From the NCBI GenBank assembly GCA_001643675.2, contig LSRY02000016.1, forward strand, positions 930,001 to 994,000: 64,000 nt of DNA, in the 5' to 3' direction. A model generated the notes under the pieces. The model was not told the DNA's origin and searched no databases. It saw nothing but the letters and a program-made list of their open reading frames with translations. Below, piece by piece: positions 1 to 64,000 of the stretch. Source of the DNA: Monocercomonoides exilis PA203 (Eukaryota; Protista; Preaxostyla). Position 1 is the stretch's first letter; every line of letters starts with the position of its first letter. The translations under genes and the position numbers were made by a program.

Positions 1-3000
1 AAGATGTGACAATGGTGGAGGTTGAAGAGATGGAGGAAGTGTCAGAGTCTGACGAGCAGTCGGAGTGGAGGGCAATGCATATGACCATGTGCTCTGAGAA
101 CAGCACAATGTGTGGGCTTAGATTGGTCAGTGAGGGAAGTTCATCTTCTTCATCTTCAAACGAGTGCAATGCAACATTAGCCACCCATAATAGAATCTGG
201 GAAGCTGTCATCTCCCGTTGTTGAAGACTGCCAATCTCTATTTCTTTCTTCTCATTCCTTCCATGAAGCAGCATGAACAGCGAATCCCTCAAATCAACGA
301 TCATCTTCTCATGAGGCGAAGAACATGCCATTGCATCCACTAGATTCGACATTGATGAGGTGGTTGGACACAGACTCTCCACTCGAACAAATGTTGTGTC
401 AGTGTCTGAAGTGTCTGCTGTTGAAGTGGATGAGATGGATGGTGATGGAGTTCTTTTCCTTGTCTCTTCCTCTTTCTCACCAACCTTTTCCAATGCCCAT
501 TGAGGAATCTTGTCTGAATCTTTCCCCAGAATATATTCAGTAGATCTACTCTCAGGCAGTAAATGTTCTGATGATTCTGAATGCTCCATATTCGTCACGA
601 AAATTTTCTTCTTTATCCTCTCTTCATTCTTCTTCTCAGCCTCTCTCTCCGCTCTCCTCCACTGCTCTTCAGGTGACATCTCCATCGTCACCATCTCAAA
701 TGCCTTTGGATCCTTTTTTATATTGTCTTCCACAATTATCTCCAATTCTTCTGTCCTTCTCTTTTGCTTTCTCCATCGAACAATAAATATTATCGAAACA
801 ACAAAAACAATCAACAGCACAACAGCCATAATAATAACAATCAATAGCCAATAAGATTTCCCTTCTTTTCCTCCTTTAACCACATTTTCACCCCCATTCA
901 TCTTTGCTTCACTTGCATTCTTCAAAATGAATGAATTTGTTGATGAAGGAGATTCTGCATTCCCAAACAAAATATGAACACTCACCTCAATTTCATCTCC
1001 ACAACTGTTGATAAGATCTTTTTCCACGCTTCCTTCAACTTCTCTTTCTGACAGGAATCCATTTGAATCAAAATCATGTTTTTCAATCTCTTTCTCTTCT
1101 CCTTTCCTCTTCACAACTGAGAATGACAAATTGCATGGAATAAGAAGCATTCCTTTGAATGTCAGCTTCATTCTGTTTGCTTCTTCTTTTGCTTCTACAC
1201 TCTCCAGAACAGGTATGAAGAATGATGAATCTCTCTCTGAAGCAATCCCTTCAAAATTGCACCCTTCATTCAACATCCAAAGTGATGAATTTGGCAAAAC
1301 TCCATCTCCTCCTTTCAAACTCATCACATTCAATGTTCCTGTATCAGAACAGATGATGTTTCTTCTCAATGATGGATATCCGTCAATCGATGGATTGTTG
1401 TCAATGAACTCTCCTTTCTCAATCCTCACAACTCCACCTCTCACACCCAAAACACCCTGCGATGCATTTCCCATTGTTGTATCCCTGATGATAGCAACAC
1501 TGCCTGGCAGTTCCACCAACGATTCATTCCATCGGCAGATTGCACCTGAATCCATTTCAATAGAAGCAAGTGGTTCTTGTTGTTTGCCCATGAAACTGCA
1601 CAAATCAACTGTGATCTCAGAGCACGATTTGAATGATGCAATTGTTGGATTGCTGGATTGAGATGTGCTCTGTGAAAATGAACAGTTGCTCAAATGCACT
1701 TTGCCAGATAATTGTTCTGTACAGAAAAGAGATGCATCTGTTGCAGAGGATGTAATATTTGAGATGCACAAATCAATGAGAGAAACATTCCAATTTCCAT
1801 TTGAATTTGAACCAGGATTGGTCGAGTGGATTTTGAACACGCTTCCGTTTGCCTCAGTATCTGAACATTCAAACTCTTTCACACTCACAATCATACAGCC
1901 ATCTACTATCACACAACTTCCATTTGCAACAACATTTTCCAGTCTCACACTTTCCATATGCATCTCTGATGCATTGTGCAGCTCCATCACATTCCCTGTG
2001 AAGAACACTTCCGAAACATCCAAATGTGACACATTCACTGCGTTTGCCATTTCGATCATGAGGAATGGCAATGTAATTCTCATTGAAGCAATTCTGGATT
2101 GGAGGATTGAGAGCGAGCCTTGGGCAACACGCACCATGCTCAGTTGCAGTATTTGCTCATTTGATGCAGACAGTGTATTTAACATGTTCTTTGCTGAAAA
2201 CAATGCGCGTGAAAGAATAAGAGAACCACTCTTCACACACAGAAGGGATGGATGAGGCGATGAGAAATGTGCTCCAAATGCAAATGTGATCAGATCAATC
2301 TCCACTCGCAAGGTGCACTCAATGATCCCCTCTTCCTCTACTCCATTCATTGGTTGGTCCAGATGCACTGTTGCTGCTTCCATTCTGTCCGCTGAACGGA
2401 TTGCCACATCTCTCGCTGACGCTGGGCCTGCGATGAGGGAATTGCCGAAAATGAACAGGATACTGTATGTGCTGCTGATCACATGCCTCAGCCCCACATT
2501 CACAGATTCACATGGAGCTGATGAGCTGCCACAATGAATGGCATCTGATGCTTCAGGTGCTGTCGATGAAGCAAACACAACATAATCCATGAATGGTGCA
2601 ACTCTCAGCAGAAGATCTTCCTCATCCTCAAATGTCCGCATTGTGCACCCCCATATCGCAAATGTGCGGTTGAATGATGTGCCAAAGTCGAGGTCGAACT
2701 GCGTTTCATTGATCTGTGTGCCGATGTTGGTGCATCTCACATACACATCTCTCCCTCGCAATGCTGTGTTTGCTGAAAAGTCGATGTTGCTGAAGCGAAA
2801 AGGAAGCGGTGCTTGTGTGCTCGACGAACAATCCAGGAAGATCACACCCCCTCTGCCACTCGACTTTGCAAAGCACTCACTCGCTTGGCAATCTTCCCAC
2901 GTGACAGACCCACCATCCCCAAGATCAAACAGCACTGCTCCTCCTCTTTCGCTTGAGGATGAGCCACAGCCTTCCAGTGTGGTGTTCTTCACTCGCAGTG

Positions 3001-6000
3001 TTAATCCTGTGATTGTTGTACCCCTCAGCAGCCCAGGTGCATTTCCGTTCTTCTGCTCCACTCTCAAAAACGCACACTCATTCACTTCAATGTTTGCCAT
3101 CATGTTGTTGTTTGATTTGTCATGTGCCATTTTGGTACTGCTTGTCTTCTTTTCTTGCTCTTCGCTCTGAACAACCTTCACATCTAGCGCAATGCATCCT
3201 TCACATTCCACATCTGACAAGTTACTGCTGCTCATGTTGATTGTCCCGCTGTTCTCCAGGCAGATGAGCGGATAACTCGTTGAAATAGATTGCATGCTTA
3301 GCCTTGTGCAGGACAATGTTCCTTCACTCACTGTGATCATCACAAACTCAATCGATCCACTCTCCCCTTCATCCATCCCAAACGAGCTTTCTTCCACATC
3401 CAGCACCCCTTCCACACCCTGTGATGCAATCAGTCTCTTGTCTCCATTTCCAAACGAGCAAGGAACAGCAAATCTAATCCTATGAATCACACATCTCTTT
3501 GTGTTCACAATCACAGTTCCTGTATTCCCTCCAATCTCTTTCAGACACCTCACAACACAAGTGCTGCTTCCAGGTGCACATCTCACATCCACTCCGCTCA
3601 CATCCACCTCTCTCCCTACCTCGCTCTCACCTCTCACAACAATCCTCTTCCCCTCTCCTCCCTCCAATCGGGTGACTGTGTGATGAAGCGATCTGCACGG
3701 ACACCCCTCAAAACCACACACAACTGTGTCAGCACCTCCACTCCCAACATACACTTCTGCTCCAATCTCTTCAAAGAAATACACCAATGGGATTGCATTC
3801 GTTCTGTCGCTCCCATCATATCCCATGAACTGCTCTTCAATCCCTTCCTCACCCCTCATCCCATCCATGAATGGCAGTGTGGTGTTTGTGATGCTGCCCC
3901 TCAGCTCAGCCGATTGCACAAACATGTTGCTCCCATATTTCGCCTTGTTTGGCTTGCTCTCTCCTTCTCCAAAATCCGGATTCCTCACAACAAACCCATC
4001 TCCCCCTTCTTCCAGTCCGATCATCACCCCTCCTCCATATCCTCCTCCTGCTCCACTTGTTTGTGCTTCACACCCCTTGAATTGGCATCCCTCAATCACA
4101 ATATCAGCAACTGTTGAATCAGCATTCCCATATTCAGCACATTCCACACACACCCCTCCTCCCATCCTCCCCTCACCCTCAACACAGCACCCATCAAAAA
4201 TACATCCACTCAGCTTCACCATTGGCTCGCTCTCATCATTCCCAGCTTTTGTTCCTGTCTTCTCAATCACCACTCTCACTCCTCCCCCATTTCCTCTCTC
4301 GCTAACAATCCCACTCAAGTTGCACTCACTCATCTCCAGCAACCCTCCATTCATCCATTCCACTCCTGACCCAGACTCTGCCCCACCATTGATGTTGATC
4401 CCTGAAATGTTGCATCGTGCCATCTTTAACCATCCTCCTCCATTTCCTCCTTTGAATGAAATCACTGATACTCCCCATTCAAGCCCATTCCCACTCATCT
4501 TCACATCCTCAATCTCCACTTCCCCACCTCTCCCTGCCACAAGCCCCACACCCCTTGTCCCTTCCCTCAAGTCAACTTCGCAACTGCTCATCCTCAGAAC
4601 CCCTCCAGCACACATCATCAGATACTCGATCTCAGAGTGAAGACTCTTCACATTCATCACTATCTTTTCGATCGAAAATGAACTGCCTGAAACAATCACT
4701 CCCTCTTGTGATATCTCTGAGCTCACACTCACATCAATGCCCACTTTCAACTCCTCTCCACATCCCACTCTCCACTCTCCTTCAGGCACAGAAATCTCCT
4801 CACTTAACACAAACGGCGCATGAAGTTGAATATCACCTGATTCGGCCAATGAAAATCGAAGAGCCAAACCTCTGCTGATCGAAGAGCATGGCGCCTCGGC
4901 AAATCCACACGCACTGAAGTCTGCTGCCCTGCTTCCCCCAACATGCACTGGCCCTGTGAAATTCTCCCACAGATACACAAAAAGGGGAAGCACCACATCC
5001 CCATATGCTGCTTCTGTCTCCACCCCCTCAATATCACCCAAACACTCCAACTCAGCCTCCGTCAAGCTCCAATCAAGCCAATTTCTCACATCCTCTTCAT
5101 CAATGTGTCCTGCTGCAATAAACACATTCTTTCCCCATTTCGCCTTGTTTCCTCCAAACATCGGCTGAGTGAGTCTGAATGCCTCTGCTGGTCCTTTCAA
5201 CTGAACATATATCGCTCCTCCTCTTCCACTCTCCTCGCTGCACTCACATCCCTCAAACTTCGATTTGCTCACGATCAATTTTCCTCCTCCTCCCTCTCCC
5301 ATTTCAACGTTTGCGCACAGCGCCCCTCCTTTTCCACCCTCGCTGCCTGCAAAACATTCAGTGAATGTGCATCCATCAATTTCCATGCTGTTTCCATTCC
5401 CTATCCTCAGCAGATGGCTTCCTCCATCAGCAGATTTGCTGCACCCACACCTCACAAACTCGCAGCTGCTCACAGAAAGCGAAAGAGATCCATCTGAATC
5501 TGCCACAAGTGCTGCTCCCCCATCACTTCTAACCACATCGCTCACGCCTGTCGATGTGATGTTCACCACATCTGATGGAGTGCCAAAGTGGAACAGAGGA
5601 GCAGATGCCAGAGCAATAGAAGAAATGTTTGAGGAGGAAACAGACATTGAGCCAAACAAAACCATGAATAGAGACGAGCTGAAGATGATGGCTGAGGATG
5701 AGCCTGTGATGGTGAGGTCTGAGATGGCAAGGGTGGCTGCTTGCTGAGTGAGGGTGAACAACGAAGGCGACGGTGATTGAGGTGAGTTGTGGACAATGGA
5801 GAACGAGGAGGCTGAAAGAGAGCCAAGCGAGATCGAAAACAACGAGAATGAAGCACCACTTGGAAGCATGTTTGTCTGCACAATGCAAGTGGCTTTGTCA
5901 TTCCCATTCATCTCAATATGCTTTGCTCCAATGTTAACACACAATGAAGGAGAAAATAAGGAGGGAAGGAGAATCACTTTCAATTCAAAATTTGCATCTG

Positions 6001-7720
6001 CCTGTCCAACTACATATTCAAGTGTCCTGCATGCATCTGCCTCAGAAGCTCCACATTCACTTTTGTCTGTTCCATCTGATTTCACAAACAGCTCAAGAAT
6101 TTTGAAAGTTATCCAATCATTCACTGTTTGATTGTCTGCTGTGTTGTTGTTCCAGATTCTCTTTTCTTTTGTTGTTGAGAAGCAATTACTAAACGGAGAA
6201 TCAATTACATTACTGCCATCAAAGAATACGTCGTTTCCCCTTCCATTCGCAGCTGTATTTCCATAAAACAAGCAGAATGAAATGAACTCAAATCCGCTCA
6301 ACCAAGATCTTGATGAAATGAAGGAAATTGCAGCTCCACCATATGTTGAAGAAGCTGAAGTTAGAATGTTTTTGTGAAATAGACAATTATCAATACTAAA
6401 AGAACTTGGCTTTGAAGATGGAGAATCTCCAAATTTTATTGAACCATAAGCATCAATGCCAGAGTTTTCTTCAAATGCACAACATGAAATCTCAATTGTT
6501 CCTGATGAAGGAAAATCATGGAATCCACAGAATAAAACCGTACCATGACTTCCATTTATTGAACAATTACGAAAGTTACATTTAAAAAAACAAACAATTT
6601 GATTAACATCTGGATTTTGATAAAGATTCAGGGCTCCACCATTTCCTCCAGCTTGACATCCAATAAAGTCTGTTTCTGTTATATTTGCAACTGCAATTGG
6701 ATGAAAGTATATTGCTCCACCATCGCTTTTTGAAGAACAGTTCTGGAAGAGGCAATTGTGGATTGAAACATTGGCGCTTGAAATAGAGCAGGAAATGGCC
6801 CCACCATTCCCTGCATATTTTGGCAAATCAATCCATTCACACCACTCAAACTCATGGTTGCCGTCTGGCAAACCAATCCTTGAACTCATGTTTATCGGGT
6901 TTTCTTGAGTTCCGTGTTGGGCTTCATTTGGTCTTGGAGTGCGAGCACAAGTGCGAAATGAGGTGTTGAACAGATTCAGAGAGTGACGAAGTTCGTTCAT
7001 TGATGGGATTATCCCTCCATCAATTGCATTACTCACTGCTTCGAATGAGCAACATCTCATTTTTGTCGATAAATGGAACAATATGGATTCATCAGGCTTG
7101 GATGGCTCAGGCTTTGCCAAGGATGAAATATTCGAGAACGAAGAATGTCCAATGCACACAGAAATCAGGAAAGGAGATGAGCAGAAGGGATGCGAGGAAA
7201 CACAAAACGATCCAAAAATACTTTGATCAATTTCAAGCATATTTTGGGAAAGCAAAGAAAAAGATTCCGGCAGAGAAGAAACAAGAGATGGGAGAGCTTT
7301 CAGAGCATCGGAAGAGCACATCGAAATATTGGACAAAAGCATGCACCCAGAAACGCACATTATCGGACTTTTCGATGCTGTTTTGCAACATACCACACAA
7401 CAGCCACGAAGAGCAAGAAATGAATTTTGAGTTAATACAAATTGGGAGCAGCTTGGGGGAAAGGCACAACAAAGCGAGGATATTTCCAACGAAGAATTGA
7501 TTTCTTGGATAATTCCATTGAAGCACGAATATTTATTATTGTGTTCAAGCTTTCTGTTTTCACTCAATAAATCTGGAAAAGAATCAAATAAAGATGATGA
7601 CATTTTGCTCATTGGAGAACGGGATTTACTGCTCGAATGATTGATTTCACATGAAGGGACAACACAGCAGCAATATTGGAGCAGCAAGGCAACTGCAACA
7701 CAAGGAGAAATCGAGTTCAT
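1..7720 (-). CDS. Giant single-pass receptor-like protein: Pmp-like (GGA) beta-helix ectodomain + TM + pseudokinase-like tail; 3'-partial, >=2573 aa, intronless
   Basis: Manual translation from ATG at 7720 (in-frame TGA two codons upstream) is open to position 2; it is absent from the ORF track because no stop lies in the window. N-terminus MNSISPCVAVALLLQYCCCVV is signal-like. It has repeated GGAI/GGAL and CGxxxxPC motifs, TM YWLLIVIIMAVVLLIVFVVSIIFIV-RWRK (~775-853), and a tail DPKAFEMVTMEMSPEEQWRRAERE...LSPHIVLFSEHMVICIALHSDC that is colinear with the 56594-64000 gene. Confidence 0.88.
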   Translation of the reverse strand, partial: MNSISPCVAVALLLQYCCCVVPSCEINHSSSKSRSPMSKMSSSLFDSFPDLLSENRKLEHNNKYSCFNGIIQEINSSLEISSLCCAFPPSCSQFVLTQNSFLALRGCCVVCCKTASKSPIMCVSGCMLLSNISMCSSDALKALPSLVSSLPESFSLLSQNMLEIDQSIFGSFCVSSHPFCSSPFLISVCIGHSSFSNISSLAKPEPSKPDESILFHLSTKMRCCSFEAVSNAIDGGIIPSMNELRHSLNLFNTSFRTCARTPRPNEAQHGTQENPINMSSRIGLPDGNHEFEWCEWIDLPKYAGNGGAISCSISSANVSIHNCLFQNCSSKSDGGAIYFHPIAVANITETDFIGCQAGGNGGALNLYQNPDVNQIVCFFKCNFRNCSINGSHGTVLFCGFHDFPSSGTIEISCCAFEENSGIDAYGSIKFGDSPSSKPSSFSIDNCLFHKNILTSASSTYGGAAISFISSRSWLSGFEFISFCLFYGNTAANGRGNDVFFDGSNVIDSPFSNCFSTTKEKRIWNNNTADNQTVNDWITFKILELFVKSDGTDKSECGASEADACRTLEYVVGQADANFELKVILLPSLFSPSLCVNIGAKHIEMNGNDKATCIVQTNMLPSGASFSLFSISLGSLSASSFSIVHNSPQSPSPSLFTLTQQAATLAISDLTITGSSSAIIFSSSLFMVLFGSMSVSSSNISSIALASAPLFHFGTPSDVVNITSTGVSDVVRSDGGAALVADSDGSLSLSVSSCEFVRCGCSKSADGGSHLLRIGNGNSMEIDGCTFTECFAGSEGGKGGALCANVEMGEGGGGKLIVSKSKFEGCECSEESGRGGAIYVQLKGPAEAFRLTQPMFGGNKAKWGKNVFIAAGHIDEEDVRNWLDWSLTEAELECLGDIEGVETEAAYGDVVLPLFVYLWENFTGPVHVGGSRAADFSACGFAEAPCSSISRGLALRFSLAESGDIQLHAPFVLSEEISVPEGEWRVGCGEELKVGIDVSVSSEISQEGVIVSGSSFSIEKIVMNVKSLHSEIEYLMMCAGGVLRMSSCEVDLREGTRGVGLVAGRGGEVEIEDVKMSGNGLEWGVSVISFKGGNGGGWLKMARCNISGININGGAESGSGVEWMNGGLLEMSECNLSGIVSERGNGGGVRVVIEKTGTKAGNDESEPMVKLSGCIFDGCCVEGEGRMGGGVCVECAEYGNADSTVADIVIEGCQFKGCEAQTSGAGGGYGGGVMIGLEEGGDGFVVRNPDFGEGESKPNKAKYGSNMFVQSAELRGSITNTTLPFMDGMRGEEGIEEQFMGYDGSDRTNAIPLVYFFEEIGAEVYVGSGGADTVVCGFEGCPCRSLHHTVTRLEGGEGKRIVVRGESEVGREVDVSGVDVRCAPGSSTCVVRCLKEIGGNTGTVIVNTKRCVIHRIRFAVPCSFGNGDKRLIASQGVEGVLDVEESSFGMDEGESGSIEFVMITVSEGTLSCTRLSMQSISTSYPLICLENSGTINMSSSNLSDVECEGCIALDVKVVQSEEQEKKTSSTKMAHDKSNNNMMANIEVNECAFLRVEQKNGNAPGLLRGTTITGLTLRVKNTTLEGCGSSSSERGGAVLFDLGDGGSVTWEDCQASECFAKSSGRGGVIFLDCSSSTQAPLPFRFSNIDFSANTALRGRDVYVRCTNIGTQINETQFDLDFGTSFNRTFAIWGCTMRTFEDEEDLLLRVAPFMDYVVFASSTAPEASDAIHCGSSSAPCESVNVGLRHVISSTYSILFIFGNSLIAGPASARDVAIRSADRMEAATVHLDQPMNGVEEEGIIECTLRVEIDLITFAFGAHFSSPHPSLLCVKSGSLILSRALFSAKNMLNTLSASNEQILQLSMVRVAQGSLSILQSRIASMRITLPFLMIEMANAVNVSHLDVSEVFFTGNVMELHNASEMHMESVRLENVVANGSCVIVDGCMIVSVKEFECSDTEANGSVFKIHSTNPGSNSNGNWNVSLIDLCISNITSSATDASLFCTEQLSGKVHLSNCSFSQSTSQSSNPTIASFKSCSEITVDLCSFMGKQQEPLASIEMDSGAICRWNESLVELPGSVAIIRDTTMGNASQGVLGVRGGVVRIEKGEFIDNNPSIDGYPSLRRNIICSDTGTLNVMSLKGGDGVLPNSSLWMLNEGCNFEGIASERDSSFFIPVLESVEAKEEANRMKLTFKGMLLIPCNLSFSVVKRKGEEKEIEKHDFDSNGFLSEREVEGSVEKDLINSCGDEIEVSVHILFGNAESPSSTNSFILKNASEAKMNGGENVVKGGKEGKSYWLLIVIIMAVVLLIVFVVSIIFIVRWRKQKRRTEELEIIVEDNIKKDPKAFEMVTMEMSPEEQWRRAEREAEKKNEERIKKKIFVTNMEHSESSEHLLPESRSTEYILGKDSDKIPQWALEKVGEKEEETRKRTPSPSISSTSTADTSDTDTTFVRVESLCPTTSSMSNLVDAMACSSPHEKMIVDLRDSLFMLLHGRNEKKEIEIGSLQQREMTASQILLWVANVALHSFEDEEDELPSLTNLSPHIVLFSEHMVICIALHSDCSSDSDTSSISSTSTIVTS

Positions 7721-8899
7721 TCCTCACTCCTGCAAACAGTTCTATTATGGGCCTTCAATCAAATTTCCCTTTTAATTATTTTCTTTTATGAAAAGGTTAG
7801 TAAAATGAGAAAAACATTGAATTAAAAGAATTCAGGTATAAATGAATGAAGATTATTTGGCATTCTCACATTTATTCATCAAAAATTTGATCCTTCAAAA
7901 ATCACCTTTTTTCGAAGATAATTTCGTTTCCTTTATGACTTCACAGCAGACATCTTGTTTCCAAATCCATTTAAAAAACAATTTTCTCCTTTGGAGCAAT
8001 TGTTTCGTAGAGAATAATAATCGATCAAATGCACTTTGATTGATATATTGAATTTTGATGATTCATCATCAATGAATATGACACAAATTTCTCGAAAACG
8101 AAAATAGAATAACCTTAAGCTTTAATGAAATCTCCAGAGAAATAAGTAAGGATTTATTCAACTAAAGATCTGTAGCTCTTGCCATTCGATCGATGATAAA
8201 CTGGCATTTTCTGTTAGGTTTCACATTTGCAAATTATGCTCAGTTTGTTCAAAGTTGTATTTTCTTGAGCGAATGACCTGTCCGAAGAAACATTTTAAGA
8301 GATTTTCATAAAAAATCTTTTTCACTCAGAAATAACTGCATTGATCGAGCTGTGTGCCTTTTTTTGTGGAAACATTGATTCATCTAACGTAAGGTCATCA
8401 AAAATAATCTTCTCTTTGCTTTCAGGCAGGAATAAAATAATTATCTTCATAGGCTATTTTGCTTCAAGATTTGAATTGAAGAAGAAAAGAACATTGAAAT
8501 AACTGTTATTTCTCCGTAAAGCTCAGAAATTGTGAATTCGTCATTTCCATCAGCAGCACAACATCATTGTGAAGTTCACTAAATTTTGCCTTTATTTCAC
8601 CTCAAATAATCAAAAATGAAGATATTTCCCCCCTCACTAAGGATCATTCATAAAAGAAAATTAATCCCGCTCCAATAGAGCTCCATTACAAACAAGAAGT
8701 TCTTCTGACAGTGAAAAAAAACTTTGCATTCATCAACGGAATCACATACTCTAAATTTATCTTCTTCAATGAATTGAATTTCTTTGATGTTTTGTTCATA
8801 ATGAAAGGAACATTTTTTCATCTGGTGTCTGAAGCTCCATATTGTTGTGAGATTTCTTCTTCTTTATCGCATAATTCCACTTGAAGCTCAATATGCAGC

Positions 8900-10300
8900 T
8901 CAAAAAAACTGATGGACATCAACAAAGCCGGACATTCATTGAAGATTGTCTTTTTTGAACATGCAATAATGGTGTTTTCTCTTTCAATGATTTCTCAATT
9001 TCCATTGCACGAAAATAAAACTCTGCATCTATCCCTTCAGAAAAACATTGTTTGATACGTCGTGAGTTGCAATTGCAACTCTGGGATGAGTGATTCAACA
9101 ATTGCCAAATCCAATCGATTGGCACGAATGAGTATGGTTTGCAAAAAGAAGTTTTGATGGAGTGCAAATTACAACAGAACCCATAAGAGAAATCTCATTC
9201 GGAGAGTGGTTCTCTTTGAACAGAAGATGCTGCAATGAGAGGAGAGTCATATTCTCCAAAAAATAATTCGGAACATTTCATAAATATGAGCAGAGAAAAA
9301 GGCGATGAAACTTCAGATGAAACCTGAAAAAAACAACAGCTTGAGAGCTCAGAAGTCGAAGAGAATAAATGTGGATCAACAAATGGATTTGCACTCGCAT
9401 ACAAAAGGCTGCTGTTTGTCGAGAAGAAATAGAAATAAAAGATAACAAGATAATGAAGAAATATCCTTTTAATCACTAAGTTATGATTTTAGATTTTTAT
9501 CTCATCACTTCTGTGATGCTTCATGCCCCCACAAAATGCCAAAGGACAACTTTTTCTCGAATTGAATGTTTAGAGGAAAATGATGGACAATAAATCCATC
9601 CGATCAGAACAAGCCGAAAAAAGCAGATAAATCACATGCATTGGAAATAATTTATCTGCCAATATCAGAGCCATTCCAAGTTGCATTATCCACACAGATA
9701 TCATTTTCATTCTTCTGAGCAGATATTCGTTTTATGATGAAAGGAATCGCTTCGCTAGCTCCATTTTGCTCTTTCCAGTAAAAAGATTTGTTATTCAATC
9801 TTTTTTCCTTCTGGATACTGCATATCTGCGCCTAAGAAAAGAAATAGATCTAAAACAGAAAATTTTGTTTGTTCTTCACGAATTGTGTATTTGATGTGTC
9901 GAACATAAAATTCGCTAAAGACGAGCAAAGTCCACAGTTTGTTTGCACAAAAGGAAATTTTCGTTTTTCAGATGGTTTCTTCTTTGAATAATCATTCAGA
10001 TTATTTTTGAAGGAATTCTCTTTGAAATGATTTATTGTATGCCAATTCACTCGAGATGTATTTCAAGAGAGCAGCATCTGAATTCCCTGTGCATTGGAGC
10101 TCATCTTTTGCATCACAACTGAGGATGAATGTTTGAATGAAACTGAAAACTCTGAGGAATCACTTAAAACGAATATGTTTCTCTTATTTGCTAGTTCAAA
10201 CGAAAAGCCCATCATGCGCCATTCTGGAATCATTCTTTAAAATAATCCGTCTGTCATAACAACACAATACAATTCTTTGGTAAATTAGTCAAGATGTTGT
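8900..10300 (-). pseudogene. Heavily decayed relic of the Pmp-like receptor family
   Basis: Broken minus-strand fragments occur in the same order as in the intact genes: AQKNENDICVDN (~9720-9685; cf. TAKWGNDIFAIS), FPMHVIYLLF (~9648-9619; cf. IPLCIYLLS), KHSI..KVV (~9570; cf. LKHSLTQ..KKIVV), FSSTSELSSCC (~9350). Many stops and frameshifts; boundaries approximate. Confidence 0.4.
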
Positions 10301-10681
10301 TGTCTTCATTCACAAAGGAAAACGTTCATTAAAAAATCATCTGACGATTTGATTGACTCAAGCCAAGGCAATTAATCAAACAAATGAAATGAAAATGCTT
10401 CTACAGGAAAAATGAATGAATTAAGATGGCCTTCTTCAGTCAAAGATGAAAAGAGTACACAAAATAACAAGGTGTTTATGTTCGACTGTGAACGTAGATA
10501 TAAATTCACAGTTTGAAAATGAAATAAGAATCGAGTAAAAGGCAGCACCGAATGAAAAGGACTTCTTATCTTTGTTGTTGTAAAGGGCCAACATGCACAT
10601 AACTGGTTTCTTCGTTCGCTTTCCATTTCCTGATGCTGATGAATGCGCTGCAAAAATAGCACTTTTGCGAGGCAATAAGAG

Positions 10682-11230
10682 ATGCAATGGAGATGGAACA
10701 AGTTTGTGGAAGAAGAATTGATGACATTCGAATTGAAGTCTCAAAAAAGAGAAGAGAAGAGAAGAAGAGGTGAAGAGAAAATTTCCAGAAATAATTTGAT
10801 TTTTCTGGATATGATGGGAAATGTTTTATTTCAGGAAATGAAGAATATGACGATGAAGAAAAAGAAGAAATCTATGCTGGCTCCTTTGAATGTAATTTAA
10901 ACATAAGGTATTGAAGACCTTTAAAGAAACAATAAGAGATATATGAATTGAAGAATAAAACGGAAGTGTTGAGTCGATTGGAGAAACGAATGAAAAAAGG
11001 AAAACAATCTGTCGAAGAATGAAACTGAATTGAGGAATTAATTGGGCTGATCTTTTGATAATTGAGCAGGTTTGTTTGATTCTTTGGCGAAGAATCGAGA
11101 AATGTGATAAAACATTTTCGGAATGAAAAGTGGAGGAGAAGTTGAAGAAGGAATGCAAAAAGAAGAAGAAATCGAAGAGGAAATAATCGCCTTTGAAACA
11201 ATCGTTTGATGGAAATTGTGTCGAAGTGGA
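10682..11230 (+). pseudogene. Decayed copy of the lineage-specific helical family represented by 50048-51487
   Basis: Fragments EEELMTF...EEKISRNNLIFLDMMGNVLF (cf. EEEFNSVF...EEKLSMSNAILLLKHIGYF) and EEEIEEEIIAFETI (cf. EEEGYEDAIISFYQS), interrupted by stops and frameshifts. Confidence 0.35.
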
Positions 11231-13000
11231 TATTCTGAGAGAAAATAATCAGCAAGCAATTGGAAGCATTCTCCCTTTCCAGATATAAAATTGTGATTCT
11301 TTTCAAACTATTCCAGAAGAATAGCACAATTCCCATTTTGATCATTTACGCCTTGAACAATGCCATAAAGAGGTTGCTACAGGATGTTAGTTTATGTTTT
11401 TGTTTAATATTTTTCTTCAACCATTTCATGAAGCAATTTTTCCTAAAAGTCCATCGCGAAAGCTTCCTTTCGATCAAGAGCAGCATTTTCTTGTGAACAT
11501 TGATAAGACCTATGAAAGAAGAAATGCATCTTCAAAAAAGTGTCAAAAGCTCTCGGTTGCAGAAGGCTTTGAAATACATCTAATCCATTATGAGAAGGCG
11601 ATGTTTTGCGCAGATGATGAAGAAGTGAATTTAGAAATGCACGAGTGGTAATTCTCCCGTTTGGCAGAAGGTTTGAGGCATTCGTCAATTTGGCAAGCAG
11701 AACGCATGAAGAAGATGCAAATAATGAAGGAGTGTAATGATGAGATAGAAACTCAGATTGAACTGAATAAATGATAATGAAGAAAAAGGCAAAGTTGATG
11801 AAAGCGGATCTATTCTTTTCATTTCATTTTGTTTGCTCTCGACACTTTGCTCAATTCCTCATGACCAATGGCTTTGGCTCTTATTTCTTAGTATTCCTCA
11901 GGCGAAAAGGAGTCAAATGATATATATTTGAAGTTATTTACCGAAATCAAAGGAATAATAGATTTTCTAGAAGAAGAATAATTCTTTGTAACATACGTGC
12001 ATTGGCTTCTGAATCATGTGAAAAGGCGAAATAAGGCAGCGATGTGGCAGTTGAAGAGAGTCAGCAGATTGCTCAAAAAATGTAGCGATTGCAAAAGCTA
12101 AGGCAGAACTGAGTTGATTCGAAGCTGCTGGCTTTGTTGCCGAGAAAAAGAAGTATTTCTTTGTTCTGGTTGGACAGAAAACTTGTGCTCCAACATCGCT
12201 GTAAAAAAATGGAGGTGATTAAGCTTTTATAATTAAATATGAAAATGCTTTTGTTGAAGGGGAAAGGAAATAAGATTGTTAAAACGGATGAACGTTGAGA
12301 ATTATTGATGAAAAAGATGAAGATGAAAATGGCGATGATGTTGGAGAAAATAAAGTGGATATGACCATTTAATTGAATTCAAAAATATGCTTCACTAAAA
12401 TTCATTCTGAAAAGCTAAGAAGATTTGAAAAAGTATTCAGCAGTTGCAATTTATCCATGTTTCATTCCATGTTTTCACCTCTTCGATACCGATGAATATC
12501 GTCATTTCAACAGATGCTTGCTATGTAGAATAAAAAAGATTATGTGCATAGCCATCGTTTAAAATGAAGTTTAGTTTTTTCTATTTCTTTTATTTTCTTT
12601 TAAATTTCTTTGTCTCCTTGTTGCTCTTCATAAGTTTCCAATTATCATGTCATTTTTCATTCTGACGTATAAATTCAATTTATTCCTGTTCCCGCATATT
12701 ATTTCCCGTTAACCTCCTTTTCCATCTCGCAATCAGATAATCTTGCAATTCGCATTTTTGATCAGATTATTTTTTATGGTATTTGAAAATGAAACTTTCG
12801 AACACTTTTTTATTCTATTTACCTTTTCACATTGATATTTTTTCATAATATTTTGGAACAAAATCACTTTTTTTAAAAGTAACTGAACGTTGTCTCTTTT
12901 TATTTATGAAAAGAGTTGTAACAATTAAAAAATCAAAGAGAAAAATCAAAATAAATATTTTTCAAAATTGAATAAAATGTCATAACACATAAAACTGCCT

Positions 13001-16000
13001 TCAAATATTTTGCGTGTCGTGCTCAACTTGCCGAGGAGTTGGGCGAAATTTCGTTGTGCTTATTTGCGGTTGGCTGGGCACAGGAGGAATGCGAGAAAAC
13101 GAGACCTGGCGCTTTTGGTTCAATGAAGAAGAAGAAGAAGATGATGATGATGATGATGACAATGACAATGAATATGATCCAACTCCTTCATCACCTCCCC
13201 TTTTATTCGAGTTCTCTTTCCCTTCTCTCAGACGCCTCTCGTGCTCTTTCTGTTTGTCCCTCGTTGACTCAAACCCTGGCGGAGTAGTACACTCAGCACC
13301 TTCCTCTGCTTTCCTCTTGTTCTCCTTCTCACACTCGTTGATCTGGCTGAGACTGACTCCCTTCAGCAGCACGCCCTGCCCGCCAAAGGGAATGTCTGCT
13401 GCCACATCTTCTCTCCTTCCGGTGCTCCTCCGGCGAAACAGCTGGTTCCGTGTCTGCCGCGGAGAGAGGGTCATTGGCGTGGGTGAAAGAGGGGATGATG
13501 TTGATGAAGAGACAGATGTTGAGGCAGATGTCGAAAGAGGTGCCACAGAAAGCGAATGAGATGAAAATGTTAGAGAAGGAATGACAACACCTGCAGACGA
13601 AGACGGGATCGAAGGAGCCGATGGAGGCAGTACAGCTTGTTGGAGGATATGTTGATGGAGATCGGCCACAGACACACTCGGCGAAAGGGTGGGCGAAGCA
13701 TATGGCGATGCTTCGAGAGAAGGCGCGTGCGAGAGAGAAGGGTTGGAATGAGAGGGATCGGTGTCCTTTTGCGAGGAGATGATGATGGAAGATGAAGAGG
13801 AGGAAGAAGGTTGACTATTCTGCAACGGAGCGTCAGATGAAGAAACCACATAAGAGTTGAAAACAGGCAAATGCGAATTATGCAAATGCAATTCTTTCCT
13901 TCTCCTTTCTTCTTTCCTCTCCTTGTTCCTTCTCCTCTCCCTCGCTTCTCTTCTCTTCTGTACCTCCTTCCTCTTCTTCTCCTTCTTCTGTTCTTCCACA
14001 ATGCAGATCTCCTCCTTCGCTATGCCCCTCGCTGCAAGCCACGCATCTGCAGCATCACCCACATTACGCAGAAGAGAGAGCAAAGGCAGCGGAAGCGACA
14101 AAAGCGTTGATCTGATACGATGGCTTGGGGTAGAGGCGTTTGAAGGGTTCTGTGGGAATGAATGGAAAGCGGATGACTTGTTGGATGCAGGGGATGATTG
14201 CATTGGATTGAAAGATTCTTCTTCATCACCCGCTTGCTCAGCAGTCGAATCAGCAATCACAAGATCGCTCTCTATTTGGGTGTCTATGGTAGGCACGGCT
14301 ATCAAAACAGGAGGCAGTTGAGCATTGTTCATTTGCGGTTGTGATTGTTTCTGTTGCTGATTCTGTTGTTGTGTGTGTGTTGTGTTTGGATGCACATGCA
14401 AAGCGGACGGAATCGAATGTGGATCCAAAACAACAACATGTCTTTCTGTATCACTTCCTGTGCTGTTGCCTTTACTCAAATCATTTTGTTCATTATGTGT
14501 GTTTGATTTCCGCTTCTCTCCCTTTTTGCCTCCTCCTCCTCCTCCTCCTCCTCCTTCTTTTGCTTCCTCGTCAATGCATTCGTCTATAGCTTTGAACAGC
14601 TTTTGCGCTGCCTCTTTTCTTTCTTTCAGATAGATCGCTTTCTTCTCTTCCCACCTCTGTTTGAACTTCTTCTCTCTCTCAATCATCGATTCGACAACTG
14701 AATGGAACTTGAACGGCTTCCTCTTCTTTGCTGTTTCTGGCTTGCTCTTCGCTTGTGAAAGAATTGGAGGAAATGCACTTTGACGACTGCTTTGCTTATT
14801 GTAGTTGTTTTGAATTTTGCTTAATTCTTTAGCATCTTCATCATCTTTCTCCCTATTCTCTTTCCTTTCTTTCCCTTCTTCTCCTTCTCCTTCTCCTTCC
14901 TCATCCTCATCTTTCTCTCCCTTTCCCTGCGAAATCTCCAGAATCACGTTTCTTTTGTAAGCTGACAGCACACTTTTCACAAAATGCCCCCATCTCTCGT
15001 TTATCTCCCTCTTTCTCCTTTCCTCCTCTTCTGCTGCCAAATCCACAACAGCAGGCCTCAGAGTCGCAGAAGTCGCAATCAATGACTGGGGATCAACAAC
15101 AAGAAGAGAAGGAGAAGAAGAGGAAGAAGAAGAAACATGCTCTCCTCCTTCTTCAAATCCAGATGCTGTGCTTTCTTCTTCTTCTTCTTCAACTTTTTCA
15201 CTCACATATTCTTCTTCTCCTTCTTCGAATTCACTTTCGCTGTTAATGCTTTCACTTGAGTTGTTGTTACCACTTTGGAATTCTTTCAAAACAGCCTCTG
15301 AAATCTTCTTGTGCAACTCATTTTGCATTTCTGTTTTGTTATTTGAATCAACTCCATTTGCATCTCTTTCATTAGATTTCATTAAAAATGATCTTTCAGT
15401 TGTGACATTTGAGGAAAGAGAAGAAGATGATAAGTCAATTGATTCATTGGTATTACTCAGGCTCTGTTTTGAAGGCGAGCCAGAAACGGTGTGTGAGAAA
15501 GAGGAAAGAGAAGGATAAGTCTGAAGTGTCTTTGATGAAATGACATCAGCAGGGAGAGAAGGATGAGAGGAATAAATAGAAGACAGCTTATTGAGATGGA
15601 GTTGGGATGAAGGTGAAGTGGAAGAAAAAAGTTGTTGTGGAATTTCTTTGTTTGGTGGTGGAAAAGAATTGTTTCCTTGTTCAGTTTGAGGAAAATTATC
15701 AGCATTTTCTATTTCTTTGTTAAGAACTCCTAAAAACTCTCTCTTCTTCTTCTGTTGCTGTTCAAATTGAGAAATCAATTTTGAATAAGAAAACGAAGTA
15801 TTTTTATCATCGTCATCATCTTCTTCGTTCTCATCAAATAACCCACGATCACTTTTTATCTGAGCAAGCATGTTTTCCGCTTCCAAAATAGTTCCATTTA
15901 TCGAAGTTGCAAGAGACGATAGCGTCTGCTTAGAGATCTTGCCGCATTCCATCAGAATGCTTCTCATAAGCACCTCTTCTTCTTCACAAACGCTGCCAAC

Positions 16001-19000
16001 CAAACAAGAGAGCGAAGCTTGCTCATCTTTTTCTTTGCTATTTAATTCATTTTGCATTTGTGCGTTTCCTTCATTTTCATTCAATTTCTCTGAATTTTTG
16101 CTTTTTTCGTCATTTTTATTGAAAGATTGCTCATTTTCTGTTCCAACCGAACCAAAAAGCGGTTGATAAAATCTGTCTTTTATGAACCCAGTTATCTTCT
16201 CTGGCTTTCCATTCACACTCAAAACGATGTTTTCCTGTTCTCTTTCTTCTCTTTCTTCTCTTTCTTCTTCTTCTTCTTTTCTTTCTTCCTCTTCTTCTTC
16301 TTCTTCGATTTTCCTCAAAACCCCACAAAACTTCTCTTCCATCTCCTTTCTCTCTTCTCTTCGTATTCTTTCTGTTCTCATCTTCCTCCTCATGTTTCCA
16401 TTGTTTTTCTCGCTCTCTTTCCATTCTTCCTCCTCCAGCTGCTGTTGAAGCCTTTTGTTCTTCTCTTTCTCTTCCTCCAATTTCGCTTCCATTTTCTTCG
16501 CTTCTTCCTTCGCCTCTTCCAATTTCTGCTCCCACATGCTTTCTTTGTCAGCAAACTGTATCATCATCTCCCTTTTCATCTCTTTCTCTTTCTCTTTCTC
16601 TTTATACTCTTTCTCTTCCTCCTCTCCCTTCCTTTGCTTTGCTTCTTCTTCTTCCTTTTGCTTCTGTCTTTCACTCGCAATCACACAAAGCAAGTCAAAA
16701 CGATTCATATGGGCCACATCTTCAACACATTCCACATTTATTCCCCTCTTCTCCATCTCTTCTCTTTCTTCTCTTTCTCTTTCTTTCTCCCTCTTTTCTT
16801 TGTTTGCCCCCTCATTCTCTTCTTCTCCCGCCCTTCTCTGTTTCTGCCTCTGTTCTTCTGCTTCTTCTTCTAACACTCTCAATCTCTCCTCCAGAAATAT
16901 CTGCTTTCCTTTCTCTCTTGACAGCTCTTCTTCGTGCTCTTTCATCAACTTCAGCTCGTTCTCCCTCATCTCACTCATTTTGGCCTCGTTTTCTCTGCAC
17001 TCGTTCTGCCAATGGTCGGCTGCCTCCTTCTTCGCTTCAACTTCCTTCTCTAATTCGTTCACTTCCTTTTGCAAGCGCCGAATTTTCTCTTTCATTTTCT
17101 CCATCTCTTCGTCTTCTGCTTGCTCTGAAAGACGCATTCTGGCTGCATATTCTCTTTTCGCCACTTTCTCCGCTTCTTCTTCGGCTTCTTTCTCTTCCTC
17201 TTCTTCTTCCAGTCGCTTTCGCTCGTTCTCTTTGATAGCTTCGTTAATCACTCGTTGCATTTGTTTGGCAAAGGATTGACGTAAATCTGTTTGAGATACA
17301 ATAAAAAAAAGAGAGAGAAAGAAAATTAATATTAAAAAAAAAAGATAATTGGAGATGGAAGGAAAAGATGGAAGAATAGAAAAAGAAAGAGAGGAAGAGA
17401 AAAAGCAAAAAGAAAAATTAAAAAAAAAAAAAAAAGAATTTTAATTGAATGACGAAAAGTGAATTGTATTGAAAAGTCAACAACAATCACAACAATCTTT
17501 CAAATGCATACGTTGAAACTTCTCCAACTGAAGGCTTTTCTTCTTTTCCATGTCAGAAAGAAGCGACTGAAAAGAAGGAACTTGTGTGTTCTTCGGTGAA
17601 CGCAGCGAAGCAGGTGGAGTGGAAGAGCGGGAAATGGGCTTATTTTCTGAAGATGGATAAGAATCAGAATTTGGATTAGAATTTGGATTTGAAGAAGAAG
17701 AAGAAGAAGAAGAAGAAGAAGAAGAAGAAGAAGAAGAAGGAGAGAAAGACACAGAAGAAGAAGGGGATGATAAGGATTCGCAAACAAGAGGAGGGAGGAT
17801 AACAGAACGAGGAGCAGAATGAGGGCGTGAATGTGCTGAGTGTGTTGAATGTGACTTGCTGTCTGTTGAAAAAGAAGGAGAAGACGTGAATTGGATGGGG
17901 GAGACAGATGTGCGGGAAGAAGGGCGGGGGCGGGATGTGAATAGAGAAGAAGGAGAAAGAGGTTGAGATGGTGAAGAAGAAGAAGATGATGATGAGGGGG
18001 AAGAGGATGAAGTGAAAGAGGAAGAAGAGGAAGAAGAATCAGAAGCAGAAGAAGAAGTCTTGTGGTTTTGTGATGTGTTTTGAGGTGTCTTCAGAGAGAG
18101 GTATGTTTGAGGTGAAATTGAGCGTGTGGGCGACAGCCTTGAAGATTGGCTGGAAAGAAACGGATCTTCAAACATTGCACCAACAGCAGTGGTGCTTTCA
18201 TTATCTTCGCTTTCAGTCGCCCGCGGCGTTGCTGGCTGCGAACGCGTTAAACGGCCTGTAACGTCCACTTTTTCGTCTTCGTCTTTTTGTGCTAGGAATT
18301 TTTCGATTGTGGTAAAAAAAAGAAATAAAAGTTTAATTCATTAAATATAAACTCAAAAATGAAAAAATTTTGACAAACCTTTGCTGCTTTTGCTTCTGTT
18401 CAAACCACCTGCAATTGAAGGTGACGGAGATATCAACTGGGGCGTTTCCAAAGGAAGCCTTGCAAATTCCGCCATATCGTATTCGGTTGCTCTTTTCATC
18501 AACCATTCGAATAGCGAATCAAAAATTGCTTTTTGCTCAGCTTGCTTTGTGTCGTAGCGAGAAAACACAAAATTGAGACGATTTTGTGCAGCCTAAAATG
18601 AGTCATTTTTAAAATTGTGAAAAAAAATTCATCCTTTGAAAAAAGACTTAATTTTTCTTTCACCACAAACATCATAATCAAGTGAAGGAGAATCGTATCT
18701 AACACGTTCTGATAGCGGAGACGTTCGAGGAGAACGAGGTGAAGATGAAGAACGCGAAGTGCTTAAAGGTACATCAACATCCGATTCCGAATGAGGACTA
18801 ACAGTTGCATTATCTGTTTCCATCTGTGAATCTTCAGCATCATCAGTACCTTCTGCCTGCGCTGGTTGTTGCTGAGTGATAATCTGTGGTGATGTTGCTG
18901 ACTCGTATTTTTGTAGAGCATCAACCATTCTATCGTTGATTGCTTGCAATTGAGTTTTTTCCTCAAGTTTTTTCTATTATTTTAAAATTATCAACAATAT

Positions 19001-19248
19001 GCAGGAAAAATACAAAATAATTTTGAGAATCAGAAATAAAATACTTTTTCATATTCCTGCACAATATTTTGCCGACTAAACAAATTCAAGGAAATAATGA
19101 TATAATTGTTTTTAACATTTTGCAACTATGATTTAAATGCAAACTCTGGATCGTGAAATTTAGGCTTTCTGGGTTGGGCCTGAGGTTTTTTCCGAGAATA
19201 ATCTATTTTAGCCTGCCGTTTAGGCTTTTGTGTCAATGAAGATTTCAT
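13001..19248 (-). CDS. Large coiled-coil/low-complexity protein, 6 exons, ~1905 aa, function unknown
   Basis: Model complement(join(13001..17286,17512..18291,18379..18592,18671..18973,19045..19075,19145..19248)). Five GT-AG introns of 69, 71, 78, 87 and 225 nt all have compatible phases and give MKSSLTQKPKRQAKIDYSRKK...HDPDRQNIVQEYEKKKLEEKTQLQAINDRM...YDAAQNRLNFVFSRYD...EKFQHLRQSFAKQMQRV. Long E/K/R coiled-coil tracts and poly-S/E/G. Confidence 0.8.
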
Positions 19249-19360
19249 TCACAACAACACAAAAACTGGCAGAGAAAAAAGTATGGCTTGCGATAATTGA
19301 AGAAGGGTCGGATCGAATTAAAAATCGTTTTAACCCTCTATTTAGAGGGTTATATAAGTA
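19236..19360. promoter_or_regulatory. Very compact head-to-head gene junction (putative bidirectional promoter or overlapping 5' ends)
   Basis: Minus-strand ATG at 19248; plus-strand ATG at either 19361 (112-nt gap) or 19236 (overlapping). Confidence 0.5.
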
Positions 19361-22300
19361 ATGAATCGGCTTATTTTATTACACACAAAATCTATTAGGA
19401 ATTCAGTTTCTCAACTTGAAGTGAAACAAAAACAATCAACAGTTAAGGCAATACTTTACAATTTGCGTATTCTTTCCTCATGGTTGCAGTTTACAACACG
19501 CAAATTGTTAACGTATCCAATATTTACTGCACTTCTGACAGAAATTACAGGAGCAATAAATTGTTCAGATGCTTCTGTGAGAATTGCTGTATTATCAATT
19601 TTACCTCAAATTCTGGAACAAACACCCGAAGAATTCAAAATTGACACAGTTTCTCTCATATTTAGTATAACAGCTCATTATCCGCCGCGTGTGAGAGATC
19701 TCTCGTTCAGAATATGCTTTCCGTTAGGCATTTCTGTGAGTAAATCTAGCCAATTCGTTGTGCAAAATTCACTAACTTCTGTTCTTCAAGAAGAAATAAT
19801 ATGTAAAACTGCAAAAGAGAATTCGATTCTTCAATTTTTTGCGAGCCCGTTAGTGCTGCATCACTTATCTGAACGTTTTGCTCAAAATTCAGCTTTCACT
19901 TTTTCTGATTTAAATTTTGCCATAATATCCTCGCTTCCATCATCAAGCCATGAAGATGGTTGTTGCATATCAAAGATTTTTGCTGCATTTTCTGAAAGAT
20001 CAAGAGATTCTGTTAAACTTTACCATATTTCAAAGATAATATCTTTGCTATTATCTGTTTGGATTTCAAAAGAAAACGAGTTCAATCGATCGGATTTGCC
20101 TGAACTTTCCTCTCGAAGCAATTTGCTTTCTTTAACGCTTGATTGCTTTTCTATGTTGGAGAATCTTCTCCTTTCTAATTTATCTACAGATTCCAATATG
20201 CAATCGAAATCTGGATCAGGCTTTTGGAATCCATCTGATTATTGGCTGTTCAGTAAAAAGTTCAATGAAACTTCAAAGGATGGAAAAGCTGATCATGTTC
20301 TGCAAGATTTTTATGAAAGTTACTACGAGGATAAATCTGATCATGAATCAATTACAGAAATCGGTTTAAAGAGTTTGCCAAACAGTAATATTTGCAATCT
20401 TGTAGCAGTTTTACAAACAATATTGGAAGCTTTTTTAAAGAAGCAAAAAGATGGGAAATGTCCAAAAACTCATTCTATTCCCACAGAAAGTCTTTCAACA
20501 GAAGAAAAAACCGGCACTGAAGTGGATGATGATAACAAACCATCAAATTTGATACCATCAACAGCAGTCGTTCTTCGTTCTCTTCAGCTGCTTCTTGCCT
20601 TGCTGCACTTTTGGTACCAGCATCGATCCATCACATTTGATGATGTTCAATGCAGCAGAAATGAAAAAATGAAAGAAACGATCAAATCACAAGAACCACG
20701 TTGCTCAAATTCGTCTGATTTTTCAACAAGACAAGTTATTTCTTCTGATGTCTCAAATACAGCGTTGATTCCTCAGATTCCCATCCATTTTAAAGAGACA
20801 GCGTCTTCTTCTCTTTCTGTTTCCACAAATAGTTCAGATTGTTTCCTCCCACCTCAAAAAAGAAATCACACCACCTTTTCACAACTGAGACAATCAACAT
20901 CAAAAAGAAAAGGAAAAAGCTTATCAATACAAACAACAGAATCCCTTCCTATCCAACCAATGCTGCAAACTGGCTCACATTTCATAACTGTTCCTCTTTT
21001 GTCTTCTGTTCTCTCGCTTACAGCACATTCTTCCGCGATGATTGCGTCTTCTGCTCTGAATGTTCTGTCAGCTTATTTCATGTCATTTAACACACTTCAT
21101 TCATTTCATTCACTTCCATTTCAGATTTCGTACAAGCAGCCTTCTCAAAAGAGCAGCACATCACAGCATTACACTTCATTTCTGGATCATCTGCTTCAAC
21201 TTCTTTCTTCTTTCTCTTCCACCACTACCTCCTCTTCTTCTCCTTCTACTTCTCGGATCAAACACAAAGATTTTCAAATTGGCATTTCCAGTGAAAGTTC
21301 GAGACAAGAAAATAGCAAAATCTCCTGCACTGAAGAAATTCAACATTCTTCTTTTAATTCACTGAGAGATCTCGACAATGTGATTTTGACTGTCAATTCA
21401 TCAAATGCCAAATTTCACGAATCTTTCATTCAATTTGTTGAAAGACTCAATTCAGTTGTCTGTACCAAAAAGTGCATAAACAAAGAATTAAACTCACAAG
21501 TTGTTCTTGAACAGGAATCAGATGTAATTAAGACTAACAATATTGAAGCTGATAGCATAAACTCAGCACCTGATCCTCTTATTCGCTCTTCTGCCGCATT
21601 TTGTGCTTCTCATCTGATAAGATTGATTCTTTCGTTTATTTCGCTCGCATTCAAAGAAGAACAACAGAAAATTTCTTGTCAAGTGGATTCTGCTAAAAAA
21701 TTGCATTCTTCTTCTTCTTCTTCATTCTCTTCCAAAATGTCCTCTTTTATTCCTTTTGAATCATTGCATGTTTTTTTGAGGCCATTTGTGAGCAATCAAA
21801 CCACATTTCAAACAGAAAAAGATGAGCGTCAATCAAAAAATTCCTTCATTTCACTTTCTCTTCTCTTTCATATTATCATTTCTGCCTTTGTCACTGAAAC
21901 CTCTCAACAGAAGGAAAAAGAAAAAGATGAAGAAAATGTTCAAACTTCTGCTTCTTCGTTTTCTTCTATGAAACATCCTCTTTCTTCACCTCTTGTTGTG
22001 AGCTTCTCAAGAGATGAAGATGAAAAAGAGAGCGCAATGAAATATGAGGAAATTGATCCATTTTTGAACGCTTTGCATTCATTTGAAGATTCCTCAGTTT
22101 CTAAAAGCACTCAAGATGTGTCATTTTCGAAAAATGAAACTGTTATTCCATCTTCTAATTCATCTAATTTTTCAAATTCTTTAATTTCTTCAAGTTCATC
22201 TTGCTCATCTTTGCTTCTTTCACCTTTCTCTTCTCTTTCTTCTTCGACTTCTCCTCCTCTTCGCGCTATTATCATCGCTATCCACTCCATTCATCACTTC

Positions 22301-25300
22301 TGTTCTATCATTTCACCACCATTGCCTTTTCACTTCAAAGAAATTGATAATCTTGCTTCTAAAGGCAGATCATTTAGATGCTCAACAGATATTTTGAAGC
22401 AATTTGAAGGATCGCAAACTCTTGTTCATAATACTTCTTGTTCAATGAACTCTGATTTATCTTCTATTGCATTGAATTCAACCTCTGCTTCTTCAAATTC
22501 AACTTCATCACAGATAGATTCAACTTTTCCTTCGAATCTAACTTTTCTGTCTTCTCTTTCTCTTTCTTTGTCTTTCTGCTCCACTTTTCTGTATCGCCTA
22601 TTTCTGTGCCAAGTGTTCCACCCGACTTCTTCTCTGCTTCCCCCTTCTGCTCTGAATGTGCTGCAACATCTCTCTTTTGGCTCAGTCGCAAATGTTATGG
22701 ATGCTTCTGAAAAATGGATGGAATGCGTCACAAATAGACAGATTACGATGATGAAAGATGAGGTGTCGAAAGATGGAAGTGAAAAGTGTCGTTCAAAAGA
22801 GCTGGATTTATCGACTGAAATAAGTCGGATGACTGATAAATCACCAAAAGTTTCTGCTCCGATTCACGATTCTATTTCTTCATCAATGATGTGTTCAAAT
22901 AAAACATCATCTTCTTCTTTCATTAAAACTTTCCTAGAAATGTTTCTGAAAGCATTTCTTGTTCAGCTTCATTCACAAAGGCAACAAGTCTTTTCAGCGA
23001 CAATAAATTCATTTACACCTTTTGTTATGCATATGGTGATGGCTATGAAACAGTTTGAAAAAAGTTCTCGATTTGAAAACGAAAGAAACTTTATTGAAGC
23101 AAAAAATGAACCAAGAAATGAAAATTGCAGAAATAAAAGTGATCTTTCTGCATGCAATATTTATGAGGAGAATCGCAATAATGCACAAAATAAACAAATG
23201 AATGATTATGCGATGCATTCATCTGTATCTTGCTCTCTTCTCTCCTCAGACTCTTCCCAAAGAGACTTCAATCAATCTACCATTTTTGTGCGTGTGCTCC
23301 TCATGACGCTTGCGACTGCTGGTTTGAAAGGCAATGTTGATCCTTATGTTTTATCGTTAATTCATAAAACTTGCACAAATGAGCAAACATTTTATGGAGC
23401 TGCAAAAACAAGCTCAGAAAAACAAATAACTTCTTCCTTTTCAGAAATGCTGTCTTTTTCTTTGCATCCATCGACTTGTATAATGCTGTTGCGTTCATTT
23501 CTTCAGAACACATCTTCAATGAAGTTTGTTATTTGCCAAAAAGTTTTCAACCTTATCCACGATAAATGCATGACTCAGATTAATTTGAAATCAACTAAAT
23601 CAATTGAGTCAAATGAATCAACGAAAAGTGAAATAACATCCAATCAGATTCAAAATAATAGCATGGAGCTTTTGGAGTATCTCACAACACTTCTGCACAT
23701 GTTGTTTCTCAACATGACGACTTCATATTCCTTTTCTTCTTTCTCCGACAATCAGTCCTCTCAAAAGATGTGCTATCACGCACTTGTTGATATGCTGATT
23801 TCGCTCTCTTTGATCGTTTCTTTGATTCAGCAGACCGTCAAACAACCAAGATTTTATTCAATTTTTGAATCGCTCTATCAACAGAGCGTCAAACAGCAGG
23901 CAGAAACAGATTCTACAAATAAAGCTAATTTGAAGAATGAAGAAATCTGTCCAACTAATTCGTCTTCACCTTTGTTACGCCAGCTCCTTCTCAAAACTTT
24001 AAGTGATATAATTCTCTTCTCATTGGATCTTTTGTTTCTGCTGCAATATTATCTAATTCCGCAGATTCCAAATTACTCACAAAGCACATCATTTTCTCTG
24101 TTTAACTTGTCAAATGCACATTCAGTTAAATCCGATCTGAATCTAAGTTATCAGGCTTCTTCTTCCAGACCTTCCTTTCAGCTGCGGCAGATCTGCAAGA
24201 AAGAGCTGAGGAGGCAAAAAAGAGCGAAAAGAGAAGAGCGAGAAAGAGAAAGACAGAACAGAGAAAAACGCAGAGTTCTGCGGCGGCTGAAGCTCGAAAG
24301 AGAAAGGGAATTAAGAAAAGAAGGCAACATTCCATATGAAAGCGAGCCAAACACAGCTGATTCTGAGGAAGAGGAGCCAAGCAGTTCATCTTCTGATTCA
24401 TTTGAGATGATATCTGAAGCAATGGACGAGAAAGAGGAGTACGAAGAAGCTGATTTCTGTTCAGAGACGTTTCCATATCCTTCTTCACTTATTGAGGACG
24501 ACACAGCATTTTTGGATCTTCTCTGCTCTTTTCTACCTTCATTCCCTTCTCTTACGCAGTCAGCACAAAAATCCATTCGACCTTCAAATTCTTCTGCTTC
24601 AGGTGCTTTTCCATTATCTTCGTCTCCTTCACCATCTCCTTCCCCTTCTTATTCTCCTTTGTCTTCACCCGCTCCAACTTCTTCGCCTGCATCCGCTAAT
24701 GCTATCAATGGTTCAACTTCTTCAACTTCTCAAACATCACCCGTTTCTTCATCGTTATCATCATCTTCTTCTTCTTCTTCTTCTTTTTCTTCTTCTCAAT
24801 CGACGTTTGAGTTGATTCTCTCAAATATCTCACTCATTTCTATATCTTCTCTGAGATGGATCTTAAAAGTGATCCTTCATTCATCTTTCATTTCTGCCGA
24901 AGCCAAGGAAGAGCAGCGCATTTTCCAGCTTTGCAACAGAAAATCCAATTCGAAAAAAAGAGAATTTGGAAAAGGATTGTTTGAAGAAAATACAGAGTTC
25001 GAACTTGAACGTAAAGAAGTCGACGACAAATCTGAAAGGACAGATTCAAATCCTCAATTGATTTCAGAGCAGCTGACAACCATGCCAATAGAAGAATCAA
25101 CAAAAAAGCATACATTTGAAAGCTTGCAATACAGTTATTCAAATCTTATAGGATCTTTTGGAAGTTCTCACAAACATCACAAAGACGACTTCATTCCAAA
25201 GCTCTCTTTAACCCCAACGGCGCCTCCATCTGTCGATCTTCTTCTTTCCGCCTTGTTTTCATCCGACTCACTATCTTCTTCTTCTTCTGTCATCAGTAGT

Positions 25301-28300
25301 AGCAGTGGAATCAATAATGTTTCTCCTTTTATCTCTCAAGTAACACAAAGCACTCGTTCATTGAATCCTTTCAAACCAAAAAAGAAGAAGAGCATGATTG
25401 ATTCCGTGTGCCCGTGGATTAAACATTTGCCTCGCTCGTCTGAAGAGCTGGCTGAATTGCGAGAGAAAGAAGGCAGTCTTTCAGTTGAGGATGTTGTCAA
25501 GTGGCTGTCGAGTGTTTATGACGAATGGGAACAGTATGAAAAAAGCAAAGCGCAAACAAGAATCTGCGAAGATGGCAAAAAGAATGAAGAATTTGAAGCG
25601 CCTTCTGCTCGAAGTGCTCCTCAACGGAGGCTGTCTCCTTCTTTGTTTCGTAGAACGCCTTCACCTTCTGCCAGAACAAGAAACTCGTCCTCTCCTTCTT
25701 CTCCTTCTCGTTCAAATTCGTTTTCATCAACTTCGTCATCACTATCTTCTTCCTCTTCCTCTTCCTCTTTGAATCTTCTTTCGAACACATCTTCATCTGA
25801 ATATCTTGATTGCCCTGTTTTTTATTCCTCTTTTTCGTCTTCGCAGTTTTTGCATAGTTTCCATTCGCATCTTTTTACAGTTCAACAGCCATTTGCTCTC
25901 AACCAACCTTCAAATTCGTTGCAATCTTCTGCTTCAAAACTACAATTGGCTAATATTTCTCAAACATCTGCAGGAGATTCCCAGCGATCTATGTTATCTT
26001 CTTCTTCTTCTTCTTCTTCTTCTTCTTCTTCTTCTTCTTTGCCTTCATCATCAATAACAACTTCTTTTTCTTCTTCTTCTGGTATCTCATCAACTCTCCG
26101 CAGAGGAAACCAGCGTGTTGCTGCTGCAACAATCATTCCATTGCTTTATCCTGCTGCTTCTCTTTTCTCGTCTTCTCTTTCTCTTCTTTTGGAACTCGAG
26201 TCATTTTCTGTAAAAACTCTGTCAGATTCAAGCAAAAAACATTGCGCATTGAAGAAAATGAATGACAAATCAAGTGAAAAGTCGGAATATAAATTAACTG
26301 ATAAACAGGGGAAATCATCAAATGCTGATGAAAGCACAATCAATTTTCAAAAGGGTAACACAAATCAATGCGAAATGCCACTGTTTTTCTCCTTGGATTC
26401 AATTTTCCCTCTTTCTCCTTTCCAGTTCTTCATCGACGTTTTGCATCTGTCTCTTTCTTTGCTTCCTGTTCTTCCCTCTGCATCTCTTTTGCTTTTATCT
26501 GATATTTCACTCATTCTCAATGCAGCCGAGGAACACACACGCTCAAGATCTGATGATCAATTTCCAATTTCATCTGCATTTTTTTCTCCTTCTTCAATTT
26601 CAAATGCACATTGCAATTCTTCATATTCAGTTGGTTTGCAACCTCCTCAATTGCCTTCTCTTCCTCCTTCTTCTCGTGCTCCTTCTGTCACATCTGTTGC
26701 GTTATTTGAACAGCTTTCTGTTCAAAAGTCATCTGACTCTGTTGAAGCAGCTTCATCTCCTTATCATCTCAGTCAAGCAATTCATTCATCGATGTTCGTT
26801 CTCGTTTCTTTGGTTGTTCGAACTTGGATTTCTTTTGTTCTGACAGATTTTGTTGATCTCACTGCTTCTTCTTCTTCTTCTTCTTCTTCTTCTTCTTCTT
26901 CTTCTTCTTCTTCTTCTTCTTCTCCTTCTTCTTCTTTGTTTAATTCTTCTTCTTCTTCTTCTTCTTCTTCTTCTTCTTCTTCTTCTTCTTCTTCTTCTTC
27001 TTCTTCTTCTTCTTCTTCTTCTTCATCTTCATCTTCTTATCGATCTACGTCCAATCAAACATTAAATTCTAATTCTTCTTCCCATCATTTTAGTTCATCC
27101 TTCAATTTTATTGACACTCCAGTACGAACAGAAACCACAATAGCACTTTCTCAACTATCCTCCCTAATTTATTCACTTTCTGCTTTCTCTTCATCTTCAT
27201 TGCTTTCTTCCCCTCTTTCTTCTCCTGTTCAGTCTGCCATTTCTGCTCCAAAATGCAAAGTTCAGACACCAAAACGGGGGAAATTCAACAATTCCCTTCA
27301 TTTTGTGTCTCCTTCTTTGACTCCGTTTGTGTCATCTTCCATCACATCGCTGCTTTCTGCATTAAATTCGTATATTCAGCAGTCAATTTGTGCTTCGGCT
27401 GTTCTGTTTTTTGAAGATGCAATTAACTTTCACACTGAAAATGATGAAGAAAATGAAACAATTCTTGCAAAACAGCTAACTTCTTCAGAACAACAGATCA
27501 GAAAAAGATTTGCTTTACCATCAAATTTTGAAATATCAACACTTGAAAGCTCTTTGCGTTCAATGGATCTGTCTGAATTTTCGCAATTTGTGCACATTTC
27601 CTCTCCTCTCTTTGTTGCCTCAAAGAAAGCAATGGAAATGTCAGAACTTGCAATGAAACTTCGTTCCTCTTTTCCTTTTAGCAATTACTCTAAAAAGAGT
27701 TCTGATGAACAAGAAATTTGCTCTTGTAAGAGTTCGAAGGGAACAGCTGCAATTAACAGTTGTGATCAAACAACATCTAATTCTGTTTCGTGTCATTCAG
27801 TTGATGAACCTGAAAGCCAGAGAAGCATAGAAGACAGTTCTTTAACATCAAAAGCTGAAGATTCGTCTGAAGCTGAGACAAATAAATTTAATAGCCCAAT
27901 CGAAAACAAGATACAAGAAGCAGTGCACTCGCTTCAAAAGATGATTGAATGCATTTGCAAAGAAAGCTGTCCTTCTTATTCATCTTCTTCCCATTCATCA
28001 GCATTGGATTCTCATTTTTTGGAGCCTAAACAGAAATCCTGCCTCGAATTGTTTGTTCGCTTCTGTGATTCAACTTACGTGCTCAAGGATTCTGATTGTA
28101 AATCTCAGTTTTGTGAGCCTAGCATCAAATATAAGCTTCAAGCGATGCTTCTTCCTGATGATTCGGTCACTCATTCAAACAATGATCAAGCTCATTTGGC
28201 ATCTTCTGTTTCTTCTTTGTTCTTTGTTTTGTCGCCTTTTCTTTCCAACAGTCATTTGTGTTGCATTCTGCAACTTGCTTGCCTTGTATTGATGCTTCTT

Positions 28301-29836
28301 TGCCATTCTTATGAAGAACAATATTTAACAGAAGATTCTCTGAAAATTTTACTTGAAGATGCGTTTTCTTCTGCTTCTCAATTCATTAGCAGCTGTTCTT
28401 CTTGCTTTGGTTATTTTTCGAGCTCGACATATTTGATTTCAGAAATAGCATCTTTATCGAAGATTTGCATACAACAAAGCAAAAGTTGTGCTGCATTTTT
28501 CTTCAATTCATTGGGAGTAAAGGAGCATAAGTCTGGTTCATCTTTGCCTTCGACTCCATCTTCTTCATCGTTATCTTCTTCTTTTCGCCATTCTTTTTCT
28601 TGTTCAGATCTTTCATCCCGTCATCCGCCTCCTCCACCACCACCTCCTCCTCCGCCTCCACCTCCTCCTCCGCCTCCACCTCCTCCGCCTTCAACTCCTC
28701 CTCCTCCTCCATTGTACAATTACAAGTCAACATCATCTTCTCCAATCTCTTCTTCTGCTTCTTCTGTTTCTTTCGAATCAAAAAGCCTTCCATTGTCAAG
28801 TTTCCAGTTATCCTCAATGTTCTATTTCTTGTCGCTGCATCATGTTTTGTCTTCACTTGTGTTCAATTCAACTCTTCCTGTTTCTCCTCTTTTCTTCAAC
28901 GAAGATTATGTGAATTCGTCGTTGTATCCAAAAATACAAAGCTTTCAGAATTGTAACCTTGCTTCTTTTGAAGAGTTATTTTCTTCTCATTCTCCTTTAC
29001 AAATGTTCTCAACCAGAAAATCGAGAATCTCTTATGCCTCAACAGCATGTTCATCATCATCATCATCGTCTTCTTCTTTGTTATCTTCGTCTTCTTTTAC
29101 AACTGAAAGTGGCAAAAATTCTGTATCCAGCAATTCATCTTCTTCATTTAATTCCAGAGTTCAATTGTCTAAAGCCAATGGAAATAATTCCATTATTTCA
29201 CAAGTTAACCGTAAAAGTTGTGCAAATAGTTGCACAAGTTGTCAAACGCATTCTCTTATTTTGTCGCTTTCTCCAAGAATTTCTTCTCTTTCGCCATTTT
29301 CGCAGCTGCTCGCTTTTTATCCTTCGCCTAGTTTTCTGATTTCCAGCCCATGTGTTCGTGTTGGCGTTGATGCAATTCCTCATTCTTTGTATTCTTTTTT
29401 GTCTTTTCAGTCTGAAAAGCTGAGCAAATCTATCCATGTCTTGCACTCTCCCAAAAAGATGAGCCCTCTGCATACAGGTTCTCCTTCTTTTCCTCAATTT
29501 TCCTCTTGTTCAGTTTCTTATCAAAATCAATTGTTACGAAAGAATCAAGAAGAAATTGAGGAGTCCACGAATATTTCACAAAGAAACAGCGATGTTGCTG
29601 TGCTTCCACCAACATTCTTGCCTTCTTGTTCTCACTGCACAAATAACTTCACAGAGGTTGACAAGACGCTTTCCACTTTTCCGTTTTCTGTAGCATTTTC
29701 ATTATCTCTTACCAATTTCTACCAACCTTGTCTGAATCCTGCATTTTTTGCATCTAACGAAAGGGAGAATGTGTTCTTCTTTTTGGTATTGCTGTATTGT
29801 CTTTTAAAGAAATATAAATGTTATATGATATTATAA
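19361..29836 (+). CDS. Giant Ser-rich HEAT/ARM-like alpha-solenoid protein (~3490 aa), candidate huntingtin-like; 3' end probably truncated or reading into an intron
   Basis: Single 10.5-kb ORF. HEAT-like helices (INCSDASVRIAVLSILPQIL; LTAHSSAMIASSALNVLSAYF; APDPLIRSSAAFCASHLIRLIL; LVQLHSQRQQVFSATINSF) are separated by Ser-rich inserts. A possible extra first exon starts at ATG 19236 and splices (donor 19349 or 19358) to AG 19398. The last 21 codons (from 29771, GTGTTC...) are AT/T-rich and intron-like. Confidence 0.75.
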   Translation: MNRLILLHTKSIRNSVSQLEVKQKQSTVKAILYNLRILSSWLQFTTRKLLTYPIFTALLTEITGAINCSDASVRIAVLSILPQILEQTPEEFKIDTVSLIFSITAHYPPRVRDLSFRICFPLGISVSKSSQFVVQNSLTSVLQEEIICKTAKENSILQFFASPLVLHHLSERFAQNSAFTFSDLNFAIISSLPSSSHEDGCCISKIFAAFSERSRDSVKLYHISKIISLLLSVWISKENEFNRSDLPELSSRSNLLSLTLDCFSMLENLLLSNLSTDSNMQSKSGSGFWNPSDYWLFSKKFNETSKDGKADHVLQDFYESYYEDKSDHESITEIGLKSLPNSNICNLVAVLQTILEAFLKKQKDGKCPKTHSIPTESLSTEEKTGTEVDDDNKPSNLIPSTAVVLRSLQLLLALLHFWYQHRSITFDDVQCSRNEKMKETIKSQEPRCSNSSDFSTRQVISSDVSNTALIPQIPIHFKETASSSLSVSTNSSDCFLPPQKRNHTTFSQLRQSTSKRKGKSLSIQTTESLPIQPMLQTGSHFITVPLLSSVLSLTAHSSAMIASSALNVLSAYFMSFNTLHSFHSLPFQISYKQPSQKSSTSQHYTSFLDHLLQLLSSFSSTTTSSSSPSTSRIKHKDFQIGISSESSRQENSKISCTEEIQHSSFNSLRDLDNVILTVNSSNAKFHESFIQFVERLNSVVCTKKCINKELNSQVVLEQESDVIKTNNIEADSINSAPDPLIRSSAAFCASHLIRLILSFISLAFKEEQQKISCQVDSAKKLHSSSSSSFSSKMSSFIPFESLHVFLRPFVSNQTTFQTEKDERQSKNSFISLSLLFHIIISAFVTETSQQKEKEKDEENVQTSASSFSSMKHPLSSPLVVSFSRDEDEKESAMKYEEIDPFLNALHSFEDSSVSKSTQDVSFSKNETVIPSSNSSNFSNSLISSSSSCSSLLLSPFSSLSSSTSPPLRAIIIAIHSIHHFCSIISPPLPFHFKEIDNLASKGRSFRCSTDILKQFEGSQTLVHNTSCSMNSDLSSIALNSTSASSNSTSSQIDSTFPSNLTFLSSLSLSLSFCSTFLYRLFLCQVFHPTSSLLPPSALNVLQHLSFGSVANVMDASEKWMECVTNRQITMMKDEVSKDGSEKCRSKELDLSTEISRMTDKSPKVSAPIHDSISSSMMCSNKTSSSSFIKTFLEMFLKAFLVQLHSQRQQVFSATINSFTPFVMHMVMAMKQFEKSSRFENERNFIEAKNEPRNENCRNKSDLSACNIYEENRNNAQNKQMNDYAMHSSVSCSLLSSDSSQRDFNQSTIFVRVLLMTLATAGLKGNVDPYVLSLIHKTCTNEQTFYGAAKTSSEKQITSSFSEMLSFSLHPSTCIMLLRSFLQNTSSMKFVICQKVFNLIHDKCMTQINLKSTKSIESNESTKSEITSNQIQNNSMELLEYLTTLLHMLFLNMTTSYSFSSFSDNQSSQKMCYHALVDMLISLSLIVSLIQQTVKQPRFYSIFESLYQQSVKQQAETDSTNKANLKNEEICPTNSSSPLLRQLLLKTLSDIILFSLDLLFLLQYYLIPQIPNYSQSTSFSLFNLSNAHSVKSDLNLSYQASSSRPSFQLRQICKKELRRQKRAKREERERERQNREKRRVLRRLKLERERELRKEGNIPYESEPNTADSEEEEPSSSSSDSFEMISEAMDEKEEYEEADFCSETFPYPSSLIEDDTAFLDLLCSFLPSFPSLTQSAQKSIRPSNSSASGAFPLSSSPSPSPSPSYSPLSSPAPTSSPASANAINGSTSSTSQTSPVSSSLSSSSSSSSSFSSSQSTFELILSNISLISISSLRWILKVILHSSFISAEAKEEQRIFQLCNRKSNSKKREFGKGLFEENTEFELERKEVDDKSERTDSNPQLISEQLTTMPIEESTKKHTFESLQYSYSNLIGSFGSSHKHHKDDFIPKLSLTPTAPPSVDLLLSALFSSDSLSSSSSVISSSSGINNVSPFISQVTQSTRSLNPFKPKKKKSMIDSVCPWIKHLPRSSEELAELREKEGSLSVEDVVKWLSSVYDEWEQYEKSKAQTRICEDGKKNEEFEAPSARSAPQRRLSPSLFRRTPSPSARTRNSSSPSSPSRSNSFSSTSSSLSSSSSSSSLNLLSNTSSSEYLDCPVFYSSFSSSQFLHSFHSHLFTVQQPFALNQPSNSLQSSASKLQLANISQTSAGDSQRSMLSSSSSSSSSSSSSSLPSSSITTSFSSSSGISSTLRRGNQRVAAATIIPLLYPAASLFSSSLSLLLELESFSVKTLSDSSKKHCALKKMNDKSSEKSEYKLTDKQGKSSNADESTINFQKGNTNQCEMPLFFSLDSIFPLSPFQFFIDVLHLSLSLLPVLPSASLLLLSDISLILNAAEEHTRSRSDDQFPISSAFFSPSSISNAHCNSSYSVGLQPPQLPSLPPSSRAPSVTSVALFEQLSVQKSSDSVEAASSPYHLSQAIHSSMFVLVSLVVRTWISFVLTDFVDLTASSSSSSSSSSSSSSSSSSSPSSSLFNSSSSSSSSSSSSSSSSSSSSSSSSSSSSSSSYRSTSNQTLNSNSSSHHFSSSFNFIDTPVRTETTIALSQLSSLIYSLSAFSSSSLLSSPLSSPVQSAISAPKCKVQTPKRGKFNNSLHFVSPSLTPFVSSSITSLLSALNSYIQQSICASAVLFFEDAINFHTENDEENETILAKQLTSSEQQIRKRFALPSNFEISTLESSLRSMDLSEFSQFVHISSPLFVASKKAMEMSELAMKLRSSFPFSNYSKKSSDEQEICSCKSSKGTAAINSCDQTTSNSVSCHSVDEPESQRSIEDSSLTSKAEDSSEAETNKFNSPIENKIQEAVHSLQKMIECICKESCPSYSSSSHSSALDSHFLEPKQKSCLELFVRFCDSTYVLKDSDCKSQFCEPSIKYKLQAMLLPDDSVTHSNNDQAHLASSVSSLFFVLSPFLSNSHLCCILQLACLVLMLLCHSYEEQYLTEDSLKILLEDAFSSASQFISSCSSCFGYFSSSTYLISEIASLSKICIQQSKSCAAFFFNSLGVKEHKSGSSLPSTPSSSSLSSSFRHSFSCSDLSSRHPPPPPPPPPPPPPPPPPPPPPPSTPPPPPLYNYKSTSSSPISSSASSVSFESKSLPLSSFQLSSMFYFLSLHHVLSSLVFNSTLPVSPLFFNEDYVNSSLYPKIQSFQNCNLASFEELFSSHSPLQMFSTRKSRISYASTACSSSSSSSSSLLSSSSFTTESGKNSVSSNSSSSFNSRVQLSKANGNNSIISQVNRKSCANSCTSCQTHSLILSLSPRISSLSPFSQLLAFYPSPSFLISSPCVRVGVDAIPHSLYSFLSFQSEKLSKSIHVLHSPKKMSPLHTGSPSFPQFSSCSVSYQNQLLRKNQEEIEESTNISQRNSDVAVLPPTFLPSCSHCTNNFTEVDKTLSTFPFSVAFSLSLTNFYQPCLNPAFFASNERENVFFFLVLLYCLLKKYKCYMIL
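26867..27037 (+). repeat. (TCT)n trinucleotide tract encoding poly-Ser
   Basis: Interrupted TCT run inside the 19361-29836 ORF; a shorter run lies at ~25998-26038. Confidence 0.95.
28625..28711 (+). repeat. CCN tract encoding poly-Pro
   Basis: CCG/CCT/CCA codon run (long P run, ST, then PPPPP) in the 3491-aa ORF. Confidence 0.9.
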
Positions 29837-30448
29837 TTTTTAACTTTTTAACTTGTTTGATAATAATTGTTAGTAAGTGGAGTTGATCCTATTTTCAATG
29901 TGATCCTACCCACTATTTTTATCATTTTCATTTAAAAAACGCTTCTAGAGTTAACCCTAACGCTAATTTTGCTCAACAAAACCCTAGGCCAACTCTAAAT
30001 CCAATATGAACTTGTTTTCTTCGCTATAACCCCAAAACCTAATAAACACAGCAAGAATGAATCACAATATTTTAATAATTAAGGGCAGTCATCATGTTGG
30101 AACCAGGATCTTCTCCATTTGCCGAGTAATTGATTCGAGTTTTGTATTTTTTTGATGTATTTTTAAATGTTTTTTTTTCAAGTGATTTGGTGCCATTAAA
30201 GAAAAGTGCCAATAAAAAAATGACCCTATTTGAAAATTGAGAACTAAAATTGAATTGAGTAGATTTTTTTTTTAAACCCCTTGAAACACGCATCCAAGCC
30301 GCAACAATGCGCAAGCGAGCAACCAGGCAGATTTCGAGCGTATGAAGATTACCATAATAATGTTTGCGGAGAGTGCGAATTAGAAGTTGGATCGTCTGAT
30401 TTAAACTTTTTCGTGTTTTTTTCGGAGAAATTGGAAAAAAGAAATCGG

Positions 30449-33400
30449 ATGGAAAACGAATGCAAAAACGCATCTGAACTCAAGAATATGACAAAAAAGA
30501 GTAAAAATGAAAAGGAGGTGACTGGTTGTGGAAGCGGAGAATCGGGGAAATCGGAGGCAAAGAAGCGGCCGAAGAACTACGAGGAGCGGAGCAACTTCCT
30601 GGCGAACTTTGTGTTCCTGTTCTTCTTCCGGTATGTGTTCCGGAGGCAGCCGATCATGGATGAGGATGTGTGCGAGATTGCGGAGGCGAACTCGACAGAG
30701 GTGAACTGCCCGAAGGTGAAGCAGAAGTGGGAGGCGCGATATCAGGCATATGTGGCGGAGCTGGCGGCATACAGCGCAGAGAAGGAGGAGTGTGAGCGGG
30801 AGGGGAGAGTGCTGCGGAGGAAGGCGCCAGCACGCCCGTCAGTGGTGTGGATGCTTGTGTCGCTGGGTGGGTGGCGTGTGTGGGTGTCGCAGGTGCTGAT
30901 GGCGCTGAGTGCCGGGCCGAAGCTTCTGGGTCCGTTCCTGCTGCGGTGGCTGCTGGAGGCGTTGGCAGTGAAGGAGGCGAACGATGCGGCGGGGCTGAAG
31001 ACGCCGTTCCCGGGGTGGGTGGTGGCAGGGCTGATTGTGACGCCGCTACTCACAGGGTTGTGCGAGTCGAACGGGTTCCGGTTCATCATCAACACGGCGG
31101 GACAGATCCGGACAGGGATCAGCGGGATGATCTACGACAAGACGCTGCACCTGAATATCGCGGCTCAGACGAAGATGGATGTGGGGAAGCTGGTGGCGCT
31201 GATTTCGACAGACACACAGAACGTGACGGAGTCGCTGATGGATGTGCTTGGTGTAGTGCAGTATCCGGTGCTGCTGGTAGGGACACTTGTGCTGCTGGTC
31301 ATGGAGATCAGGTACTACACAGCAATCGCAGTGGTGCTGGTGGTATTGATCTTCCCGGTACAGGGGGTTATCGCAGGGCAGATGTTTAAGAGGTACAGTC
31401 TGTATCTGGAGGCAAACGAGGAGCGGCTGAAGGCTACGAACGAGATGGTGCAAGGGATGCGCGTGGTGAAGCTGAGTGGGCTGGAGTCCGTGTTTCTGGA
31501 GCGGATTGGAAAGGCACGGCAGATGCAGCTGGGGCACTCGGCGCACTTTGTGTTTGCGCTGCAGATGATGTACTCGTCGATGTCGGCGTTTTCGATGCTT
31601 CTGCAGACGATTGTGCTGGTGGCATATCTGAAGGGGGAGGGGATCGCGGAGGCAGAAGTGGTGCACCACTTCTACCAGATTGGGAGCATCCTGGGGCTGT
31701 TCACGTATGCGGCGACGTCGCTGCCGATGGTTATGCAGTCGGGGACGCAGCTGGTAGCGTCGGCGCATCGGATTGCGGAGTTTTTGCTGATTGAGGAAAG
31801 GGAGGAGTATGTGGAGGAGATTACAGAAAGAGACGAAGAAGAGGAGAATGATACAAAGGAACATGCAGTGATCATCAGGAATGGGATGTTCAAGTGGCTG
31901 GACCCTCCAGCAATTCCGCTAATGAACGAAGAGAAGGAACAGATGGAGGAGAAGCGGGTGAAGGCACAGAGAGAGAAAGCAGAGGTGAAGAAGAGGGAGA
32001 AGAAGGGGAAAGAGATGGAAAAGAAAGAGAAAGAAGAAAAGTCTTCGTTATCTTCTGACTCGAGCGAAGGAACAGGCAAGATAGAGGGAGACGAGAATAA
32101 GAAGAGTGGAAGAGAGGGGAAGGGCTGTTCGAATGTGGTGCTGAGGGACATAAACCTGAAAGTGAGGAAAGGGGAGCTTGTGTTTGTGGTTGGGGCGGTA
32201 GGAAGCGGGAAGTCCTCGCTTCTGGCAGCGATGAGCGGGGACATTGCAAAGGCTGATGAGCTGGAGGAAGATGGGAAAGAGAAAGATGAAAAGGGGAGAA
32301 AAAAGAAGACAGAAGTGAAGGTGAGAGGGAGGGTGGTGGCGTTTTCGCAGACGCCGTGGATCTTCAACGGGACATGCAAGGAGAATATCGTATTTGAGGG
32401 AGCGATGGACGAAGAAAAGTACAGGGAGTGTGTGTCGGCGTGCTGCCTGGAGGCAGACTTTGGAGTGCTGGGGGCAGGAGACGAGACGGCGATAGGGGAG
32501 CGGGGAATCAACCTGAGCGGAGGACAGAAGGCGCGGCTGCAGCTGGCGCGGTGTGTGTACAGCGGGGCGGAGGTGGTGCTGTTGGACGATCCTTTGTCAG
32601 CGGTGGATGCACATGTGGGGAAGCGGCTGTTTGAGGAGTGCATTGTGGGGCTGCTGAAGGAGCGGCGCGGAGCTACCGTGGTTCTGGCGACGAACCAGGT
32701 GCAGTATGCTGACCAGGCAGACACGGTGGTTGTGATGGAAGGAGGAAGGATTGTGGCACAGGGGACGAAGAAGGTGCTGGAGGAGAAGGGGATTGACCTG
32801 ATGCGGCTGACGAGGAAGTGGAGGAAGGACGGGAAAGAGAAAGAGAAAGAGAAAGAGAAAGAGAAAGAGAAAGAGAAAGAGAAAGAGAAAGAGAAAGAGA
32901 AAGAGAAAGAGAAAGAGAAAGAGAAAGAGAAAGAGAAAGAGAAAGAGAAAGAGAAAGAGAAAGAGGAGAAAAAGGAAACCGAGAAAAATGAGAAAAAGGA
33001 AGATGAAGTGATGGAAGTGATGGAGTCGATCACAGAGAAAGAGGCGGAGATTCATTCAATAGAAAAGTCAACAGATAAGGCAGTTGAGATTCATTCACCT
33101 TCATCTTCATCTTCTCCAATGGTTTCACCAACGCACACAGAGGAGCAACTGGCATCAGGCACAAGCACACCAGCAAGTGTGGCAGAGATTGAGGCGAAAG
33201 CAGAGAAAAAGGCGGCGATGCAGATGATAACGGAGGAGGAGCAGATGGTGTCGAGTGTGTCATGGAGGATCTATGTGGACTATCTGGGGAAGCTGGGGAG
33301 TCCAGTGGCGGTGGGGTGCTATCTGGTGCTGCTGGTGGTGTGCGAGGGGGTGAACACGCTGAATACGTACTGGATGAACGTCGTGAGCACACCGGAGCTG

Positions 33401-35212
33401 CTTGCAGGGTTAGGGTTTGACTGGAAGCTGGGGATGATGGGGGTGGTGGCCGGGGTGTTCCTGGGGCTGGTGGTTGTGCGAGCTTGGGTGTTTACGTTGT
33501 TCACTCGGCGGGCGAACGGGAAGATCCACGACGAGCTGGCAGCGCATGTGGCAGGGTGTCCGCCGGTGTTCTTCGACACGACGCCGGTAGGGCGGATTCT
33601 GAACCGGTTCAGCAGTGACATCACGAAGACAGACACAGACCTACCGACGACGTTCACGTATCTGCTGCAGACGTGGCTGCAGGTGGTGGGGACGTGTGTG
33701 GTGGGGGCGATCGACTGGCCGTACTTCCTGTTGTTTGTGGTGGGGGTGCTGGGGCTGCTGCATGTGATTGTAGTGGTGTACCCGCGGACGTCGCGGAACC
33801 TGACGCGGCTGGAGGGTATCACACGGAGCCCGGTGATAGCGCAATTCACAGAGACTGTGACGGGAGCGGGGCTGAGCACAATCCGTCTGGGGAGGCGGGA
33901 GGGGGTATGGGAGCGGCAGTTCGCACAGAAGGTGGATGAATGGGGGTCAGCGTTTGTGCTGGTGCGGGAGGGGCTGCAGTGGGCGAACTTGATGATCCAG
34001 GGGATTTGCTGTGTGTTCACGGTGGGGGTGACTGTTCTGGGGTGGCACTTTATGCGGGCATCGAGCGTGGGGCTGGCGGTGTCGGCATCGAACAACCTGG
34101 GGTGGCAGGGGACGATGCTGGTGACGATGGGGGTGCTTGTGGAGTCGACAATGACAAACCTGGAGCGAATCCGGTTCTACTCGACGCGGCTGCCGCAGGA
34201 GACGAAGCGAGTGGAGGTGGAACCTGTACCGAGCTGGCCGAGCGAAGGGGAGGTGTCGTTTGAGGATGTGTCGTTCAGGTACCGGCCGGGGTTGCCGCTG
34301 GTGCTGAAGAACGTGTCGTTTAGGATCAAAGGAGGGGAGAAGATCGGGGTGTGTGGGCGGACAGGGGCAGGAAAGACGAGTCTTGTGCAGGCACTGTTCC
34401 GGCTGGTTGAGCTGGATCCAGAGCTGATGCCGCAGCTGATCGATGTGGAAACCGGGCTACCTGTGGAGAAGCAGAGTCAGTCGTCATCTGCTCCGCACTC
34501 AAGTTGTAGCTCTTGTTATGGTTCGTCATTGGAGCTGATGGAAGAAGGAGGTTACGTTGGAGAGGAAGAGAAGGAGGAGCAGAACAGCGGGCGAATTGTG
34601 ATCGACGGAGTGGACATCTCGAAGGTGGAGCTGGGGCGGCTGAGGAGGTCTATCGCGATCATCCCGCAAGACCCGACGCTGTTTGAGGGGACAGTGCGGA
34701 TGAACTTGGATTTGGGAGGAAAGCGGAGCGATGAGCGGCTGTGGGCAGTGCTGGATCAGGTGGAGATGGGGGACATGGTGCGGGGGATGGAGGGCGGGCT
34801 GGAGGGGCATGTGGCAGAGGGCGGGGCGAACCTGAGCTGCGGGCAGCGGCAGCTGCTGTGCCTGGTGCGGGCGATCGTGAACGAGTGCAAGATAGTGGTG
34901 ATGGATGAGGCAACTGCGAATGTGGATGCAGAGACAGACAGCAAGATCCAGCAGACAATCCGGACATCGTTTGCAGGGCAGACGGCGATCATCATTGCGC
35001 ATCGGCTGAACACGATTGTGGGGTGCGACCGGATCCTGGTGATGGACAAGGGGGAGGCAAAGGAGCTGGACACGCCGCAGGCGCTGATAAAAGACCCGAA
35101 GTCGCTGTTCTCGCAGTTGCTAGCACACTCGGGGCTGGGCAGCAAAGGGACGAGTTGTGCGATTGAGTGTGAGGCAGGCAATTTGGAGGAGAAAAAGGAA
35201 CATGAAGATTAG
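30449..35212 (+). CDS. ABC transporter subfamily C (MRP-like, short form without TMD0), 1587 aa, intronless
   Basis: First in-frame ATG at 30449 (the track starts at TTG 30281). TMD1-NBD1-TMD2-NBD2 layout. NBD1: GAVGSGKS, IGERGINLSGGQKAR, VVLLDDPLSAVDAHVG. TMD2: FFDTTPVGRILNRFSSD. NBD2: GRTGAGKT, IIPQDP, LSCGQRQ, IVVMDEATANVD, IAHRL. Confidence 0.95.
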   Translation: MENECKNASELKNMTKKSKNEKEVTGCGSGESGKSEAKKRPKNYEERSNFLANFVFLFFFRYVFRRQPIMDEDVCEIAEANSTEVNCPKVKQKWEARYQAYVAELAAYSAEKEECEREGRVLRRKAPARPSVVWMLVSLGGWRVWVSQVLMALSAGPKLLGPFLLRWLLEALAVKEANDAAGLKTPFPGWVVAGLIVTPLLTGLCESNGFRFIINTAGQIRTGISGMIYDKTLHLNIAAQTKMDVGKLVALISTDTQNVTESLMDVLGVVQYPVLLVGTLVLLVMEIRYYTAIAVVLVVLIFPVQGVIAGQMFKRYSLYLEANEERLKATNEMVQGMRVVKLSGLESVFLERIGKARQMQLGHSAHFVFALQMMYSSMSAFSMLLQTIVLVAYLKGEGIAEAEVVHHFYQIGSILGLFTYAATSLPMVMQSGTQLVASAHRIAEFLLIEEREEYVEEITERDEEEENDTKEHAVIIRNGMFKWLDPPAIPLMNEEKEQMEEKRVKAQREKAEVKKREKKGKEMEKKEKEEKSSLSSDSSEGTGKIEGDENKKSGREGKGCSNVVLRDINLKVRKGELVFVVGAVGSGKSSLLAAMSGDIAKADELEEDGKEKDEKGRKKKTEVKVRGRVVAFSQTPWIFNGTCKENIVFEGAMDEEKYRECVSACCLEADFGVLGAGDETAIGERGINLSGGQKARLQLARCVYSGAEVVLLDDPLSAVDAHVGKRLFEECIVGLLKERRGATVVLATNQVQYADQADTVVVMEGGRIVAQGTKKVLEEKGIDLMRLTRKWRKDGKEKEKEKEKEKEKEKEKEKEKEKEKEKEKEKEKEKEKEKEKEKEEKKETEKNEKKEDEVMEVMESITEKEAEIHSIEKSTDKAVEIHSPSSSSSPMVSPTHTEEQLASGTSTPASVAEIEAKAEKKAAMQMITEEEQMVSSVSWRIYVDYLGKLGSPVAVGCYLVLLVVCEGVNTLNTYWMNVVSTPELLAGLGFDWKLGMMGVVAGVFLGLVVVRAWVFTLFTRRANGKIHDELAAHVAGCPPVFFDTTPVGRILNRFSSDITKTDTDLPTTFTYLLQTWLQVVGTCVVGAIDWPYFLLFVVGVLGLLHVIVVVYPRTSRNLTRLEGITRSPVIAQFTETVTGAGLSTIRLGRREGVWERQFAQKVDEWGSAFVLVREGLQWANLMIQGICCVFTVGVTVLGWHFMRASSVGLAVSASNNLGWQGTMLVTMGVLVESTMTNLERIRFYSTRLPQETKRVEVEPVPSWPSEGEVSFEDVSFRYRPGLPLVLKNVSFRIKGGEKIGVCGRTGAGKTSLVQALFRLVELDPELMPQLIDVETGLPVEKQSQSSSAPHSSCSSCYGSSLELMEEGGYVGEEEKEEQNSGRIVIDGVDISKVELGRLRRSIAIIPQDPTLFEGTVRMNLDLGGKRSDERLWAVLDQVEMGDMVRGMEGGLEGHVAEGGANLSCGQRQLLCLVRAIVNECKIVVMDEATANVDAETDSKIQQTIRTSFAGQTAIIIAHRLNTIVGCDRILVMDKGEAKELDTPQALIKDPKSLFSQLLAHSGLGSKGTSCAIECEAGNLEEKKEHED
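32834..32965 (+). repeat. (AAAGAG)22 encoding (KE)22 in the ABCC NBD1-TMD2 linker
   Basis: 132-nt perfect hexamer run; the mirror copy at 39523-39648 has 21 units. Confidence 0.95.
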
Positions 35213-35709
35213 AGGGAATAAAACAGAAAATGGGGTAAGAGAGATGCTTTGTTTGGAAGGTAAAGGCAGAAAGTGTGTTGGAAAGAGAAGCATTGAAGAG
35301 GGATAATGAGAATGGAAGCTGACAGAGTGGAACAGAGAAAGGGGAGGCAGAGGCAGCGAGTGACTGTTCTGAGATTTGCGAACTGTCAAATATAAGTCAT
35401 TGATTTCGATTTATTATATTTTCTTTGCTGTCAGTTTCTATTTATATGTTTATATTAATATATATATACATACATTATTAAGACTTTTTGGTTTGGTTTT
35501 TTTGCTTTTGCTTTTGCTTTTGATTGGTTGCGTTGCGAAACTTTATTTTTCTATTTATTTATTATTTTTATGAATACGTAGCAGCAACTGTTGTGCCTCA
35601 TTTCCTTGGTCACTTGTCTTCATTGGAGAAGAACGGGTGATGCAAGACTGTGATATATAGTGAGTGCAAAACTCGATCCTGCTAAATACTTCTAATTTTG
35701 AAAAAATAA

Positions 35710-36778
35710 TAGGGTGGATTTTTTATCCGGACATTTTTTTTTATCCGGACAAAAAATTTAAAATTTAAATATCTCAACAAATATTCAATATTAATTTCCA
35801 GCAATTTGCACAGTTGTATGTTAGCATATATGACATCGATTCATATACAAAATTTTCATAGCAGTGTTGTATTTTTTTGAAATAAATAATTTTTATTTTT
35901 GAAAATCCGACTTTTGATGAATTTTTCTATTGAAATAAAATGATTCAATTTATCCTATATGCATAAAACTTATTTTTTCCATGATATTAACAATTCTGGT
36001 TATTTTTAATTTTCCACAATTTGCTCTTTCTAACGGAATGAAAATCTATCATTTTTGAAAAATCATTGTCAATGGGACAACTTAAAAAATATTTTTCATT
36101 AAATGCAGGAGCATCTAACTAAAACCAACACTTGCATTATTTAATATAATAGTTATAAAAAATTACCACTACATTATATTTAATAATTATTCAGTAGGGA
36201 TTTCATAAATGTTATCTGTTTTGACAAATAATGATATTTTTTTATATTCAACTTCATTGAAATTCAAATAATATTTATTTTTTGGAATCATCACTGAATC
36301 ATTTTTAAATATAATGTAGTGGTAATTTTTTATAACTATTATATTAAATAATGCAAGTGTTGGTTTTAGTTAGATGCTCCTGCATTTAATGAAAAATATT
36401 TTTTAAGTTGTCCCATTGACAATGATTTTTCAAAAATGATAGATTTTCATTCCGTTAGAAAGAGCAAATTGTGGAAAATTAAAAATAACCAGAATTGTTA
36501 ATATCATGGAAAAAATAAGTTTTATGCATATAGGATAAATTGAATCATTTTATTTCAATAGAAAAATTCATCAAAAGTCGGATTTTCAAAAATAAAAATT
36601 ATTTATTTCAAAAAAATACAACACTGCTATGAAAATTTTGTATATGAATCGATGTCATATATGCTAACATACAACTGTGCAAATTGCTGGAAATTAATAT
36701 TGAATATTTGTTGAGATATTTAAATTTTAAATTTTTTGTCCGGATAAAAAAAAATGTCCGGATAAAAAATCCACCCTA
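35710..36778. mobile_element. Putative MITE/fold-back non-autonomous element at the palindrome axis
   Basis: Starts TAGGGTGGATTTTTTATCCGGACA and ends with its inverse (...CCACCCTA). Subterminal direct repeat TTTTTATCCGGACA x2, very AT-rich, no ORF. The central 121 nt is imperfectly self-complementary. Boundaries are inferred from motif style because the flanks are mirrored anyway. Confidence 0.5.
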
Positions 36779-39700
36779 TTATTTTTTCAAAATTAGAAGT
36801 ATTTAGCAGGATCGAGTTTTGCACTCACTATATATCACAGTCTTGCATCACCCGTTCTTCTCCAATGAAGACAAGTGACCAAGGAAATGAGGCACAACAG
36901 TTGCTGCTACGTATTCATAAAAATAATAAATAAATAGAAAAATAAAGTTTCGCAACGCAACCAATCAAAAGCAAAAGCAAAAGCAAAAAAACCAAACCAA
37001 AAAGTCTTAATAATGTATGTATATATATATTAATATAAACATATAAATAGAAACTGACAGCAAAGAAAATATAATAAATCGAAATCAATGACTTATATTT
37101 GACAGTTCGCAAATCTCAGAACAGTCACTCGCTGCCTCTGCCTCCCCTTTCTCTGTTCCACTCTGTCAGCTTCCATTCTCATTATCCCTCTTCAATGCTT
37201 CTCTTTCCAACACACTTTCTGCCTTTACCTTCCAAACAAAGCATCTCTCTTACCCCATTTTCTGTTTTATTCCCTCTAATCTTCATGTTCCTTTTTCTCC
37301 TCCAAATTGCCTGCCTCACACTCAATCGCACAACTCGTCCCTTTGCTGCCCAGCCCCGAGTGTGCTAGCAACTGCGAGAACAGCGACTTCGGGTCTTTTA
37401 TCAGCGCCTGCGGCGTGTCCAGCTCCTTTGCCTCCCCCTTGTCCATCACCAGGATCCGGTCGCACCCCACAATCGTGTTCAGCCGATGCGCAATGATGAT
37501 CGCCGTCTGCCCTGCAAACGATGTCCGGATTGTCTGCTGGATCTTGCTGTCTGTCTCTGCATCCACATTCGCAGTTGCCTCATCCATCACCACTATCTTG
37601 CACTCGTTCACGATCGCCCGCACCAGGCACAGCAGCTGCCGCTGCCCGCAGCTCAGGTTCGCCCCGCCCTCTGCCACATGCCCCTCCAGCCCGCCCTCCA
37701 TCCCCCGCACCATGTCCCCCATCTCCACCTGATCCAGCACTGCCCACAGCCGCTCATCGCTCCGCTTTCCTCCCAAATCCAAGTTCATCCGCACTGTCCC
37801 CTCAAACAGCGTCGGGTCTTGCGGGATGATCGCGATAGACCTCCTCAGCCGCCCCAGCTCCACCTTCGAGATGTCCACTCCGTCGATCACAATTCGCCCG
37901 CTGTTCTGCTCCTCCTTCTCTTCCTCTCCAACGTAACCTCCTTCTTCCATCAGCTCCAATGACGAACCATAACAAGAGCTACAACTTGAGTGCGGAGCAG
38001 ATGACGACTGACTCTGCTTCTCCACAGGTAGCCCGGTTTCCACATCGATCAGCTGCGGCATCAGCTCTGGATCCAGCTCAACCAGCCGGAACAGTGCCTG
38101 CACAAGACTCGTCTTTCCTGCCCCTGTCCGCCCACACACCCCGATCTTCTCCCCTCCTTTGATCCTAAACGACACGTTCTTCAGCACCAGCGGCAACCCC
38201 GGCCGGTACCTGAACGACACATCCTCAAACGACACCTCCCCTTCGCTCGGCCAGCTCGGTACAGGTTCCACCTCCACTCGCTTCGTCTCCTGCGGCAGCC
38301 GCGTCGAGTAGAACCGGATTCGCTCCAGGTTTGTCATTGTCGACTCCACAAGCACCCCCATCGTCACCAGCATCGTCCCCTGCCACCCCAGGTTGTTCGA
38401 TGCCGACACCGCCAGCCCCACGCTCGATGCCCGCATAAAGTGCCACCCCAGAACAGTCACCCCCACCGTGAACACACAGCAAATCCCCTGGATCATCAAG
38501 TTCGCCCACTGCAGCCCCTCCCGCACCAGCACAAACGCTGACCCCCATTCATCCACCTTCTGTGCGAACTGCCGCTCCCATACCCCCTCCCGCCTCCCCA
38601 GACGGATTGTGCTCAGCCCCGCTCCCGTCACAGTCTCTGTGAATTGCGCTATCACCGGGCTCCGTGTGATACCCTCCAGCCGCGTCAGGTTCCGCGACGT
38701 CCGCGGGTACACCACTACAATCACATGCAGCAGCCCCAGCACCCCCACCACAAACAACAGGAAGTACGGCCAGTCGATCGCCCCCACCACACACGTCCCC
38801 ACCACCTGCAGCCACGTCTGCAGCAGATACGTGAACGTCGTCGGTAGGTCTGTGTCTGTCTTCGTGATGTCACTGCTGAACCGGTTCAGAATCCGCCCTA
38901 CCGGCGTCGTGTCGAAGAACACCGGCGGACACCCTGCCACATGCGCTGCCAGCTCGTCGTGGATCTTCCCGTTCGCCCGCCGAGTGAACAACGTAAACAC
39001 CCAAGCTCGCACAACCACCAGCCCCAGGAACACCCCGGCCACCACCCCCATCATCCCCAGCTTCCAGTCAAACCCTAACCCTGCAAGCAGCTCCGGTGTG
39101 CTCACGACGTTCATCCAGTACGTATTCAGCGTGTTCACCCCCTCGCACACCACCAGCAGCACCAGATAGCACCCCACCGCCACTGGACTCCCCAGCTTCC
39201 CCAGATAGTCCACATAGATCCTCCATGACACACTCGACACCATCTGCTCCTCCTCCGTTATCATCTGCATCGCCGCCTTTTTCTCTGCTTTCGCCTCAAT
39301 CTCTGCCACACTTGCTGGTGTGCTTGTGCCTGATGCCAGTTGCTCCTCTGTGTGCGTTGGTGAAACCATTGGAGAAGATGAAGATGAAGGTGAATGAATC
39401 TCAACTGCCTTATCTGTTGACTTTTCTATTGAATGAATCTCCGCCTCTTTCTCTGTGATCGACTCCATCACTTCCATCACTTCATCTTCCTTTTTCTCAT
39501 TTTTCTCGGTTTCCTTTTTCTCCTCTTTCTCTTTCTCTTTCTCTTTCTCTTTCTCTTTCTCTTTCTCTTTCTCTTTCTCTTTCTCTTTCTCTTTCTCTTT
39601 CTCTTTCTCTTTCTCTTTCTCTTTCTCTTTCTCTTTCTCTTTCTCTTTCCCGTCCTTCCTCCACTTCCTCGTCAGCCGCATCAGGTCAATCCCCTTCTCC

Positions 39701-42616
39701 TCCAGCACCTTCTTCGTCCCCTGTGCCACAATCCTTCCTCCTTCCATCACAACCACCGTGTCTGCCTGGTCAGCATACTGCACCTGGTTCGTCGCCAGAA
39801 CCACGGTAGCTCCGCGCCGCTCCTTCAGCAGCCCCACAATGCACTCCTCAAACAGCCGCTTCCCCACATGTGCATCCACCGCTGACAAAGGATCGTCCAA
39901 CAGCACCACCTCCGCCCCGCTGTACACACACCGCGCCAGCTGCAGCCGCGCCTTCTGTCCTCCGCTCAGGTTGATTCCCCGCTCCCCTATCGCCGTCTCG
40001 TCTCCTGCCCCCAGCACTCCAAAGTCTGCCTCCAGGCAGCACGCCGACACACACTCCCTGTACTTTTCTTCGTCCATCGCTCCCTCAAATACGATATTCT
40101 CCTTGCATGTCCCGTTGAAGATCCACGGCGTCTGCGAAAACGCCACCACCCTCCCTCTCACCTTCACTTCTGTCTTCTTTTTTCTCCCCTTTTCATCTTT
40201 CTCTTTCCCATCTTCCTCCAGCTCATCAGCCTTTGCAATGTCCCCGCTCATCGCTGCCAGAAGCGAGGACTTCCCGCTTCCTACCGCCCCAACCACAAAC
40301 ACAAGCTCCCCTTTCCTCACTTTCAGGTTTATGTCCCTCAGCACCACATTCGAACAGCCCTTCCCCTCTCTTCCACTCTTCTTATTCTCGTCTCCCTCTA
40401 TCTTGCCTGTTCCTTCGCTCGAGTCAGAAGATAACGAAGACTTTTCTTCTTTCTCTTTCTTTTCCATCTCTTTCCCCTTCTTCTCCCTCTTCTTCACCTC
40501 TGCTTTCTCTCTCTGTGCCTTCACCCGCTTCTCCTCCATCTGTTCCTTCTCTTCGTTCATTAGCGGAATTGCTGGAGGGTCCAGCCACTTGAACATCCCA
40601 TTCCTGATGATCACTGCATGTTCCTTTGTATCATTCTCCTCTTCTTCGTCTCTTTCTGTAATCTCCTCCACATACTCCTCCCTTTCCTCAATCAGCAAAA
40701 ACTCCGCAATCCGATGCGCCGACGCTACCAGCTGCGTCCCCGACTGCATAACCATCGGCAGCGACGTCGCCGCATACGTGAACAGCCCCAGGATGCTCCC
40801 AATCTGGTAGAAGTGGTGCACCACTTCTGCCTCCGCGATCCCTCCCCCTTCAGATATGCCACCAGCACAATCGTCTGCAGAAGCATCGAAAACGCCGACA
40901 TCGACGAGTACATCATCTGCAGCGCAAACACAAAGTGCGCCGAGTGCCCCAGCTGCATCTGCCGTGCCTTTCCAATCCGCTCCAGAAACACGGACTCCAG
41001 CCCACTCAGCTTCACCACGCGCATCCCTTGCACCATCTCGTTCGTAGCCTTCAGCCGCTCCTCGTTTGCCTCCAGATACAGACTGTACCTCTTAAACATC
41101 TGCCCTGCGATAACCCCCTGTACCGGGAAGATCAATACCACCAGCACCACTGCGATTGCTGTGTAGTACCTGATCTCCATGACCAGCAGCACAAGTGTCC
41201 CTACCAGCAGCACCGGATACTGCACTACACCAAGCACATCCATCAGCGACTCCGTCACGTTCTGTGTGTCTGTCGAAATCAGCGCCACCAGCTTCCCCAC
41301 ATCCATCTTCGTCTGAGCCGCGATATTCAGGTGCAGCGTCTTGTCGTAGATCATCCCGCTGATCCCTGTCCGGATCTGTCCCGCCGTGTTGATGATGAAC
41401 CGGAACCCGTTCGACTCGCACAACCCTGTGAGTAGCGGCGTCACAATCAGCCCTGCCACCACCCACCCCGGGAACGGCGTCTTCAGCCCCGCCGCATCGT
41501 TCGCCTCCTTCACTGCCAACGCCTCCAGCAGCCACCGCAGCAGGAACGGACCCAGAAGCTTCGGCCCGGCACTCAGCGCCATCAGCACCTGCGACACCCA
41601 CACACGCCACCCACCCAGCGACACAAGCATCCACACCACTGACGGGCGTGCTGGCGCCTTCCTCCGCAGCACTCTCCCCTCCCGCTCACACTCCTCCTTC
41701 TCTGCGCTGTATGCCGCCAGCTCCGCCACATATGCCTGATATCGCGCCTCCCACTTCTGCTTCACCTTCGGGCAGTTCACCTCTGTCGAGTTCGCCTCCG
41801 CAATCTCGCACACATCCTCATCCATGATCGGCTGCCTCCGGAACACATACCGGAAGAAGAACAGGAACACAAAGTTCGCCAGGAAGTTGCTCCGCTCCTC
41901 GTAGTTCTTCGGCCGCTTCTTTGCCTCCGATTTCCCCGATTCTCCGCTTCCACAACCAGTCACCTCCTTTTCATTTTTACTCTTTTTTGTCATATTCTTG
42001 AGTTCAGATGCGTTTTTGCATTCGTTTTCCATCCGATTTCTTTTTTCCAATTTCTCCGAAAAAAACACGAAAAAGTTTAAATCAGACGATCCAACTTCTA
42101 ATTCGCACTCTCCGCAAACATTATTATGGTAATCTTCATACGCTCGAAATCTGCCTGGTTGCTCGCTTGCGCATTGTTGCGGCTTGGATGCGTGTTTCAA
42201 GGGGTTTAAAAAAAAAATCTACTCAATTCAATTTTAGTTCTCAATTTTCAAATAGGGTCATTTTTTTATTGGCACTTTTCTTTAATGGCACCAAATCACT
42301 TGAAAAAAAAACATTTAAAAATACATCAAAAAAATACAAAACTCGAATCAATTACTCGGCAAATGGAGAAGATCCTGGTTCCAACATGATGACTGCCCTT
42401 AATTATTAAAATATTGTGATTCATTCTTGCTGTGTTTATTAGGTTTTGGGGTTATAGCGAAGAAAACAAGTTCATATTGGATTTAGAGTTGGCCTAGGGT
42501 TTTGTTGAGCAAAATTAGCGTTAGGGTTAACTCTAGAAGCGTTTTTTAAATGAAAATGATAAAAATAGTGGGTAGGATCACATTTAAAATAGGATCAACT
42601 CCACTTGCTAACAATT
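36305..42616 (-). repeat. Right arm of 12.75-kb palindrome
   Basis: Reverse complement of 29865-36183; similarity ends at ...CCACTTGCTAACAATT|GTCAGAATC. Confidence 0.97.
37276..42032 (-). pseudogene. Second ABCC/MRP copy with a 1-nt frameshift (pseudogene or homopolymer sequencing error)
   Basis: Matches copy 1 except GAGGGATC vs GAGGGGATC at 40840-40842, which splits it into track ORFs 40725-42200 and 37276-40824, and one fewer KE unit. Confidence 0.85.
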
Positions 42617-42657
42617 GTCAGAATCGTATAAATCTTTATGAATTTGACAAATACATT

Positions 42658-43141
42658 TGGCAAGATGCTACTTTAAGGGTACCCGATTTTTTCGTTAAAT
42701 CCATGAATAAATAGCAAAAAAATGCAATGTAGAGATATTATAAGTATATTCGGTTTATAATAATCAATTGATCAAAACTGAAAATGATTGAATGGTTTTT
42801 TATTCAAATCTCAAGTTTTACGAGGCTTTTTTCAAACTTCACAAAAACTCTTTAATTGAGTTTCTTTCAACCCTAACAATTGCAAATAGCCCCTATAAAC
42901 AAATTATAAAACCTTGATATGTCTTTTTATTGTTAAAAAAACGATTTGTTGATAGTTTATTTTAATTATTTCTATTAGGGGACAGCTGTTTTTGAGAACG
43001 AAAACCCTAAAAAAGAAAAAAGATATATAAAGCATAAAGTCAACGCCAAAGAGTGTTGATGAAAGTTCAATTGGAAACAATTAGCCTTTTCATTAAGCTT
43101 ATTAAGAATTTTTTAGGTACCCTTAAAGTAGCCCTTTGCCA
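42658..43141. mobile_element. ~480-bp AT-rich element bounded by 26-bp imperfect inverted repeats
   Basis: TGGCAAGATGCTACTTTAAGGGTACC (42658-42683) vs GGTACCCTTAAAGTAGCCCTTTGCCA (43116-43141): 23/26 complementary. No ORF; contains CCCTAA-type boxes. Confidence 0.5.
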
Positions 43142-44305
43142 TACATTTTTATTTGAATATAATATTTTTATTTTTTTTTTGTATTTGGCACATTATTTTT
43201 GAAATCATAACTTTTTTCGGGGTTTTGATTTTAAAAAGATTGTTTGTCAATGGGATGTGTTTTTATGAACAGATGATAAAATTTTCACAACTGTTTCAAA
43301 AAACAAATGTTATTACCGAATCAAAGATAAAAACGTCTTCAATAATCCTATTCACTTTTCAATGTTCATTGGTTAATATTCAAGAGAAATTTTTGAACCG
43401 AAATTTTTGAATGAAATAATATTCTTTCAAAAATAATCACCCATTTTGAGAAACAATTAATTTCTGTGTTATTTTTGTGTTTTTTGAGTGTGAGATTTCA
43501 ATATTATATTTTCTGTTTTAATTAATTGGTGTAATGAATTATTTTTGCACAAAACGTTTTTATTTCATAACTTGTTGCAAACAATAATTTGGGAGTTATT
43601 AAACAAAGATAAATCTCATAGAGATTAAAAAGAAACAACAAAAAATAGTGAAAATCCAAAGTATGCAAATTATGAAATAATAACATTAAAAAAAGTTTCT
43701 TTTGATTCAAAAAGCACAGAAAAGAAAAATATAAAAGCAGTGCAAAAACGAATAATTTCTACATTTCATGAAACAAACAACGAATAATTAAAAATGAAAA
43801 CAAAAATAAAAAAATAAAAAACATTTGTGTGAGATCGTAAATAGACATATCAATTCCAAGTTAAAAAAAGAAGAAATCGATAGAATTTCTGCAAAATACA
43901 AACCATTCGTATTTCGCGCAGAGAAAATTAAAATAAATTAATTTTATAAAAAAGAAATGAATTTTTTCTTTATTTATGAAAAAATGAAAAAAAAAAAAAC
44001 ACATTCAACATTCTATCAATTCATAAAAACATTTTTTCTACTTATATTGAAACATAAGTTTCAATTGTCTACATAACAACACAATCATAATTACTCCATA
44101 CTTAAAAAAAAAAAACTTTATTATTTTTTTATAGTTTTTCTTTATAATTAATAATAATGCATTCCACGCATATAAGTCCAATCAACTTAGCTTTCACTTA
44201 ATCTCTTTATTTTTTTTTGCTATTCTGCTCAATCTAACATGCCGAAAATTGAGTTGCGGAATAATTCGAATCTGACCGATGTGAAGTCAATATATGTAGA
44301 TTTGA

Positions 44306-47015
<2,710 letters not shown>

Positions 47016-47128
47016 AGAACAGCCCGTGAAAAAAATATTACTGCAATTTCAAATTTAGAGTGCTCGCTTCTTTCAATTTCACAAATAACTAATGAATTTA
47101 TTATGTAATATGATCAAAATATTGATTT
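47016..47128. promoter_or_regulatory. 113-nt head-to-head intergenic region (putative bidirectional promoter)
   Basis: Lies between minus-strand ATG 47015 and PPIH ATG 47129. Confidence 0.5.
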
Positions 47129-47677
47129 ATGATTTCAAAGGACTATACAGCACCTCCTTTAGAAACAAATCCTGTTGTGTTTTTTGACATAGAAATTGGA
47201 GGGCATTCTGCAGGAAGAATCAAGATGGAGTTGTTTGCTGATGTGTGCCCTCGAACGGCAGAGAATTTTCGACAGTTTTGCACTGGAGAAGCAAAACGTG
47301 GGATATTACCCATTGGGTATAAGAATTCCATTTTTCACAGAATTATTCGTAATTTTATAATCCAAGGAGGAGATTTTGTTCGGGGAGATGGTTCTGGTTC
47401 AACAAGTATTTATGGAGAAACATTTCCAGATGAAAATTTTCTCCTAAAGCACAGTGCGCCTGGCCTTTTGTCAATGGCAAATAGTGGACCAAATACAAAT
47501 GGATGTCAATTTTTTATAACATGCGCACCTACTCCAAATCTTGATGGAAAACATGTTGTTTTTGGACGTGTTATTGATGGAATGAGCGTTGTTCGCTTGA
47601 TCGAGCAAGCATCTGTCACTCCTCAAACAAAAAGGCCACTTCATCCAATTATCATAAAGGAATGTGGTCAAATGTGA
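47129..47677 (+). CDS. PPIH: Cyclophilin H-type peptidyl-prolyl isomerase (U4/U6 snRNP-associated), 182 aa
   Basis: [12 protein letters not shown]...[21 protein letters not shown]...[26 protein letters not shown]...[27 protein letters not shown]...DGKHVVFG...ECGQM. RQFCTGE, PIGYK and NGCQFF are CypH-type signatures. Confidence 0.93.
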
Positions 47678-47997
47678 AGAATTATCTTCTAATTATTGAA
47701 CAAAATAATCCCTTCAAATCATATATTCACTTCAATCCATTTCATTTCACAAAGTTTTCATATCATTCATCATTTATGTTTTATATAAAGCGATGTTTTG
47801 AAAAATACTTTGCTTGTTAAAGAGATGATAGTTTTTCTGTGTAAATGTTTAATTTTTTCATCAAAAAGTAATTTCTTCACAAACAAGAAATAATTGAATT
47901 TGCAGAATCTTGAACGAAAAAATGCTTTATTTTTGTTTATCTGCTTAAATAAAACTTGATGAGATTCTAAAAGAATAATTTTTCCAAAATGTTAAAA

Positions 47998-48211
47998 ATA
48001 TGGCTGATCCTTTTTGAAATCAAACTTTTGTTCGAGTTTTGATAAAAATTTTTATCTCAATGGGACTTGTATAAAAATTTGTTTTTCCAATCGCAATATC
48101 ATACACAATAAGTGTTCACTATTTCAACTCATTTTTTCAAAAATCCCATTGAGATGAATATTTTGATCAAAACTCGAACGAAAGAATGATTTCTAAAAGG
48201 ATCAGTCATAT
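47998..48211. mobile_element. ~214-bp MITE-like hairpin element with ~80-bp imperfect inverted arms
   Basis: ATATGGCTGATCCTTTTTGAAATCAAACTTTTGTTCGAGTTTTGATAAAAATTTTTATCTCAATGGGA pairs with TCCCATTGAGATGAATATTTTGATCAAAACTCGAACGAAAGAATGATTTCTAAAAGGATCAGTCATAT. Confidence 0.75.
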
Positions 48212-48375
48212 CTTCTTTACAGACAATAAAATTATCAGAATTAATTCAAACTTTCTTTGAAATCATATCTAAAAATCTTTGGCAAGACCGCATTATATGG
48301 GAATAGCGTATTTTCAGTGATATTAATATATGAGGATTACATTTATTATTTATCATGATTTCATACATCAGAGAT

Positions 48376-49637
48376 GTGCGGAAGTTGACAAAAAAGTCAA
48401 AAACTGAAAATTAAAAAATTGAGGGAAAAATTGGTGAATGAATTTTATTAAATCAGAATTTTAAAAAAAAAAATTAATCAACTTCCATCATGTCAAATTC
48501 TGATGCACTTGCACGGTCCCCAGCTCCAAGTGAATGTGATTCTTCAAATTCAGTCATTTAAAGAATGTCATTTTCATCTTAGATGTCAGATTCTTGCAAT
48601 GATTCTGTCGAGTCACATTCTACACTTTTTGATTCATCCAATTCATTTTCTTTTTCAATTAAATCAAACACGATTTCCTTTATTAATTCCTCAAATTGAA
48701 TTTGCAAATTTCTTCTGACCAGTCACATAGATAAATAGTCCCCAAGATACTTTTTTCTGCATCCTGTTCTTGGAAAAAACTTCCGTAAATTCATCCGCAA
48801 ACCTTCGATAGTGTTTGAACAGGCATGTGCAATTTTGTTTTTGAATTCTCGCTTGCGACAGACAGTATCATAAGCGTAACCATAATCTTTCAATCTGGCA
48901 TAAGCCTTCCATTCATCGCTCATTATTCGAGTTCCAGGAAGAATTCTGTCTCGTATTATTGGAACCAATGTCTCAGCCTTCCAATTTGGCACAATCATCA
49001 CAAAGTTATTTCCCGCATCTCCCTCTGGTTTCCTTTCCACAGCTCCAAATATCCAAATTTGCATCTTCTTTTTCCCTCACCCAAACTTTCTGCACCTCCA
49101 AACCGCTTCGTGGATCTCCACAATTCTTCCCAACCCTCCAATGCTAGCTTGATTTTTGTTCCATATTGATGTGCATCTGACTCGAATTACACTCGTCCAA
49201 TAATGAACTGGGTTTTCACTTATTCCAAGCAGTTCACAAATGTGTGCGGCTGATATACCAATGAAATAATATAAAACAATAATAAAAAACTTATTCAGAG
49301 GTATTTTGGAATCTTCCAAAGATGTGTTTTTGAAAACTGACTGTTGTTTGCCACATTTTTCACATCTCCAATACTTGTAATATTGGCCTCCAAATGTGAA
49401 TATCATTTTGCATTTATCATGTCTGCATTCTGGAGCTTCTCCTTCCATCACATTTTCGAAATACCATTTCCAAGCACCCATTTCATCAAAAAATATATCG
49501 TTGAGTTCACAAAAAGGTGTTTTTGTGAACATTCTGTGTGACAAAGACATTTGATGAATGTTTGATCAAACCCATAAATACTTGAAAATGACCTTTTTTC
49601 AAAAAATAAAAATTATATTTTTGACCACTATCCGCAC
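48376..49637 (-). mobile_element. Degenerate Merlin (IS1595/ISXO2-like) DNA transposon
   Basis: Transposase relic flanked by imperfect TIR cores GTGCGGAAGTTGACAAAAA (48376) and TTTTTGACCACTATCCGCAC (ending 49637). No clear TSD. Confidence 0.75.
48474..49550 (-). pseudogene. ISXO2-like DDE transposase pseudogene
   Basis: Zn-ribbon Cys motifs (PECRHDKC..WRCEKC), HTH, IGGLGRIVEIHE (expected VEIDE; first catalytic D->H), WIFGAVER, IMSDEWKAY, NTIEG. The two track ORFs are in one frame, separated by TGA (49077-49079). Further in-frame stops lie at 48723 and in the acidic tail, which ends at 48474. Confidence 0.88.
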
Positions 49638-50047
49638 GTTTTTTGGAGATTATTATTGGATTATAATTAATTATAAATCAAATAAAACTGAAATAAACTT
49701 ATTCCAGACGTTCCCATATCTTCAGGTCTTGCCAAATCTTTCTTTCTCATACAAAAAATAAAGGAAAAAAAAATAAAGAAAAAGATTGTGCCATATTTTT
49801 TCTCATGATCATTAGTTTATGTTGGTTGGATCAAAAAGAAACAAATTATTTGTCTTTCTGACTTTTCCAGCCGAGATCTTTGGCTTTGGAGAATATTCTA
49901 TATCTTTCAGTTTGTTTATAAAGGAAAGAAATTGTATTGAAATTGTAAGTGTTTAATTTTGCAAGATAATCAGGCATGTTTGTGTTTGTCAATTTTTCAT
50001 TTTATTCAAAGCTTTGCACCCATTGAAACTATTTTGTAATAAACAGA

Positions 50048-51487
50048 ATGGAATTGCGCACCGATGATAAGAATATTGGTGAGATACAAGAGTTCCCCAC
50101 AACAGAAAAGTTTTTGGGTTTGTGTATTTCAAATTGTCTTAAAGTTGCTCAACTTCACACTTTTTGTTGATGATTGAAGATATTTTTTCTGAGCTTGAAC
50201 AATGCGCTGAAAGTGTACAGAAGCAGAAAATCAAAGAAATGAACGAAGCGATGGAAGAGATGAGCGAAGAAGAATTCAATTCTGTTTTTTCAGAAGACCT
50301 ATTCAATAATATTAACAAAATGATTGATGAAGAGAAACTTTCGATGAGTAATGCAATTTTGTTGCTGAAGCATATTGGATATTTCAATGTGATGAAAAGA
50401 ATTTGGATTTATGGTTTTGAAGAATCCTGGTTGTGCAAAAGATTTAAGAAGATGATAATTGAAGAAGAAAAGAAAAAAGATAAAAAGAACGTAAATTTTG
50501 AAGTTGATCTTTGGGAATGCTATCTTTTGTTGAAAGGATGGTCTTCATCAAAAATGGCTTCAATAATTGTGCCTTGCCTTCTGAAAGTTGCATTGAAGAA
50601 AGAGGAAAACGAGGAGACTCAGAAAGAAGTGGAAGTGGCTTTCCTGACTTTAAGTTGCATTGATGATAGTAATGTATGAACATTTTTTTTTTGAAATAAT
50701 TGATTTTTTTCTTCTCTTTTTTTATAAGATATTGGATAAAGAACTGTATTTGAATGAGATCACAGAAAATATCAAATATCATCAAAAATGTCACAACCTC
50801 ACTCGACTTGCATATCAGTCTGTTTGGCAATTTTTGATGTACAGATTTATCAATGACAAAAGCTTGGAAGAAGTTATTGTGGATGAGCTGCATTTTGCGA
50901 GAGAGGCAATAAAAGAATTGGAAGAGCTGGCAAAATGCGAGAAGCAAAAGAAGAAGGAAAAGAAGTCAAAGGAAACAAAAATTGAGGGTACTTTTTTGAG
51001 ATGGACATTTTCATTGCACTTTTATGTTGGCAAGTGTCAATTACGTGACGAAGATCATGTTGAACTTGTTTATCGTCTTATACATCTGTATAAAGCGGAA
51101 ATAGAAAATGAAAGGGTAATATTTAATAGTATTTTTTTTGTTTTATGGGCAATGGGGAGAAATGAGTCAATTAACATTGATATTTTGCAGGAAGAAGGAG
51201 CTTTCGATCTGCCTGTGAAAGAAATTCAGCGACCAACAATGAAAAATGATGTAATGTTTCATTGTCTTTCATTCTTTTTTTTAATTTCAAAAAGATTGAA
51301 AGGAAAGAATAAAGACGAAAAGGAAGATGTGAAAAGAAAGACAATTAAAAGGGAAATATTTGAAAAGTTTGAAGAAGAAGGTTACGAAGATGCCATCATA
51401 AGCTTTTATCAATCATTCCATTTTCTTTACAGAGGAAATTTTCATGAACTATCGTTGAATATTTTCGATTATTTTGTGAATGCTTGA
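50048..51487 (+). CDS. Lineage-specific helical (ARM-like) E/K-rich protein of an expanded family, 3 exons, 440 aa
   Basis: join(50048..50117,50180..50673,50729..51487); introns of 62 nt (GTTTGT..GAAG) and 55 nt (GTATGA..TAAG) with compatible phases. Motifs FSELEQC..KQKIKEMNE, IVPCLLKVALKKEENEETQKEVEVA, KYHQKCHNLTRLAYQSVWQFL, EEEGYEDAI, DYFVN. Confidence 0.85.
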
Positions 51488-51736
51488 GGAAATGAAATAT
51501 ATTGAATTTTGTAACTCAAAAATCACTCTTTTCTTTTCTCATTTTTTCACTCTTATTTTTTTTTTTTGAAGAATTTTGTTGTGTTAGCTTAACAATAGTC
51601 AAAACGCTGTGAAATCTAATTTTCAATTTATTTATTTCTTTGATGTTCCTTCTTTCCCAAACTGTTTATTTCCAACAAAAATATTTATTTATTTGTTTAA
51701 TATTTTTCTTTCTTACTTTCTCTTTCTCTTTCTCAG

Positions 51737-54700
51737 CCCACCTTCACCTCGCGCAACCAGCCGCGGTTCAAGAACCCTCTGCGCATTGTCTGCCCAGATG
51801 CTCCCTTGAAGCAGCATGTGACACTTCCCGATGAAGAGCACGTGGCAGTCGTGGTGGGAGGCGATGGAGCAAGCGGGGTGAGCCACGTGAAGGTGGTGAA
51901 TGCAGTGACAGGGAAAGAGGTGAAAGTGTGGAAGAGGAAGAAGACGCCAGCTGAGAAGCTGAAGGACCAGGTGATTGCAGAGGGGAAAGCAGATGGGCTG
52001 TTTGACGATGCGATGGAGGAAGCAGCGAGGGACGAGCAAGTGAACAGGCCATTCCGAGCAATCGCTGCTGGGCCATCGTCGTCGATGACGATGGTGCCAT
52101 CTCCGCTGTCTGCCTCGTCATCGTCGCTGTCTTCGTCCCCGACTCCTTCTTCTTCTTCTTCGCCTTCTCTGACGCCTTCTCTCTCCACTCTGCGTTCGCA
52201 TTCCCGTTCCCATTCCCAATCCAAATCCAAATCTCATTCTCGCTCTCGTTCTCATTCCCATTCGCATTCACATTCGCATTCACATTCCCAATCCAATTCT
52301 CGCTCCCGCTCTCGATCTCCTTTGTCTATGTCTTTGTCGTCTTCTGCCCGCAATACAGCAAATGCTGCTTATTCTTCTTCTTCTATTTCTGCTGCCTCTT
52401 CCCTGTACAGATCCTCCCGCCACCCCCAAACCGCTTTTGAGCTGCGCCCAGACTTATCTCTGCAGAGTGCAGTGAAAAACGGGAAGAGAGACGACGAAGT
52501 GGAAGTTGACTTGGCTCAGCTGCAGCGCATTTGGAGGAAGTTGCACAGGCGCCGGATGCCAATCAGCGAGCTGGCGAAGTTTCTGTTCCCGAAAGTGGAA
52601 GGACCGCTGTGGAAACACTATCAGAACAATATCTACAGACACAAGTGGTTCACAGCGGATACGAGAACTGGGGTGTGTGTGTGTGCGTGTGTGTGTGACA
52701 TGAGCAAAATATCTTTGAGGAAAGAATGAAAGTGATTTTATTGCTTTTGAATTCTATTTATTATTATTATTATTAATATTCATTCTTATAAATGGTAATA
52801 TATCTGTGTTTATCAACTTTTCCTCATCTTTCCTTTGTTTTCTATTTATTCCCTTTCAAATAACACTTCTCACATTTATATGTCATTTCTTTTAACTTTA
52901 GCGCCTCACCATCGCCTTAGAACTCCCCGAGTGTTTCCGCTGCGCTTTCCCCATCTTCCCCCGTTCTGAAAGCGAATATCAATACTTTGATCACAACGAC
53001 GCTGCTGTTAATGCACCATCTTCATCTGATGAGCAAAATATCGCATCTTCAGCAGAGCATTCGAGTTCTGAGCTTCTTAATTCAAAAGGGGAAAGAAGAG
53101 AGAGAGAGAGAAAGGGAAAAGGAAAGGGAAAGGGAGGGTTGAAAGAGATGAAGGAAAGTGGAGGTAACTGCGATGATGATGGGATTGCAGAGGATGATCA
53201 AAAGAACAGGAACAGGAACAGAAATGTTGATGGAAGGGATAATTTAGGAGGGAAGAAATTGAGTGAAGAAGAAGAATGTGACAATGGCAATCAAGATGTT
53301 GATGGAGAAGAGGAAGAAGAAGAAGAAGAAGATGATGATGAAAAGGATGAAGATGATGATATTGAAGAAGATGATTGCGTTCTGATGAATTTGGGGGAAG
53401 AATGTTTGATGAACCTGTTTGAAACATGGAATCCGATGGAAGAGAAAGAAAAATGTGTGTTTTTTATTTTATTTTAATTGTCATCATCATCATTATTGCA
53501 ATTGGTTTTTTATTATTTTTAAAACATATTTCTTTGTTTTTTTGCACAATTCTTGTGAATTCTGATTGAATGATGAAACACTTGCTTATTCTGTTTCATG
53601 CCTTTGCCTATTGATCTTTCAGCGTTGCCTGTCTGGTGGAAGGAATTTGTGACTTCACATTCACGCCAAAGAAAATCAACTGAAAATGCTGAATTGTCAA
53701 ACACATCTCTGTCTCTATCGTTACAAAACTTTGTATGTCCTTTGCGTCTTTTTTTATTAATTCATTATCATTTTTTTTTTTTTTATGTTTATGCAAAAAT
53801 AATTCTTCTTCTCTCTTCCTAAAAATAAAAATAAAATACTGAAACTAAACATTTCACTAACCTAATTATTCTTTTTTTTTTTCCTCATCCCAATCACAAA
53901 CCACCAGATATTCCCACCCTCCACACTCATCAGCGCCTTCGACCACAAGAACCGCATCCTCTTCCGCTCCACCCTGCGAGAAATAGCAGACGTCCCATTT
54001 GCTCTCCCCTCCCCGTCCACCACAACCTCACACCGCTTTGCCTCGGTCATTCCTGACGATGACTTGTCCTCTTTCTCCTTCACCTGTGCTTCGCCTGCTG
54101 TTGGCTACTCCAACATCACCTTGAGCCACGCCCCTTTCCCTTACTGCAACCCAACGCTCATGGCTTCCCCGCCGGCCCAGCTGCTCACCCCGTTCTTCTC
54201 TTCTTCCTCGCTCCGGTACTCCTTTGCCCCTGCATCCGCACACAGCTCTTCGCAAGCTCTGATCCCGCCTTCCATCTTCTCATACACGTCTTCTTCTTCA
54301 TACGTTTCGCAAAGAAACCCGAACTTCCTGATCGACCATCTTCTTCTGCCGCTTCCCAGGCTCATTCCCCGCTGGATTGCGCTCAGCCTCCTCAAAGGCG
54401 AGCACCAGACGCAGCGGTTTCCTGTGTGTGTGGTTCTGAAGCACTCGCCGTCGGTGCCAGAGAAAGTGCGTGTGTGGACGAGAGAAAGAGAGCGGAAGGA
54501 GAACATGCTGGAGGCGATTCAGACAGAAGGTGAGTCTGTTTCCTCTGAAAATGGAGCTTCTTCTTCTTCTGCTGCTGCTGCTGGTTTCAATGGCGATGAC
54601 TCAGACTCTCAGCGCATTCAGATATCGACGTCGCTCATGTCCACCATTTCTCCTCTGGCGCATTCACATCTGCTTCCTTCAACCCCTTCACCTTCACCTT

Positions 54701-55284
54701 CTCTTTCTCCTTCTCCTTCTCTTTCTCCTTCTCCTTCTTCCACATCAGAGCAAGAATCAAGGCAAGAAGATTCCTCGTTTCTTCTAGGCGATTCTGAGTC
54801 GTGCTTTCCGGACATTGGCACCTTCACATTCACAGTTGATGAGCATCTTCTTGTGGCGACGCTGCATTCATTCCTGTTCCATCACTTTCTCCTGCTGAAT
54901 GAAGCACAGCCTGCTTTTGAGCAGAGCGCACAGGCGAATAAAGCGAACGATGGAAGAGCGGAGGGAGAAGGGGAAATGAGCTCGCAAAGGAAAAAACGAA
55001 ATGCATTTTTCTCGCCTTCCAGCACGATAAATTCAAAAAGCACTTCAATAACATCATCATCTTCATCTTCTTATTCTTCTTCTTATTCTCCGTTTTCTTA
55101 TTCCACCATCCCGGTGCCATTTCATAAGCATGTACACTCTCTCCCTTTTCCTTTGTCTCATGCCTCGCTGACGCTTTCTTGCAATGGCATTCCTTTGAAT
55201 CTGTCCCATCACATACAGCACGTGCTGTTTGCTGTGTGGAAAAAAGAACAGCCAGTTGTTATTAATTACCACAGTAACTTTTGA
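51737..55284 (+). CDS. WDR48: WDR48/UAF1-like protein, C-terminal half only (ancillary + SUMO-like/DUF3337 region), 5'-incomplete
   Basis: join(51737..52672,52902..53454,53623..53732,53908..55284), 992 codons, phases consistent. HKWFTADTRTG|RLTIALELPECF (cf. [23 protein letters not shown]); MNLGEECLMNLFETW (cf. LNLGGLLLQALLEYW); IFPPSTLISAFDHKNRILFR (cf. VPPHTPVIFGEAGGRTLFR); LSCNGIPLNLSHHIQHVLFAVWKKEQPVVINY (cf. [32 protein letters not shown]). Reference motifs are recalled, not searched. Confidence 0.75.
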
Positions 55285-56593
55285 TTATTTTTGTTTTTGT
55301 TAAAAAAAAAGGTTATTCCTTAATCCATGTGCCTTGTGATATTATTTATTCAAAAAAAATTTTTTTTTATTTTTTGTAATTTTGATTGATGTTTTTCAAA
55401 ATATTGAAACTATTTTTAAAATAGGAGAATTCACCATTTTTTTAAATATATATATATATATATACTTAAATTTTAATTGACATCATTATTCATATTACAC
55501 ACTCAACAGCAAATGCAGGCAAGAGAGGATTAAAAGACTTCTATGATTTAATTTCTTGAAAAGCTGAATATCAAACAAAAACTTTATTTATGTGTTATGA
55601 AAAAGTTTATTATTATTGAAACAAAAATATGCAAGCGCATATGAAATATCTTTTGTGAGAAATCGATAATTTTGAAGTTCATCTTTATTGAACAAACCCA
55701 TAAAATATTTTGATGTTTTCAATTTTGATTTTGTTTGCTTGATTGATAGTTTTGCAAAATTACTCGATGAATAATAGCAAGCCCTTAAATTTTTTCTTTG
55801 TTTAGCTATATGTTTTGGTATATAAGGCTTTTTGTCAGAGAAATATTTTAACAATAATTTCAAAAACCAAATTGAATGAATTACATTCAAAACAAAAATG
55901 AGTGCGCAAATGATTGTTATTAATATGACATCATAATCAGATTTTTTTCAGAATATTTATTGAAAAGCAGCTTTAATGGCATTTTTTAACAATTCATGTT
56001 GCATCCTTTAACCAGCAATATTTCATAAATAAAGAAGAAATATTTTTTCTTGAGATCTTGGTTTTAAGCGACGCCATCGAATCCGAGCTTCTCTGAATTG
56101 AAAATTGAACATATGCTTTGACAATAACAAATTATTATATTTGCTCGAAAAGGAAATATCCTGCGTTGAAGATTATAAAAGCACTGCTTTTCATATTCTT
56201 GTAAAGCAACAAAAGTTTGATAGAAATTTGATGAATTTTCAATATCTTTGAAAATAATATTTTATTCTTAAAAAATTTCTCGGAGAGCAGCACATATTCT
56301 ATTTATAACGCCACAGAGAAATGTTCCATGCTTTTGCTGGTGCGGGCTTTCAAGTCATAAGAATTATAAACAGAAAACGAACAAATAAACATGAAAAAAA
56401 GAAAAGTTCCATTTTTGCTTTGAAAATGGTGCAAAACGCCTCTTGCCACGCCCAACAAAAGCAGAAACACAACCATTCACCCCCCTATTAATGGCGCATA
56501 AGTACAGATTGCAAATGCAAATGTCATTACTGTTCCTGATAAATGCCCCAGATTCCATTTGCACTTTGCAATCCTTTTGCTGAAATGCAGTTC

Positions 56594-59500
56594 TCATAAA
56601 ATACTTCCAGAGCCGCTCCCTTCGGACTCTGCCCCAGAAGCCTTGCGCCGACTGCCGCTGCTGCTCGAATAAGCGTAGCCAATTGCATCAGACATCGTGA
56701 GCACAGCTGCGCCTGCAGGAAAGTGCTGGATGAACTCGCGCTTGAGGCCGACAAGTGTTGGCCTTGCTGGGGCATTGCTGTCCAGGCACGACAGAACGCA
56801 GCCAGAAAATGGGTTCTTTTCAGCAATTCCCATGATAGGTCGTTCTCCATTCACAATCTTCTGTCCTGCCACCTCTGCCTCGTACTCCCCAAATGGGATC
56901 TGGAGCGTAAGGCACTCCCACAACATCATCCCAATCGAGAAGGCAACCGACTCCTTTGTTGCTCCAAGCTTCTTGTTGATCAGCAGCTCTGGCGCCTTCC
57001 ACCTCATGCACTCTTTTCTGTTGTCATCCTCATCCTCAAAGGCGGATGAAGGAGGTGGTGATTTTGTGAATCTCTCGCTCTTCACAGAAACATCAGAGGA
57101 AGATGTGACCATGGTGGAGGCTGAAGAGATGGAGGAAGTGTCAGAGTCTGACGAGCAGTCGGAGTGGAGGGCAATGCAGATGACCATGTGCTCTGAGAAC
57201 AGCACAATGTGGGGACTGAGATTGGCCAAAGAGGAAAGCTCATTTTCCATTTCGTCAAAGGAGTGGAGCGCAAGATTGGCCACCCAGAACAGGATCTGGG
57301 CAACTGTCTGCTCCCTCTCCTTCAAACTCCCAATCGCCATCTCTTTCTTCTCATTCCTTCCATGAAGCAGCATGAACAGCGAATCCCTCAGATCCACAAT
57401 CAATTTCTCATGAGGGGATGAGCAGGCCATTGCATCCACCAAGTTCGACATTGATGAAGTGGTGGGACACAGATCCTCTCCTCGAACAAATGTTGAATCT
57501 GAATCAGTTGTGGATGTGGAAGAGATGGAAGGTGAAGGCGTTCTCTTTCTTGTATCTTTCTCTTCTTCCTCATCTTTCTCCAGTGCCCATTGAGGAATCT
57601 TGTCTGAATCTTTTCCAAGAATGTATTCAGTCGATCCGCTCTCAGAGAGAAGATGCTCCGATGATTCTGAATGTTGCATATTCGTCTCATATATTCTCTT
57701 CTTGATCCTCTCCTCATTCTTTTTCTCGGCCTCTCTTTCTGCTCTCCTCCACTGCTCCTCAGGCGACATCTCCATCGTCACCATCTCAAACGCCTTTGGA
57801 TCCTTTCTGATGTTATCGTTCACAATCTCTCTCAGATCTTCTGCTTCATTCTTCACCTTCTTCCACCGAACAGCCAGAATAACAACAATTGCAAGCAGAA
57901 GCACAACAAATACAACACACACAATCACAATAATTGGCCAAAATGATTTTTCTTTCTTTCCACCTTCAACAATCTTTTCATCTCCACTTGTTTGGGTTAC
58001 ACTCCTGTTCTTCAGAATGAATGATTTTGTCGAAGCTGAAGATTTTCCAAACTCAATTGCTGTGGAGAGTTCTGACCCATCGGCATCTGATGTTAACTTT
58101 GCTGACGGAATTGTTCCAACAACTTCTGTTTCAGAAACAAAGCTATTTTCGTCAAATGGATACCTCTCAACCAACTCCACATCGTTGATTGTGCATATCA
58201 ACTTGAAAGATAGATCGCATGGCAAGAAAAGCGATCCTATGAATTTGATATTGGCCTCGCTCCCAGATTCAGCCAGACTTGCTGATTCCAGATGAGGAAT
58301 GAAAAACGGAGAGGGTCGCCCCTGTGCAGCACCCTTCAAGCTGCAGTCTTCGCTCGTGATCCACAACGAAGTGTTGTCCTTCACGCCATCCCCGCCTTTC
58401 AAGCTGTCAATTGCCAACGAAGCCGAATCGCAGCAGAAGACGTTCCGGCGGAGTGATGGGTATTTCGGCATCGAGGGGCTGTTGTCATAAAACTCGCCTT
58501 TCTCGATTGTCATGCTGCCCGCTGCCAACGACAATCCTCCTGATGACGAATTCGATATTGTCACATCCTTCATCAGTGCTGCTGCATGTGACAAATTGAT
58601 GAGCGATCCATTCCATTTGCAGACACTCTCTTCGCTGCTGGAAATTGTTTGCCTCCCCACAAGCTCGCACATTTGCATAGAAATGACAAGTGCACTGCTG
58701 ACATCCACAATGCTCCCTTTTTTCGACAACGACACACAATCCGAGCACGAGCAGTTTGACAGGTTTATCCGGGCAGAAGGCGAAGATGCCGAAAGGAAGC
58801 ATGCACCAAAAGAGTCACGACTGAAGTTTCTGATGGAAGAACTGCCAAAGGAAACAACTCCCGACATATCTTCGCAAATGGAAATGACACTGCCATTGCG
58901 AGACTTCACTCCATCCACCGCTGCATCATCAATCACCACACTTACACACTCTCCAACTTCAAACAGATTGGACGACAACTCAACCTGCTTCACATCCACC
59001 TTTGCCAAAGACACCTTGCTGCTGCCAGTCAGCCGGAACACTGGCTGCTCAAATGAAATTTCCAATACGGTGCAATTATCGATGAGCAGAAGTCCGCTTT
59101 CAACGCTCAGGAGAGCTGAGTTGAAGGCAATGGGATGGATGCTGTTTGAGGGCACTTCAGATGCAAAAAGGACTGACGAAAGATAAAGCTGCCCATTTGT
59201 CTCACTGATGAGTGATCCTCCTGAAAACGAAAAGGAGGAGCCAACAGAGAACGACAAGCTCTCGATCCGGACTTTCTCTGAGGTTGTGATAATGCTGCTG
59301 CCACATGGGATTGTTGAGTTGAGGAACACCTGCGCCGGCGAAGGCGATTCAAGCGAGCGGATGGTGACATTCAGCACATTGCATCTGCTCAAGATGGCGG
59401 TGCGGCTGGAGATCAGCAGCTGGGAGAACAATGACGGAATGACGTGCAGCAGCCCTTCGCTCAGCGTGCTGCATGGCCCATCCAGCCCTCCGCACTGCTT

Positions 59501-62500
59501 GCTGTCCTCGTGATTGTCCCCGGCCGAAGACACAAACACCGTCTCGCTCTGGTACTTCACAATTCTCTTCAGCAGATCTTCTTCGTCCAGATACATGTCT
59601 GAGGTGCATCCCCATATTGCGAGGTCTTTCACAAATGGGGCTCTGAAGTCCAGCAAAAACTGCCCATCTGCGATCTGTGCTTCTATCGAGCGGCATTTCA
59701 CATACACATCTCTTCCCCGATATGCAGTATTGTCCTTGAACGTGATGTTCGACAGCACAAATGCTGCTGGCTCGGCAGCCGCAGATGTGCATTCCAAAAA
59801 CAAGCCTCCACCCCTTCCAGTTGATGAGCAGAAGCAGTCGGTGATTGAAGAAAACAAGCAGTCAAAACGCCCTCCTTCGTTCAGTCTGAACAAAGCAGCC
59901 CCTCCATTTTTGCATCCAGAACCACCACATTTTTTGATTGTTGTATTGCGGATGACCATTTTTGTTGGGTCAATGCCTGTGCTTCGGAACATTGCGATGT
60001 TGCCAGCTGCACTCTGGGTCACTTCTTCAAGTGTGCTCCACTCCACCACAACACTTTCATCGGCTTCAGCATTCACATTTTCATTTCCAGTTAAAGCCCT
60101 TGCAACATACAACCCGCTTCCGCCTTCCAGCTGGATGTTTTTCATTGTCAAGTTTCTGAATGCCAAGGATGCAGCAGATGCTATTGATGCGATGTCGCAG
60201 GAAAAGGAAAGCGACTGTATTGCCACAAATGCGAAAACAACACTTCCTGCATCCGCTTTAATCAAGCCAAAGTTAATCATGTCTTCTTCTCCTCTTTCTT
60301 CATTTTTTGCGAATGAACAGTCTTTCAGAGTCAACGATCCTTCTCTGGAGCTGACATGAATCAAACTGTTTACACCAGTGGCGAATGAAGATGGCAGAAC
60401 GAATCTTATCAATTCGAAATATGAGATGCCTTGAACATTCATTGCTTCGTCCTCCGCTCCTTCAATAGAAGAGCGACACTCAAGTGAGCACATATCTGTA
60501 TTATTTGAGCTTATTGAAATATCACCAAGATCAACACTTTTTTTGAGAATTCCTTTTCCAATGATGTTAATATTCCTTTCATTTCCTTCAAGCAGCCGAT
60601 CCAAAGAATAATCAATTGACAGGCAAGGATAATCAGAAAGTCCACAAATACACACATCCTTTCCATTGCCCCCAATAAATATCTCTGATCCAAATGTTCG
60701 CCAGAAATAGATCAGTGGAATGGCATTTGTTGTGTCACTTTTATCAAAGCCGCTCAATGAATCCAACGAAATATCTGCCATGTGCTCGAGCACAAATGGA
60801 AGCGAGGCGTTGGTGATGCTCTTTGTCAAGTTTGATGATTCAACAAACAGGTCATTTCCGTATTTTGCAACATTTGGCTTGCTGTTATCAAAAACAGGGG
60901 ATGATATTGAAAATGAAGGATCGCCATCAACCAATGTCAGTGCCATTCCCCCGCCAAGCCCAATCTTGCCTTCTTCGTCAGGGGCAGTGCATCTTGTGAA
61001 AGTACATGAAATGATGTTCAATTGAGTATTCCATTTTATCTGAGCATCAATGGCACCTCCTCTGCTTCCATCAGCCATCACAGAGCATCCATCAAAAACA
61101 TTCCCTTCGATATTAATTTGTGTGTTTTCGTTTTCTATGTTGCTGTTATCAACACTTATACTGCCTCCATTTCCAGTTCTTCGAACAAAAGATATTGCTT
61201 CGCATTTCGTCATGTTCAAATACCTTACATTTCTGCTTTCAACCAAGCATCCGCTTTGCTGCCCATTTCCTGAAAAGTTGCCTTCCACAATTTCGATCGA
61301 AGGTGTTTCTCCACCACTCCCATCAACAATAATCGCACTCTTCTGCCATCCGATTGCATTCCCAAATACATTGTTCATCACAACCTCGCCTCCTTCCACT
61401 TTCACACAGGAAACTCGCAATTCGTTTTTCGATGCAACAATTCCACAGTTCTGAATTGTCAATGTGCTGGAAACACAATGGAAAATACTTCCATAAGATC
61501 CAATTCTTTCTGAGAGTGAAAGCACCACTTCAATGAATGATACTGGACAGTGTGACTCGAATATTCCACTTTGAGCACCAGAAATATCACCAGCTATCCC
61601 ATAATTCGTTTCATTTCCTTCTCCGCTCATACTCCATTCCTCTGTCTTCATGTTCAATTCTTCTCCAAAAAAGAACGGTGAATTCAGCTTGATTGACTTG
61701 TTTTTGCCTGAAAACCTCAAACTTGCTGCTTTTGTAATCGTATCACATGGAACTTGCTCGAATCCACAACCACTGAAGTCATGAGCCTCTTGCCCACCCA
61801 CATGGCATGGCTCTGTGAAGTTATTCCACAGATACACAACAAGCGGTATTTCGAACTCTTCATTTGCTGTTGAGCGCTCAAAGCCGTTCAACTTTTCAAA
61901 GTCATTCAATTCAACATCGAAGCAAAATGTTGTTGTGTTTGCCACTGCACCCAGATCATCAGCATCCAGAAACACATCTTTCCCTTTCCTTCCTTTGCAC
62001 CCAATGAATTGCACACTCTTCAAAACAAAATCAGATGCTCCATCATCCAAAACAAGATATATCCCTCCTCCCAATCCTTTGCTCCCATCTGCATTTGCAG
62101 TTGCATCACACTCCGAAAACCCCACCTTTGCCTCTTGCTCAACCTCACTTCCATTGTTTGGAAGAGCTTCTGTGATATTGCCAACACTGAAGCTCGATCC
62201 ACTTTTCATATGTATCCACAGCCCGCCTCCATTCCCTCTCTCGCTTTTGCACGAACTCATGCTTCCTTCTTCAAACGCAAAAGAGCAGCCATCTTCAAGT
62301 GTGCATTCAATTGCTCCCCCGTTTTGATTTTTCCCCACAAAGTTGGACAGAGTGCAGCTGACAATTTCAACTTTCTTGGCACTTGTGGAAGATATCAAAT
62401 GAGAGGATGCCATCTCTTCTGATTGAGTAATCGAAGAAATGATGCAATCTCTCATCAGAAGTGAAGCCTTCCCCTTCACTTCAAACAAGCCTGATGCACA

Positions 62501-64000
62501 AGTTGTTCCAACTTCATTCATTTGAATGCTTGTTAATTCTGCTTCTGTGCTGCTTCCTGACAACGAGATCAATGGACTTCCACTCAACATCTTTGACGAA
62601 ACAGAGAATGTATCGATTGTTAACATCCCTGAGTCAACAGACAAGAATAGAAATGCAATTTCAGATGAAGGATTTTGAATGGAAAGCGAACACTGAGACA
62701 TAGTCAGTGATGATGATGATGACGAAATAAAAGTGGAATGTGAAAGAGAAGGAGGAAGAGAGAAGATAAGAGTTGACAAGACTGTTTCGACTCCAACTTT
62801 CACCATTGCCGTATTTGCTCCTGCGGTGGCATCAGAAACTGTCCATCCACTTTGATCGTCTTTTCCTCGGATTTCATGTTTCTGTTCACCAAATACCAAT
62901 TCATCGCTCATCATAATCATTCCATTAACAACAATTTTCTTTGGCCCTGCAAGCTGAGTGAGGGAGTGCTTCAAAGTCAAACAAGGGAATTGGACAATTC
63001 CGCAATGCGAGTGATTGGACGCCTCAGTATTACTCACATAAATCTCGGATGGAGGAGAAAGAAGATAGATGCACAGAGGAATGGCCACACTGTTGTTTCC
63101 ACCATCATATCCTTTCACTTTGTCAACGGAATCCGATGAGGCTGTGACACATGTGATTTTTTGTGACTTCGCGGTCACTTCCAGATTGGGTGAAATGGCA
63201 AAGATGTCATTTCCCCATTTTGCTGTGTTTGTGCCAAAGGAGGAAGAAATCAAGAAATCTGGGTTTTCAGTTGATAATTGAAGAAGGATTCCTCCGCCAA
63301 GTCCGTTGGATGCCGAGCAAAAGCAGCCATTAAACGACCCGTCTTTCACATTCACTTCATTTGCATCCCCAACACACAGCATTGTTGATCCTCCATTCTC
63401 TGAACTTGTGCTCCCGCATCCTTCAAATACACTTGAATTCAAATCAATATTTGCCATGCCATTGGATAACGACATCACTGCTGATCCGCTGGTTGTTCTT
63501 TCAATCCCATCAAAGTCACATTCCGAAAGTCTCAATGAAACAGCACTTGTTGAAGAAAGCGAAAGCAGTGAAACGGTTGAGACCATCCCTTTCCACTTCA
63601 CATGATCCATGCTCATCCTCCCATTTTGGATGCAAACCATTTCTGTGGAATAAGCTGTACCAGATTGAAGCGCGCTTCCAGCTGATATGTTCAGCCTGCT
63701 CACATCCATTTCTCCCTCGCCTGATATTTCGAACAGCCTTGTTCTGCAATTGTTCTGGTGTGTTGGGTCGTGTACAAGAGCAAGGTCACTGACAGACAAT
63801 GTGCCTGCTGAGACCGAAAAAAGAGACAAGTCAGCTGTTTCAAATTCTGTTTGCATCGTTGTGCTCGAATCACTTTGTCCACATATTGTGAATGCATTGA
63901 CACCACAATCCACACTGTGTGTTTCGACAATTGTTCCTGCCAATATTTCAATGTCTTTCACAACACCTGGAATCATCTGTGTCAGGCAATGGCTGACTGT
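56594..64000 (-). CDS. Giant Pmp-like beta-helix + TM + pseudokinase receptor-like protein; 5'-partial (>2460 aa)
   Basis: The frame stays open to the window edge (TVSHCLTQMIPG...). It has four CGxxxxPC-led modules with GGxI and N.AK.G.D(V/I/L)F motifs, TM FWPIIVIVCVVFVVLLLAIVVILAV-RWKK, and kinase C-lobe motifs RWKAPE, VAFSIGMMLWECLTLQIPF, GERP, RPT. No GxGxxG, VAIK, HRD or DFG. Confidence 0.9.
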   Translation of the reverse strand, partial: TVSHCLTQMIPGVVKDIEILAGTIVETHSVDCGVNAFTICGQSDSSTTMQTEFETADLSLFSVSAGTLSVSDLALVHDPTHQNNCRTRLFEISGEGEMDVSRLNISAGSALQSGTAYSTEMVCIQNGRMSMDHVKWKGMVSTVSLLSLSSTSAVSLRLSECDFDGIERTTSGSAVMSLSNGMANIDLNSSVFEGCGSTSSENGGSTMLCVGDANEVNVKDGSFNGCFCSASNGLGGGILLQLSTENPDFLISSSFGTNTAKWGNDIFAISPNLEVTAKSQKITCVTASSDSVDKVKGYDGGNNSVAIPLCIYLLSPPSEIYVSNTEASNHSHCGIVQFPCLTLKHSLTQLAGPKKIVVNGMIMMSDELVFGEQKHEIRGKDDQSGWTVSDATAGANTAMVKVGVETVLSTLIFSLPPSLSHSTFISSSSSSLTMSQCSLSIQNPSSEIAFLFLSVDSGMLTIDTFSVSSKMLSGSPLISLSGSSTEAELTSIQMNEVGTTCASGLFEVKGKASLLMRDCIISSITQSEEMASSHLISSTSAKKVEIVSCTLSNFVGKNQNGGAIECTLEDGCSFAFEEGSMSSCKSERGNGGGLWIHMKSGSSFSVGNITEALPNNGSEVEQEAKVGFSECDATANADGSKGLGGGIYLVLDDGASDFVLKSVQFIGCKGRKGKDVFLDADDLGAVANTTTFCFDVELNDFEKLNGFERSTANEEFEIPLVVYLWNNFTEPCHVGGQEAHDFSGCGFEQVPCDTITKAASLRFSGKNKSIKLNSPFFFGEELNMKTEEWSMSGEGNETNYGIAGDISGAQSGIFESHCPVSFIEVVLSLSERIGSYGSIFHCVSSTLTIQNCGIVASKNELRVSCVKVEGGEVVMNNVFGNAIGWQKSAIIVDGSGGETPSIEIVEGNFSGNGQQSGCLVESRNVRYLNMTKCEAISFVRRTGNGGSISVDNSNIENENTQINIEGNVFDGCSVMADGSRGGAIDAQIKWNTQLNIISCTFTRCTAPDEEGKIGLGGGMALTLVDGDPSFSISSPVFDNSKPNVAKYGNDLFVESSNLTKSITNASLPFVLEHMADISLDSLSGFDKSDTTNAIPLIYFWRTFGSEIFIGGNGKDVCICGLSDYPCLSIDYSLDRLLEGNERNINIIGKGILKKSVDLGDISISSNNTDMCSLECRSSIEGAEDEAMNVQGISYFELIRFVLPSSFATGVNSLIHVSSREGSLTLKDCSFAKNEERGEEDMINFGLIKADAGSVVFAFVAIQSLSFSCDIASIASAASLAFRNLTMKNIQLEGGSGLYVARALTGNENVNAEADESVVVEWSTLEEVTQSAAGNIAMFRSTGIDPTKMVIRNTTIKKCGGSGCKNGGAALFRLNEGGRFDCLFSSITDCFCSSTGRGGGLFLECTSAAAEPAAFVLSNITFKDNTAYRGRDVYVKCRSIEAQIADGQFLLDFRAPFVKDLAIWGCTSDMYLDEEDLLKRIVKYQSETVFVSSAGDNHEDSKQCGGLDGPCSTLSEGLLHVIPSLFSQLLISSRTAILSRCNVLNVTIRSLESPSPAQVFLNSTIPCGSSIITTSEKVRIESLSFSVGSSFSFSGGSLISETNGQLYLSSVLFASEVPSNSIHPIAFNSALLSVESGLLLIDNCTVLEISFEQPVFRLTGSSKVSLAKVDVKQVELSSNLFEVGECVSVVIDDAAVDGVKSRNGSVISICEDMSGVVSFGSSSIRNFSRDSFGACFLSASSPSARINLSNCSCSDCVSLSKKGSIVDVSSALVISMQMCELVGRQTISSSEESVCKWNGSLINLSHAAALMKDVTISNSSSGGLSLAAGSMTIEKGEFYDNSPSMPKYPSLRRNVFCCDSASLAIDSLKGGDGVKDNTSLWITSEDCSLKGAAQGRPSPFFIPHLESASLAESGSEANIKFIGSLFLPCDLSFKLICTINDVELVERYPFDENSFVSETEVVGTIPSAKLTSDADGSELSTAIEFGKSSASTKSFILKNRSVTQTSGDEKIVEGGKKEKSFWPIIVIVCVVFVVLLLAIVVILAVRWKKVKNEAEDLREIVNDNIRKDPKAFEMVTMEMSPEEQWRRAEREAEKKNEERIKKRIYETNMQHSESSEHLLSESGSTEYILGKDSDKIPQWALEKDEEEEKDTRKRTPSPSISSTSTTDSDSTFVRGEDLCPTTSSMSNLVDAMACSSPHEKLIVDLRDSLFMLLHGRNEKKEMAIGSLKEREQTVAQILFWVANLALHSFDEMENELSSLANLSPHIVLFSEHMVICIALHSDCSSDSDTSSISSASTMVTSSSDVSVKSERFTKSPPPSSAFEDEDDNRKECMRWKAPELLINKKLGATKESVAFSIGMMLWECLTLQIPFGEYEAEVAGQKIVNGERPIMGIAEKNPFSGCVLSCLDSNAPARPTLVGLKREFIQHFPAGAAVLTMSDAIGYAYSSSSGSRRKASGAESEGSGSGSIL

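Follow-up and report, generated by a model that had tools for sequence, protein, structure and literature searches.

A near-perfect palindrome with two ABCC transporter gene copies is centred on a foldback MITE in Monocercomonoides exilis

In most of the organisms that have been studied, a long near-perfect palindrome is unstable. The 64,000-nucleotide stretch of contig LSRY02000016.1 analyzed here (the window) nevertheless holds one of 12.75 kb with a complete gene per arm. It survives in Monocercomonoides exilis PA203, a protist that has no mitochondrion and is reported to be without NHEJ. This poses a twofold question: How did such a structure arise, and what keeps its two arms alike? The seed, the copied tract and the second junction are all readable from the sequence, which makes this locus a clean example from nature, and an open-access literature search returned no paper that links Monocercomonoides with palindromes. 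The palindrome was compared with other loci of this one genome, a Nanopore assembly.

Two mirror-image arms and their transporter genes

We delimited the arms by a repeat search and by a global alignment of the left arm with the reverse complement of the right arm (Table 1). The gap of 39 nt between the arms that the repeat search returned reflects ungapped extension running into a quasi-palindromic centre; the alignment places 121 nt there. Two substitutions separate the arms, at 29874 (T/C) and 29896 (C/A), both in the outermost 32 bp, together with two indels: a single G of a G-run at 31639 that is missing near 40843 in the right arm, and one GAAAGA unit at 32833-32838 (22 units on the left, 21 on the right). 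These two indels leave the right arm 7 nt shorter than the left. The initial annotation had described two near-identical arms of ~6.3 kb, their 121-nt separation and the absence of a target-site duplication, and had listed two edge substitutions, a homopolymer base and a microsatellite unit as the differences. The repeat search and alignment bear out the first two points, the list matches the alignment exactly, and no direct in-register target-site duplication is present at the outer palindrome ends.

The palindrome is embedded in a 1.7-Mb contig and its outer ends are sharp. To the left lies unique DNA, with an upstream ORF of 3,491 aa that terminates at 29836. The right flank had been called unique as well, which holds for its first 42 bp only; a repeat of at least 40 copies (TE-C) follows directly. 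We compared the right flank with the regions downstream of the ABCC paralogues in search of the ancestral order, and found no homology.

Table 1. Coordinates of the features of the palindrome and its right flank (positions in the window)
Feature	Position	Strand	Description and basis
Left arm	29865..36183	+	6,319 bp; repeat search and arm alignment
MITE-A, hAT-like	29872..30123; mirror 42358-42609	+	~250 bp; at least 24 copies, 73-82% identity
MITE-B, high-copy repeat	30124..30230; mirror 42251-42357	+	~107 bp; many copies, 86-89% identity
Left ABCC gene	30449..35212	+	intact intronless CDS, 1,587 aa; TMD1-NBD1-TMD2-NBD2, KE-repeat linker
(GAAAGA)22 microsatellite	32833..32964	+	encodes KE repeat; 21 units in right arm; arm alignment
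Complete foldback MITE	35712..36776		1,065 bp; ~470-bp inverted arms; TA on either side
121-nt centre	36184..36304		native asymmetric middle of the foldback family, not local decay
Right arm, mirror image of left	36305..42616	-	6,312 bp; repeat search and arm alignment
Right ABCC copy	37276..42032	-	split in the assembly into ORFs 37276-40824 and 40725-42200
Sole unique DNA at right junction	42617..42658		42 bp
TE-C repeat	42659..43140		~482 bp; at least 40 copies, one on contig 20 at 99% identity

Each arm carries MITE-A, MITE-B, an intronless ABCC gene and half of a central foldback element. The TIR of the MITE-A family starts GGCAAGTGGAG, other copies are flanked by 8-bp target duplications, and flank alignment places the arm boundary 7 bp outside the MITE-A terminus. 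MITE-B produces a ~20-fold depth spike in the contig data. An independent MITE-A already present in the right flank was considered as the source of the two edge substitutions and rejected, because the outer 32 bp share many derived states and the 7 bp of non-element flank are common to both arms.

The left gene encodes two ABC_membrane domains and an ABC_tran domain in each half (Pfam), all in one polypeptide. The best solved relatives of the protein are ABCC3, MRP1, MRP4 and YCF1 (E ~1e-161), with ABCC2/5 and SUR also in the set (E from 1e-161 to 1e-144); CFTR ranks after these ABCC relatives (E ~1e-105), and the similarity is nearest to subfamily C, not B or G. A hallmark of ABCC proteins is a degenerate NBD1, in which Asp replaces the catalytic Glu after Walker B, next to a canonical NBD2. 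The translation displays this arrangement, with LLDDPLSAVD in NBD1, VMDEATANVD in NBD2, and Walker A and signature motifs in both. The earlier ABCC/MRP assignment is thus upheld by the domains and by the solved relatives, and the cargo is predicted from its sequence to be a pump of the drug/conjugate-export type. None of the RNA contigs examined covers the gene, and a look-up of the exact protein gave no record from an independent assembly among the records searched.

The right copy is split because its G-run is 1 nt shorter near 40843. Nanopore-derived contigs contain the short form of this run only, and Illumina and 454 contigs the full form only; the assembly, whose runs are named in PMC8767320, is described in its paper as under-polished in multi-copy regions. 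The frameshift is most likely a residual, unpolished Nanopore homopolymer error, and because it resembles such an error, both ABCC copies are probably intact. The right copy would then be mis-annotated as broken, probably through a polishing artefact, and analyses of ABCC copy number or expression in this model amitochondriate must allow for identical inverted copies.

The foldback element on the axis of symmetry

The symmetry axis of the palindrome is the centre of a complete foldback MITE that sits 500 bp 3' of the stop codon in either ABCC copy. It has kept both termini, reading GGGTGG followed by a repeated TTTATCCGGAC motif, and it contains no ORF of at least 100 aa. It belongs to a dispersed family, for which a first look gave 235 candidates; at least 20 inverted pairs were confirmed, and TA lies beside most termini. 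Fifteen other copies are ~1.0-3.6 kb long, and none of the 15 has a duplicated flank. Because these copies occur without duplicated flanks, we take the element to be the most likely seed of the duplication, which would have formed by fold-back copying. This supports the repeat-seeded origin put forward in the initial annotation: an independent inverted repeat lies precisely on the axis, and the arms extend far beyond chance, as in a fold-back palindrome.

Both halves of the central 121 nt reappear in other members of the family, and arm identity ends at the homologous point in them. The perfect-to-imperfect transition at 36183/36305 was considered as the priming point and rejected, since the transition is family-wide. 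A precise template-switch return was also tested, through the target duplication of the foldback element; the duplication is just TA and the right flank begins GTCAG, so that this test is uninformative. The arms of foldback copies are 98.7% alike within elements versus 88.7% between elements, which suggests that they evolve in concert within each copy.

Foldback and long-TIR MITEs such as the Drosophila FB elements and the Stowaway-like, TA-flanked MITEs form the natural comparison class. The central element resembles them in being non-coding and TA-flanked, with very long TIRs and many dispersed copies. It differs from them in having no identified autonomous partner, and in the concerted arms of each copy.

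Physical reality and likeness of the arms

Junction and depth were evaluated from Logan contigs alone, over the left junction and the part of the stretch beside the microsatellite. The outer junction of the left arm is crossed by Illumina-type and 454-type contigs with zero differences. Among Nanopore-derived contigs, both alleles at 29896 are represented (C at depth 38.4 and A at depth 35.8, with a flank of ~30), and a shared contig begins precisely at 29897 with a depth of 71.8 (~2.3x, just inside the arm). In the Illumina run, a GC-matched arm piece lies at 1.96x flank depth and GC-rich arm contigs at 1.04-1.4x; the 454 run gives 0.96-2.1x. The Illumina-derived left-flank contig continues unbranched through 29897, where the arms should merge, and the A allele at 29896 was not found in Illumina-derived contigs. 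The low Illumina arm depth could result from GC bias, from graph simplification near the repeat-rich right flank, or from subclonal structure. Because the Illumina-derived contigs lack a second allele and arm depth ranges over 1.0-2.0x, two full copies in every cell are unproven.

These Illumina results would also be expected if most cells had a single ABCC copy and the second arm came from Nanopore-specific molecules, a subclone or a haplotype, and the palindrome was assembled with Canu from Nanopore reads with an N50 of 8.9 kb, shorter than its 12.75 kb. We nevertheless consider an assembly artefact or minority structure distinctly unlikely. Chimeric fold-back reads would run on into an inverted left flank, whereas the palindrome ends at one sharp point and joins a different flank inside the contig. 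The two edge alleles are equally deep in Nanopore contigs, and two arms also agree with the ~2.3x depth just past the left boundary and with the 1.96x of the GC-matched piece in the Illumina run; contigs, moreover, show presence and not absence. The assembly holds no alternative junction or haplotig, and two other inverted pairs of ABCC genes, on contigs 43 and 28, have long unique spacers and cannot be fold-back read artefacts. Most likely, the inverted duplication is real and chromosomal.

Given a real duplication, the likeness of its arms calls for explanation. Under uniform mutation, the chance that both substitutions fall within 32 bp of the outer edge is ~2.6e-5, and we infer from this pattern that arm-to-arm gene conversion, not reaching the outermost ~30 bp, may keep the arms identical. 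The sister loci display a comparable arrangement. In the contig-43 pair there are 0 substitutions over ~10.1 kb, and the substitutions are confined to the edges (17-18% diverged), where the outer 12 bp hold 2 and the inner 230 bp hold 41; the contig-28 pair shows mosaic divergence. (The diverged 230-bp inner zone on contig 43 was considered as a MITE seed pair and rejected, being unique DNA that matches the partner arm alone.) A conversion-maintained palindrome diverges along its edges or patchwise and stays identical inside, as these loci do, and the sister loci show that perfect arms need not be young. GC3 is 0.77 and 0.86 in ABCC copies of inverted pairs versus 0.69 and 0.74 in the others (n=4), a direction that fits biased conversion and is suggestive only.

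The edge substitutions could instead stem from error-prone template-switch synthesis or from a consensus error in the right arm. A very recent fold-back without homogenisation, with the substitutions left by an error-prone second template switch or by the consensus, would account for the 0 substitutions in the 6.29-kb interior, and the remaining two differences belong to classes that mutate fast or are prone to error. Template-switch synthesis (MMBIR) is error-prone, and both edge differences adjoin the junction, where it would err. This reading is a serious one, if still unlikely. Relative to the MITE-A family consensus, there appears to be one derived base per arm rather than two on one arm, although the polarisation is weak (the family is ~80%-diverged), and the left-arm alleles are confirmed by Illumina and 454 contigs. 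On contig 43 the interior is perfect even though the edges have diverged, and the arms of the foldback family evolve in concert. We favour homogenisation over extreme recency because these pairs and the foldback arms combine identical interiors with divergent edges or patches. The initial annotation had left the age open between very recent and continuously homogenised; the latter fits the edge-only substitutions, contig 43 and the foldback arms better than the former.

Origin of the palindrome and comparison with known systems

The explanation that we favour as a whole, and to which we give about an even chance of being right in all its parts, is a real fold-back duplication seeded by the foldback MITE and followed by homogenisation of the arms, as a by-product of repair and not a regulated device. 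A break or stalled fork at the foldback MITE, or to its right, would allow the ~470-bp inverted arms to anneal within a single strand. The 3' end would then copy back its own strand through the ABCC gene, the upstream region and the two MITEs, 5.85 kb past the element, and a second template switch or homology-driven capture would link the new end to the distal flank. The outcome would be an efflux-type pump gene fixed in two copies. The classical fold-back pathway yields a dicentric chromosome, so that a second event is needed. We propose a template switch or homology-driven capture for the second junction because the organism is without NHEJ: the pathway is reported missing from M. exilis (PMC6759080), and our search for Ku gave no match. 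A search for Mre11 gave a match; a Pfam search for SAE2/CtIP gave none, with control searches equally silent. At the second junction, inspected without the ancestral right flank, there is no readable microhomology. In yeast, natural inverted repeats are established sites of such priming, and Mre11/Sae2-deficient cells form inverted duplications there (PMC10622511). Mirror duplication is a common process in the M. exilis genome, of which the ABCC palindrome is a further instance, and we infer that a repair route which often forms palindromes in that genome left it behind as a by-product.

Three other origins would assign the transposons or the cargo a different role. The foldback element could have inserted later at the central TA of a pre-existing palindrome; it is TA-flanked, and since TA is itself palindromic the flanks would remain symmetric after insertion. 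This would require a perfect, spacer-free palindrome of 11.7 kb to be struck exactly at its central dinucleotide, and we regard it as extremely improbable. We see no more probability in a model where the hAT-like MITE-A, lying at the outer ends, underwent alternative transposition of the sister-chromatid or reversed-end kind. When Ac/Ds elements of maize transpose in this alternative manner, they yield inverted duplications that end at transposon termini, and by analogy an arm boundary merely 7 bp from the MITE-A terminus might point to such an event. The boundary is nevertheless off the terminus, the outer ends have no 8-bp duplication, and a different element, of TA type, occupies the axis; a random breakpoint would fall this near an end in ~7% of cases (610-bp intergenic stretch, three repeat ends). 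A dedicated gene-dosage system, that is, adaptive amplification of an efflux pump in the style of Leishmania MRPA, is very unlikely. In its favour, three ABCC loci lie in large high-identity inverted pairs (a raw count), and the cargo is predicted to be of the export type. Against it, there are two copies only, chromosomal and with both flanks continuous, no variable or extrachromosomal ABCC form is seen in the assembly or contig data, the RNA contigs leave the gene uncovered, and palindromes of the same build across the genome bear receptor genes and other cargo. The amplification or gene-dosage system that the initial annotation had envisaged is therefore unsupported at a locus of at most two chromosomal copies, and we find no evidence of a regulated dosage system here. 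A broader version, in which ongoing genome-wide nucleation of gene palindromes by hairpin MITEs, long-tract conversion that would hold their arms perfect over long spans of time, and repeated capture of ABCC genes (three inverted pairs) would together provide a route to pump dosage, seems to us improbable. If it were true, palindromes would offer this gut commensal, which faces bacterial and host toxins, a standing means of raising pump dosage while protecting the pump sequence.

It is instructive to compare the seeded fold-back duplication favoured here with known systems. Mammalian palindromic amplification and the Tetrahymena rDNA palindrome involve fold-back priming at inverted repeats. 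Together with the fold-back duplications of yeast and human constitutional inverted duplications (PMC3907307), they share with this locus a pre-existing inverted repeat on the axis, arms that extend into formerly unique DNA, a short asymmetric centre that is kept, and the need for a second event to complete the chromosome. In contrast to them, a 1,065-bp transposon with 470-bp arms serves as seed here instead of a repeat of tens of bases, and the product is interstitial, with only 6.3 kb per arm and both flanks retained. The allele is natural and apparently stable, in an organism reportedly without NHEJ, and is not the product of a mutant or tumour. ODIRA (PMC4689423, PMC10766183) likewise gives interstitial products without loss of sequence, and short inverted repeats at a replication fork act as its seed. 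It predicts an inverted triplication (direct-inverted-direct) with two inverted junctions, whereas this locus has two copies that meet at a single palindromic junction, and a third copy is absent from its vicinity.

The MRPA amplicons of Leishmania (PMC4028189) have in common with this locus an ABCC cargo, a rearrangement dictated by repeats, and inverted copies. They are extrachromosomal (linear or circular), multi-copy, stochastic and drug-selected, whereas M. exilis has a single chromosomal palindrome, embedded with both flanks in its contig and with no sign of dynamics. Of the Leishmania and Tetrahymena parallels drawn in the initial annotation, the seeding principle stands and the remainder falls away. 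The ampliconic palindromes of primate sex chromosomes are maintained by arm-to-arm gene conversion. The likeness to them lies in gene-bearing arms more than 99.9% alike, a short spacer, divergence confined to the boundary, and an apparently concerted evolution; the M. exilis arms are 10 to 1,000 times smaller and have a transposon on their axis, and conversion between them is deduced from within one genome.

Structure of the palindrome and its probable presence in the sequenced DNA

The genome assembly comprises 82.3 Mb in 101 contigs (N50 1,379,369 bp), with the window at contig 10:930001-994000; it was produced with Canu 1.8 from Nanopore reads with an N50 of 8.9 kb, and was polished with Nanopolish and then with ten rounds of Pilon using PCR-free MiSeq reads (PMC8767320). 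A repeat search, together with a gapped alignment of one arm with the reverse-complemented second arm, reproduced to the base the arms, the spacer and the differences given in the initial annotation. In total, the arms differ by two substitutions, at 29874 (T/C) and 29896 (C/A), by a single G in a G-run (31639), and by one unit of a GAAAGA repeat at 32833-32838 (22 versus 21 units). Inspection of the outer ends revealed no target-site duplication in register, as had been noted. The left arm begins 29 bp past the stop codon of an upstream 3,491-aa ORF, so that the whole intergenic region was duplicated along with the ABCC gene.

Features of the palindrome and of the other inverted pairs (plain coordinates are window positions; L numbers are loci compared in the assembly)
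Feature	Position	Description
Left arm	29865-36183	
Right arm	36305-42616	
Centre		121 nt
Outermost arm segment		7 bp of flank, outside MITE-A
MITE-A	29872-30123	~250 bp, hAT-like; 8-bp target duplications in other family members
High-copy repeat	30124-30230	~107 bp
ABCC gene	CDS 30449-35212	intronless, 1,587 aa
DNA between ABCC gene and foldback element		500 bp, downstream of gene
Innermost arm segment		one half of foldback element
Foldback element	35712-36776	1,065 bp
Right-flank repeat	42659-43140	~482 bp
Contig-43 ABCC pair	568374-578774 and 595429-605820	tail-to-tail, 10.4-kb arms, 16.65-kb spacer (L009, L027, L010, L028, L011)
Contig-28 ABCC pair	775363-782339 and 791079-798100	head-to-head, 7-kb arms, 8.7-kb spacer (L049-L051)
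Contig-80 palindrome	1624925-1634000 and beyond	at least 9.1 kb, spacer ~76 nt at ~1629462 (L052)

The description of both flanks as unique DNA fails on the right, where only 42 bp of unique sequence precede a repeat of which at least 40 copies exist at 77-86% identity. One further copy, on contig 20 (1164192-1164673), is 99% identical, suggesting recent mobility or recent duplication.

To evaluate the assembled structure, we compared depth and alleles over 26900-32800 in Logan contigs, i.e. contigs rather than single reads, from an Illumina-type run (X1), a 454-type run (X2) and a noisy, Nanopore-like run (X4). Contigs of X1 and X2 cross the left junction without difference. In X4, C and A occur at 29896 at equal depth (38.4 and 35.8, flank ~30), and a shared contig of depth 71.8 starts exactly at 29897. 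The depth check proposed earlier gave a divided answer: the Nanopore-like contigs and the sole X1 arm contig matched to the flank in GC (30135-30594, 1.96x flank) stand at about twofold, but in X1 the GC-rich contigs of the arm are at no more than 1.04-1.4x the depth of the flank (0.96-2.1x in X2). Contigs of runs X1 and X4, from the same sample, also conflict in that the second allele and the break at 29897 appear in X4 only; the X1 left-flank contig passes 29897 unbranched, and the A allele was not seen in X1 contigs. Possible causes are GC bias, a minority structure, or graph simplification where the right flank becomes rich in repeats. A fold-back chimeric read would run on into the inverted left flank; the palindrome instead ends sharply at a single point and continues into a different flank well within a 1.7-Mb contig, which argues against such a chimera, and no alternative junction was found in the assembly. 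We consider it likely that the palindrome is present in the sequenced DNA as assembled.

A foldback element at the axis and the proposed route of duplication

The palindrome is centred on a complete foldback element, an inverted-repeat transposon consisting of the centre and the innermost ~470 bp of either arm, with both termini present and TA on either side. Its family is dispersed: a genome search that used one arm as query yielded 235 first-look candidates, and inverted pairs were confirmed at least 20 times. The 15 other copies that we compared, L012-L026, span ~1.0-3.6 kb, the longer ones with extra central DNA, and duplicated flanking DNA was found around none of the 15. Other members contain both halves of this 121-nt centre too, and their arm identity also ends at the homologous point, indicating that the supposed separate loop is the native middle of the family. 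The same observation rules out local decay or a priming scar as its origin. The palindrome thus shares its axis with a pre-existing mobile inverted repeat, and by far the simplest reading of the sequence is that this element seeded the 12.75-kb palindrome, in support of the repeat-seeded duplication originally proposed. In the reverse order of events, with the element inserted into a finished palindrome, the insertion would have had to strike the exact central TA of a spacer-free palindrome.

Established from the sequence are the axis element, the copied tract, two sharp junctions and the lack of a target duplication. Seeding by the element could have proceeded as follows: at a break or stalled fork, the arms of the foldback element would anneal intrastrand; the annealed end would prime synthesis that runs back over 5.85 kb of flank with the same strand as template; and another template switch, or capture driven by homology, would rejoin the product to the distal flank. 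When a break falls near natural inverted repeats in yeast, fold-back priming followed by Pol delta fill-in produces inverted duplications, which repeat-mediated secondary events complete (PMC10622511). In M. exilis, NHEJ has been reported as missing and homologous recombination as retained (PMC6759080); our search of its genome found no Ku domain, and a domain search found Mre11 to be present. The outer arm boundary is 7 bp away from a hAT-type terminus. Such proximity could hint at a break made by a transposase, but given three repeat ends within 610 bp of intergenic DNA, chance alone would produce it in about 7% of cases. This terminus belongs to MITE-A, whose family (window copy and L031-L048) is classed as hAT-like from its terminal inverted repeats of ~25 bp, starting GGCAAGTGGAG, and its clear 8-bp target duplications. 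Telomere-like CCCTAA motifs occur inside the family sequence.

Proposed homogenization of the arms and comparison with other inverted pairs

Are the arms young, or are they kept alike? The outermost 32 bp contain both substitutions and the remaining 6,287 bp none, a distribution with a chance of about 2.6e-5 under uniform mutation. Against the MITE-A family alignment, the unusual base lies in the left arm at 29874 and in the right arm at 29896; one change per arm appears to fit divergence after duplication better than synthesis errors in one arm. The contig-43 pair, within an ABCC subfamily with eight close members, follows a similar pattern: its 43 substitutions comprise 2 in the outer 12 bp and 41 in the inner 230 bp, with none in the interior of ~10.1 kb. 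Foldback arms are on average 98.7% identical within one element (identical in 6 of 15) and only 88.7% identical between elements, and variants common to both arms must reflect copying between the arms. Of the two possibilities offered initially, very recent origin or continuous homogenization, these patterns, with that of the contig-28 pair described below, favour the second, with arm-to-arm copying that would miss the edges; they give no date for the duplication.

The diverged inner zone of the contig-43 pair is unique DNA, which rules out a transposon there; a repeat with at least 30 copies begins exactly at the left arm's inner boundary. Both gene copies of this pair are split into several ORFs by 24 indel events, which are probably Nanopore errors that escaped polishing. 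Among the foldback copies, the older L012, L023 and L024 retain two different inner-arm variants, and other copies have one and the same variant on both arms; at L016, 10 extra bases in inverted orientation are common to both sides beyond the termini.

The contig-28 pair, of a more distant ABCC subfamily (~50% aa identity), is 99.8% identical, with 10 of its 13 substitutions in one 590-bp patch. The contig-80 palindrome, noticed through two MITE-A matches with identical flanks, is 98.7% identical, and its central sequence falls outside the foldback family described above. As this example of more than 9 kb illustrates, the palindrome structure is not special to ABCC.

The ABCC gene and its dosage

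The gene has the domain order TMD-NBD-TMD-NBD, and its closest solved relatives are ABCC3, MRP1, MRP4 and YCF1 (E about 1e-161). Read from the translation, Walker B is degenerate in NBD1 and canonical in NBD2, a pattern typical of subfamily C. The G-run reads GGGGGAGGGG in the left arm and GGGGGAGGG in the right; the short form is the sole form in the Nanopore-derived contig, at full depth, and the long form is the sole form in Illumina and 454 contigs, indicating that the short form is a systematic Nanopore miscall. Polishing removed it from one arm but not from its partner, the failure described by the assembly's authors, who state that multi-copy regions were polished less well than unique ones (PMC8767320). 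The microsatellite difference preserves the reading frame and alters only the length of a KE repeat. Both copies are probably intact.

The suggestion of a gene-dosage system found no backing as a regulated or reversible device: the locus holds at most two ABCC copies, both chromosomal, and the RNA contigs do not cover the gene. The locus, with a provisional copy number of two, is a well-resolved example of an already described type of rearrangement and matters chiefly for its contribution to the genome-wide picture.

GC3 of the ABCC genes is 0.69-0.86 (window 33440-35209; paralogues in L005, L007 and L008), amid neighbouring genes and flanks of 27-40% GC. Values are highest in the two inverted-pair copies, above those of two single-copy paralogues, which among four genes is only a hint of higher GC3 in inverted pairs.
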